DNA of 64,000 nt, from positions 6,696,001 to 6,760,000 of the forward strand of contig CATNEN010000002.1 of assembly GCA_950097015.1 (NCBI GenBank), given 5' to 3'. Below are positions 1 to 64,000 of the stretch, piece after piece. Position 1 is the stretch's first letter; each line of letters starts with the position of its first letter. The position numbers were made by a program, and so were the translations under genes. The DNA comes from Macrostomum hystrix (Eukaryota; Animalia; Platyhelminthes). The notes under the pieces are model-generated. The model was not told where the DNA came from. It saw nothing but the letters and a program-made list of their open reading frames with translations, and did not search any database.

Positions 1-312
1 ATGCTGATGCTGATGCTGATGCTGATGCTGATGCTGATGCTGATGCTGATGCTGATGCTGATGCTGATGCTGATGCTGATGCTGCTGCTGATGCTGATGC
101 TGATGCTGATGCTGATGCTGATGCTGATGCTGATGCTGATGCTGATGCTGATGCTGATGCTGATGCTGATGCTGATGCTGATGCTGATGCTGATGCTGAT
201 GCTGATGCTGATGCTGCTGCTGATGCTGATGCTGATGCTGATGCTGATGCTGATGCTGATGCTGATGCTGATGCTGATGCTGATGCTGATGCTGATGCTG
301 ATGCTGATGCTG
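1..312. repeat. (ATGCTG)n hexamer microsatellite
   Basis: Near-perfect ATGCTG tandem from the window start, with occasional CTG-only units. It explains the 1..336 ML-repeat ORF. Confidence 0.98.
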
Positions 313-331
313 AGGGTAGAAGCAACTAGGA

Positions 332-700
332 GGTGAATGGCGAAGCGCTCTAACGCGGTTGCCTCTCGCACCGAGGTTCCTGAGCTCGATTCCGCGGCGA
401 GGCCACAATTATTTGTGGTGTAGCCGCGAAGACAATGCTTGGGGGCTTTTCGTGCAATTTACACCCTTGAGGGCCAACCTCCAAGGCAAAGTGAGAGTGT
501 ACACTGACTAACGATGAGAAAGTCAGGGCAGATGTACACACCTGTGTGAGTGTATGCCTGCGTACGGTATCTGTGTGCGTGTGTGCTCATGAGTCAGCGA
601 AACGGGCAGAATTGCCTCCTCGCTGGCTACAGGTCTAGTGTCACCAAATAATGTGCCATTGCCCGCAGCCGTCCTGCAATTATTATTATTATTATTATCA
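332..700 (+). mobile_element. SINE family A, copy 1 (tRNA-like head, structured body, (TTA)n tail)
   Basis: Head has A-box-like TGGCGAAGCG and B-box-like GAGCTCGATTCC. Body is shared with copies at 1761, 5980, 31240, 33530 and 47050. Ends in AATTATTATTATT. Confidence 0.8.
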
Positions 701-1760
701 TTCAGCTTGTGCTGCTGCTGAGACCTTCTGCTGCGGCGGCTGCTGCCGTTGCTGCTGCTGCTGAGGCTGCTGCTGCTATTGGATGGAATCGCCTGTCGCC
801 AAAAAGTCCATAACTCGGACTATTACGGCGTAAGGCCTGTGAATTTGGAATTCTTCATCAATCAACTGGCCCCGAAACGCAATTTCAGATGATAGCAAAT
901 TTCCAGCCGGCTGGCAGATTGTCCGGCGCCTGCTCTTTTGGGACAAGCGAGATTAATGAATTGGAAAACTGGCCGGGCGTGCGAAAGTGCGAAAACTTTG
1001 ATCCTCCCGAGAGGGAAGGCTGATTGAACTTTTTCCCCTCATCCGCGGAAGGGAAACTTGTTGACCGTGCGAGTTATGAAGGCCATTGGTGCCACGACAG
1101 TCGACCGAGGCGGTGTCTATCTAATCTCGCTAATGAGACGGGCCGAGAGGGCGTTAGCAATTAAAACGAAGCCAGTAGTCTGAGTTGCCAGGTGGGGGAG
1201 GCTCATGGTCTCTTGACCGAACCGAATCTAATTTTTCTTTCAATTTCTTATTTGAGCCCCTGGCTAAGCTGGCTAATTAGCGAGCCTGAGAATCGAAAGT
1301 TTGAGCACACCTCCGCCCTGTACAGTCTCCGATCTGAGCTCGGTGAAGCTTATCAGGTGCGGGGCTCGTGTCTCTTGCTTGGCATCATCGGAGATAAAAG
1401 TGAAGGCAGCTCAAATTTAATTGGTTGTCTTTCTTTGGCTAAGCTGTCACGTGACACAACGCACGGCTTGCTTAATCAGCTTTGATCTGGGTGGAATGAT
1501 AGCGCTCAGGTGTAATATGAAAGCAGCTGAGCTTGTCTCTCCGCTAGCATCGGGTTACAGGTAGATTTTCTTTCATTTTCTCTCCTCCATCGTGTCCTTT
1601 GTGTACCGATGCGTGCGGAGTCCTGCACTTTTGATGAAAAATATTACCCGACAATGACCCCGGGCTTGAGAAAGCAAATGTAATCGAGTAGAAGCAGGCG
1701 GTAATACAGAAGAATTATGGTTTATGATTTCGAATCGAGTTCAGCATCATTTTTTGAGTC

Positions 1761-2141
1761 AATAATAATATTAATAATTTGTATTTAAAATTTATTTTAG
1801 AAGGGCTGCGGGCAATGGCACATTATTTGGTGACACTAGACCTGTAGCCAGCGAGGAGGCAATTCTGCCCGTTTCGCTGACTCATGAGCACACACGCACA
1901 CAGATACCGTACGCAGGCATACACTCACACAGGTGTGTACATCTGCCCTGACTTTCTCATTGTCGGTCAGAGTACACTCTCAATGTGCCTTGGAGGTTGG
2001 CCGTCAATGGCGTAAATTGGACGACAAACCCCCAAGCCTTCTCTCCGCGGCTGCGCCCAAATGAATGTGGCCTCGTCGCGGAATCGAGCTTAGGGACATT
2101 AGTGTGAGAGGCAACCGCGTCAGACCGCTCTGCCACCGACC
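1761..2141 (-). mobile_element. SINE family A, copy 2 (inverted, tail-to-tail with copy 1)
   Basis: Reverse complement reads GGTCGGTGGCAGAGCGG...GCTCGATTCC, then the same body and an AT-rich tail. 1804-1960 is the exact reverse complement of 514-670. Confidence 0.85.
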
Positions 2142-2423
2142 CTGTCGCTGGAGGTTTTCCTAATTGTTCTCGTAATTTCTAAAAATAGAAAAAAAGCACA
2201 ATTTTTACTAATGAGCTACTGATATTCAGTAGCGTAATCAGTCATTGGTTGCCAGAAACATAGGCATTGCCTAATTAATAAAAATAAGTGCTGGCGGGCT
2301 GTTGGCATGTTCGCACATCATTCGGTGACAGCTTTGCCGAAGCCTGAGTAAAACAAATTCCGTTGCATCCTGAGCAAACAAGCACACAGGTTTTGAATTT
2401 TTCATCGTCAAAAAACATTCCAG

Positions 2424-3561
2424 GCGAGCTGGCCGTGTGCTCTGGCACTGCGTACAACCTGACGTGTCCTGCAGGCAGTCGGCTGAAGATCTGGTACGCC
2501 TACTTTGGCCGCGGGCAGGACGGTGCCTGTTCAGTCCGAGGCCTCGGCGTTGGCGTCTCATCGGGAAACGACAGCCGATCAAGGAGGTCAGTCAGCGCGT
2601 TGACCTCTGGATCGACGCCAACGCCGACACGGCTGCCGGCGTCGCTGCCCGAGGCCTGCCTTACGCCTGTGCTGACGTCGGCGATCAGACAGTGCGACGG
2701 TCGACGCAGCTGCTGGCTGCAGCCGGATGAACTGCTGGCTGATGTGACTGACTGCCGCTCAGTGCCAGAGCCCTACATGCTCATGGACTTCGCCTGCCTG
2801 GGTGAGTGCTGGAAATCTTTGGCTAAGATTTTATCTTTGGCTAACTTTGTCCCTAAGCTCGATTCCGCGACGAGGCCACATTCATTTGGGCGCAGCCACG
2901 GAGAGAAGGCTTCTGGAGAAGATCTGGGATCTACGATCTGGGATCTACGATCTGGGATCTACGATCTGGGATCTACGATCTGGGATCTACGATCTGGGAT
3001 CTACGATCTGGGATCTACGATCTGGGATCTACGATCTGGGATCTACGATCTGGGATCTACGATCTGGGATCTACGATCTGGGATCTACGATCTGGGATCT
3101 ACGATCTGGGATCTACGATCTGGGATCTACGATCTGGGATCTACGATCTGGGATCTACGATCTGGGATCTACGATCTGGGATCTACGATCTGGGATCTAC
3201 GATCTGGGATCTACGATCTGGGATCTACGATCTGGGATCTACGATCTGGGATCTACGATCTGGGATCTACGATCTGGGATCTATGATCTGGGATCTACGA
3301 TCTGGGATCTACGATCTGGGATCTACGATCGGGGATCTACGATCTGGGATCGCATTCAACCCCGCAGGCTCTTCAACCGGCGGCAGCTCAGCAGAGCAGG
3401 AGTTGTTCTTCCGCTGGGGCCTACTGCTCATTGGAGCACTGTTCCCCACCAGCCTGCTCGCTCTGCTGGTGACGGTGCAGCTCAGGAAGAAGCGTCAGGA
3501 CGCCTTCAAGATGAACAGCATGCACCTGCCGCTGACTCGACACGAGAACCCGGAGGTGTGA
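2424..3561 (+). CDS. SUEL/rhamnose-binding-type lectin domain single-pass membrane protein (EVA-1/latrophilin-lectin-like), 5'-partial
   Basis: Exons 2424-2801 and 3368-3561 (TCCAG acceptor, GTGAGT donor, CGCAG acceptor, phase 1, in frame). VC..YNLTCPAG..KIWYAYFGR...C...C...CDGRRSC...DC...Y..F.C fits SUEL cysteine spacing. It is followed by a hydrophobic segment (WGLLLIGALFPTSLLALLVTVQL), RKKR and a short tail. AATAAA at 3656. The upstream exon(s) were not identified. Confidence 0.8.
2849..2913 (+). mobile_element. SINE family A head fragment in the lectin intron
   Basis: GTCCCTAAGCTCGATTCCGCGACGAGGCCACATTCATTTGGGCGCAGCC is almost identical to the head of copy 2. Confidence 0.8.
2918..3350. 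repeat. 14-bp minisatellite (GATCTGGGATCTAC)n, intronic
   Basis: About 30 near-perfect units filling most of the lectin intron. Confidence 0.97.
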
Positions 3562-3689
3562 GTTAAAGACTCGAACCTGTCTGTCTAGGACAAGCAGAAA
3601 TTGAGCAGACTCACGTTTGAGCCATGGCACATTGCTGAGTTCGTATTCTTTTGCAAATAAAATCTCGGATCAAATTTCATCTCGAATGG

Positions 3690-3720
<31 letters not shown>

Positions 3721-4005
3721 CTCATGCACAAAATATTTACTCCCTATGCTCTAGTCTGTCTGTAAATTTTTCTGTCATCGAGTGTGATTATTTCAGAATG
3801 CGTTGTTGTACTTATCTAGCAAATTCTATAAAACTTTTTTTGGATTGATCATTTGACGTTGTCGGAAATTTTAATTTCTAAGTCATACTGAATCCTTTAA
3901 AATATAACAGTCATGCAAATCCTATATTTTACTTCTGCAGTCAATATAGACAACTAACAATGTCGCCTTTGATTTTTCGGTGCAATCGAAAAATACTGCT
4001 AGCAC

Positions 4006-4165
4006 GTAGATAATGATTTAGAGGTTCAGACTTTCGACTTGTAGGTCCAGGGTTCGATTCTCGACTCCACTGGAACAACTTGTGTCCTTAAGCAAGATAT
4101 TTAGCTCTGCATTGCTTCAGTTCACCCAGCTGTTAAATGGATGCAAGCATTAGTAATTGAGCTAG
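4006..4165 (+). mobile_element. SINE family B (tRNA head + CORE-like domain), 3'-truncated
   Basis: B-box GGTTCGATTC, then TGTGTCCTTAAGCAAGATATTTAGCTCTGCATTGCTTCAGTTCACCCAGCTGTTAAATGG. Matches copies at 11187, 32660, 51015, 56610 and 59772. Confidence 0.75.
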
Positions 4166-4180
4166 GGCGGCTAGTAGCTA

Positions 4181-4400
4181 CTTCGATTCTAGTAGCTAGA
4201 ATCGAAGCTACTAGAATCGAAGCAAGTGGTTAGAATTGAAGCAAGGTGGTTAGAATTGAAGCAGGTAGTAAGAATCGAAGCAGGTGGTTAGAATCGAAGC
4301 AGGTAATTAGAATCGAAGCAGGTACTTAGAATCGAAGCAGGTACTTAGAATCGAAGCAGGTAATTAGAATCGAAGCAGGTGGTTAGAATCGAAGCAGGTA
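4181..4400. repeat. ~19-bp minisatellite (TAGAATCGAAGCAGGTRRT)n
   Basis: About 11 degenerate units, preceded by an inverted copy of the unit core (hairpin 4181-4207). Confidence 0.9.
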
Positions 4401-5811
4401 GATAACAGTGCATGGTATTACGCTTAAATGACAATGTGGTTTAATTTCAAATAATTCTGACAGGAAGCAGAAAAGACTGTTATAATGTTTTCTTCCAGGT
4501 TTTGAAGTGGCCGAGCTACGCAAGATAACTTTTCAACTTAGATTTTTGCCGATGCCAAAACTAGATGGGGCGAGACAGATAGCGAGCGGCATTCTAGTTA
4601 TTTGTTTATTTTTCACCTGAAGTATATTTTTGTTAAAATCGAGTTTAGCCACAACTTACGGACAACACACAAACACAGGCTACATTTTTCTGGGAGTTTC
4701 TGAATGTTAAAGAAGTTCATACGAGTTATAAGACCGAAGCAATTCACAACTGAGCATGCGATAACGATTAACACTCTTTTGCAGTTATTTGACAGACAAA
4801 AAAGGAACCAAAACAGACAAAGCTTAATTTCGAACGAACGCAGAAATTTGCTGACTAAAACTTGAATTGCGAACCGACAACTTTCTGTTTTAGAACACAA
4901 TGTTTGCATTCCCGCTCTGTGCTTACTGCTCAGACACAAAGTGTAGAGTTGGAAAGTGAGTGTCAAATCATTATTGGTGCTGATAATTCGCTTAAATTGC
5001 AAAAGCACTAGCCTTATGAGGCGCTGTCCAGGTGTTGATGGTGCGGTGCAAAACGCCATAAATGCTTTCTCTCAGACTCTTCAATATTTTGTTTGCGCGT
5101 GTGTTGTCAGGTGCACAATTCAAATTAGTGCGCAAATTTCATTTCCACACGGGTGCGATTATAAAAAATAATTGACATTTGTGCTTCAAAACACTCCAAT
5201 TGAATAGAAAATTGTTGGACATGATTTTAGACAGAATAATAAAAAAGGATGCTTTTGTTAAAAACGGATTTAGCTTCGTAATAAAATGAGAGCATAGTAC
5301 ACTCTATCATTTAGCGCATCATCAAAGGATAGAAAAATATGCTTCCAATTATAGCTAAAATAAGCAATGGTGATAATTATAATATGTAAACATTTTCAGC
5401 TTGCTAGAATCGAGGGGACACTCCTGTAGGGAGAAAAACTGAATTATTAGTATAATATTTGTGTTCGGTTGGTTTGCATTGATAAAAATTGATACACAAG
5501 ATCGACATTGCACGAAAACAGTTTAAAATAATAAAACATAAAAAAGTTACCTTCATTTATTAGAAGGTTTGATAATAATAAAAAGATTGGGTACAGATTA
5601 CGGGCCCGGCTGTTTGAAAGTGGGTTCACATCTTTACACAATATTATGAAGAATGCAAAACTAAATTTTTATTCAACGCACAGAAAAAGTTAACCAGACA
5701 AATGTTTGTTAACACGGATGCGACTTGAAGCAAAACAAGATTGAACACTCATTGAACTCGTTGGTCTGGGGAGCAAACTGGTTGCATAAACTCCCCCAGT
5801 TGTCGCTGACG

Positions 5812-6696
5812 TCACTCGCAGCAGCCGTACAGTCGCTTCTGGTCCGCGTATGTCGACGTCTTACAGAAGCCGGGGTAGCTGCAATGGCCAGCCAGTGCGT
5901 TGGACTTTAGCACTTGTTTGACAGCTTGTAGAAACTGGGAGTTGGACCATTCCCTGAATATTTTGAACTGCGTTTTAACGGTCTACCGTGCTAGCCTATC
6001 GCACCAAGGTCCCTGAGCTCGATTCCGCAGCGAGGCCATAATCGATTGAGAGAAGGCTTGTCTTGCAATTTACGCCCTTGAGGGTCAACCTCCATGGCAC
6101 AGTGAAGTGTACACTGCCTGACGATGAGAAAGTCAGGGCAGATGTACACACCTGTGTGAGTGTATGCCTGCGTACGGTATCTGTGTGCGTGTGTGCTCAG
6201 GAGTCAGCGAAACGGGAAGAATTGCCTCCTCACTGGCTGCGCGTCTAGTGTCAAAAAATGATGTAGAATAGCCCGCAGCCCTCCTGCAAATATTATTATC
6301 ATTATTATTATTACTATTATTAGTCTTAGTCTCCATTAAGGAGTAGCAATAACCACGGACCACGGAACTTCTACTGTTAATAAAGACCTGAATGATGACG
6401 TACGCACTTTATCAAACGGATCTCCTTAGAAAAAGCAACAATCAAAAGTAACAAACAGAAGCCGGTGGTGCACAGTGCAGTCATTACACATTTTCTGCGA
6501 ATGATTAAATGACTCTACTCGACTCGTTAGTGTCATTAGTATGAGTAAACTGTGCTCAAAACCGTATCGATTTGAAGCGAACAAAAATAATCTAAAAATT
6601 CTCGAGAGGCCGTGGATCAGATGTTTCTCATACCTGGCAAACAGCTCCTTGATTTCCTGCTCTGAGCACATCTGACCCAAGCTGGCTACAAAATAC

Positions 6697-6738
<42 letters not shown>

Positions 6739-9700
6739 AGATGGTGGGAGTGCTGGCTGAGGGAGTTGGTAGATGCAACACTAGACTGAATACCGCTGCC
6801 TGCAGCCTGAGACTGCGACGTCTGCTGCTGCTGCTGCTGCTGCTGACCGCCGTGCTGGCCTTGAGCGGCTGCTGCGGCGGCAGCGGCGGCGGCGGCGGCG
6901 GCCGCTGCAGCTCCAGAAGGCGACATCATTGGCATGAAAGCCTGCAAAAATCGCAGGATTTTAGCAACGCAAATTTCCTAGCGTGGACTTTCCAGTGCGG
7001 GAGGCTGGATTACCATAGACATTAGAAATAACTCACTGCCCAATGTTCGCAATACGTCCCTGGTAAACAATGCGGTTGCTAAGCAACTTATCGTTAGGAG
7101 TGTGCGCATGTGTAAGGGGACATACATTTTATATAGGGGCCAGCGAGCAGTGAAACAGTTAGTCTTATATTGCGGTGCAATCTGATTCTTTTGCTGAGGT
7201 GCGGCGTGCAGGTGCGACTGTTTGTTATCCCGCATCGACATTTTCAAATTTTAACTTATCTCGTCGGTGCGAGATTAAAGTGCAATGGTGCGACTGCAGT
7301 TGTTTGGTCCATTTCAGCGATTTTCAAAAGACACTCCTTGATTAAATGCTTTGATAAAATCCGTTTGATAAAGTGCCTACTGTTTCTAGTATAATTTCTA
7401 AAAAAATACGAGATTTGTTAAGCATTGTCTAGACAAGATGGAATCTAGACAACGTGGGATCTAGACAAGATGGGATCTAGACAAGATGGGATCTAGACAA
7501 GATGGGATCTAGACAAGGTGGGATCTAGACAAGGTGTGTTCTAGACAAGATGGGATCTAGACAAGATGGGATCTAGACAAGATGGGATCTAGACAAGATG
7601 GGATCTAGACAAAGTGGGATCTAGACAAGATGGGATCTAGACAAGATGGGATCTAGACAAGATGGGATCTAGACAAGATGGGAACGAGACAAGATGGGAT
7701 TAGGACAAGATGCTCAATCAAGCAGTCGGGCAGGAACTCACGGCTCTGATGGGCATCTGGGTGAGCGGCTGCAGAGCTGTTGACGGGAACAGTGACGGCG
7801 CGGTGAGATCGGCGTAGGTGAAGGCCGGGTGCGTGGCCCAAGCGTCGGTGGTCGGAATGAAAGCAGCCGGCATCTCTGCTAGAATTGAGAGTGAGTTATT
7901 GTGGTAAATTTTTCCTCTTTATAACCTGCTTGTTCTACTAATAGTAGAAGTCATTCAAAATAGCAAAGCAGGAAAATTATCGAGAGCGAGACACGAAGGG
8001 TTCAGATACTTACGTCCGGCCAGCTGATGCAGCAGGGTCTGGTGGGCCGTGGGCGGCTGTGGGCTGTGCTGCTTCGGCTTCGTGACCTTCGTGTTGCTCT
8101 TGGCGAACTCAAGGCGCAGCGTCTGTGGCATCTCCAGGTCGAACTTGACGCCCTGGGAGCAGTCGATATGTGGGTGATGTTTTGGTTTGGTCAGGACGTT
8201 TTGTTTTAGTCAGGACGTTTTGGTTTGGTCAGGACGTTTTGTTTTAGTTATGACGTTTTGGTTTGGTCAGGACGTTTTGGTTTAGTCAAGACGTTTTGGT
8301 TTGGTCAGGACGTTTTGGTTTGGTCAGGACGTTTTGTTTTGGTCAGGACGCTTTGGTTTGATCAGGACATTTTGGTTTGGTAAGGACATTTTGTTTTGGT
8401 CAGGACGTTTTCGTTTGGTCAGGAAATTTTAGTTTGGTCAGGGCGTTTTGTTTTGGTCAGGACATTTTGGTTTGGTCAGGACGCTTTGTTTTGGTCAGGA
8501 AATTTTGTTTTTTTTGTGTCAATGTCAGAATGTCAGGTCTTGTGTTAGAATGTCAGCTCTGGTGTTTTAATGTCAGGTCTAGCACCAGAATGCTTAAACG
8601 CAATAATAATAATAATTCGAAAGGCAAACTACATAAATAAAAAGTCTGAAATAATCGTTCTAACCCTAAGGAACTTGGTACTTTTGCCCGATTTGAAGGT
8701 GCAAATTAACTAATTGAAGTTCACTTCCTGGCCATATGGCAAAGGAGGATGACGCATGTTATAAGAGTAGCGGTCAAGAACCAAACACACGAAGAACACG
8801 ACGTCTTGCTGAAAATCTTCGGCACTAAAACGCGCTAACGGACAAATTTATTTCTTAAAAACGAGCTCAAATAGTCTAAATATGGGTGGGATTTTATCCG
8901 TAGAATATGAAATTTTTGGTGACACAGGCAGGCATCCCACCCCCCCGGGGGACAATTTGAGCAGCGGTTTGAGTTGGCCTGTGAGTCAGCTAGGCGAAAG
9001 GAAAATGAAAACAGTTCGCATGCGCGAATCGAACGAGTCGGGAATACAAATTTGAGAACTCCCATAGACTCTTCTGAGCTGGCCCTTTAAAACTCTCGCT
9101 GCTTTTATTTGAAGTATGCCACACAGTGAAAGACTGCGACTAGAAAAACTGAAACCGGGAGACCGCGGGCTCTGAGAACGTCAAGAGATCCTGCCGAGGA
9201 TTGGGGAAGAACCCCAGAGCTACTAGAAGGCGTTGCACGTGGCTCTCCAGACTCTATACTTACAAAAAATCATTCGCAAGCCTCTCAAAACGATCCTGAG
9301 CAGCAGAACTAAAAGAAAAACTGCTGCCAAGTGAGGAATAAATTTCTACGGATACTCTGCGGTTAAGATAGCTGCTCTGCCAGGGCTGAGTTCGATCGAA
9401 GACTCCACTCTAGGTTGAGAAGAGTGGCCCAGGCAATAGGCTGGACAGTTTTACTCCCCTTGTGTCGCAGGAACTGTTCCCATGGGGGAGGGTGAGCGGT
9501 GCAGGGCTGGGTGAGTGGACGTGTTGCAACCTTCGCTTCGCTAAGAGCCCCAGCAAAAGCTCAAGCCAAGCTTGGAGAGGGACTTCACCGCAGCTGCTGA
9601 TTGCCGCCCACAATGCTTCTTCTCTTACATTTTCACTTCCTCTCAATTTGAAGAGTTTCTATAAAAAATAATTCAAAAGCTTACACAGAGAGAGTGAAAA

Positions 9701-12700
9701 TAGGGATTTCTACGGTAGAAATTTTCGGGAGGTTGGGAGATTAAAAACTTTGAGCAGAACAAACCGGATCTTGCAACGGATGCCAGCCTAGAGGCACACA
9801 AAGACACACATACACCTAGTGCTCTTGTGCAACGATTTGTCCTAATGCTACTCAAGACGATGCATTGCAATTTTTTCACCACTTCTGTCAAAGTGGTTGG
9901 GAGTGCAATCTCAATCTGCAACGGCTGCGCCATTGCCTTTACATCTGGTCAATCGTATGATTTTTTTCTTGATAATCACTTTCGACTTAACGGTGATGAA
10001 AATTGAATTAAAATATGATTACTTTCTATTTTAATAGAAAGACCCTTTAATTTCCTGGGATTTTTTTCCAAGAAGCCGATTTGCTGGCACGCAAGCTGTC
10101 GTCGATTTCCTAATCTCGACTGGGGGGGACACGAAAATGAGCTGTCAGGCCTATCAGGTCAATCAGAGCGAGAGAGACAATCCATTTTTTGAAGAGGAAT
10201 TCTCATCCGACATGAAGTCTATCCAGTTACACAAGGGAATATGAAAAAACACCACCTTGGCAAATTGCGGGCTTTGAAGATGAGTCGGAAGAGGGGGGGT
10301 TAAGAGAGACATTGCTCGGGGAGAAGGGAATTCTGCAGGGGAGATAGAAGAGGTTAGGATAGTCAGGATTCTGGTTTCGTCTTGTCGCAGCTCAAGCAAG
10401 TGCCTCGCACGAGAGCTTGCGAACGCCGCGGAGAAGCGGCGAGAGAGATTGGGAGAATGCACGACATGTTCTGAGAGGGCTTTCTAACTATGTCGGCCAG
10501 TGCAACAACTAACAGAATAGCTGCCCAATTTTTTTAGTTTTATAGAATTATGGACATTGGGTAAAACACGATTCGACCGAGGCTAAAACGAATAGTTAGT
10601 AGAGGTCTTTAAATCCACATTAATCCCAGCCTCACATCCCCAATCTATTCTCACCTGCAGATCCTTCTTGGCCATTTCTGCGTCCAGCCTGGTCTTGAAG
10701 GTGACAAAACCGACGGGCTAAAACACGAGCATGGATTATAGCAAATATAAATTCGCATCAAAACGTTAAGAAGCTGGAAAATGAAAAACTGTCAAGTCTT
10801 CATTTTACTCACCGAGGTGGTTTTCCCGTTCTTGCCAGTCACCTTCAGCAGGGAGGTTTCGTAACCCTGTGAACAAAAGTTTGGTTTGAAATTTAGAAAG
10901 AAAGTTACTTAAAAAGTTACTGGCGAATTTCATTTCTAATGAACTTGACTAAGAAACTGCCGTTTAAAATCTGAAATTCTCCCGAAACTGTGCGGCCCCA
11001 GAATGTTTTCTATCTACAGTTATAGGGGAAATCTAGAATCACTTAAATCAACCCTTCACCACCGACTCCAACTATCTTCCACTCAGTCTGCTGCTCTTCC
11101 ACTCACCCATCCACCACTGACTCCACCGCTCTACCACTGGACTCTACCCATCTACAACTGATTTCACCCATCTACCACTGACTCTAGTGGTTGTTGCCTT
11201 GTGGTTAGAGCATCGAACTCACGACTTAAATGTCGGTGGTTCGATTCCTGACTCCACTGGAACAATTTGTGTCCTTTAGCAAGACACTCTCAACTCTCAA
11301 CTCTGGATTGCTGCAGTTCACCCAGCTGTTAAATGGGTACCAGAATCAGCTGGGGTAATTGAGGATGGGTGTGGAGTCCCCCAGTCCATGGACTGAAAAG
11401 CTGTACGCAGCCTTCAGATGCGCCGCGCAATATCTGCGGCTGTGCTGTCGGCTGCACATCTGTCACAGTCAGAGCAGGTGCAATAAAAAACTGACTCTAC
11501 CGCTCTACCACTGACTCTCGACTATTCATGCTACCTATGAACACCTGGCTACACCAAAATGAGTTGAAAGTATTTCGGTGAAAGTGTGTACAAAAAAATA
11601 AAATAATGTTTCAATCGAGTTCAGGTTCCACTAGTTCGAATCTTTTAAGTAAGCGTTATTTTTAAACGATATCTTTTAGTGCACTCTAGTGCAGAAATTC
11701 ATACGGAGATTATATTGAATAAAGAACTTTTTTAACAAAACCTCAGCGATAAAGGTTTGAAAAATTTCTGAAGTGCCGATGCAACTGCTGCACACATGAG
11801 TGCGAACTACGCTTAAATTACTAGAGTACTTGTTAGTTTGTTCTAATGAGTTGAGAAGTGCCGGCTTTGCTATCGTAGACCGATTCATAGTTTTACATTA
11901 TGTTTGCATCAACCAGGTAACGTAGGGATTTTGTGAGCCGAAACTTAAACACAACGTTTGAAGCCTCTTTTAAAACATATCTGATTGATTTCGAACCAAC
12001 TGAAGGATGAACTTAACGACTGTTGCGAGAAGTTATGTTAGGAAAAATTAATTTATTTATATAGGACACACGAAAATGAAGAGGCTGGTGCTACCTGTGC
12101 CGGCCCAGGTGTGTTCAATACTAATTTAGTTTGATTATGGAAAGTGACTGAAGCGAAAGCAGGTCACTTTCGTTCACCTTTAGACACTTTCTTTCTTGCC
12201 TAACAGCTAGACATTGTTAGACATGTTAGACATGGGTGTCCTACCTGTTGGACATGGGTGTCCTACCTATTGGACATGCGTGTCCTACCTGTTAGACATG
12301 GGTGTCCTCTCAGTTAGACATGGGTGTCCTATCAGTTAGACATGGGTGTCCTACCTGTTACGCATGGGTGTCCTACCTGTTACGCATGGGTGTACTTGCT
12401 GTTAGACATGGGTGTCGTACCTGTTAAACATGGGTTATCCTACCTGTTAGACACAGGGCGTCCTACCTGGTGTCCTACCTGCTTTACATGGTGCCCTTTC
12501 TGCTATATTTTTAGCTGTTAAAATTGAGTGCTCTGGACAAACGATCGGGTGGCCATGGGTTAAAAGCAAACAAAACTCGGTGTGTTTGCTGAATAAGCTG
12601 TGAAGCAGACGTCAGCCGTGATCAATAATGTGTCTCGCAGTTGGCGGTGAAGAGGCCAACATCTGATTTATTACTCTTATTATTGAAACTGTGCTGCGCG

Positions 12701-15700
12701 AGTGAAGAAAGGTAATTTAGGAAGTGTTTTCAAATTACTCAATCGAAACAATTGCTTGTTGTGCCTATTTTGCCAACTTTTGAGTGCGTCATGTGGAACT
12801 TACTCTCTGAAAGGACTCAATTCACAATGTCTGCACCTGTTTGATTAGATACAGACAAGACACAAGCAATCCCGGATTGAATCAGCCTAAAATCGTGATT
12901 TGGGGTTAATTTAAACACCTTGTAGAAATTTTCAACTGAAATTTTACATGGCCAGTAAATGCTTCGACTGCAGAAGCTACTCTTGGTTTGTTGGACTCTT
13001 CCTTGTACTGGTGTATGACGCGCGGTACATTATGACAAGGCGCAAAGTGACAAACTGCAAACTCACCTTGAATCCGCGGAACAGCAGGTAGAGCTCGCGA
13101 GACTTTGTGTCCATGGGCAGGCCGCTAACAAACAGTGTGCGCACCTGTATGGATAAATAATATGAAATATTTTTCGGTTAAGTCAGCTGGCTAAAGTCCC
13201 TCCAAATAAGTATAAAGAGGCTATAGAAAAGGCCCAATCATATTAAAAAATGAGATTTAAAGAAATGACTGAAAAATGTGTTAGAGAGGCGAGATTGCGC
13301 GCTGCGAAGCTTAATAGAGAACACAATATTTTGTCTCCGTATCGCTTTCACCGGACATTGCTTAACTCATTTAAAACCGAACACAGATGATAGTAGGTGA
13401 CTGATTGCATAACTTCCTTGCGCGGGTAACACATTGATATTGTTTACATTGTGGAAATCGTAGCAACGATGCTATTGTGAACGTTAAAAGGTTCACGTAA
13501 GCCTGGTGACTCGTACATAAGTCTGCAAGCCTTTCAAAATTAAAATCAAGCTCAAAAAATGTTAATTAAAGTGAAGGAAAGGATCAGTGGACACTGAAAG
13601 AACAGATCGGTTTTCCGCCTTCAGGCAGTCATGCGGCAATCTCAGCAAGTATGCATTATGCAAGGATTGGGCAGGGTCGGAATATTTTAGAATCGGGAAG
13701 GTCGCTCCAGACAGCGGAGTCACGCAGCTCTGGAGATCAAGCACTCACTTCCGTTCCCACATGAAACAGCCGTTCCGAGGGTTCAAGGTGCTGCAGAAAC
13801 CCTCGCCCAATTAATTATTAATCTTATCTTCGAAAACTGCTACACAGATCTGAGAGGAGAAAAAACTGTTTCACGGTGCGTTTGGGGTGTCTGCTTCAGG
13901 TTTCGGCCAGGTGTATCAAGGTTACCTGCAACACCCAACTTAGCTTTGGTCTCTGGTTTTACTTTCATTCGCATTTTTTGTCTGAAAATCGGTTTCAGAA
14001 GTGTCGTAGAAGCAAACGCTCAGGTGAAAGGTTGGAGAGGCTGCCAGGTGGCCTGAGAAAAGAAACCAACTTCAGACACGTTTCTTTCACATAGCTCGGG
14101 TCCTTTGATGGCCTGCTGCAATGGGAACAAGCTCCTATTTCCTACCTTGAGAGCTCGCCCTTCCTGCAACTGCAAAAGCTCTCCCTCAGCCTCTCTGTCT
14201 CTCATGCGGCTGACAAAATGATGATTTTCTAGCTGACTGAGCAGAATTCGCCACGCACCACTGCACATTTCGACCCTCATTGTGGGGCGGAGACATCCCC
14301 GACTTAAAACCTTTTCATTCGATGCCTCGCTAATGCCCAGCCAGGATTTGCAGAGTCGAAGCTTCTCGGGGGCCCATCGCTTTCGCATTAATCCCCTCGG
14401 TGATTAGCGCGAAAAAGGGGAGCTGCGCCACACACCTCCCTCCGGAGAAATCCGCGGACTAAATCGTGCTAATCTTTTTTTAAATCCGTGTCTCTGCCGA
14501 TGATGTCGAGCGTGAGCACCTACCAAGACCCATGCTCATCTAATCTGCCCAGCCTCTCCGGGGCTTCTGAGATCGTGACGGAGGCAGGCTGGGGGCTTCC
14601 CAAAACGCGACCTCATCCCAATACATACATCCTACCCCAGAGATTATAGCTAGCCCTACCTAAATCTCTTGCCTAGATAAAACGAACTGGCAATATTAGC
14701 AAGTTAAGAAAACGCAAGCAGAGGATCTGTTCACCACACTCGTTGGTCTAGTAGATGCGAATTGCAGAAGTCTGTCACTTGTTGAAACTCTCAGCTGACT
14801 TCAAGCGGAAGGCTGAAGAGAACTGAATCGATCAAAACTTTCGCCTGAGCACATGACAGCAGCTCAGCGACTGCCTACCTCGCTGGAGTCCGGAATTGCG
14901 TTGAGAAACATTTTGAGTCGACTTTGTAGGGGAAGGAATACTACTGAACCCCTAGTGAAAGGGAGAGTGACTCAGTGAAGTGCGGAAGAAGTTTTTATAA
15001 AGTTAAAAAGCAACATTATAGAATTCTCCCATTCTCGCATGAAACAATGGGCTCTTAGCAGACAGGTGCGGTGCAGACACACAGCCGTCACATGGACTTT
15101 TCTTACACTAAACAGCTGAAGAGGAAAGTCACGGCCTATATTGAATCCTAGAACCTGATAAATGCATCTGTCTAGTGCTGGAGTTGTTAGTTTCCGAGGG
15201 TCAGTTTGGCACAACAATAGCAAAAAGACATGCTTGCGCTTCACAGAGCACGGCGCCAGATTAAACAAATGAAAGCGAAGCTATTGTGCTGCTTCAATGG
15301 CTAGGAAATTCACACGGAAACAGAGAAGCAACCGTTGGAAGGCAATTTTCTGCTTTACTTGGCCTTCTACAACAGAAACAGCTCAGTTTTAATTCTGCTT
15401 AATCTGTGGGAAAAATATTTTTTTGAAGCGCCCTGTCTTTTTTTGCTTTTACTGCCAACCAACGAATTTACCGAGCTATGAAATAAGGAATTTTACTATG
15501 CTCTTACCCGGGATGGCAGACATAATCAACATTAACCCCGTCTGAGACTTAAATGCAATGAGATTACGAAACACTCAAGCTGCTAGTCTGTTTCCAGACC
15601 AGAAGATGCAGTCTTGCCTTATAGCCAAGTGGACTCAATTAGTAATTATTGAGAGAATTGAGCAACAAACAATGGATCGACGAGGGTGGCACTTGGACCT

Positions 15701-18700
15701 AAAGAAAAATGATCATGAGAGCAAAGCAGGGTTCGGTGGTTAGAAGTAGTTTTTTAACAGTATCTAGTGACTCAAATAGACACACAGACGCAGTGACAAC
15801 TGATGCCTGTCCATCTCTATTAAATTGTGTCTGCTCAACAGTTGAGAACAAGAATGCAGGCACAGATCTATTGAGCACCCAATAGCAAGTTGCGCAGAGG
15901 TCGCAGACACTGCGGGGAGTGGGAGGGACTCACAGCTCCGCTGCCTGTCAGTCAAGCTGGCTGGCAGGGGGTCTCGCTGCTGCTGCTGCTGCTCAAGAGA
16001 AAAGAGAGCTACCCCGGTTTTCCTGTGCCACAAAAGTGTGGCTGTTTCAAAGCTGCATGGAGCTTTGAGCTGGGCAGAGGTACAATTAACCCTGACGTGC
16101 CTGAGTTTCATTGCTTCCTTTTTTTAGTCATGGGAAACGTTTGTGTTGGGTGAGTATGCGACAGAGTAGAGAGTGAGAGGACACGGAGGGGGGAAACGGT
16201 GAGACTACAATTCCCACTATGTAGTAGATAGAGGAATGGGCCATACACTTCAACAATGCAAGTGTGGAAGACACTTCACTTCCTGTTCCAGCGCTGCATG
16301 GGTGTGAAGGCTTCAGAACAACGGAATAGTTTCAGGGAATTGGGAGGACAGAAGCAGTTCACTCATTCAGTCCGTCCCGGTTCTCTATTGCAGCGCTATA
16401 GCTTCCTGTTCCATAAATCGGCAAAGTACCTACCTCTGCTGGAAATTCAATCAAAGCATAAATTATGCTAATGGAAAAGTGGCGCCGGCATTGTCTGTTG
16501 ATTAGCATGGGCAATCATGTGTTCATTAAACTCCGCGTAATTGGGGAGTTAATTAACAACAAATTCATAAACAATCGATTTCACCTGATCTTCAACACTA
16601 AATCTAATAAAATATGAGGTCCTAGTGCTTGGTGGGAGACTTGGTAGAAATTCACAGCTGATGCAGCTTCTGGAAGACACGCAGTCGCTATGGCTGAGTT
16701 GCCTGGCCAAATTAATAATGCAGTCCATGCATTGGCTTTAATGCCGAATTCACATTCTATTCAGCCCTTGACAAAACTCCCATGAGCACAGCGGGGGTCT
16801 GGGCAGGGATGGTACAGTAATTACACTATAGGAGCCAACGCACACACAGAGATACACCACTGCAGCTGGAGATGGAGCTACAGTCAAACTATGATGCGAC
16901 TAGCTATGCAGAACCTGCCAAGCAATTCAATTAGTGAAGCCATTGCCATAATTGGGAAACATTATTGATTATAATCAACACAATAGTATTCGTTAAACAT
17001 TCAACTACAGATATAATTATCTCCCTTTCCTTGTATGAAAAATAATTGAAGTACCACTAAGTTAAAAATGTCTAAACCAGGTATCAATTTCTCCGATCAG
17101 TATACAGAGTTAGTTACAGAGAAGGGATAAATACGGGGGTATTCCCAAAGTGCAGTTAAATCCCATTGCACAGAACAGCCTGCTTATGTAGTTGGCTTGG
17201 CTTATCTGTTAGTGAAGTGTGTCAAGAGTCAGGAGGGTATTTGGCAAGCTTGCCAGCTCAAGTTTTGGAGGCTAGTTAGTCTAAGCCCTTAATCCTCATG
17301 ATGATGGTGCTAGGGAGGGATGGGCCTTGGGTAATTTGAAATACAAGACCCAGCTATTAGGTGGCAGAGCTAGAAAATGGAAGCTGAACTGCATCTAACT
17401 TCATTCCCAAGTTGTCATTGTTGTGGGAATGCTAAACACGGTGAGAAAAAGAGATGGGATAAAGATATTCAGCTTCCCTTTGTGCTGCGAGCTCGCGCAG
17501 AGAAGCAGATGCGGATGCAGCGAGAAAAAAAGAGAACAAGAATGGAGAGAACATTTCTCTAACAATGTCCCGGGCCAACGCGGATGCCAAAGGGGACGAT
17601 GGCGGCGATGTTTTGTGTCTCTGAGTAGGGCGGCGGAAGGACATTGAGGCGGGGGAATAAAGGAGGCGGTGCCAGCGGCTGCTGCAAATTGGAATAGGAA
17701 AAATATATGTAGGCGGGGCTCCTGCCACAATAGCTACTGCTGCTGCTGCTCAGGGCAACAAAGGCGTAAAAAAGGTTGAATCCACACAATGCGCTGTGCC
17801 AGTCCCTCCCGCAGTCACTCACTGACTAATACTTATACTAATCTGGTTGAGCATGAGTTAGCCAGCACATGCAGTTTGACATGCCATTCGCAATGAACAG
17901 AATTGAAATTGTTAAAAATCTCCATTCCTAAAATAAAACGCTCGCTGCGTCGGACTTCACTTAGAGAGTTAGTGTTTTGCAATGGAGCTTCAATCCATGC
18001 CAGATGCCATTCCACTCAGCTTGTAAAAGCAAAATAAAATAAAAACTATATTTCTGCGATTGTCGCTTTCATTGTTCAACGATGCTTGAGAGCGCGCAGT
18101 TTCGTGGCCTGCATTACAATTCACTAAGCGGTCGCAAAGATTGTTAAATCATTCGAGTGTTTTAATTGGGGAATTCAGGGCCGTATATAGTTTTTCCACT
18201 TGATCATAAAAGTTAGGCATTAATTTAGCACAGAATTGCGACATTAGTTTATGACCAGGTTTCCTACCGATTTGGGCCATAGAATAATCAATGGGGTAAA
18301 TAGCTAAAAATAGAAACTTCGAGTCCTATGTAACATGCCTCTGCTCTGCTCTTTTTGTTCAGAAAGGCTAAGCTAAATAGGAAACGAAGTTCAAATGTAC
18401 ACTAAATTTCTTTACGCATAGGAAAGAGCATTATATAGCGCGCCCATTAAATTATATGGTGCTAAATGTTTGCTACTTCGACAAGAGAATGCCTTCAAGC
18501 GCATTAGATGTTGGCCAAGGGACCTTTCTGTGCCAAACCCTACTTTCACACTTCGGGGCCAAAGAAGAAGGCTCAAATTACACGGAAATTTCACTTCTCT
18601 TTCTCTCCTTGTAAGCAGGCTATGAGCTGGACAAGTTGGGGTGCTTGGTCAGGCATGGGCTAGCTTCATGGTCATTGTCTAACTTCTCACTCTGGCTAAA

Positions 18701-21700
18701 AAGCAACGAACTTCCTCTAGACACGGAAATAAGGCACATTGATTTGGTCACTTTGCCTGAAAAAGCACACAAGTATTGTGTTACAGTATCGAGCGTTCTC
18801 ACGAGAGTTGACAAAAAAGAGGGTAGATTTAGCCACGCATTCTTTGGGATGCTTCTGACATACGTTTTGAAATTATGTACAATAAAATATACAAAAACTG
18901 TATTGACTATGCTGAAGTGAAACGACTCATTTTAGGTAGCTATGTTCTCATATAGAATACTAGCCTGAGTGACTGCCACACAAGAGTCTCGGAGCAAAGT
19001 GGGATAGGCAGTTTGAGCACAAGCAGTATAGAAGAAGCAGCAGCAGCAGTGGCCTCGAGAAGCGAGTTGAGATTGGGAAGGACTCGAAGTGGGGACGAAT
19101 GGCTGCAAGGAGGCACATGCAGCACTATGCATGGATACACGTGTATTACCCTCGGCCCGGCCTAACGAAAGGGGCCTTCGAGGCTGGCCCGGGCACAATT
19201 AGAGAGAGAGGAATGGGGATGGGGAGAGTGGGGGAGGATGGGACAGGACGGGCTTGAAAACTGCTGTCGTGCCTTCAAGACGATCCCGCATCCACTGGCT
19301 GCTCGGCCCTTGAATCTCAGAGGAAGGCAGAGTAAAAAAAGATGGGGAGAACAGACCGGCGTCTTTCAAAGCCTGCCACAAAAGCCCCACGTAGCTCAGG
19401 CAAATTAGAGCGCCCAGCCGCGTCCCTTTTATCTTTCGGTCCTCGGCCCTCCTAAGGCTGAGCTCGTTCGGATTCTTTTCTGTTCTAGTGCTGGTACCCG
19501 ACCACCCGCTAAGCTGCTCAGGCTGCAGACCTAGCTTTCGTAACGCAGCTGCTGTTGTGTGTCTTCCTCTTTCGCTTCTTTTATCTTGTGCTCGCTCATT
19601 ATCAATTTCTGCTTCAGGTAGCTAGAGCTATGCAGGTGGGACTTTGCAGGTGCGAAGCCGATACGAAGAATATATAGACACGGACACAGGTGATCCAGTG
19701 TTGTTTGCTAGGAAAGATGCTCAATAAATTCGAAAATTCGTCAATCTATTAAATTCCTCAGATCTCCCATTTCTTCTAGACATAGCTCTATTGACTCGCT
19801 TGCACAACATGCCAGGCCCGCATGCTTCTCTGAGGTAGTCAGTTAGAAATATATATTCCACTGAATCAATAGTCACATTGAATGCAAGCAAAACAGCATT
19901 CGCCAGATGGAAGGGTGTGGCGTGAGGAGATATTTCCCTCCCACGGAGCATTGGCCGCGCCCAGATTCCCGATTTCTTGGAAACGAGCTTGAGTTCGATA
20001 TTTTATATGGCATTTGGAGATGGGAAAATGTAATAGGATTCCTGCATTGCTGAGCCTATTAGTTGCTGGGGATGGGATCAGAATTCGGAGCAGACGATCC
20101 CTAAGCCCAGCCTCCCTGGCCTCAGGGATGCAAACGCAAAAGTCAGCAAAACAAAAGAAGGAAACAAGGCGGGGCCATTAGCATTCAGAGCTGCCTGTCA
20201 GGCCGGACGGACGCCTACGGGCTAAACAAAGGCCGCGTTTTTGGGGAAGAAACTCAGGCATGGAATAATGAGGCATCTCAAATCCAGGTGGATCGGGGGC
20301 TGGCGCAGACAGACAGAAGACAGGCAGCTCAAAGGGATGGTGAGGCAAGGTTAGGTTATGGACCGCGGGTAGCTATCGACTTCGCTTCATCGACAATTTT
20401 TTGTCTCCACTTTTGCCACGGGCTGCTGTGGCGGGTGGGCACTCTGAGCAGGGATTGCAGCTTGCTCCCATTGATTTTCTTGGCCTCGGGAAGAACTTGC
20501 CTGCCTCATTAGAGAGAGGCAAAGAGGATTTGTAGGATGAGGAAAATGAGCAGGCCACACTGAGGAGCTCAAAGTCAAAGTGAAGGTGCAGCTCAGACTA
20601 GGCCTGGCCATACCTAAATCCCGACTCCCGATCCATCGAAAACTCTTAACAATCATTCCGCTGGGGATAAGACTATCAGATTGCTTCCTACCTGATCGAT
20701 ATTAAAGATAAGGCAGGATGCTGATCTAAGAATGCTGAACTGGAAGCATGTGGATTTTATTACAAAAGATGATGATTCAGGACCATCTGATGAGAGCTGT
20801 AGCATCCAATGACATCAAATTAAGCCTTAAAACCTTACATGAGGTTAAGCATAATAATCTCAATAACTCACGATCCGGAGATAAATAAAATCCTAAACTC
20901 TTAATATGCAATTGAATTGAGTTTAAGAGTTTGTGAGAGAATGTAGGAAAAGCCATGAGATGAGCATATTAGTGAGAAGACCAAAACATTATTCAATTAT
21001 GCAGCTTCAGCAGACGCGGGCTGTCCGAAGGGCCTCATGATGTGCCCTGCAAAACACGTGCAGATGAGGTGGCGAGACGGAAGAGGAGAGAAGAGAGACG
21101 GGAAAAGAGAGACAGAAATCATCACCATAAAGCTTATAGTCTTCCTGCCACTTGCTGCAGTTGCAAGCCAAGGCTGGAGAACATACACTGAGCTCTGAGC
21201 CCCAAGACACAGCCACAATGCTGCACGGCTGCTGAAGCGGGTCTTGAAGTAAAAAAATAAATAATTCATAAATCCAGAAGAGCTGAGGGCACAGAACTCT
21301 TTGATCAGGAGTTTGCGACTAAAAATGATTTGTTTTTACGCAGGCTTTTTATAAATCTGAAAATGCATTGAAGCACTAAACCCGTAATAGACAAAAGGAC
21401 CGCCTGTTCAAAACTGATTTAGTTAATTTTTATTAATCATCTGTCCCACCAAACAGCTGATCTATTAAATTGATTTTACCAAACAATTCCGATTCGCTGC
21501 ATTTGTTAATATTAACAATTAGGCTTTTCGATTTGTTTATTTAGGTTACATTGGGGAAAATTTATCTTTATGATGCTCAGCATCTAAAACTGAGTAACGT
21601 CAGTGGATGAGTGTCAGTCTGTTGGCCAAGTTGAGAACGAGACGTGAAATATGTGTGCTGAATTTGTGAACAAATGAGCCTAATTCCATAGTTAGTCTCC

Positions 21701-23590
21701 CTACCTGCACACCACCCACACACACTGCAACTCTGGGAAGCCAAGAACTGAAGTGCCAATTTGAAATACGGACTCGTACAACACAATGCCCCCAGCTGCT
21801 GCTGCTGCTGCTGCTGCTACAGCTCACTACAGCCGATTTGGTTCATGCAATTCAATGGACATTGGGGGATGGGTAGCACGGCAAGCGATGGCAAATTGCT
21901 GCAGAATAGATGGGACTATAGCTTCCAGCTAATCTCTCATTTATTGACAACGGGTAGGTGGACAAGACAGGCCTCTCCTGATGCTGGCTGAGTGAGGGGA
22001 ATAAATTTTTCTGGACAGAACAGAGTAGAAAAGAAAAAGGTAGACTGCAGCAGAACCGAGTGCCCACTATTGCCCACACTGTCCACACAGTCATTAAGCG
22101 CTTAGGCCTAACCAACACAATTTTCACCATGGCCCTGCTATTGTAGAAGTTACCAAATTCAATATAATTTACAAAAATGGCAGTAGAACTAAATTTTGTT
22201 AAAAACAAAGTCCCATACCAGATTCGAATAGCCATGACTTCGCAGTCACAAAGCTATTGAAACAAACTAATTCATCAACTTCCAAAGCTTTTTGATCGAT
22301 ACAAAGTTGAGTTAGATTATTTAAGAGCGTGTCAAGTCCCATTGCTTCGAATAAACAATGCGATAATAAAACTCCTAAAGAAGGCCCAGACGTTTTTATG
22401 TCTGTCTCGGGGCCCAAGCGAACCAGTTTAGACCGGAATTCGATCTACGAAAAAGGCGCCCTCGGAGCGAACTTTCTATTTTTAGAACTGACGACACTTT
22501 GGGTGGTTGGGGCTCCGAAGGACGTGACGGAAAACAAAGACTCGTGGAAATTTCTAAGGGAATGACAAATGGAATTTTCCTCTGGTTGGGACTCGGGACT
22601 TGGGTTGGGCACACAGCCTGATTGCGGGGAGTTAGTTAAGTGGGTCGCAAAAGTCTCCTTAAATAAGGAAAGGAAACTTCCCATAGTACAATTCCCTTAT
22701 TCCCAAAAACGTGGCCAAATTAAACAAAGCCCCTTAAATTGCAAGCTATCGCAAGCTTCGAAAGCTAGCAATCTCAAATGACATCTAGTGGACTCCCCGA
22801 ACCACTCTTTCTATCCCAGTTTTCTACTAGACCTATAAAAGATTGTTTAAGCAGATGTCTCCTCAGTCACTGAGTCACAGAGCTGGGCAAGGCTTCCTTT
22901 TTAAAGGGGCCTTCAGGCAGTTTCAAAGATTTAAAGTGCACCTTAAGGAATGAGACGTTTCAGACAAACTTCTTTGCTCTACTTGGAATCGTAGAAGTGT
23001 CCCATAAGTACTTAAAAGAGAAAAAATATGATTGATGAATGAGATTGATTGATGGAATGAGATGGATTGATGGAATGAGATGGATTGATGGAATGAGATG
23101 GATTGATGGAATGCAATGGATTGATGGAATGAGATGGATTGATGGAATGAGATGGATTGATGGAATGAGATGGATTGATGGAATGAGTTGGATTGATGGA
23201 ATGAGATGGATTGATGGAATGAGTTGGATTGATGGAATGAGATGGATTGATGGAATGAGTTGGATTGATGGAATGAGATGGATTGATGGAATGAGTTGGA
23301 TTGATGGAATGAGATGGATTGATGTATGTAAATTGAGATAGATAAAAGTGGGGTGAGATGAAATTGAAGGGATGCAGGGCCAAGTGCAAAAATGCAATAA
23401 GCAAAGATGGACAGAAAACAATTCAATTCAGCAAGCAAAAAATAGATATAGGACATTGCAGCGATCAGCACTAAAAAGGCATGAGCACACGACTCACCTC
23501 GTCCTCTCCGCCGCACGTGTTAACGCTGTCTCGGCTCTGGCTAAGCACCATGTTGTTCTCATTGTTAAGCGTAACCGGTGAGACCATCAT
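5812..23590 (-). CDS. cpo: couch potato / RBPMS / MEC-8 family RRM RNA-binding protein, ~312 aa
   Basis: Coding exons on the minus strand: 23498-23590, 13067-13144, 10813-10866, 10655-10717, 8014-8152, 7742-7878, 6634-6941, 5812-5878. All junctions are GT-AG and in frame (939 nt). Translation includes [10 protein letters not shown]...[54 protein letters not shown]...[23 protein letters not shown], the family RRM1 signature, and the start of RRM2 ([24 protein letters not shown]). Confidence 0.93.
5980..6325 (+). mobile_element. SINE family A, copy in the last cpo intron (antisense to cpo)
   Basis: GAGCTCGATTCC B-box, shared body (CTGCCTGACGATGAGAAAGTCAGGGCAG) and ATT-repeat tail. Confidence 0.85.
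7430..7712. repeat. 16-bp minisatellite (GATGGGATCTAGACAA)n, cpo intron
   Basis: About 17 tandem units next to the donor of the 7742-7878 exon. Confidence 0.96.
8175..8512. repeat. 19-bp minisatellite (TTTTGGTTTGGTCAGGACG)n, cpo intron
   Basis: About 17 tandem units just upstream (minus sense) of the 8152 acceptor. Confidence 0.95.
11055..11186. repeat. Degenerate CCACTGACTCTACC-type repeat interrupted by a SINE
   Basis: Decayed units before 11186 resume at 11490-11520, after the SINE. Confidence 0.6.
11187..11489 (+). mobile_element. SINE family B, apparently full length (~303 bp) with 10-bp target-site duplication
   Basis: tRNA-like head (TGTGGTTAGAGC...GGTTCGATTCC), CORE-like centre and 3' end CAATAAAAAA. 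ACTGACTCTA flanks both sides (11177-11186, 11490-11499). Confidence 0.85.
12222..12485. repeat. 22-bp minisatellite (GTTAGACATGGGTGTCCTACCT)n, cpo intron
   Basis: About 11 degenerate tandem units. Confidence 0.93.
23031..23325. repeat. 18-bp minisatellite (GATTGATGGAATGAGATG)n, cpo intron 1
   Basis: About 16 units. Explains the MRWIDG / QSISFH repeat ORFs. Confidence 0.96.
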
Positions 23591-24444
23591 CTTCGAGCTG
23601 TCAGCTGGGTGATTGTTGATGAATCGATTGAAACAGTTGAGCTGTATAGACAGGCCGCTTTGACTCGATTCGTACGATAAATAATTTTTCTTAAAGCAGT
23701 TGCGACTGGGGGCGTCTTGTTATAGCTTTTGGCCCTCTGGCTGACCAACCCAAACTCTTCAACCAGTGGTGAAACAGCAGCCAATAGGAATTGATCGGGG
23801 CCCATCCACCCCACAACCCCACTTTAGACGCACCTATGCTTTACTATTGCACACTTGATAGCCTTTATTTCAATGACATGACACAAGTCTTGCTCAATCT
23901 ATCCTTTGTACATCGGTGCGTGTGAAGCATCGATAATTATATAACTTCACATCTGCACAATGGAATCAAACCGACAAATCTCACCTGGTCTATATGTGCT
24001 CACAATTTTTTAAGCACGTATTTTCTTTGGATTGCGGCGTGTTCGCGACACGAAAGGCTTGAAAATCGACAACCCCCCACTCCCAGTTTTCCCTACATTT
24101 CTCCCACAATATCTGACTCACCTATTCATTTGCTTCCCCCAACCAAAAGTTTTATTGCCCCCGGCCTCAATTAATGGTGGTTAAAAAGAGAAGACAGATA
24201 AGGGATTTCAAAGATTGCTCAAAGAACACGAGACAAGAAATTGTACAGGGGACTAAGGGGGCTAAAGAGAAGAATGGAGATTTTAGAGCTTGGAAGAAGA
24301 GGAACAGACCGAAGGTTTAGAAACATTTGAAAAGGATTCAATGAGCCCCTGCAAGCATGTATTGGCGGGTAATAGACACTTTCTAAACCAGCAAACACAT
24401 CTTGTGATTATAGTCACTGTTTTTGGGACCATTGCTAGTTCCAA

Positions 24445-25200
24445 TATCCTGTGATCCTATTCCCAATATCCTGTGAACCTATTCCCAATATCCTGTGAAC
24501 CTATTCCAAATATCATGTGATCCTATTCCCAATATCCTGTGAACCTATTCCCAATATCCTGTGATCCTATTCCCAATATCCTGTGAACCTATTCCCAATA
24601 TCCTGTGAACCTATTCCAAATATCCTGTGAACCTATTCCCAATATCCTGTAATTATATTCCCAATATTCCGTGATCCTATTCCCAATATCCTGTGATCCT
24701 ATTCCCAATATCCTGTGATCCTATTCCCAATATCCTGTGATCCTATTCCCAATATCCTGTGATCCTATTCCCAATATCCTGTGAACCTATTCCAAATATC
24801 CTGTGAACCTATTCCCAATATCCTGTAATTATATTCCCAATATCCTGTGAACCTATTCCCAATATCCAGTGATCCTATTCCCAATATCCTGTGAACCTAT
24901 TCCAAATATCCTGTGAACCTATTCCCAATATCCTGTAATTATATTCCCAATATCCTGTGAACCTATTCCCAATATTCCGTGATCCTATTCCCAATATCCT
25001 GTGATCCTATTCCCAATATCCTGTGATCCTATTCCCAATATCCTGTGAACCTATTCCAAATATCCTGTGATCCTATTCCCAATATCCTGTAATTATATTC
25101 CCAATATCCTGTGAACCTATTCCCAATATCCCGTGATCCTGTTCCCAATATCCTGTGATCCTATTTCCAATATCCAGTGTTTCTATTCATAATATCCAGT
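24445..25200. repeat. 22-bp minisatellite (TCCTGTGAWCCTATTCCCAATA)n
   Basis: About 33 units upstream of the cpo start codon. Confidence 0.96.
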
Positions 25201-27754
25201 GAACATATGTCTTGTGATTTTATGTCCCAACTTACGTGCGTATGTGATCCTATATCCAATGTCCTGTGAAGCTAATGTTGTAATTCCTTCCCCAATATCT
25301 TGTGATCTTGTGATCCTCGTTCTAATATCCTGTCATTCTGTTTCTGTCATCAGGTGATTCCATTATCCACTTTACTAAAATTATCACGTCGCTGTGATGA
25401 TGAAACAGAAATAGCTCATATGTCGAGAAGAAAACAAGTAGTGCGATGAAGGAACATGCCATAAATAAATCCAGACTCGATAAGCAAATGAAATAATTTA
25501 GCGCACTGCTGCGAACTGGAACTATAACACCGGCGAGTTTGTTAAAATCCACAAGAGCGAAAACTGCAAGTTGCGATTTCTACGCTCGGAGCTTCTTGTT
25601 TGATTAAATTTTTTGCTATTTTTGTGAGGCATAGTTGAATCAGAACATTTTTTTTGCTCAAGTTTGTATAGGATTTTTGTTCACTCGAAAAACTTCTGAT
25701 CATAGGAATGGATATTTCCTATATTCCCCTCTATTCGCCCGATGTCCCGTCTCCGTTTTGCCCTCTGAGCTGCTCTGCTTGTTGGGCGAAAGAAAAAAAG
25801 AAGCAGGTGGGCTGATTCACACGGCCGCGACCTGAGCTTCTTCGCTGCTGCCCGAACTGGCGACAGACAAGCGCGTCGTTGAAAGGGGAAAGAGCTGATC
25901 TCAGAAATGACACACAACTCATCATTATCATCATCATTGTCATCATCAGAAGCAGCAGTGGCAGCAGCAGAGCACAGCGCGAGCTCATCTAGCGCCGAGT
26001 CTATATTTCTGCAGCCCGCGATGTCCTGCTAAACACAGCCAAACACAGCTCGCACCCAGCGGTGAGCAGGTTGCATTTCTCCCTAATTGGGGGGCCGCGA
26101 TTCCTCGTTGAGCACGCGACCAGACGCGGGGAGGGCTACTGTTCTGCTTAGCTCTGTCTAATTTTCTTGAGTTGCAAAAGCAGATCGTGGGGGCGTGGAA
26201 ACACCTGAGCTCTCGCTAGCAAAGCAATTGGAAATCGAGAAATAGCAGCCTTTGAGATTTTTTTCGCTTGCCTAACAATTTTTTTTCATTAAGCCTGTCT
26301 TGATGGATTGTGGAAAAACAGTAAGAGTGGATTGCGGATTAAATGCATGGGATTATAGGAGGCATTGAGAAGGACAATGACGCAAATGATCCCTGGAGAA
26401 CATAAAAACAAGATAGCTAGATTTTGACAAACTGCGATGATGGAAAGTGATGAGGAAGAAATTAATCAATAACATGAGATGCAAGCAGTAAATAGGATTA
26501 TAGACAATTAACTCTTTCGAGTCTTAAAAATGATTCTTTTTTTACAAATCGGGAATTAAGATGGGCATACAAAAACTGCATGATTTGCATCGTAAGGGAT
26601 GGCATAGAATTTTTGCTAGCAGTGAATACTATAATAATTGGATGAAACAGTATCGCTTCCTCTGTCAATATCGATTTTCATTATTCTCAAACAACTTATG
26701 CAAAATCTTTCTCTTTGAGTATTTTCTTTCAAGCACCTGTTTCGATTCACATCTCTTGTGATATTTAGCTTAATATATATTTTCTTCCCTTAGCATTCAA
26801 ATCACTTATTATTGACATTCTAATATTTGTTTACTGCTTCTTTAATACTTGTTTCCAAAGCCGAAGCCCAGGTCGACTATCGTGAAAAGCACACACAGCT
26901 ACATTGCCGCCTTCCCCTTTGAAGTGCTCCGCAAGTAGAATTTATATCTATATATCTCATACTGCTTTTCAAGATACTCGCTTCTATGCTTCTACCCTAT
27001 CCTGAAGGCAAAATGCACATTCATTAAGTCTGTTTTCAGAATTTCTATATTTGTTTCGGCTACATTTCGTTCGCGTTTTGTTCCTATCACAAAAAACGGA
27101 AGCGCGCAGATACAGTAAAGAGCAAAAGTTTGGAAAAGTGTTTTTGGTGTTAGAAATGGAATCGATCTATAAAGCGATACTACTATAAGTAGACTCTATG
27201 AATTAAAAGAAGTCTTGATTAAATCAGATATTATGACAAGAAGATTGCAAGTGCTAAAAATAAGCGCAACAATGATATAAATTGTTTTTATTTCTTATTG
27301 AAAGAAAGAAAATCATTGAAATGCAAAGGTGAAAACAGACGGATTAGCCTGTATTTTATGCAGTAAAAAAGTAACGAAAAAGCAACATAATACGCACGAG
27401 TACTAGACCTGATGAATTCAATCGCTCGTTTGATTTAACAAAATGTCAAGCACGGCAAGTTTAATAGACATTATATGCGCATTTTTCTACAGTAATCTTA
27501 AGCTATATCAAGTTGAGTGTTTATAAAAAAATTGAAAGCCGAAAGAACTCATTTGTAAATCAGATTAGAATTTCTCTGTGCACTTTTGAAAATATTTTTA
27601 AAATTTATATGGTTTATATGTATGTGTCGATATGTTATAAATTACTTAAAACTTCAAACATCGAAGGCACTTAAAATTTTGCATGAGATAAAGATAAGCT
27701 GAAAATGTATTGACTGAATAATGCTTTGCCGTAGCCATCATCGCCCAGCCAGTA

Positions 27755-28577
27755 TAGGCCTAGTATAGTTGTTTGTTAATATTTAATATTTAATATTTAA
27801 ATTAGGTTGTTAGGCCTATATTTTCTCATTCTATCATGATTTTAGGCCTAGCCATCTTTACACATCACTCTAGCTACTAAGCTAGGCCTACTAACAGAAC
27901 AGCTTGTTATTAGTATAAATAAAAGCCTTTAAGCCACCAAAAGGAAGTGGCTAGTGTTTTTATATCAAGGTCAAGGAACTCGGACTAATAATTTTTTTTG
28001 CTAGTCTGATAAGCATAATTTCAATATTAACATGAAAAGCCTAAACTAATGTCCAACCACATCCAACCAAGTGATGACTGTCATGTCAATTTATAGACTT
28101 GGACTAGCTAGCTATTCCAATATTTTTTAATACCTATCGACCCCTTTTTAGGCCTACCTATTAACTGTTATTAGGTTCTAATTAATTAGGTAGGCCTACT
28201 TATGTAACTTAGGCTTTTTATGTAATTGGGGCACAAGACATTACCTTGACCCTATTATTATTAATAAATTCCCTAAATTCCTCTCCACATTCCTCACTTT
28301 AAGTTTTGCCAAAAATTCTAAAAATATTATTCGACATGGTTCCTTGACAATAATGTCCAGCTAATCCATTAACAAATGACAGCTTGCAAGACTTAGTCTT
28401 AGGCCTAGAGCTTAACCAAAAGTTATATATAGTTATTTCTATAGAAAACTATATTAAGAAGAATAATGACATTATCACAAACTATGTATCATGATTATTG
28501 ATTAATAAAAATATTAAAGAGGCATCTATGTATAGTAGGCTTACAATCATATCTGGTTGAGAGAGTGTGTAGGCCTA
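27755..28577. other. Cluster of eight TAGGCCTA palindromes in an AT-rich, CpG-poor block
   Basis: Exact TAGGCCTA at 27755, 27811, 27843, 27883, 28149, 28191, 28400 and 28570. I noticed only one other exact copy in the window (22103). Confidence 0.85.
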
Positions 28578-28786
28578 CTTGTCATGCTGGAGCTACTATG
28601 TTACATAGCAATATTTTTCTGTCTGAAAAATATAATCTTTTAACTTGTATTTACAAGTTCATAGCTTTATTTCTAATTTTCTTACTTTAGCCAGCTTTGT
28701 TCGTTCATCGTGGTTCAATAGAATCAAATTTAGCACTTTTGACAGAGTCTATAGCATATAGATATAGGCCCTAGTGTAAAGTAGTG

Positions 28787-29406
28787 GGGTAATGTATCAT
28801 CAACCAAACAAGAATATGCATTTTTTAACTTCAAACCTAAGCTACAGATTTTCTATTTAAGATATGATGATAAATCAAAAGCCAAGTTATAGAAAACTGT
28901 TTTGTCTTTCTAAATAGTATCTGCTTTTGCATTTTTGTCAAATAGAAAAAAGTTATTCATGTTTTTCATCTATAACCAAACGATGATTTTCATGTATCTT
29001 CAAACCAAACAGAGAATTTGATTTTCAGTTTTAAAATTTGAGTGAGTGGTTTAATCTTATTTTAAGGAGTGATCTATCATGAATTATGTCATTTGAAAGC
29101 ATTTTTCATGCTCTATAAATAACTACATTTATGGTAATTTAATTGGAAAGCAACCACATACAATCTTAGTCTAAAGTACATGCTTAAAAATGCTGTTAAA
29201 AAGTATGCTTTTGTGATAAAAATTTATACTGAAACATCCATATCTTTCTTTCTTTTTAATGCTTCATTGCATGTCATGCCTTTGCTTGTAAATAATTTCA
29301 TTGACATTCAAAATAGTTGTTCTGTGAAATACAATTAGCTTGTTTCTGTCTTGCACAAGACCAAGGAAGGAGTCAAAATTCTTGTTCGGTTGATGATACA
29401 TTACCC
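28787..29406. mobile_element. ~620-bp non-autonomous TIR element (MITE-like) with 29-bp terminal inverted repeats
   Basis: GGGTAATGTATCATCAACCAAACAAGAAT (28787-28815) versus ATTCTTGTTCGGTTGATGATACATTACCC (29378-29406), one mismatch. AT-rich non-coding interior. Flanked by ~120-bp direct repeats (28662-28787, 29407-29520). Confidence 0.75.
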
Positions 29407-30442
29407 TAGCTTTATTTCTAATCACTTACTTTAGCCAGCTTTGTTCATCTTGGTTTAATAGAATCAAATTTAGCACTTTTGACAGAGGCTGTAGCATATA
29501 GATATAGTGTAAAGTAGTGGTCTTATTTTAGCAAATAGCCATGGGGATAAGCAGGACATTATTGGAATTGAACTGTGTGAAACAAAAATTGTCATGGGGT
29601 GAAAAATCATAGTTGATAGTTCTACTGTTAGTTTTTTTCAAACATATTAATATTACTGTTCTATGCCAAAAGCATTTGTTAATTTCAGCTTGTTGCTATA
29701 TGTAATGCTATTTTATATATATTATTATAAGTTTGTAATTACTTGTTTATGAACTCAATTCTAATTTACTCACTTTCTTTACTGATTTATCTACTCGTTG
29801 TCAGCTTCAATTAGAAAGTAATAGAAAAAAGTGATAACATTTTTGGTAGACTTTTTTCATATAGAATGCCTTAGCAAAAGTAAAAAATAAGACTAGACGA
29901 GCAGGCCTGATACAGGTATAGGAGAAATCAGACACCAGGGCACTGTGAGCTGTATCTGGCATGAGGCCTAGAATTCATAATACAAGTGTATAATGCTGAT
30001 AAAGACTAATAATGAAAGATAATTAGTGTAATTATAGTATGTAACTAGCTAATATTATAACGCTTGGCTCAATTTACTTTTAGGCTTCTTGTTCTTTACA
30101 CTTTCAGACATTGTTTTTGGATGCCTAGTTCCCATTCTTCAATTAAGAGTAGTAAGAGTAAGTAAGAGTAAGTAAGAGTAGTAGTAGTAAGTAAGTAGTA
30201 AGAGTAAGAATCAATTGAGATTAATTTGATCATATTTAATTTAGGTCACAGCCACAGGGAGAAGACTTTGCAGCTTGTTGTCTAAGTAAGGGCTCTTGAG
30301 GGCCAAATCAGTAGGCACACTTGCCTATTATTTATCAAATAGTTTTATTATTTTTATACTTTCAGAAGGCAAAAATCAGTGTTCGAATATCAGCAAAAAG
30401 TTCAACTCAGTTACTAAAAGGGCACTATTGCAAGCGTGTGAC

Positions 30443-30784
30443 ATGGATCAGGGCGGTCTAAAAACAACTCAGCAGCAGCAGCAGCAGGCGTCACTTGCAT
30501 CAGCCACCATAGACGAGCCCCTGGACCTGATTCGCTTGGCCCTAGACGAAATAGTCTATGTGAAAATGCGAAACGAGCGCGAGCTGCGCGGCAGGCTGCA
30601 CGCCTTCGACTCGCATCTGAACATGGTGCTTGGTGATGTTGAAGAGACCGTGACCACCCTGGAGATCGACGAGGAGACCTACGAAGAGGTGTACAAGTCC
30701 ACTAGGCGCACTGTGCCAATGCTGTTCGTGCGTGGCGATGGCGTCATTCTGGTGTCCCCGCCCGGCATAAACCAAGCTGCTTAG
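30443..30784 (+). CDS. LSM3: U6 snRNA-associated Sm-like protein LSm3
   Basis: [85 protein letters not shown] matches the LSm3 Sm1/Sm2 signature. ATG at 30443, no intron in the CDS, strong acceptor TTTCAG at 30365, AATAAA at 30860. Confidence 0.96.
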
Positions 30785-31239
30785 ATTGTTCCCCTGTCCC
30801 CAATCTACTAGTGGCTACTATTATCTTCTTTTAAGTAGTGTAGGTCGCACATTTTTCAAAATAAATATCCCAAACTAAGGAGTTGTTTGCTGTATGTTAA
30901 AGTGTAAGTTTATCAGGCATTTAAGTACTACAAATTTAAAGTTATGATTCACTTTGCTAAAACGTTTAGTTTGCGGAAGTTGTGACTTTTACACATAAAT
31001 GACATTGCATCGCTGCAATAAATATACTAGCGCTATAAAATGCACGCGCTTTTGTAAATCACTTTGCCTAAAAAAGCTCTACTCAGGCTGCCGGTGAAGC
31101 ACACGCGCCTAGCACAAATTTCATTTGATCAGCAACTTTTTAACTGCTTGTTCTGTGTTTCTGTGACGCATTATTCAATGCGGCATGGCACGGCCGCAGC
31201 CTTGCAGAGAAGGCTGTGGGACTTGTCTTGCAATTTCCG

Positions 31240-31410
31240 GCCACGCGGGCCAAACCCATAAGGTCCAAGGACTTCTCATCGTACACTGCCTGAGGATGAG
31301 TAAGTCACGGCAGATGTACACCTGTGTGAGTTTGCAGTGCGTGTGCTATTGAGTCTGCGGAATGGTCAGAATCGCCTGCGTCACTGGCTGCATGTCGAGC
31401 TTGCAAATAA
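31240..31410 (+). mobile_element. SINE family A, diverged internal fragment
   Basis: GTACACTGCCTGAGGATGAGTAAGTCACGGCAGATGTACAC...CACTGGCTGC aligns to the family body. Confidence 0.65.
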
Positions 31411-32456
31411 AATTAATACTAGCGCATTGTTTAGTAAAGCTTGGAAGTTTTTCAGAAGCTTTCGTCCATGCGCTCACAATAGTTTTGTAAATGCTCTGAC
31501 AGTTTGCAGTAAACCCTAAATGTCGCCCTGCTCTTTCGCTATCCAAGTAGCTTCAGTTTATTTCCGTTTTGGTGCAGCTCCTATGCATATGCAGTGGTCT
31601 TGCTTCTTGAGCGAATCGATCTGGGCCACGCGATGTGTGTGTGCCGCAGCTGAAGCCTATCGTTGTTATAGCAGCCGTAATACTGTGCGTTCATTCTTCG
31701 AGTCATAGTTCGTGCCTTCCAAATGTTCGCAACAATTTGCTTTCGATGCTTTTCCTGCCAGCCGTGGCTTTGCTGCCAAGCTGAATGGCAGATAATGGAA
31801 GGTATACCCAGGCAAACCATTTTTGGAAAAAATCAATTCGCACTAACTGAAGGCTCAGCTGCTCTGCTCACTGCTGCACTCTCCGCTTGGGCTGGGCCAG
31901 CGAATGTCACACAGACTGCAGTTTCTGGGCAGAGAAGTTTCACCTGCTGTATCAAGCTTGTCGTTTTTTACTATTATGCCCAAGTCTTGGAACCGAGCGA
32001 CTGCTCAAGAGTGTTGAGATAGGCGACTCCCCCTGCCAAGCGGTCATAGCATGCTGGTAGAGCAGCGCTAGCTTCTTCCATGCCTCAGTCTTCCACTGCT
32101 GGCCCGGCCACCCCCGCGCACTGCGGGCTGGACTAGTCAGTGGTCTGGTTTGTTTTCCTAGTAACAATGGCCGTGGGAGATCGGGCGCACAGTTATCATA
32201 CTGCCAAATATAAGCTGCCGCTGCTGACGCTGGCATTCGGCGCTACCGCCCTGACCGGCTGCAACCAGAATCCAGAGTCGATTTCTTATCGGCTTCTAAT
32301 AAGCTTGCCAGCCGCTTGCTCGCCTTCCTTGGCAGACTAGGAGACCAGACCGGAGCCGTCTCAGCAGCTCACTTCGGCTTCGCATCGTCGCGCTACCTTA
32401 TCCGTTTGTTGTTGAGCAGCACGCTGTAGTCGCGTGCCTGCAGCAGCTTTGAGAAA

Positions 32457-35400
32457 ATGACGCAGCGGCTCAGCTTCCACCGGCCGCCGCTGCCGCTGCT
32501 GTTGCTTATACTATTTAGCTGTGCGTTGCTGCCAGCGGTTACTCTAGCCGATTCGGATATTGTCGCCTCTCTATCTGAACTGGCGACTGGCAAGGATGGT
32601 GAGAGCTTCATTGGAGACTTGGAGACCGCTTTCTTGCTATTATATACTTATAGCTCGTATATAGGTCGTGAGTTCAAATCTCAGCCCAACGGAGACAATT
32701 TGTGTGCTTGAGCAAGACACTTATTATCTCCTTAATTTCATTGTACTTCAGTTCGCCCATCTATAAAATGGGTGGCTACTTAGCATCAGCTGGGTTAGAA
32801 ATAGGGGTAAGCTAAAAGTAGCCTCCCCAGTCCACGGACTGAACAGCAGTACACAACTTTTGTTTGCGCCGCGCAATAGCTGCGGCTTTACATCTGGCCA
32901 AACTGGCCCAGGTGTCATTTCCACCAGTCTGTGGATCATAATTTCAACACCCTTTATGACGTCTTTTGAGCGTCCTTGTCTGCTACAAAGGAATGCCGCC
33001 AAGTTTATTTTGATCAGATTTACCGCCAATGGCACAGCAGCAGCTAACTGCTCAGTCCATCGACTGGGAAGGCCGCCACATGGACGCGAGTTACTACCAC
33101 AGAATGTCACAGTATTCTTTGGTTTTTATTTTCTGTGGTTCCTAGCTACGCCATCAAATTCTGGTACAAATTTTATAACTGTACCATCTGTACCATCAAA
33201 TTGCTTTCTCTTAGGCTGAGATTCGAACTCTCGACCTTTCAGTCCGAAACTGAAACTACAATAGGCTAAAAGCTATCTTAGCCTAAGAACTCAGAACATT
33301 CTCTGCAAGAAATCTTCAGACAGTTAGCACTCAAAATGATTGTTAGTAATACCTCCTGGTCGGACCATTGCAATACACACAATTCACATGTTTTTGCAAT
33401 GCTTTTTTAGCCTAATGAGATGGCCGGTCACAATTTTGGGTATAATACGAGTTGTTGTTGACCTGAATTTTAACGCAATGAAAATCAAGTGCACGCGCAC
33501 TCATCTAGAAAGAACAACCCCATTCAGTGGGTCACAGGTAGAGCGGCTAGCGCGATTGCCTCTCACACCAAGGTCCCTGAGCGGCGCGAGGCCACAGTCG
33601 CGGAGAGAATTGGCTTGTCGCGCAATTTACGCCATTGTGGGGCCAACATCTGAGGCACACTGCCTGACGATGAGAAAGTCAGGGCAGATGCACACACCTG
33701 TGTGTGTGTGCGTGTGTGTGTGTGTGCTCAGGAGTCAGTGGAATGGGCAGAATTGGCTGCTCGCTGGCTGCGGGTCTAGTGTCACAAAATGATGTGCCAC
33801 TGCCCGCAGCCCTCCTGCAATTATTATTATTACCTTCATGTCCTCTGGTCACCCGAGTAGGAACGTAAACACAGGTTGAAAAAATTCCCGGCTCCTCAAT
33901 TTAATTAAAAACCGTTAATCGTTAATTTGCAGATTCTATTACACAGAAGCGTAAGTCAGCTTTTGACAATGCCATTCCTTTGTTGAACAGAATACTTGCA
34001 GTACGTGTATTGTGCTTCAGCTGGTGTGTTTTTTCTGCTGTAGCTTCTGCTTTAACTGCCATCAAATATTGCTTCAAGCTCCAACGGATTTCTCGCTTAG
34101 CCGCTGCTGGGCGTTGTTTAGCCTTGCCTGTACATTCGTTCTTCATAAATTCAGTCACGTGTTTGCTAGCCTACTGTTAGTACGAGAATTAGGAAATGGA
34201 CTGGTAGGACAATTTTAATATCCATTTTGGAATTAAACAATTTGTTTCTTTTACAGCTTCTTGACCTGCGCTGTCACTGAGGTGCCAATTCTAATTCAGT
34301 ATTGGAACCTTTTTGCTAAATTAATTTGCCTCTTCGCGAAGTTGTGCAGGACTAAACATAAATATTTATTTGTTAGATCAGGGAATAATTTGTCTAGACG
34401 CCAGGTCAGGAATATCTGACAGGTCAGGAATATCTGACAGGTCAGGAATATCTGACAGGTCAGGAATATCTGACAGGTCAGGAATATCTGACAGGTCAGG
34501 AATATCTAACAGGTCAGGAATGGGTCAGGAATCGAATCCTCATTTTTTCCGTCCGCCAATGTTCTCCCACCCAGAGTGCAGCCAGAAGGCAGACATTTTC
34601 TTTGCCGTGGACTCCTCCCACTCCGTCGGGCGGGCCAACTTCGGCCTCGTGCGCAACTTCATCGCCGAGATCGTCAGCCGGCTGCTGGCCAAGTCGAACA
34701 AGTTCCAGTTTGGAGTCGTGATCTTCTCGGACAAGGCAGACATGGTGGTGAAGCTCAAAGACTACGCAATGGACAAGGCCAATGAGAGGAAAGCCCTGAT
34801 CAAGTTCCTGCGGCAGGACCTATCGTAAGTCCCTAGCCTTACATGCGGTACTACTGGGATTCTAATGGGATCAGTTCCCAATGAGTTCTGTGGGATTCTA
34901 ATGGGATCAGTTCCCAATGAGTTCTGTGGGATTCTAATGGGATCAGTTCCCAATGAGTTCTGTGGGAATCTAATGGGATCAGTTCCCAATGAGTTCTGTG
35001 GGAATCTAATGGGATCAGTTCCCAATGAGTTCTGTGGGATTCTAATGGGATCAGTTCCCAATGAGTTCTGTGGGATTCTAATGGGATCAGTTCCCAATGA
35101 GTTCTGTGGGATTCTAATGGGATCAGTTCCCAATGAGTTCTGTGGGATTCTAATGGGATCAGTTCCCAATGAGTTCTGAGGGATTCTAATGGGATCAGTT
35201 CCCAATGAGTTCTGTGGGATTCTAATGGGATCAGTTCCCAATGAGTTCTGTGGGATTCTAATGGGATCAGTTCCCAATGAGTTCTGTGGGATTCTAATGG
35301 GATCAGTTCCCAATGAGTTCTGAGGGATTCTAATGGGATCAGTTCCCAATGAGTTCTGTGGGATTCTAATGGGATCAGTTCCCAATGAGTTCTGTGGGAT

Positions 35401-38400
35401 TCTAATGGGATCAGTTCCCAATGAGTTCTGTGGGATTCTAATGGGATCAATTCCCAATGAGTTCTGAGGGATTCTAATGGGATTAGTTCCCAATGAGTTC
35501 TGTGGGATTCTAATGGGATCAGTTCCCAATGAGTTCTGTGGGATTCTAATGGGATCAGTTCCCAATGAGTTCTGTGGGATTCTAATGGGATCAGTTCCCA
35601 ATGAGTTCTGTGGGATTCTAATGGGATCAGTTCCCAATGAGTTCTGTGGGATTCTAATGGGATCAGTTACCAATGAGTTCTGTGGGATTCTAATGGGATC
35701 AGTTCCCAATGAGTTCTGAGGGATTCTAATGGGATCAGTTCCCAATGAGTTCCCAAGGTAATTGATAGGAAAAACCCGTTTTATTTGCCAGAGGATATGC
35801 GACTGTTAAATCACTAGTCTTTGTTTTTTTATAAGAAAACATATTTTGCCTACAATAGCACAAAAAGAGATTGGAATGAATGAATGGTAATGATATGGAA
35901 AACAGCATTGCTACAGTGTCACGAAATATCATCTCGCTTTTCTTTGATTTTCCATTAATTGTTTTGCAAGATAGTCCAGTCTAAGCTAGCAGATGGCAAA
36001 TTTTCTGTTCAAACGAGAAGCATTAAAAATATTGTCAATCGTCAGGGACTCTTATGCAGAACACTGTAGAACATTGTTAGTATATAAAAAAATATAAAAG
36101 ATAATTGGCAAATTCTAAATAATGATCAATAATCAAAATACAGGTCGATAATTGGACGATTCTAAATACAGATCGATAATTGGAAGATTCAAAATACAGA
36201 TCGATAATTGGTAGATTCAAAATACAGATCGATAATTGGTAGATTCAAAATACAGATCGATAATTGGTAAATTCTAAAAACTGATCGATATTTGGTAAAT
36301 TCTAAAATACAGATCGATAATTGGTAGATTCAAAATACAGATCGATAATTGGAAGATTCAAAAATACAGATCGATAATTAGTAAATTCTAAAAACAGTTC
36401 GATATTTCGTAAATTCTAAAATACAGATCGATAATTGGTAGATCCAAAATATAGATCGATAAATGATAGATAAAAAATATAGATCGATAATTGGTAGATT
36501 CTATAGCAGATCGATGACTGATCGATTTCAAAAACCTATTTTAGACTCCCAACGCAGATTGATACCTGCTATATTCCCACAACCTGTAGTAATATAGTTT
36601 GTTATAATTGTGATTCAATCTGATTGGCTCATTCCAACAAACCCTTCGCCAGCTACAAGTCAGGCAAGACCGCCACAGGAGAAGCCTTCCAGCTCATCCG
36701 CGAGCTCGGCTTCCTGCCAGAGAACGGACACCGTCGGGACGCCCGCTCGATTGTTGTCCTGCTGACTGACGGACGCGCCAACGGCCGGGTGAACGCCGTG
36801 ACCGAGTCTGCCCGCCTTCGCGGCTCCGGGGTTGGTGCCAGCGTCCTCGCCATCGGCATCGGCTCCGGTGTTTCGCGAGGCTCCCTGCAGCTCCTGGCTG
36901 GCGAGGCCAAGCGGGTGACGCTGGTCAACGGCTTCGATGACCTCGGCAAGGTCAGCCGCCTGGTTACCAGCGTGCTCTGCGGCAGCTCCGACAGTGGAGC
37001 CGCAGTTGCCGCGGGTGTGAGCGTCAAGACCTGCGGCGTTGGACTGAAACTCATCGCTGGAGTCTGCGTGCCGGGTAGCCACTTTGGGAGTTCTTGACCT
37101 TGAGGGATATCACTCAACCTGAGCAGATTTCACTTAACCTGAGGAGATTTCACTCAACCAGAGGGGATTTCACTCAACCTGATGGGATAAAAGTTGCATG
37201 CCTAACTCTCATTTTCTCATCTGCCCCTCGCAGTGAAGCCAAAGTGTCGCCGTGTCTGTCCCAAGGGCTTCCTGCTGGTGCACCCCTGCAACTGTACCCC
37301 GGATGTTGCTGTCGGCTCCGGCTGCGTCAAATCGTGCCGCGAGTCCGAGATCCTCGTCCGCGGCTGCGTCTGCGTGCCGCGTCACGTGCCATCGAAGGCG
37401 GCAAAGCCGAAGGTGTGCAAGAAGGCCTGCCCGGAGGGCAAAAAGCTAAATGCAGCCAAGTGCAAGTGCGGTAAGTTGCTATGGGCTAAAAAAGGCAGGT
37501 ACATAATTATCCTCTGAACTCTGACACCCAGGTAGATAACTATCCACTAAACTCCTGACACCCAGGTAGATAATTATCCACTAAACTCCTGACACCCAGG
37601 TAGATAATTATCCACTAAACTCCTGACACCCAGGTAGATAATTATCCACTAAACTCCTGCCACCCAGGTAGATAATTATCCACTAAACTCCTGCCACCCA
37701 GGTAGATAATTATCCACTAAACTCCTGACACCCAGGTAGATAATTATCCACTAAACTCCTGCCACCCAGGTAGATAATTATCCACTAAACTCCTGACACC
37801 CAGGTAGATAATTATCCACTAAACTCCTGCCACCCAGGTAGATAATTATCCACTAAACTCCTGCCACCCAGGTAGATAATTATCCACTAAACTCCTGCCA
37901 CCCAGGTAGATAATTATCCACTAAACTCCTGCCACCCAGGTAGATAATTATTCGCTAAACCTTGACACCTTCAGAATGCGAGTCGAAGTGTCCCGGGCCG
38001 AACTTCTCGCAGGCTGCCGAGGACTGCTCATGCGCCTGCAGCATGCGCTGCCGACCTGGCCTGGCGCTCAATAAGAAGACCTGCGAGTGCCAGATGGGTA
38101 CGTGCAAACTGGATGGCCCAGTAATTCGATGATTGATGATTCGGATTTCATCGATATTCGTACCATTTCAGTGGACTGTCCGCCACACTTCGAGTACTTC
38201 GACGGTCGATGCAGGCACATTGTGAAGCGACTGTGCCCAGCCGGTCAGATACTGTTTAGGGACGTCTGCAAGCGAGGCAAGTCCAACTCTCTGGCTCTGA
38301 CTCTCACTGCTGACTCTCTAAATCTGGTATCTGACTCTCACTGCTGACTCTCTAAATCTGGTATCTGACTCTCACTGCTGACTCTCTAAATCTGGTATCT

Positions 38401-41400
38401 GACTCTCACTGCTGACTCTCTAAATCTGGTATCTGACTCTCACTGCTGACTCTCTAAATCTGGTATCTGACTCTCACTGCTGACTCTCTAAATCTGGTAT
38501 CTGACTCTCACTGCTGACTCTCTAAATCTGGTATCTGACTCTCACTGCTGACTCTCTAAATCTGGTATCTGACTCTCACTGCTGACTCTCTAAATCTGGT
38601 ATCTGACTCTCACTGCTGACTTCTAAATCTGGTATCTGACTCTCACTGCTGACTTCTAAATCTGACTCTCCGAATCTGACATCCGACTCTCCGAATCTGA
38701 CATCCGACTCTCCGAATCTGACATCCGACTCTCCGAATCTGACATCTGACTCTCCGAATCTGACATCCGACTCTCCGAATCTGACATCTGGCTCTCCGAA
38801 TCTGACATCTGGCTCTCCGAATCTGACATCTGACTCTCCGAATCTGACATCTGGCTCTCCGAATCTGACATCTGGCTCTCCGAATCTGACATCTGACTCT
38901 CCGAATCTGACATCTGGCTCTCCGAATCTGACATCTGACTCTCCGAATCTGACATCCGACTCTCCGAATCTGACATCTGGCTCTCCGAATCTGACATCTG
39001 ACTCTCCGAATCTGACATCTGACTCTCCGAATCTGACATCCGACTCTCCGAATCTGACATCTGGCTCTCCGAATCTGACATCTGACTGTCCGAATCTGAC
39101 ATCTGACTCTCCGAATCTGACATCTGACTCTCCGAATCTGACATCTGACTCTCCGAATCTGACATCTGGCTCTCCGAATCTGACATCTGACTCTCCGAAT
39201 CTGACATCCGACTCTCCGAATCTGACATCTGGCTCTCCGAATCTGACATCTGACTCTCCGAATCTGACATCTGACTCTCCGAATCTGACATCTGGCTCTC
39301 CGAATCTGACATCTGGCTCTCCGAATCTGACATCTGACTCTCCGAATCTGACATCTGACTCTCCGAATCTGACATCTGACTCTCCGAATCTGACATCTGA
39401 CTCTCCGAATCTGACATCTGACTCTCCGAATCTGACATCTGACTCTCCGAATCTGACATCTGACTCTCCGAATCTGACATCTGACTCTCCGAATCTGACA
39501 TCTGGCTCTCCGAATCTGACATCTGACTCTCCGAATCTGACATCTGACTCTCCGAATCTGACATCTGACTCTCCGAATCTGACATCTGACTCTCGGAATC
39601 TCAAGCCTGACCCGGATGTCTCTATTGACTTTTGTCTGATTTCCATCAATTAAAATTACTCCTTCTGACTGTCTGGCTCAGGAAAATGTTCTGTTCTAGT
39701 CGTGATTGCGTGAAATTCGCTCGAAAATCAAATTAAAACGGGAAAAACTGCTTGGCCAGCGGGACTACTTACAAATGAGTCACGAACTTTGCTCACCCGA
39801 TTCCCCCCTGAAAGGTCATTCCTGTCCGAAGGGCTACGAGCTTCACCGAGACAGAAAATGCTACAAAGTCGGCTGCGAGCCGGGATACAAGAAGGCCAAG
39901 GACGGCAGCTGCAAGAAGAGTGAGCTGGGAGCGACCGAGGGAGGGGGAAAAGTATTGGGAGAAAGGGGAGGGGGAAGGGAAAAAAAGAGAATAGGTTAAG
40001 GGGAAAAGATAGAGAGAGAATGGAGAAGGGGGAAGTATTTGGAGAATGGAGAAGGGGGAGAAGGATACAGAGAATGATGAAGGGGAGAAGGAGACAGAGA
40101 ATGATGAAGGGGAGAAGGAGACAGAGAATGAGGAAGGGGAGAAGGAGACAGAGAATGGGGAAGGGGAGAAGGAGACAGAGAATGAGGAAGGGGGGAAGGA
40201 TACAGAGAATGAGGAAGGGGAGAAGGAGACAGAGAATGAGGAAGGGGAGAAGGAGACAGAGAATGAGGAAGGGGAGAAGGATAGAGAGAATGAGGAAGGG
40301 GAGAAGGAGACAGAGAATGAGGAAGGGGAGAAGGATAGAGAGAATGAGGAAGGGGAGAAGGAGACAGAGAATGAGGAAGGGGAGAAGTATAGGGAGAGTG
40401 GGGAAGGAGGAGACGAATGGTTATACTTTACTCTTAACTCTTTAATTAATTCGAGTGATTGCATTTGGCACTGATTCTACTACTTTTTGAACTTTTATAT
40501 CCTAATAGATTTTAAATTTGAGTAGATTTTTCTAACTTAAATGGTAAAACTATCGTAAAACCCCCTGTTGTCAGTGTGCTCTGGCAAGCGGTATTACTAC
40601 AACCGCCGCTGCCACGAGCCCATGACCTGCGGAAAACGGAAGTACTTCCGTGTTAGCGCCAGCGGCTGCCCACGCACCTGCGCGGAGCCCGTCAGGCTGA
40701 CCCGCTGCCCCAAGGAGCGCCAGCCGGCGTGCGTGTGTCAGCCCTACTACCTGCTGCTCAATGGCAAATGCGTGCACCCCAGCGACTGCCCGAATGTGCC
40801 AAGTGAGTCCACACTGAGAGGGTCGTGGGTATTAAGGGGTTGTGGGGGCGGAAGGATTGTGGGTTTTAAGGGGTTGTGGGGGGCGGAAGGGTTGTGGGTT
40901 TTAAGGGGTTGTTTTGGCGGAAGGGTTGTGGGTTTTAAGGGGTTGTGGGGGCGGAAGGGTTGTTGGTTTTAAGGGGTTGTTTTGGCGGAAGGGTTGTGGG
41001 TTTTAAGGGGGTTTAGGGGGCAGAAGGGTTGTTGGTTTTAAGGGGTTGTTTTGGCGGAAGGGTTGTGGGTTTTAAGGGTTTTAGGGGGCAGAAGGGTTGT
41101 TGGTTTTAAGGGGTTGTTTTGGCGGAAGGGTTGTGGGTTGTAAGGGGGTTTAGGGGGCAGAAGGGTTGTTGGTTTTAAGGGGTTGTTTTGGCGGAAGGGT
41201 TGTGGGTTTTAAGGGATTGTGGGGGCGGAAGGGTTGTAGGTTTTAAGGGGTTGTTTTGGCGGAAGGGTTGTGGGTTTTAAGGGGGTTTAGGGGGCGGAAG
41301 GGTTGTTGGTTTTAAGGGGTTGTTTTGGCGGAAGGGTTGTGGGTTTTAAGGGGGTTTAGGGGGCAGAAGGGTTGTTGGTTTTAAGGGATTGTTTTGGCGG

Positions 41401-44400
41401 AAGGGTTGTGGGTTTTAAGGGTTTTAGGGGGCGGAAGGGTTGTGGGCTTTGATGGGTTGTAAGGGCTGATAGAATTTTGAGCTTCAAGAGCTATAGACTT
41501 TTTGGAGTTATAATAACTCGTATATTAAACATTTCTAAATCCTAGAAGCTAGAATTAATTATTTTAAGTATTAATGGCTCTGCGACTTGGCTTTCCGAGT
41601 GAAATTGGACACACTGAATAAAATGTCACGTCATCGCATCATGAGACGAAAGTACTCGTACAATTTTAGTAAATTTTTCTGCTTTTAAAAGCCAGAAATT
41701 GTTCTGGAAAGCAACGATGGGTTTTTGCGTTGCCTCTGCAGAGCATTAGGAGAATCGCATCAAACTTTATAATTTGATGGTATCCGTCCATTAAAAATGT
41801 TTTAAAAAGAAAGAATAATAATTGTGCTCAGGATTTGCCTTAAAAGTGCATCAATCCCACAGGTATTAGACTGGTCCCTGGACAGCTTAGCTTGATTGCC
41901 ACCTGCTACCTGTATGACCAACTGCCTTGGCCCTTCTCGCGCAGTGTCAATTGATGAAACCTCGGCTTGTACTTTTAAATTGCTTTTTGATCTGATACAA
42001 AATGCGGACTAAAAAGAAGAGTGGAGCCTCACAGATGCTCAGAATCTATAACTTGGGCTCTGCTGCAGTAGTTCAGAGTGAGAGCAGTGGTGATTGACAT
42101 GTTTTCGACGGCAGTCATTGATCCATTGCCAGTGACGCCCCGGGCGCAGAAACCCACCTATTCTGCTTCATCGATGATAGAGTAGATTGCTGGCCCTGTC
42201 ACTTCATTGATTTTTGGGCCACTGAAGCTGCGGGCGCGTCTCCAAGCTATCAATAACTGCGGTGTCTGAGCTAAGATAAGAGGCTGTGTGCTGAGACTTG
42301 GAAAAGCTTTAGAAGTCTGACACAATTCTCACGCAGTCGGCTGCACGATGACTCTCGCGCGTCAGCATCCGTCGCGTCATTCGAGCCCGACTTTCGCAGG
42401 CTGTCTTCCTTAATCCGCGGATTAGCGTGCACTTGCGCGCTTCAAGGGGCCTCAGTCAGACATGGTCCCTGAGGAATGGGAGAGGAAAAGATGCTCTTGC
42501 TCCAGTTAGAACAGTTGATACAGTGATACTTAATGATCTGGAGTAATTCTGGTTACAGGGACGATCCGCAATGTGATAAAGACATGATTCCATTTTGTTT
42601 TCCAAACTGATCACGCCTCATTATGAGACACTTTGAGTAGCAATTTGAGTAGCTGGGCAGGTGATCTTCAGATAATATCATTATGTTATTTACAATTTAC
42701 CACTACCGAAGCCTAAAATTAAAATGAAGTTTCATATTCAACTGCTTAACAATCCTTTTTGCCACTCACAAGTTTGCATCGAGAAGGCCGATGTGATCTT
42801 CATGCTGGACTCCTCGCTGACTGTGACTGAGCACAACTTCTACATGATGAAGAACTTTGTTCGCGACGTTGTGCAACAGTTCTACCTTCGCACCGGCACT
42901 CGACAGCGCGTTGGTGTCATGCGGTTCAACCACCGAGCCGACATCATTATGGACCTCGATAGCTGGCAGCGGCACAGCCACGAGGACATCCAGAAGCAGA
43001 TCGAGGCCCTCGAGTACCAGCCAGGCCTCACCTTCCTGGGCGAGGCGTTGCACACCGTGCGCACCCGGATGTGGCGAAAGCGCGCCGGTATGCGCGAAGA
43101 TGTTCCGCGCGTCACCATCCTGCTGACGGATGGTACGGACACGAATGGCCAGGTGGACCAGTACTACGAGGCTGAGAAGCTTCGCGAGCTTGGCGTTTTC
43201 TTCGTCACTATCGCCATGGGCGACCAGATTGGAGTCGGCGAGAACAGGCGCAGCCTCGAGAAGCTGGCCGGCCCAGAGGGCCGCGTCTTCATCTTCGGCC
43301 TGCATGACTTCCAGGACATCCACGGCCTGGTGTCCCGAGTGCTGTCATTCCACTGCGAGCGACCACGTAAGTGCACGCAATTTTTCTGAGACTTGCATGT
43401 TGCGTGCATTCTGAATTGTCTGATGAAAATATTTGTGCACCCCTCAGTGTGCCCGCATCCCTACCTCATCTACGGAGACTGCATCGGCGACTACAAGTCA
43501 ATCAGCCGGGTGGAGTACATCTCCGAGAAGTTCCGCTGCAAGAAGACAGTGCGGCACGACTTCAAGCGAATCCGCTGCGCCTGCCCTAAGCCCGACGTGA
43601 AGGAGGGCCCCTGCGTGAAGATGTTCAGAACGGTGGCACGAGGTGTCTACACTCTGGACAAAAAGGCCGGCATCTGCAAGGCCAAGTTCAAGGACTCCAA
43701 GGCCAGGTGCGCCTGCCCCGCCGACAAGGTGGTGGAGAGCCGCTGTCTGAACTACAAGCGTACAGTGACAACCACCGCCTTCACTCTCGTGCGCGCAGGT
43801 AGCGAGCCGGAGAGCGCCAAGTGCATACCGAAGACCACAACAAAGACATTGCGATGCGGTGAGTTGGTGTTCAGTCCTGACGGAGGTTCTCTGCAACCAA
43901 GGGGCATTAGGACATTTTAGTCTTCTTTAATGAACATTTAATTTTTATCGTCTTCGTGGTTCGTTCGTGACTTTCATCACGGATCACAATACGTTGTGAA
44001 TTTCTTAGCACTGGTACTGTACTTTTTCGCTCGTCATGAAACTAATGGCATAGGTACATTGAACACATAAATTTCTAGTAGGATATAAAGAACTGACGTA
44101 GAATAATTATCCGATGAAAATTTCGACAACACGATGCCTGCAGCATCGGTCGTGTAAATGTTTTACAAAGTTTATACGTAGTACAGTACTTAAGAAGCAA
44201 TGCGTTGCGCCCAATGAACATGAGAACTGTGATGCTTCACAGAAGCCAAAATAAATACACGTCGCAGTGTCCTCAGAGTGACAGCCGGTGCTAACAGCAC
44301 CCATCCTTGATCTGATCATCCGCGGTTCAGTTTCTAGCTAAAAATAAAAGGTGAGAACCGAATGACTGTACGTTAGAAACTAACGTGCATATTGTACATA

Positions 44401-47400
44401 TAGCATACATATTGTACATAAGTACAGTACTGCAGCACAAGGAGCGGATGCAGAGCATATATGGACAGTGGCAAACACCAAGTCAAGTTCTTAAAAATCC
44501 TTTGAAACTGCAATAAATTGGGCTCCAGTAATTTTTAAGTGGCTGTTAAAGCATAAAACAGATTCTTGAGCTCTGGCTCCGCTCTTGGCTGTCCAGCAAG
44601 CCAGTGTACAATTGTATGAGTTGCCAAGGCATCCGGAAGGATAACGGCTAAGATTTTGTTTGCGAAACTCACTCGAAATGGAAAACGGACTAAGAACAGA
44701 ATTAAAAGAACAGAATTAAACAAAATATGACACATGATTTTGCTTTCCGGATGTCTTCAGGCAGAGAATAGACAAACAGCTTCATACTGAAAGTTATCTG
44801 AAAAGCAATGGCTTTGCAGTCCGTTGTGTTCCTTTGCTGCTAGTTTAGCAGGTCTTTGTATCGACTAGCTTTTCTATGCAAACATCTTTCAAACAGTTAT
44901 GAACCAGCCTTTTGTTGATTAAAGAGAGTTTCAGTCTGACATAAAAGCACCTCGATGAGTCTCCTGATGTGAGCAACTGACGCGTGGCATTCCCCACCTG
45001 TTGTAGCCTCCGGGTACATCACGCTCAAGTACAAGCTGATTGACGAACCACCAGTGCTGAAGAAGCTGATCAAAGAAAACGTCGAAACGGTGATCAACCT
45101 AATGGCGGAGTCACTGGCTGACGCCCTGAAGCTCAAGAAGTACCAGGTGGCCGACATGAAGCTGAACGCTGACCTGCATGGCTCCTGCAAAGTGCCCTAC
45201 AAGGCAGCGCATCCATTCGCCGTGCTGGTGAAGTCAGACACTTTCAACTTCTTGTGGAAAAAGTCCAAGTTCAAGTTTAATCCTAAGTCGGTCAAGGTTA
45301 TCCTGCCTGGTAAGCTTCGGAGTTAAACGAACGGACACTTTAATTGTTTTCTGACATAAAATCGTAATAACGTAAGATTCAAATTTAGGAACATTGGTCA
45401 GTTTTCGCTAAGTGATATTCCAACAAGCATACTGCGCTTACCTTGCAGAGTGTCCGAAGCCGATTCGAAAGGAGGGTCCCTGCCTGCACAACTTCAAGCT
45501 CATCTACGAGACATTGTACAAGTTCGAGCACAAGTCGCTCAGCTGCGTAAAGATCACGCGCACAAAGGAGCTCAGGTGCTCGTGTCCAAAGCCAGTGGTG
45601 GAGACTGCTCACTGCAATGGAAAGTTCGTCCCAATCAAGGTCTACGAGCAAAGGGTCAACAAGCACAATGGCTGCAATGACATCTTGTGGACGGGATCGG
45701 CAAAGTGCGCTCGGTCGTGCAGCAAGCGCACCGATGTGGCCTTCGTAATCGACTCGTCTGACTCAGTGCGCGGCGCGAACTTTGAATATATTCGACGATT
45801 CATAGTTGCTGTAGCAAAACGGCTGGACGTGTCGCGCGACAACACTCACATCGCCGTGCTCAAGTACTCAAGCGTCGAGCAAATGAAGGTGGTTTTCAAC
45901 TTCGTGGCCCACTACAACTTCAAGTCCATGGCGCAGAGAGTGATGGAGATGCGCTACTCACCGGGCTCCACCTACACCGGCGACGCTCTGCGGAACTTCC
46001 GCCGCTTCCTGCTGAACTCCATCAACGGCTACCGCGGTGGCTCGTCGTCCGGCGTCGAGAGCGTCGTCGTGCTCGTGACCGACGGAGCGTCGAACAGTGC
46101 CATCGATCCGGTGAAGGAGGCCAGCAAGATCAAGGCACTCGGCTGCAGCATCGTCACAATTGGTGTCGGCGACGACGTTCAGAGCAAGGAGCTGGCGAAG
46201 GTCGCGAGCGAGCCGGCCGCGATCCACAGCTTCAAGGCGGACTCGTTCCGCGACCTCGTCGACTCGACGTTCGTCGAGTCAGTCGTGACGGCTACATGCC
46301 GAGTTGGAAAAGTCAATAAAGTTGCTGTTAAGCAACAGTGGACAAGTGAGTCCTTGCAGATGATAAAAACACTTTTGTTCTGTGTTACTAAGGAATTTTA
46401 GGTTAAAGTTAACGAGTCATCTTGCCTATCTTTCAGATAAAATTAGAGACCTCATGGCTCGAAAGATCGAACTGAACTTTGCCGATTTGGGCCTGACTAA
46501 GTTCGATCGTAAGTTTTTTGTGTTCTATTTTTTATAATTATGCATCACGTGCAAATATTTTCGGCGCAGTTGTTCATGGGAGCAAGCAAAATCACGAAAC
46601 TTTGCAGCCAAAGACCTGGCCCGATTTGAGTTCCGCCTTGAGGGTACCTACAGCGCCATTGTTGGCTCGACCCAGATGGCCAAGTCGACCTTCTTGTCGC
46701 GTGTTCGCGACGTTCTTGCTGAGGCGCTCTCCCTGCACCCGTTCAGCATCAGGAAGCTGCAGGTGACCAACAAACTCATTCTCAGCGGTCAGATCAGTGC
46801 AGCCAAGCTTGACAGGTTGAAGTCTCTAATCAAGGCTGATAAGCTGAAGCTCGGATGGCGCGGTTCGGCTTTGAAGATCGACAAGTCGAGCTTCGCCGTT
46901 TTATCTCCAGGTGAGAGAAGTCGTCGATTATGCTTTTGTTTCTAGCACACACGAAACTTTTACCTGGGGGCTGTGGGCACTGACGCTTCAGAAGGCTGCA
47001 GGCGATCCGTTGACTAAGAAGAGGCGCGATTCTGCTTATCGACATCTAAACCTTAAGCACACGTGAGCATCACTGACACACACGCACACAGGAATGTACA
47101 TCTGCTCTGAATTCTCCATCATCAGGTCGTGTCAATGTACAGTTAGCCTGTGTACACTCGAATGTGGACGTCTAGTTGGGCAGAGGGGTTTTTCAGGGGC
47201 AGGAAAACGCCAGCCAGTGCTATGTACATTGCCATCCTTTTAAAACCAACTGGGATTAAAATGTACACAAGAGACTAGCCACACCGCCTGCAAAGAATGG
47301 GTCCCTTCCCTCCGCTTCACACCGCAGCCTCCCTGCAAACTGTCCGGCTGGCCTCGACCTCAGCCGACCTGGCTACGGGCGTCACCCGGCCCCTCGGCCG

Positions 47401-47938
47401 CCTGCTCGCCGCCGCCCGCCTGGCCGCCAAGCGCATCCCGCGCAAGGATGCTCGCCGCCTGGCCGTGCGCGAAGTTGCCGAGCTCAGCCAGCTGGCGGAA
47501 ACCTCCGGCAAGGCCGTGGACGAATTGACCGAGCTGGCCGCCAAGGCACGCAAAACGGCGGACAAAGACGCTGCCAAGAGCTGCCTGAAGCGGCTGCGGG
47601 TGGTGCTGAGCTCCGCGGAGCGTCTGTCTAGACACTCCATGTACATCGCTTACTTCTCGCCCAAGGCCGAGCGAGACCAGATTGAGCACAGGCACGATCG
47701 CGTAGCTGAGCGTATCGCCTCGGCGGCGGCTCGGGTCAAGGCCATCCTGACAGCCCCGCTCGATGCCAAGGACGACAAGAAGAAGGAAGAGAAGACGGAC
47801 AAGAAGGAAGAGAAGACGGAGAAGAAGGAAGAGAAGAAGGATAAGAAGGAGGCTAAGAAGGAGGCTAAGAAAGAAGCTAAGAAGGAAGCTAAAAAAGAGG
47901 CCAAGAAGGACGCAAAGAAGAAGTCCAAGGCCAAGTAA
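32457..47938 (+). CDS. Large secreted VWA / Cys-rich / TIL / TSP1-like / SEA-like modular protein, isoform with terminal cassette A (~1600 aa)
   Basis: Exons: 32457-32598 (signal peptide), 34575-34824 and 36653-37074 (VWA1, DSSHS..TDG), 37234-37470, 37975-38097, 38172-38276 (GC donor), 39815-39919, 40575-40802 (TIL), 42773-43366 (VWA2), 43448-43858 (3 Cys repeats), 45007-45309, 45449-46345 (2 Cys repeats + VWA3), 46437-46508, 46608-46910, 47328-47938. All phases join in frame (4803 nt). Confidence 0.88.
32660..32855 (+). mobile_element. SINE family B copy, VWA gene intron 1
   Basis: GAGTTCAAATC...TGTGTGCTTGAGCAAGACACTTA...CATCTATAAAATGGG...CCCCAGTCCACGGACTGAA. Confidence 0.75.
33215..33275 (-). 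mobile_element. Isolated tRNA-like SINE head (family B-like)
   Basis: Reverse complement contains GGTCGAGAGTTCGAATCTCAGCC, similar to the head of the 32660 copy. No complete cloverleaf. Confidence 0.45.
33530..33832 (+). mobile_element. SINE family A copy, VWA gene intron 1
   Basis: GGTAGAGCGGCTAGCGCG head, family body with internal deletions and an AATTATTATTATT tail. Confidence 0.8.
34394..34520. repeat. 18-bp minisatellite (AGGTCAGGAATATCTGAC)n
   Basis: About 7 units ending ~55 bp before the exon 2 acceptor. Confidence 0.93.
34853..35755. repeat. 36-bp minisatellite (GGGATTCTAATGGGATCAGTTCCCAATGAGTTCTGT)n
   Basis: About 25 near-identical units with no spacers, in VWA intron 2. Confidence 0.97.
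36130..36510. repeat. ~28-bp minisatellite (AAAATACAGATCGATAATTGGTAGATTC)n
   Basis: About 13 degenerate units in VWA intron 2. Confidence 0.9.
37100..37188. repeat. ~20-bp short tandem repeat (TGAGGRGATTTCACTCAACC)n
   Basis: 4-5 degenerate units in VWA intron 3. Confidence 0.8.
37515..37952. repeat. 34-bp minisatellite (CTGMCACCCAGGTAGATAATTATCCACTAAACTC)n
   Basis: About 13 units occupying most of VWA intron 4. Confidence 0.96.
38297..38660. repeat. 34-bp minisatellite (CTGACTCTCACTGCTGACTCTCTAAATCTGGTAT)n
   Basis: About 10 units at the start of VWA intron 6. Confidence 0.96.
38661..39600. repeat. 21-bp minisatellite (CTGACTCTCCGAATCTGACAT)n
   Basis: About 45 units directly following the 34-mer array. 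Source of the ESDVRFG / MSDSESQ ORFs. Confidence 0.97.
39960..40410. repeat. Purine-rich 27-bp minisatellite (GAGAATGAGGAAGGGGAGAAGGAGACA)n
   Basis: Almost entirely G/A tandem filling VWA intron 7. Confidence 0.93.
40815..41465. repeat. G/T-rich 34-bp minisatellite (AAGGGTTGTGGGTTTTAAGGGGTTGTTTTGGCGG)n
   Basis: About 19 units with dense G3-G5 runs at the start of VWA intron 8. Confidence 0.94.
47050..47170 (-). mobile_element. SINE family A, diverged fragment in the intron before terminal exon A
   Basis: Reverse complement TGTACA...CCTGATGATGGAGAATTCAGAGCAGATGTACA...TGTGCGTGTGTG resembles the family body. Confidence 0.55.
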
Positions 47939-48848
47939 ATTAACGCAGTACAGTTACTGAAAACTAACTAATTCTCATTACAGGCTCAAAGCAAAGTTGT
48001 TGTATTTGGTCTCAGAACCATTGGTTTAGTCAGAGTTCTCACGGGTGACTTGGTTCGAACGATTAGTACTGTTTTGTGTTTTCAAATTCGCGCCGAAAGT
48101 TTTGTTATGTTGAGAGAAAAAAGAGCAAATGTCTATTTTGTTGGCGAGTTAATGTCATATTTGGCGAAAAACTGCTAAAATACGTGGCTTTCATCTCTGA
48201 CAAACGCGATGAGAAAAGCCCAAACCTACTTTGCTGATTGCGGCCGGTAGCAACAAGGCGTATAATCCTATTTTTGTTCCTGTTATATCTGGAGTTAACT
48301 CCAGTTTCCTCTCTAAAAGCAGCACTGCATGTGGCATTGATGCCATGTCATTGGGAAGCATTATTTCCGTGTCGCTCAGACTAGGGAAAAACTGCGCGTA
48401 AATTTTAACCCTGCGGAAATCTTGCGAACTCAAACTAGAAATTCATCGTGCAGTGCTGCGAGCATGAATATGTAAAACTACGGTATCAAACGATGGTGTT
48501 TGGGATGCGAATAATTACTGTACCAGGGCTTGACGGCTTTATTATATGACGCGAGGATCTCGATAATGTAACAGTTGATAGAGCTGAAGATATAGGCACG
48601 GTCCAGAAATAAACCTTTTGGCATTGAAGTGGTCCCGCTGTTTTGCCCGGACTTTGTTTCACGACTTTTTCATTCAAGAGACCCAACTAGAACTGGTTGC
48701 GCAAAGTACGTTTCTACTCTTGCTTACTAAAAATGCGAAAGTTAGAGATTTTGTAAAACATGATGTGCTTATTACATCAGAACCAGACGCTCAAACTAAT
48801 ATCTACAGTCAAGCAGTAGGACATTCTCAGCCCTTTGTCACCCTTCAG

Positions 48849-51800
48849 CGTGCCCGAAGCCGCAACGCCTGGAAGATGAATGCCTGCACAACTTCAAGCT
48901 CGTCCACGAGATCCTGTACGAGTTCGAGCACAAGTCGCTCAGCTGCGTAAAGATCACGCGCACAAAGGAGCTCAGGTGCTCGTGTCCAAAGCCAGTGGTG
49001 GAGACTGCTCACTGCAATGGAAAGTTCGTCCCAATCAAGGTCTACGAGCAAAGGGTCAACAAGCACAATGGATGCAATGACATCTTGTGGACGGGATCGG
49101 CAAAGTGCGCTCGGTCGTGCAGCAAGCGCACCGATGTGGCCTTCGTAATCGACTCGTCTGACTCAGTGCGAGGTACAAATTTTGAGTACATTCGACGTTT
49201 TATCATCGCCGTGGCAAAACGGCTGGACGTGTCGCGCGACAACACTCACATCGCCGTGCTCAAGTACTCAAGCGTCGAGCAAATGAAGGTGGTTTTCAAC
49301 TTCGTGGCCCACTACAACTTCAAGTCCATGGCGCAGAGAGTGATGGAGATGCGCTACTCACCGGGCTCCACCTACACCGGCGACGCTCTGCGCAACTTCC
49401 GCCGCTTCCTGCTGAACTCCATCAACGGCTACCGCGGTGGCTCGTCGTCCGGCGTCGAGAGCGTCGTCGTGCTCGTGACCGACGGAGCGTCGAACAGTGC
49501 CATCGATCCGGTGAAGGAGGCCAGCAAGATCAAGGCACTCGGCTGCAGCATCGTCACAATTGGTGTCGGCGACGACGTTCAGAGCAAGGAGCTGGCGAAG
49601 GTCGCGAGCGAGCCGGCCGCGATCCACAGCTTCAAGGCGGACTCGTTCCGCGACCTCGTCGACTCGACGTTCGTCGAGTCAGTCGTGACGGCTACATGCC
49701 GAGTTGGGAAAGTGAACAAAGTCTCCGTGCTGGAGCAGTACACCCGTGAGTGCCTCACTCCCAAGAATAGTTTCATTTGTAATTGCTTAGCATCTGTCGG
49801 CCATTTGATGGATGGCTTCTTGTTGCTTGGTGCTGGTCCCCGCTCCCATTTTAATTGAATCCGTCCGGCTGCGTACGGGCCTGCCTGCACACTTTTCATC
49901 CACTTGCCCTTCCCCTCTTTCCTGGAAGTCGCTGTCAGCACTTTAGGGCGCGCATAATTTTTTCTCTGAAGCCCCCTCTCTACTAAAGCCTCAATTTGCA
50001 CTCACGCTTCCGTTGAGTGTGTCTGGTCTCATTCCCCACCGCTTAGCTCGAATTCCGCTGCTTCTAACCATCTCCCACCTCTGCCCAGTCTTCTGCCCGC
50101 GGCATCACAAATAATTGATTGATTTCTGAGCCCCGTTTAGGCCTGAGCGACATTGCTGAGTGTCCGTCCGCCCCGCAAGTTAATTTCACCGACCTGTTGC
50201 CACCTTGAGTCTATCACCAGAGCTTTGGTCTAATCTTTGGACTAATCACATTTTACTCTTCGATTCATTCTCTTTCAGAAATTTTGCGCACTGCGCAGGC
50301 TAAAAATTTTGATGTCGACTGGAAGAAGTTTGGCTTCACAAGGCTTGAGTGTGAGTCCTTTGTTTTAGTTTTTGCTGCCTTTTTTTTCTACTCGGTCATG
50401 TTGTCAGATGTTGGGCTGTGGTGACCCGATACTACTCAGATTGCCAGACTAGGAGCACAGTCGCTTTGAGTCGTTTTGAGTCGTTGCCTCACAGTTTTTG
50501 TTTGAAAAGAACGCTCAGCTGCCGCGTTGAAGGCTTTCAAAACGGAAGTGGACTCAGCTGTCCCCGGCAATTACCTGATTGAGCTGACAGGGCAATGTCC
50601 GGCAGAATCCAGGTGCCTTGGCTGTTAATTAGGGCCCCTCCGAGCTAATCACCGGCCCGAGCCAGGAAACTGCAAAACTCCGGACTGAGAAGGGGAGGGG
50701 AGATCAATTAGAAAACGGTGAGTCGACTCGGGCAGGCCAGGAAGTTGCTGAAATGCGTCAGCAGCCCTTTGAATTGCCGGTGCGATTTCCTACGAGCGCT
50801 TCTTCAGGTTGAGTTGGAAATCTATTCTCTTTGACCGTGGGGCAATATTGAAATATAAATCTATTACTCTTTCAATGGAAGATGGGTTGCAATGGGATTC
50901 CAGGAGGGGATGCAGGATATTATGCATATTGTGGGGTGGATGTCTCGTTCAAGGGATCGTTTTATTACACCGGCCCCAATCGGGCCAGCAATCTAAAAGC
51001 TGCGTGAGGCTTGGACTGGTCCATGGCGTCCATGGACTGGGGGGACGCCATGCTCAACCCTTAACTACCCAGCTAATGCTGGAACCCATTTAACAGCGGG
51101 GGTGAACTGAAGCAATGCAGATTTCTAGAAAAATGGGATTTCTAGTAGAATGAGATTTCCAGTAGAATGGGATTTCTATTTGAATGGAATTTCTATTTGA
51201 ATGGGATTTCTATTTGAATGGGATTTATATTTGAATGGGATTTATATTTGAATGGGATTTCTATTTGAATGGGATTTCTATTTGAATGGGGTTTCTATTT
51301 GAATGGGGTTTCTATTTGAATGGGGTTTCTATTTGAATGGGATTTCTATTTGAATGGGATTTCTATTTGAATGGGATTTCTATTTGAATGGGATTTCTAT
51401 TTGAATGGGATTTCTATTTGAATGGGGTATTTCATGGGACAATGTCTCATAAATTGCGCACTATCTGCATCTGTCCCTTTTTCATCGCTCGTTGCAGACT
51501 CCCAACTCGCGGCAGTCAGTTTCAAGCTAATTCAAGTCCCGGATGCGCCAACTGTTTCCATAGCAACTATGCGTCATCGGGAAGCTCTCGGGTCGGCGAT
51601 GCGGTCGGCCCTGACCGGCGCCCTCCGCCTGCACCCGTTCGCGGCCGCCCGACTGCGCCTTCGTCCGCCGTCAGGACTGTCGGGCTCGGTTCGACTTCCG
51701 GCTGAGAAAACCGACTCGCTGAAGAGGCTGGTCCGCAGTGGCCAATTCCAATTCGACTGGTCCGGCGCCACGTTTAAAATTGATCCGAAGTCTCTGAGCA

Positions 51801-54800
51801 TCGTGTCTCCAGGTGCCGACACTGTGACTAAATATCATTGTCTAACAGGTCTAACATGAGATAGTAATCCCTTGTCTAACAAGTGAACCATAGAGCAGGA
51901 ATCTCTTGTCTAACAGGTCTACCATAGAACAGGAATCCCTTGTCTAGAAGGTCTTCCATAGAACAGGAATATTTTGTGTAACATGTCTATTATAGAACAG
52001 GAATATTTTGTGTAACATGTCTATCCCAGAACAGGAATATTTTGTGTAACATGTCTATCATAGAACAGGAATCTCTTGTCTAACAGTCCGAATATAGAAC
52101 AGGAATCTCTTGTCTAACAGTTCGAATATAGAACAGGAATCTCTTGTCTAACAGTTCGAATATAGAACAGGAATTTCTTGTCTAACCGTTCGAATATAGA
52201 ACAGGAATCTCTTGTCTAACAGTTCAAATATAGAACAATAATCTCTAGTCTAACAGGTCTAACATAGTACATGAATCCCTTGTTTAACAGGTCTAACATA
52301 GAGCAGAAATTTCTTGTCTAACAGTTCGAATATAGAACAGGAATCTCTTGTCTAACAGTTCGAATATAGAACAGGAATCCCTTGTCTAACAGTTCAAGTA
52401 TAGAACAGGAATCCCTTGTTTAGCATGTCTAACATAGAGCAGAAATCTCTTGTCTAACAGTTCGAATATAGAACAGGAATCTCTTGTCTAACAGTTCGAA
52501 TACAGAACAGGAATATATTGTCTAACAGTTCGAATATAGAACAGGAATCCCTTGTCTAACAGTTCGAACATAGAACAGGAATCTCTTGTCTAACAGGTCT
52601 AACATGGAGCAGAAATCTCTTGTCTAACAGTTCGAATATAGAACAGGAATCTCTTGTCTAACAGGTCTAACATGGAGCAGAAATCTCTTGTCTAACAGTT
52701 CGAATATAGAACAGGAATCTCTTGTCTAACAGGTCTATCACGGAACAGGTCGAACATAGAACAGGAATCCAATATCTAACAGGTCTAACATGATCAGTTG
52801 TTGAAAGTTTTGGACAGACAAGGCGAGTTTATAAATTACATGGGGATGTCTCGCAGCTCTGTTAGATTTCCAAATTCTCCCGCGCGGTGTTGGGTTTCTC
52901 TCCGAGTTGGGGTGGGTGCGCTGTGATTTTTCCTAACGAATCAAATGTAAAAATCGTGCGAATATCTGCGCCGGTCTCTGAGCCGACTGCCCACTCCCAG
53001 CCAGCGGCCCCCTGGGGTCACGTGTCATCCGGCTGCGCTCCTCCATAAGACTTCTCCCGACAATTCTCTCGATCCCATTCCCCGACCTGTCCAGCTAGTG
53101 TATCGATTCATCTGGCCCTAACAAATCAGGGATAGTGAAGTGGAGTAAATCAACAACTTGATGAGACCCCCGCAATGGAATGCTTGCGTCAGTGCCATCT
53201 GGATGCCCTCAGTCTACTGAGTAAAGCATCGAGGCTGCATTTTGTGTCAGCTTAATTTGGGCCAAGAATTTTAATGGGCAAGTTCAGTTTGCAGTCCCAT
53301 GGCAGAGCAGCTATCGCCAGTTGATCCCATCCCAAGTGGATCCCATCCCAAGTTGATCCTATCCCAAGTTGATCCCATCCCAAGTGGATCCCATCCCAAG
53401 TGGATCCCATCCCAAGTTGATCCCATCCCAAGTGGATCCCATCCCAAGTGGATCCCATCCCAAGTTGATCCCATCCCAAGTGGATCCCATCCCAAGTGGA
53501 TCCCATCCCAAGTGGATCCCATCCCAAGTGGATCCCATCCCAAGTTGATCCCATCCCAAGTGGATCCCATCCCAAGTGGATCCCATCCCAAGTGGATCCC
53601 ATCCCAAGTTGATCCCATCCCAAGTTGATCCAATCCCAAGTTGATCCCATCCCAAGTTGATCCCATCCCAAGTGGATCCCATCCCAAGTTGATCCCATCC
53701 CAAGTGGATCCCATCCCAAGTTGATCCAATCCCAAGTCTATTCCATCCCCAGTTGATCTCATCGTCCCTGACCCATTCCATTTATAAAAGATCCCACTCC
53801 TACGTGATCCCATAGCAAGTTTATCTCATCTAGAGGCTGTTCCCATCACGAAGAATATCCCATTCCGTTCGATCTCAATCTGACCTCCACCGACCCTCCA
53901 GAGGCCACTGACGCCATCCGCCAGGCGCAGCTGGCACCAGACCTGGCCCTAGACGCTTGGCGCCCACTTCGTCGACTTGTCCGACGCGCCGAAGAATCGG
54001 CACCGCGAATTCGACGCGACGACGCAAGGCGCCTGGCCTTCGATGAGCTGCGCCGCCTCAACAAGCTTCTGGCCAGCTCTGAGCGGCGTCTGGACCGGCT
54101 GGCCACTGATTGCTCAGCTGCCGTTGCCGCAGCCAGCGACGGTAGCAGCCGAAGCAGACTGCAGCGCCTCTTGCGCAGCTGCGCCGATTCCACTCAGCGT
54201 CTGCTCACCGACGCCGCCAAGGTGGTGCGCCGCGTCGGCTACGTCAGGTACTTCGTCCAGGCCGGCGATTGGGCCAACATGCGGCATGGCGAGAGGAGGT
54301 GAGGAGCGATAGGATTTCTGGTGTGATGGGATGTCTGGTGTAATGGGATGTCAGGTGTGATGGGATGTCAGGTGTGATGGGATGTCAGGTGTGATGGGAT
54401 GTCAGGTGTGTTGGGATGTCAGGTGTAATGGGATGTCAGGTGTGATGGGATGTCAGGTGTAATGAGATGTCAGGTGTGATGGGATGTCAGGTGTGATGGG
54501 ATGTCTGGTGTAATGGGATGTCAGGTGTGATGGGATGTCAGGTGTGTTGGGATGTCAGGTGGGTGTGTTGGGATGTCAGGTGTGATGGGATGTCAGGTGT
54601 GTTGGGATGTCAGGTGTGATGGGATGTCAGGTGTGATGGGATGTCAGGTGGGTGTGTTGGGATGTCAGGTGTGTTGGGATGTCAGGTGTGATGGGATGTC
54701 AGGTGTGATGGGATGTCAGGTGTGTTGGGATGTCAGGTGTGTTGGGATGTCAGGTGTGATGGGATGTCAGGTGTGTTGGGATGTCAGGTGTGATGGGATG

Positions 54801-56004
54801 TCAGGTGTGTTGGGATGTCAGGTGTGATGGGATGTCAGGTGTGTTGGGATGTCAGGTGTGAGTGGATTTCAGGCTTCAGACAGTATGTACTTGAAAGATT
54901 TTGCATCCGGGTATCCATAGTCATGAAGTCTGGGAATGTTTTCAGATTATATGAGGGGATATTAAGGCCTCTCAATATCTGATGTGACATTAATCTCATA
55001 GCTCGTGTCTGATTTAAATTTCATTCACACTGATGGATGGGTAACGTCGGGTTGGTATGAAAGCAGAGAGAGAATTCATATTTTATCATGATTTTTTTCT
55101 TCAAATAGCTAACAAGAGAGAGGTCCCTTGGCTCCATTGTTTGTGAGTTGATGTGGATAAAACAATCAGAGTTACTGCTTGATTTAGTACGCATATAGCG
55201 TTAAAAACGGTTTAGATTACGTTTTTAGCTAGGCTTTTAGTACACGGCACAGCATCAGGCGCGCGCTTTCAAAATTCAGATTTTAATTTTACGACGAGCT
55301 TTCTGCGTGTGATTCTAAAATTAGCCGTAACACACTACTCTGGCGTAGATCCGACTTAGTCTTCTGTGATTGGCCACCAGCCAAGCGCCCTGACTCCCTG
55401 CTCACGTTCCAGAGTCTCCCGGCGAGTGACTCGAGCCCGAGACCGTCTGCCCGCACTGCTTCCGCTGGCCAACCAGCCGGTGCCGACGCCGCCGCCGCCT
55501 CCCACCGGCCCGTCGCTAGCTGAACTGCGCCGTCGCGCCCTGGTAAGCCTGACGCTCGGCGTGCGCGAACTCCGACGCCTCCACCGGGCGCTGTTCGCCG
55601 CGCACCGCCTGACTTTCACCGGACTGCAGCCGGCGCTGACCAGAGCCCGCGGCGAGCAGCTGGACCGGTTGGACAACCGTCTGAGAAGATTTGCCGCCGT
55701 CCGCAACGCGGTTTCAAAGGCCTACTCGAAACTGGCGATGCCGCCAGATGCTTCGGGTGCAGTTCTGTCCGAGGACTCTACGTCGAAGCCGATTGAAGAC
55801 TACCTGGCGACACTGATCCGAGCCGCTGACGAGGCCGATCAGCTGCCTGCGCAGGCGCGCTCTGTGGCCGCGGTGCATCCAGCGGCAGCCGACGGTTTGG
55901 CGCGCCTGGCACCGGGCCTCGCCTCCGCGGCGGAGTCGTTGCGCGAGGCCGCAGCTCGGATAGGGAAAAATGTGCGCCAATTTCGCAAGATGCCCAAGCA
56001 CTAA
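48849..56004 (+). CDS. Duplicated terminal cassette B of the VWA gene (alternative 3' exon set; full isoform ~1730 aa)
   Basis: Exons 48849-49745 (897 nt, same length as 45449-46345), 50279-50350 (72 nt, same as 46437-46508), 51498-51812, 53902-54298 and 55413-56004. All GT-AG and in frame to TAA at 56004. Begins in phase 1, compatible with the donors at 43858 and 45309. No own ATG or signal exon found between 47938 and 48849. Confidence 0.82.
51015..51120 (-). mobile_element. SINE family B fragment
   Basis: Reverse complement CTGCATTGCTTCAGTTCACCCCCGCTGTTAAATGGGTTCCAGC...CCCCAGTCCATGGAC. Confidence 0.75.
51125..51430. repeat. 17-bp minisatellite (GAATGGGATTTCTATTT)n
   Basis: About 18 units, in a cassette B intron, starting where the SINE fragment ends. 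Confidence 0.95.
51835..52795. repeat. 34-bp minisatellite (AACAGGAATCTCTTGTCTAACAGTTCGAATATAG)n
   Basis: About 28 units with variant subtypes, in a cassette B intron. Confidence 0.95.
53325..53745. repeat. 16-bp minisatellite (GATCCCATCCCAAGTK)n
   Basis: About 26 units with decayed flanks, in a cassette B intron. Confidence 0.96.
54315..54860. repeat. 17-bp minisatellite (GTGTGWTGGGATGTCAG)n
   Basis: About 32 units starting ~15 bp after the 54298 donor. Confidence 0.96.
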
Positions 56005-56609
56005 CGCTTGGCGTCTCAGCGACAGACAGCCATTGCTGAGAATTTTCAATTGTCTATGGTCATTCTTAGCGAAAAGTACACATTTCTAGAAACGGTTCGA
56101 GTGGGTTCGATGCGATCGCACTTCAAGCATGAGGTGGTTTTCGGACACTATTCCATCCCATTCCTGAACCTTTTCTGGATTGCTAAACAACCGTTCTTCA
56201 AAAATTTCCTAACTGACTATATAATGCGATGAATCGGAATAATATGATACTGAAGAGTGCTTCGTTCCATTATCTGGCTGGATAGTATATTCTTTACTGA
56301 ATGATTGATTGTTTTAAAAACAATGGTCTCATTTATGTCCACATTTATGTGAAAGAATCGATGATATTTTCTTAGCTCTGCTTAGAATCAAACGTAGAAC
56401 AAGTTTATACTTTTTAACCCTCATCCCGTAGTGCGTACGGCTCTGAATTTGTATTATGTAATCTCGAAATTCGAAATTCATAACCTATTTTCGCTGCAAT
56501 AAATGGACTAGATTTTGACTAGTGCATACGAGCTATTACATAACTCGTATTATGTGTTAAAAATTTGTCGATCCTAATTGTGTTGATTAAGAACAAGAAG
56601 CTGATCAGC

Positions 56610-56715
56610 TGATCCTGGTAACCATTCTACAGCTGGGGGGACTGAAGTGACGGGAATCAGTGTCTTGCTCAAGTGCACAAATTGCTATCCTTGTCGATTC
56701 GAACTCCTGACCAAA
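56610..56715 (-). mobile_element. SINE family B fragment
   Basis: Reverse complement GGAGTTCGAATCGAC...TTTGTGCACTTGAGCAAGACACT...CTTCAGTCCCCCCAGCTGTAGAATGG. Confidence 0.7.
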
Positions 56716-58541
56716 CCTACAAGCTGCAAGGAAAAGCTAGAAGCACGCCTTGTGGACATCATAAACGTGAGTTGGAGTGCAGGCTATTGTGCTATGCTCT
56801 CCAGCTATGTTGAGTACCAAATTAAGATACACGAGTATTTCCTATCGATTTGAGTCGGAGGACTATGATCAGGGCAATGGTCCTTGTCCAAAGTTTTCAA
56901 TGACAAACTTTCTTCTCAAAGGTTAAAAATAGTCCGAAATAGTTTTTCTAAGGGACAGACAGGATTTCAACTTAAAGTTGGCTGGTATTGCAAATCCGAT
57001 TCGACGCTGTGTCGAGTAAGTCTCTGGAGTGCTCGGCATTGAAAAATTAGAAATCTAATATTTATGAGGCGATAGTCAAGCGTCAGTGACGTTGACGCCA
57101 CTATCCGAACTTTTTTCGCCCTCGCTAGTTCTATAAAAAACATATTTTATAAATTTTGAATGACAGCTTCAAAAATTATTCTGTTCGACTTCTGGTGGAA
57201 AAAGCTGTCGCGGTTCCCATAAAATGAGGATTTCGAGAGGTGGCCGAACAGTGATCACAGGAACAAACTCAATTTCGGGGGCGCAAATATATGCCGATTG
57301 GACAGGAAAATGTGCAGCACCAGCGCTCAAATTCCAACTGACCAGCAGCGAATTTGCTTATGCATTCCAATGCCCTGGACTTTTTGCTAACAGAATTAAC
57401 TGTGCCGTGTCGACCACCAGGGAAATTTCGCTGTTACCTCCTTGCCGCGACTCTGCAGCAATTCACATCATACACGTGTACAGGATCCGGCCCTAGCTCA
57501 GAGGGGTTAAATATTAATTTCAGAATGAATGAAGGCCTGTTGTATATTTTACCCATTGCCATCGGCCTATTGGACAACAGAGCCTGCTTATGCCTGAATT
57601 CTAGTGATTCTCTAGATTCGTCATTGTTCTCTCACTGAAACCAGACCAGACCAGTCAACTCTATTAGGCTTTCCGCCATTCAAACAGAGCGCCAGAGATT
57701 AGGATCTGTTTCATTGCCGATCGGTGGTTGCCTGTTTCTATCCCCAGAAAACACGCTCGTATTTGTACATTTTAATGGCTCTTGAAGCCTCTGTTTTTTA
57801 TGTTCTTCGAGGCATTCACAGAAAATGATACCTCAAATTCATATCCGACCGTTTCTTATCCGTTAGGCATCTCTCCGTGCATTGGCAGACTCGACACGAT
57901 TCAGTGTAGAATAAGAGCTCTTGGCATTTTTTCCTCTTCACAATGATGGAGATAATGAGCAATGGTGCGGCCCGAAAATTGAGCCCCTCCGAGATGACGC
58001 GGCACCAAGCATATCAACGTATACCCTGCCACCTATATCTATTCCACAGTACAAGGCCTAGCTAGCAAATCCAATGCTTGCCATCTACAGATATATCAAA
58101 AGTGTCTGCTTGCACATTAATGAACGGCAAGGATAGCGATGCACTCTCATACTGAGTTCTAGCTGCGAGAGTAAAACGGTAGCGATGCAATAAAGACTCG
58201 ACGGACCGACCATGAATTGCAGTCCCGCAGATAAAAAATAATGAGACAAGAAGTTAGACCTTTAGTCCGGTCGTTTTGCAATATATTTTTCGAGTTGGGC
58301 GATAAGGAACTTTCTATGCATTGTTGGAGCAAACAAAGAACAAAGAGTCTGAACTGAACTAGCTGAACAGAGTCGAATCAGTCTGGCATAGCTGAGAATT
58401 GTGACCACTTGCAACTTATTTACCTTCTCGGGGCGGGGAGGTCACTGCGGAGCTTTTAGTACAGAACTCTAGTTGACTGGAAAAACTGTTTTTGAACATG
58501 CTGGGCTCGAAAATTCGCGCTGTCTGCCCCGTGCGAACTGA

Positions 58542-59141
58542 TTAGTCCGAATCTTCTTCGTCTTCTTCGTCGGACGAGCCATTGCGCTTGCCGCCAAGCC
58601 TGGGGCTGGGATAGTAGGCCTTCTTGCCCAGCCTAGGACTGACGTACCAGGCCTTCTTGCCCAGTCTAGGACTGACGTACCAGGCCTTCTTGCCCAGTCT
58701 AGGACTGACGTACCAGGCCTTCTTGCCCAGCCTCGGGCTGACGTACCAGGCCTTCTTGCCCAGTCTAGGACTGACGTACCAGGCCTTCTTGCCCAGCTTC
58801 GGGCTGACGTACCAGGCCTTTTTGCCCAGCCTCGGGCTGACGTACCAGGCCTTCTTGCCCAGCCTCGGGCTGACGTACCAGGCCTTCTTGCCCAGCCTCG
58901 GGCTGACGTACCAGGCCTTCTTGCCCAGCCTCGGGCTGACGTACCAGGCCTTTTTGCCCAGCCTGGGGCTCGCATAATAGGCCTTCTTTTCCTCGCTCAC
59001 CTGTGCCACGCTTTTCTTGCTAGCATCGTCAGCCACCCTCTCGACATGACTGTCGCTATCGTGCTTCTCAGCGGTTGCGAAGTTCATCATCGCAACCATC
59101 ACCAGGATGACTATGACGCCAGCTGTACCACCGACACGCAT
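58542..59141 (-). CDS. Neuropeptide prepropeptide, PRXamide/pyrokinin-like (AWYVSPRL-amide x9 plus variants)
   Basis: Signal-like N-terminus (VIVILVMVAMMNFATA). Twelve 11-aa units with KK dibasic cleavage sites and Gly amide donors: AYYASPRLG, 9x AWYVSPRLG, AWYVSPKLG, AYYPSPRLGG-KR. Acidic C-terminal spacer. Single-exon 199-aa ORF. Confidence 0.93.
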   Translation of the reverse strand: MRVGGTAGVIVILVMVAMMNFATAEKHDSDSHVERVADDASKKSVAQVSEEKKAYYASPRLGKKAWYVSPRLGKKAWYVSPRLGKKAWYVSPRLGKKAWYVSPRLGKKAWYVSPKLGKKAWYVSPRLGKKAWYVSPRLGKKAWYVSPRLGKKAWYVSPRLGKKAWYVSPRLGKKAYYPSPRLGGKRNGSSDEEDEEDSD

Positions 59142-59771
59142 AGTTATTGTGTTCTACTAGTGCTTGATTCGATGGGAACAATTGAGGTACAATGGCTTGA
59201 TTGCTTGGCTTTTGCCGCGCCTGTTCTCAAATAGCTGATGCTCTCTTTCCTTTACTTTGTTTGCCTCTCTTAAACCTTGAAAACAGACGCGTCAGCAACT
59301 AAGTAAAAGTGATACGGCTGGGCAAATTTATCCTATTTTTCTCTACCCTGCCTGTGCGAATGAGCAAGCTTTGGAGAGCTTCAACACTCATTGGCTCCTC
59401 CTGGGGCGCTGAAGCGGTGGGCTGTGGATGTCGTGAAACCAATCAGAACCGGAGCAGCATGCTTTGATGAGACCAGTGTGAAACTTGACACCTCCTCAGT
59501 TGTTTGCCCACCAAAACAGTTTGCTAATCCTGAATTTGGTGATTATTGTTTCTTACTGTCTTTTTTTCTTTGTGAGTACTCCACAATGAACTTTTTTGCT
59601 AAGCAAAACCATCTAGCTGAAAACCCTCGTAGCCATTGATACTTAGTCCAGTTGGGCCAGATGTATAGCAATTGTTTGGCACAGCTGCAGCTATTGCTCA
59701 GCTCTTCCAAAGGCTGTGTACAGCTGTTCAGTGCGTGGACTGAAGATGATGTCACAACAACTCAAATTTCT

Positions 59772-59870
59772 AACACAGCTGATGCTGGTATCCATTTTAC
59801 AGCTGTGTGAACTGAAGCACAAGGGAAGTGCTCAAGGACACAAATTGTTTCTCTTGGGCTAAAATCCAAA
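59772..59870 (-). mobile_element. SINE family B fragment
   Basis: Reverse complement AATTTGTGTCCTTGAGCACTT...GCTTCAGTTCACACAGCTGTAAAATGGATACCAGCATCAGCTG. Confidence 0.7.
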
Positions 59871-59989
59871 ATGTCTACCTGTCGGTCAGAAATCTGAAAA
59901 TCGAACCAATCAGCTACAAGTGCACACTGGGCAACAAGTACCCGCTGAAATGCAAGCTCCTAGTCGACTACCCGCACGAATACAATACC

Positions 59990-60560
59990 CACTCGACTAC
60001 AATACCCACAAGACTGCAATACCTACTCGACTACAGTACCCGCACGACTACAATACCCAATCGACTACAATTACCCACTGGACTACAATACCCACTGGAC
60101 TACAATACCCACTGGAATACAATACCCACTGGACTACAATACCCACTGGAATACAATACCCACTGGAATACAATACCCACTGGACTACAATACCCACTGG
60201 AATATAATACCCACTGGACTACAATACCCACTGGAATACAATACCCACTGGACTACAATACCCACTGGAATACAATACCCACTGGAATACAATACCCACT
60301 GGAATACAATACCCACTGGACTACAATACCCACTGGAATACAATACCCACTGGAATACAATACCCACTGGAATATAATACCCACTGGACTACAATACCCA
60401 CTGGAATACAATACCCACTGGAATACAATACCCACTGGAATACAATACCCACTGGACTACAATACCCACTGGAATACAATACCCACTGGAATACAATACC
60501 CACTGGAATACAATACCCACTGGAATACAATACCCACTGGAATGTAATACCCTCTTGACT
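59990..60560. repeat. 17-bp minisatellite (TACAATACCCACTGGAM)n
   Basis: About 33 units. Explains the 59828..60547 ORF. Confidence 0.96.
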
Positions 60561-61409
60561 ACAATAACCACATGACTACGACGCACAGTTCACTAAAAAG
60601 TACCCACTTTGCGTTAAGTCAATCGTTGGCCGATTCTGACTAGTTATTTATTTTTTTAGATATTAAAAGTAAATTTTCATCTGGAAAGTATTGGAAGTTT
60701 CAGGCATGATTATATTTCTAATACATCTAGTTAATGTTTTAGGATGGCAGTTAATTTTTTAACGTCAACTCAGCTGTAACGATGGACGAAGCAATGAAAT
60801 TAATAAATCATGAACGTTTTTTGCTAATCGGTCCAGGGGAGTCTACAGCTGAGTAGATCTCAGTGAAAAGTTAACGGCCGAAGGCAATATGATCGAGGGA
60901 ACTCAGAGACGTGAGGTGATCCGGGACATGCACCAATATTGGTGGGTTTCGCACCAATGCGCAGCTGAAATGTACTCCAAACAAAAAGGAATTTGTTTTT
61001 TTCTATATACTAAGGGTACTCCAAGAAGCGATGCGGGCCTGTAATAACCTCGCATTGGTTTTGCGACCTTTCTCTTACTAGGGAAAGTTTCTTCTGCCCA
61101 AAGTCGCAATCATCTAAATGATTCAGAAGGCTCAGCTAAACTGGAGTGACCCCCAGACCCCCAGGCCTGAAGCATAACTTTCAATCCCAGAGTCCAGACG
61201 GTTAATTATCATTCATTTGCTCCTTGGGAATTATTCTGAACGAATTCGAAAAAGGAACCGAAATTTATCTTCCTAATTTTGAGATTGTTTTTCGAGTTCA
61301 TTGCTTTCGCATCAAATAAACACGCGATCAATCAGTTTAGCCCGCTAATACTACTTACTATTCAGTTAGTATATTGTGATGTCTTCAGGGCTTATCACAA
61401 ACACTAGAC

Positions 61410-61884
61410 AACAAGGTTGTGAGAGAAGAGACTATTGTCATACACTCTGACAGCCAAGCAGCAATACCAACTGGAGCTCAGGTAAGTCACTGAACTCAAC
61501 CTCGTGGCTAGTTGTCATACATTCAGGCTGAGCTGGGTTCCACGAAAGCCAGTCTACCCAGAGAACCAGCTGATGGGGGTGGCTGAACCCTCGTGGGCTC
61601 GTTCAGGGTCTCGATCCACACCGTCATCATCAATCGTCAAATCAATAACTATAGGCTCAGTTCCTTCAGTTCAGACACCAAGAACTGCCAGCAGTCTTTT
61701 GTCGCTGTTCCGCGCCAATCGTGCAGGCTCAGCAACATCTGTCAGAAGGCTACCTCGCCAGGCACTTTTTCCTCTGGGGCGACCATACTGCGAGTACGAC
61801 AACGAAGATGCTGAGCACTTTATCTGTCCCCGCTCGTCTATGGACAAGGTTCACCAGCCCGACAGCATCGTCCAGTTCCTTTGA
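61410..61884 (+). mobile_element. Decayed non-LTR retrotransposon ORF2 fragment (RNase H plus C-terminal Cys/His motif)
   Basis: IVIHSDSQAAI, LNLVASCHTFRLSWVP..EN and PYCEYDNEDAEHFICP lie in shifting frames with a stop. This motif order is typical of RNase H-bearing LINE ORF2s. Confidence 0.7.
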
Positions 61885-62994
61885 CCGGGCTGGGTAAACA
61901 GTCCGTTTCTATGGCGATCAATGGATAATGCGTGAGTTACGCTGTAAGCGTATAGCGTGTTAGACACACGGGGGCAGGTGTGTTTGTGTGCATGCGTGCG
62001 GCCGTCGGTGCACCTTAGTGCTCTCCGCTAGCCCCGCGTCTCGTTGGGGGTTGAAGCCACGAACTAGGGCCGCCTACCTGTGTCGCCAATCACAACAGTT
62101 TTTAAAAGGAAAATAAATAAATTTTATAAATATAAAAAAAGTATCGCTATCCCTTTGGGAGTGTCGCTCGCTTTCGTCTCGTCCAATTTTTCCGCCTTCC
62201 CCAGGTGTTTAACACCTGAATAGCTGGTGCCAGCTTGCAGGACTTACACCAAAGCGATACATTGAACTACCTATGAATCGTTGGAATTTGCTACAATGTC
62301 TATATTAGCTGTGCTATCTTCCCAGATTGTTTAACTCCTGTCCTCAATAAGGCGATCGATAGGTAAATGGATACAACAGCTCCTCTTGTACGTTCGCTTT
62401 CCAAAGAGGCCCATCAGATCCTAATGAAATTCAGATGCTTTCAATCAGTTTTAGTTTTTTCATCGCATGCATTAACTGGTGTAGCGTTTCAGGAGAGCTA
62501 ATTTATCTATAAGAATGAGAACTCAAAGAAGCAAGCTAGCAACAGGTAAAAGGTGCATATTTGTGATATATCTGGGAGCCTGAATGAATTTTTTTGAAAT
62601 ATTCATTCACGTTTCCAGGTTTCGTTTCACCCACGGAAGTAGATCAGAGTTGAGCTTCGATTCGTTGTTTAAATTCAAATTTGCTCAATAAAGTTCTACT
62701 ACCAATCTCATGCAAAAATTGGTTTATTTATTCTCTTCAATGACTTTATCTTCTTGACCACAAGTTACTACTTACTAGTACTATATTACTTTAAAGTCTG
62801 TAAAAGCTTGCTGGTATTAAAAATTACGATTTTTTTTAAATAACACAATATTTTTTTGTTTAGATAAAAACATTCAAGTCTAAAGGTCGCCAATGTCGAC
62901 CCATTTTTTCTAGCATAGTTGCTAGCATAGTTTTCTAGCATAGACTGCCTAGCCTTAAGATCAAATGGACGTATGATCTCACAATTTTGAGCTC

Positions 62995-63490
62995 TCCATT
63001 GTCTCATTTCTCCCCTGCCACATCTCTCCCTAGCAACATCTCTCCACAGTCTCATTTCTCCCCCTGCAACATCTCTCCACTATCTCATTTCTCCCCTACC
63101 ACATCTCTCCCCTATCTCATTTCTCCCCTGCCGCATCTCTCCCCTGCCACATTTCTCCCCTGCCACATCTCTTCCCTGCCACATCTCTCCCCTGCCACAT
63201 CTCTCCAATGTCTCATTTCTCACCTGCCACATCTCTCCCCTGCCACATCTCTCCTGTGTTTCTCCAGTGTCTCATCTCTCCTGTGTTTCATCTCTCCCAT
63301 GTCTCATCTCTCCAGTGTCTCATCTCTCCTGTGTTTCATCTCTCCCATGTCTCATCTCTCCAGTGTCTCATCTCTCCAGTGTCTCATCTCTCCAGTGTCT
63401 CATCTCTCCTGTGTTTCATCTCTCCCATGTCTCATCTCTCCTGTGTTTCATCTCTCCCATGTCTCATCTCTCCTGTGTTTCATCTGCTAC
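62995..63490. repeat. Pyrimidine-rich ~16-bp minisatellite (CTCATCTCTCCCATGT-type)
   Basis: Degenerate C/T-rich tandem with several unit variants. Source of the 62987-63585 ORFs. Confidence 0.92.
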
Positions 63491-64000
63491 AGGGCTCTCT
63501 CTTTAATATTCTCTACTGTAATGTTACACTCTCACTATTACTGTCTCTACTCTCATTAATACCAATATTACCTTATAGTTACTAAGATCACTATTTCCTA
63601 CAAGTGGCGCTGCCACCAAGCAGAAGGGACTGCTATCAGAGGAATGTTCCTAAGATATTACTTATTTATACTACTAAATGCACTTTTATTTATCTAGGGT
63701 AACGTTTTTCTCTTTCTCTCTCTTGTACGTGTATGCGTGGCCTGAGAGGTCTTTTGGCACCGGTTATGCACTCAATCCGTCAGGCGTACCTGTGGATTAG
63801 AGGGCCACAGCAATAAGCCTTTGGATACCTATGGATAGACTCCGAAATTCGGGTATTACTCTCCGAAAGTACTTCTTCGGGAATTAATCTGGTTATCCTC
63901 TGAATATTCTATTCGGGTCAACTGTCTTTCATATCCTCTGAACTCTCCTGTTCAGGTAAAACTTTCTCACTCTCTGAACACTCTGCTCAGGTATAGATTC

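Follow-up and report, generated by a model that had tools for sequence, protein, structure and literature searches.

Introduction

The Drosophila genes lola, fruitless and mod(mdg4) combine shared 5′ exons with alternative sets of 3′ terminal exons, as do, more generally, genes with alternative last exons. In the three Drosophila genes, common N-terminal exons and one donor serve several downstream sets that each supply a stop codon, and the products differ at their C termini. The gene described here, from Macrostomum hystrix, lies in a window of 64,000 nucleotides, the whole stretch of DNA that was analyzed, and appears to share this layout. Unlike lola, fruitless and mod(mdg4), it has two sets only, both of them multi-exon and each a homologous copy of the other. 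The Drosophila proteins are BTB transcription factors, whereas the product considered here, known from genomic sequence, is predicted to be a secreted VWA protein.

A second point of comparison is provided by mutually exclusive exons that arose through tandem duplication, as treated in two reviews (PMC9013439, PMC9741552). As in those systems, the duplicated units are homologous, of the same length and phase, old, and constrained in both copies. The unit in the window gene, however, is a whole terminal cassette of four to five exons rather than a single internal exon, and, unlike in exons whose exclusivity is enforced by the reading frame, inclusion of both cassettes would remain in frame. A further difference is that one exon pair of the window gene is homogenized by gene conversion while the rest diverges.

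The same order of modules (VWA, TIL, VWA, Cys-rich, VWA, tail) is found in two M. lignano proteins, the orthologue PAA85945.1 and the paralogue A0A1I8HJC7 (Mlig011403 group, 1470 aa). Each known M. lignano protein has one tail type, whereas the window locus holds both in tandem, together with an extra module exon.

Results

Two homologous cassettes with intact frames

The 3′ part of the gene comprises a proximal cassette of four exons, A1–A4, and a distal cassette of five, B1–B5 (Table 1). The common module order, the matching exon sizes (897/897, 72/72 and 303/315 nt), the coordinates and the phases given in the initial annotation were all reproduced, as were the intact frames, separate stops and phase-1 entry acceptors that it ascribed to both cassettes. 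All splice sites are AG acceptors and GT donors. The internal exons of both cassettes enter and leave in phase 1, with the sole exception of B4, which leaves in phase 2. The phase-1 donors at 43858 and 45309 fit the phase-1 acceptors at 45449 and 48849, and every join reads through to a stop belonging to the cassette itself, at 47938 in A and at 56004 in B. In shuffled sequence, open tail frames arise by chance with a probability of about 1e-5 for A2–A4 and about 1e-5 for B2–B5.

Table 1. Features of the 3′ region of the window gene, in window coordinates. Percentages are identities to the sequence named.
Feature	Position	Strand	Description
Last exon common to both forms, Cys-rich CPKP module	43448..43858	+	phase-1 donor GCG|gtgagttg
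Candidate looping arm	44158..44176	+	complementary to 48743-48761, 88 nt upstream of B1 acceptor
SEA0, extra M3-like exon	45007..45309	+	303 nt, phase 1-1, open frame, canonical sites
A1, CPKP-rich stretch and VWA domain	45449..46345	+	897 nt; Pfam VWA E 2.5e-38
Gene-conversion tract 1 in A1	45521..45770	+	partner 48921-49170; 1 difference/250 nt
Gene-conversion tract 2 in A1	45814..46307	+	partner 49214-49707; 1 difference/494 nt
A2	46437..46508	+	72 nt, type-II-like; 57% to C7, 17% to B2
A3, α/β-sandwich module	46608..46910	+	303 nt; 49% to C7, 33% to B3
A4, terminal exon: four-helix bundle, K/E-rich charged helix, stop	47328..47938	+	42% to C7 tail
B1, CPKP-rich stretch and VWA domain	48849..49745	+	897 nt; Pfam VWA E 2.2e-38; 82% to PAA85945.1
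B2	50279..50350	+	72 nt; 68% to PAA85945.1
B3, α/β-sandwich module	51498..51812	+	315 nt; 54% to PAA85945.1
B4, helical tail, first part	53902..54298	+	phase-2 donor; 73% to PAA85945.1
B5, B-specific terminal exon and stop	55413..56004	+	64% to PAA85945.1 residues 1435-1620

The modules that follow the VWA exon are homologous between the cassettes but distant, with amino acid identities of 17%, 33% and 33%, and the introns of A and B cannot be aligned. The last exon of the distal cassette, B5, is present in a single copy genome-wide and showed no similarity when compared with A4 and B4, so that it has no counterpart in A. The idea that B5 is a diverged second half of A4 was rejected, since it resembles neither exon.

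Both first exons match the VWA family PF00092 far above the Pfam gathering cut-off of 23.8 bits, with scores of 132.5 bits for A1 and 132.7 bits for B1. The 303/315-nt module has no Pfam match. Its fold was modeled on B3 from a four-sequence M3 alignment, and the model (pLDDT 85) is an α/β sandwich that Foldseek matches best to SorCS2 and to the C-domain of EpCAM/Trop2 (E 2e-3 to 1e-2, TM 0.6–0.68); the SEA domain of MUC16 was matched with an E of 0.08. The structure model of A4 has a pLDDT of 84. The extra exon upstream of A1, SEA0, is 25–30% identical to the M3 modules (37% over 46 aa, E 4e-7, in a tblastx comparison with B3) and has no equivalent in either M. lignano protein. As judged from its domains, the product of the gene is a predicted extracellular multi-VWA/TIL protein.

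The distal cassette matches the tail of the M. lignano orthologue

The orthologue PAA85945.1 (Mlig006812), on which a literature search found no published paper, is a protein of 1621 aa with two further near-identical copies. It is collinear with window exons 34565–43860 at 55–77% identity, reaching 76% between its residues 530–868 and the last two of these exons, 42724–43389 and the last common exon, taken together. After the shared exons it continues with a VWA exon, to which A1 is 83% identical at the amino acid level, and then with B2–B5 at 50–73% identity. M. lignano gene models are RNA-seq-based (PMC5730564). Joining 43858 to 48849 gives the junction ‘RC[A]CPKP’, identical to that in PAA85945.1, and the B4–B5 junction, ‘HGER[R]VSRRV’, matches ‘HGERRVHRRV’ in the orthologue; all five B junction codons agree with PAA85945.1. 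On this comparison, B5 is real coding sequence.

Because in the orthologue a VWA exon and a B-type tail follow straight on from the N-terminal exons, the normal M. hystrix mRNA must skip the ∼5 kb that holds A. Since the join from 43858 to 48849 reproduces the junction of an RNA-based orthologue, B would be spliced from the shared exons across the whole of A. The comparison thus shows the distal cassette to be the orthologous and, to judge by M. lignano, the normal tail, and the suggestion that B is spliced from a common upstream donor with A skipped is borne out by this junction and by the B-type tail running throughout PAA85945.1. A correction is needed to the length of the shared N terminus, previously put at ∼970 aa. 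As the orthologue lacks the 45007–45309 exon, the stretch that the B form has in common probably runs to about 868 aa and stops at 43858. A search with PAA85945.1 residues 530–1166 matched only M. lignano and distant proteins. The M. lignano entries for this gene were all of B type, and no A-type isoform on the N terminus of the window gene was among the matches.

Gene conversion in the VWA exons and the age of cassette A

At an exact offset of 3400 bp, the DNA sequences of A1 and B1 agree to 94.4%. This identity is the result of two recent gene-conversion tracts, inside which dS is 0.012, compared with a pS of 0.72 outside. The longest identical run, of 314 nt, was reached in 0 of 200000 permutations. 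Slow divergence is not the cause of the near-identity. At the sites that differ between A1 and B1, nearness to the paralogue C7 is split 19 versus 18, neither exon being favored. Where the VWA exon has escaped conversion, pN is 0.16 and pS 0.72.

Outside the tracts, A is separated from B and from C7 by pS values of 0.6–0.79, and synonymous sites are saturated against both. Between A and C7, pN is 0.34 and pS 0.73 in M2 and M3 together. Exons A2–A4, which lie outside the conversion tracts, are open over 325 codons, and A keeps 15 of the 20 columns in M3, and 25 of the 36 in M4, at which the other four sequences all agree. The split codons of A, N and A, are those of the mRNA-derived protein of the paralogue, and the A4 junction ‘SP[A]SL’ matches P0154, a protein of the paralogue. 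These observations show cassette A to be intact, old and, from pN well below pS and the retained split codons and invariant residues, constrained.

Cassette A resembles the C7 paralogue in its 897/72/303 exon sizes, its indels and its K/E-rich end. This tail type is also carried by a distant homologue, P0078, and A is therefore probably the ancestral tail. The paralogue, on contig C7, carries a single cassette, and no remnant of a B-type cassette was found downstream of it. The cassettes are not, as initially proposed, a simple duplicate pair that diverged afterwards. A did not arise recently by copying of B; its tail exons are of the C7 type. Both cassettes would be about as old as the split between the window gene and the C7 paralogue.

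Alternative explanations for cassette A

Considered together, these data make it probable that the locus is an old single gene with two alternative 3′ cassettes, of which the proximal one, A, is most likely an alternative ending. The two-cassette anatomy, the join to B in the orthologue and the constraint on A all uphold this part of the initial annotation; its account of the tail history and of the N-terminal length does not stand.

A1–A3, perhaps with SEA0, could instead be optional internal exons spliced to B1, with A4 rarely or never used, so that the product would have an extra VWA-plus-sandwich unit followed by the B tail. All exons from 45007 to 51812 are phase 1-1, the A3–B1 join reads through, and the gene is already built of repeated VWA, Cys-rich and sandwich modules. 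We nevertheless regard this arrangement as unlikely. A4 has an open frame of 203 codons, homologous to the terminal exon of the paralogue, with a good acceptor and the invariant columns noted above, all of which would be hard to explain if it were never translated, and the M. lignano orthologue has no such extra unit.

The synonymous saturation of A2–A4 also bears on whether A is an unused intronic remnant, the old tail having been replaced by B, with conversion from B1 preserving the open frame of A1, and chance that of the other exons. Conversion does account for how well A1 is preserved, the proteins known from M. lignano are B-type only, and a word-index protein search with A4 residues 1–150 found no A transcript. 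The exons beyond the reach of conversion, however, remain open in spite of that saturation (p about 1e-5), and their splice sites, split codons and invariant residues are conserved, with pN well below pS. A remnant of this kind is likewise unlikely.

Starts, ends and exclusivity

Cassette B was said to have no evident start or signal exon, and we found this to be so. The 910 bp preceding B1 (47939–48848) contain no ATG exon with a phase-1 donor, and A likewise lacks a start of its own, no signal-peptide ATG exon with a phase-1 donor being present ahead of A1. In the B1 frame, the first Met is not reached until the VWA domain. A spliced-leader AUG was considered as the start of B1 and rejected, as it is out of frame and runs into a stop codon 33 codons on. 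Macrostomum makes frequent use of trans-splicing and operons (PMC5730564), so that B, or A, might be an independent gene that has a promoter of its own or a trans-spliced 5′ end, but this is improbable given the empty scan ahead of B1, the out-of-frame leader AUG, the position of the first Met and an orthologue whose N terminus is joined to the B cassette. Fusion of two haplotypes or copies by misassembly, which the 94% identity of the first exons at an exact offset might suggest, is scarcely credible in the face of unalignable introns, tail exons that are 17–33% identical and fall into two old types, each matched by a separate orthologue or paralogue, and a B5 that occurs once in the genome.

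The reading of the locus as one gene with alternative endings raises the question of how the choice would be made. As double inclusion through the A3–B1 join causes no frameshift, the choice could be made exclusive only if transcripts terminate after A4 or if splicing is regulated. Past the A stop, no AATAAA occurs until 670 nt on; the certain 3′ ends, at B5 and C7, are equally without a nearby signal, so the motif scan is not discriminating in this species. A candidate pair of looping arms (Table 1), which might loop out cassette A, is 19 nt long and 84% complementary, with a 12-nt perfect core; complementarity of this extent was reached in 73 of 5000 shuffles in a post hoc test, and we note the pair as a lead only. 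Protein searches by word index and an exhaustive search, with queries that included B1, A4 residues 1–150 and PAA85945.1 residues 530–1166, returned no M. hystrix transcript-derived protein; the window exons were queried one at a time.

Discussion

In the model that we propose, the gene begins at ∼32457, where a signal peptide is encoded, and ends in one or other of two tandem 3′ exon cassettes. Its product would be secreted and would contain a TIL domain and several VWA domains. In the B form, the donor at 43858, and possibly also that at 45309, would be joined to the acceptor at 48849, skipping ∼5 kb in which A lies, with or without the 45007–45309 exon. In the A form, the acceptor at 45449 would be used and transcription or processing would stop after 47938. 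The A product would then have the same N terminus and the older tail type, consisting of an α/β module, a four-helix bundle and a long K/E-rich helix. The VWA exons alone would be held near-identical, through recent gene conversion. That A is used at all, that it provides the end of the transcript and that the two endings exclude each other are inferences.

The alternative tails may have been kept since before the split between M. hystrix and M. lignano, with an ancestral A and a derived B on one N terminus and with conversion within the exon keeping the VWA domains in step as the tails diverged. The paralogue, and perhaps M. lignano, would each have kept one tail. We put this history forward tentatively, as one that falls a little short of being favored.

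If transcripts confirm the model, the locus would be a clean natural case in which a whole multi-exon C-terminal half is exchanged through the choice of terminal cassette. Its history would be datable, with the older tail proximal, the derived tail distal and dominant in the sister species, the paralogue single-tailed, and gene conversion confined to one exon. If the alternative tails have indeed been kept for so long, concerted evolution would be acting on the “shared” module of alternative cassettes. For the annotation of Macrostomum genomes, a predictor that ends the gene model where the first stop occurs, at 47938, would overlook the orthologous tail, and one guided by the orthologue would bury cassette A in an intron.

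Architecture of the two 3′ cassettes

The downstream part of the gene comprises two tandem exon sets, cassettes A and B, with the same module order, matching exon sizes and the exon boundaries proposed in the initial annotation. All acceptors are polypyrimidine-AG and all donors GT, and every internal exon of both sets is phase 1-1, with the exception of B4, which exits in phase 2. In a DNA and six-frame comparison of 45001–48700 with 48701–56500, the single strong match is at module 1, where 45440–46322 and 48840–49722, exactly 3400 bp apart, share 95.5% identity over 883 bp; the later exons are linked by weak protein-level matches. A1 and B1 alike encode a VWA domain (Pfam E ∼2e-38) along with a Cys-rich stretch of the CPKP type. 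At the amino acid level, modules 1 and 2 of the two cassettes are 95% and 17% identical, respectively, and modules 3 and 4 are each 33% identical; B5 resembles no part of cassette A. An extra 303-nt, phase 1-1 exon, SEA0 (45007–45309), lies upstream of A1, after the last shared exon. This third and distant copy of module 3 is missing from both Macrostomum lignano proteins described below and from the paralogous gene on contig C7, and may be either an exon of optional use or what is left of another cassette.

Exons, paralogous gene, and intron minisatellites
Feature	Positions	Strand	Remarks
Module 1, A1	45449–46345	+	897 nt
Module 1, B1	48849–49745	+	897 nt
Module 2, A2	46437–46508	+	72 nt
Module 2, B2	50279–50350	+	72 nt
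Module 3, A3	46608–46910	+	303 nt
Module 3, B3	51498–51812	+	315 nt
Module 4, A4	47328–47938	+	stop
Module 4, B4	53902–54298	+	
Module 5, B5	55413–56004	+	stop; no A counterpart
C7 paralogue	G000:C7:9761452–9768949	minus	loci L006, L008; compact, ∼7.5 kb
Intron minisatellites	34400–35716, 38640–39650, 39924–40471		
Intron minisatellites	51132–51426, 51838–52732, 53319–53763, 54308–54873		

Module 3, modelled on B3, is predicted to be an α/β sandwich (pLDDT 85). It has no Pfam match, and its structural matches are weak (SorCS2, EpCAM/Trop2 C-domains and, lower down, MUC16 SEA), so that the label "SEA-like" is not established. In the A4 model, a four-helix bundle precedes a long charged helix; B4 corresponds to the initial three and a half helices, and B5 adds 196 residues. 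The introns of the gene are full of minisatellites with 16–36 bp units, several having a common GGGAT/ATCCC core. These generate long spurious ORFs in several frames, one of which begins 6 nt past the in-frame stop following the B4 donor.

Cassette B and the M. lignano orthologue

An exhaustive representative protein search with B1 yielded two full-length M. lignano proteins, P0003 and P0154. P0003 (PAA85945.1, BOX15_Mlig006812g2, 1621 aa), which has two near-identical gene copies, is collinear with window exons 34565–43860 at 55–77% identity (76% across the last two), and its shared part passes directly to the VWA exon, without the SEA0 module. This VWA exon is 83% identical to A1 and 82% to B1; thereafter P0003 matches B2 (68%), B3 (54%), B4 (73%), and B5 (64%). 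At all B junctions the split codons and flanks accord with those of P0003, the 43858→48849 join reading TLRC[A]CPKP (SMRCACPKP in P0003) and the B4→B5 join RHGER[R]VSRRV (RHGERRVHRRV). The M. lignano gene models derive from RNA-seq and genome-guided assembly, with trans-splice and poly(A) boundaries placed experimentally (PMC5730564). Given this collinearity and the matching junctions, the whole of B down to B5 is the window gene's orthologous tail, attached to the shared N-terminal exons. In M. hystrix, this join must skip SEA0 and all of cassette A, and the earlier proposal that B splices from the shared donor over the whole of A is thereby borne out by orthology.

An ATG exon ending in a phase-1 donor is absent from the 910 bp between the A stop and B1, in keeping with the initial view that B has no evident start or signal exon, and no ATG exon with a signal-peptide-like start precedes A1. 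Were B1 translated from a spliced-leader AUG joined at its acceptor, reading would end at a stop 33 codons on, and the first Met of the B1 frame sits within the VWA domain. The upstream exons start at 32457 with a signal peptide. Lacking a start of their own, both cassettes therefore rely on these exons.

A model of alternative 3′ cassettes

We consider it reasonably likely, and the best reading of the locus, that a single gene carries two alternative 3′ cassettes. The B form would arise by the 43858→48849 splice to the orthologous tail, and the A form by splicing into the 45449 acceptor, directly from 43858 or via SEA0, with termination past 47938. Sequence orthology shows the join of B to the N terminus, and cassette A is intact; that A is expressed, with A4 as its terminal exon, and that the choice is exclusive, as the initial annotation had it, we infer. 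The main rival is a long form in which A1–A3 are spliced on to B1, and this would stay in frame just as well, because all exons are phase 1-1. There is no canonical poly(A) signal near the end of A, but the same is true of the B5 and C7 ends, which are certain, making the motif uninformative. Word-index and exhaustive representative protein searches, with exons used singly as queries, found no M. hystrix transcript or protein.

We note that 44158–44176, just past the shared donor, is complementary to 48743–48761, 88 nt before the B1 acceptor (a 19-nt inverted repeat whose core of 12 nt is perfect), a match reached in 73 of 5000 position-restricted shuffles (1.5%) in a post hoc test. Such pairing would loop out cassette A and is a candidate lead only. 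Under the two-cassette model, the A and B forms would have distinct sandwich modules, bundles, and extreme C-terminal ends.

Origin and maintenance of cassette A

Cassette A is chimeric. Its A1 VWA exon clusters with B1 and P0003, whereas for A2, A3, and A4 the C7/P0154 type is the closer match (57%, 49%, and 42% identity, against 17%, 33%, and 33% with B/P0003), and they have the exon sizes, indels, and K/E-rich end of that type. P0154 (A0A1I8HJC7, 1470 aa), which shares a 90% cluster with P0006, is the orthologue of the C7 gene (74–93% identity). The latter has a single A-type cassette made up of 897-, 72-, and 303-nt exons and a final exon closing in a K/E-rich run, a long EKK repeat; no B-like remnant lies downstream. 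A distant homologue, P0078 (1364 aa, 36% identical, encoded on a 4842-nt contig assembled from a sequencing run), shows that the family extends beyond the two Macrostomum species. It has the VWA/TIL/VWA/VWA order of the family and a K-rich C terminus, and its tail is also of the A/C7 kind, so that the A type is probably ancestral and B derived.

Outside two tracts in exon 1 (see below), A, B, and C7 have reached saturation at synonymous sites (pS 0.60–0.79), and in the remaining parts of the VWA exon the three are equidistant (60–74% nucleotide identity). The A/B duplication thus dates from about the same time as the paralogue split, an event older than the divergence of M. hystrix from M. lignano. 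A decayed relic of such age would not be expected to look like cassette A, and this reading is disfavoured. Outside the tracts, A2–A4 are open for 325 codons (chance in shuffled sequence ∼1e-5), splice sites are canonical, and the split codons A1/A2 (N) and A3/A4 (A) are those of the paralogue's protein. Moreover, A retains 15/20 and 25/36 of the columns invariant in the other four sequences, and pN is well below pS both in the unconverted VWA-exon parts (0.16 versus 0.72) and between A and C7 in modules 2 and 3 (0.34 versus 0.73). The earlier suggestion that the diverged modules are open through selection rather than decay agrees with these values.

Conversion within a single exon

A1 and B1 differ at 50 sites, which are concentrated in exon positions 1–72, 323–365, and 860–897, with one difference each in positions 73–322 and 366–859. 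Within both of these tracts dS is 0.012, versus a pS of 0.72 outside. None of 200000 permutations produced an identical run as long as the longest one here, 314 nt (third codon positions only: 15 of 200000), and the introns flanking A1 and B1 are not alignable. Together, these features mark the A1/B1 near-identity as the result of recent conversion limited to one exon rather than of slow divergence. The tandem homologous sets are real, and comparison with relatives largely supports the two-tail interpretation, but their history differs from simple cassette duplication, in that A2–A4 are of the paralogue type and exon 1 has been converted. On this reading the locus would be a case of alternative terminal exon sets that arose by tandem duplication, and its uncommon feature is exon-limited concerted evolution.
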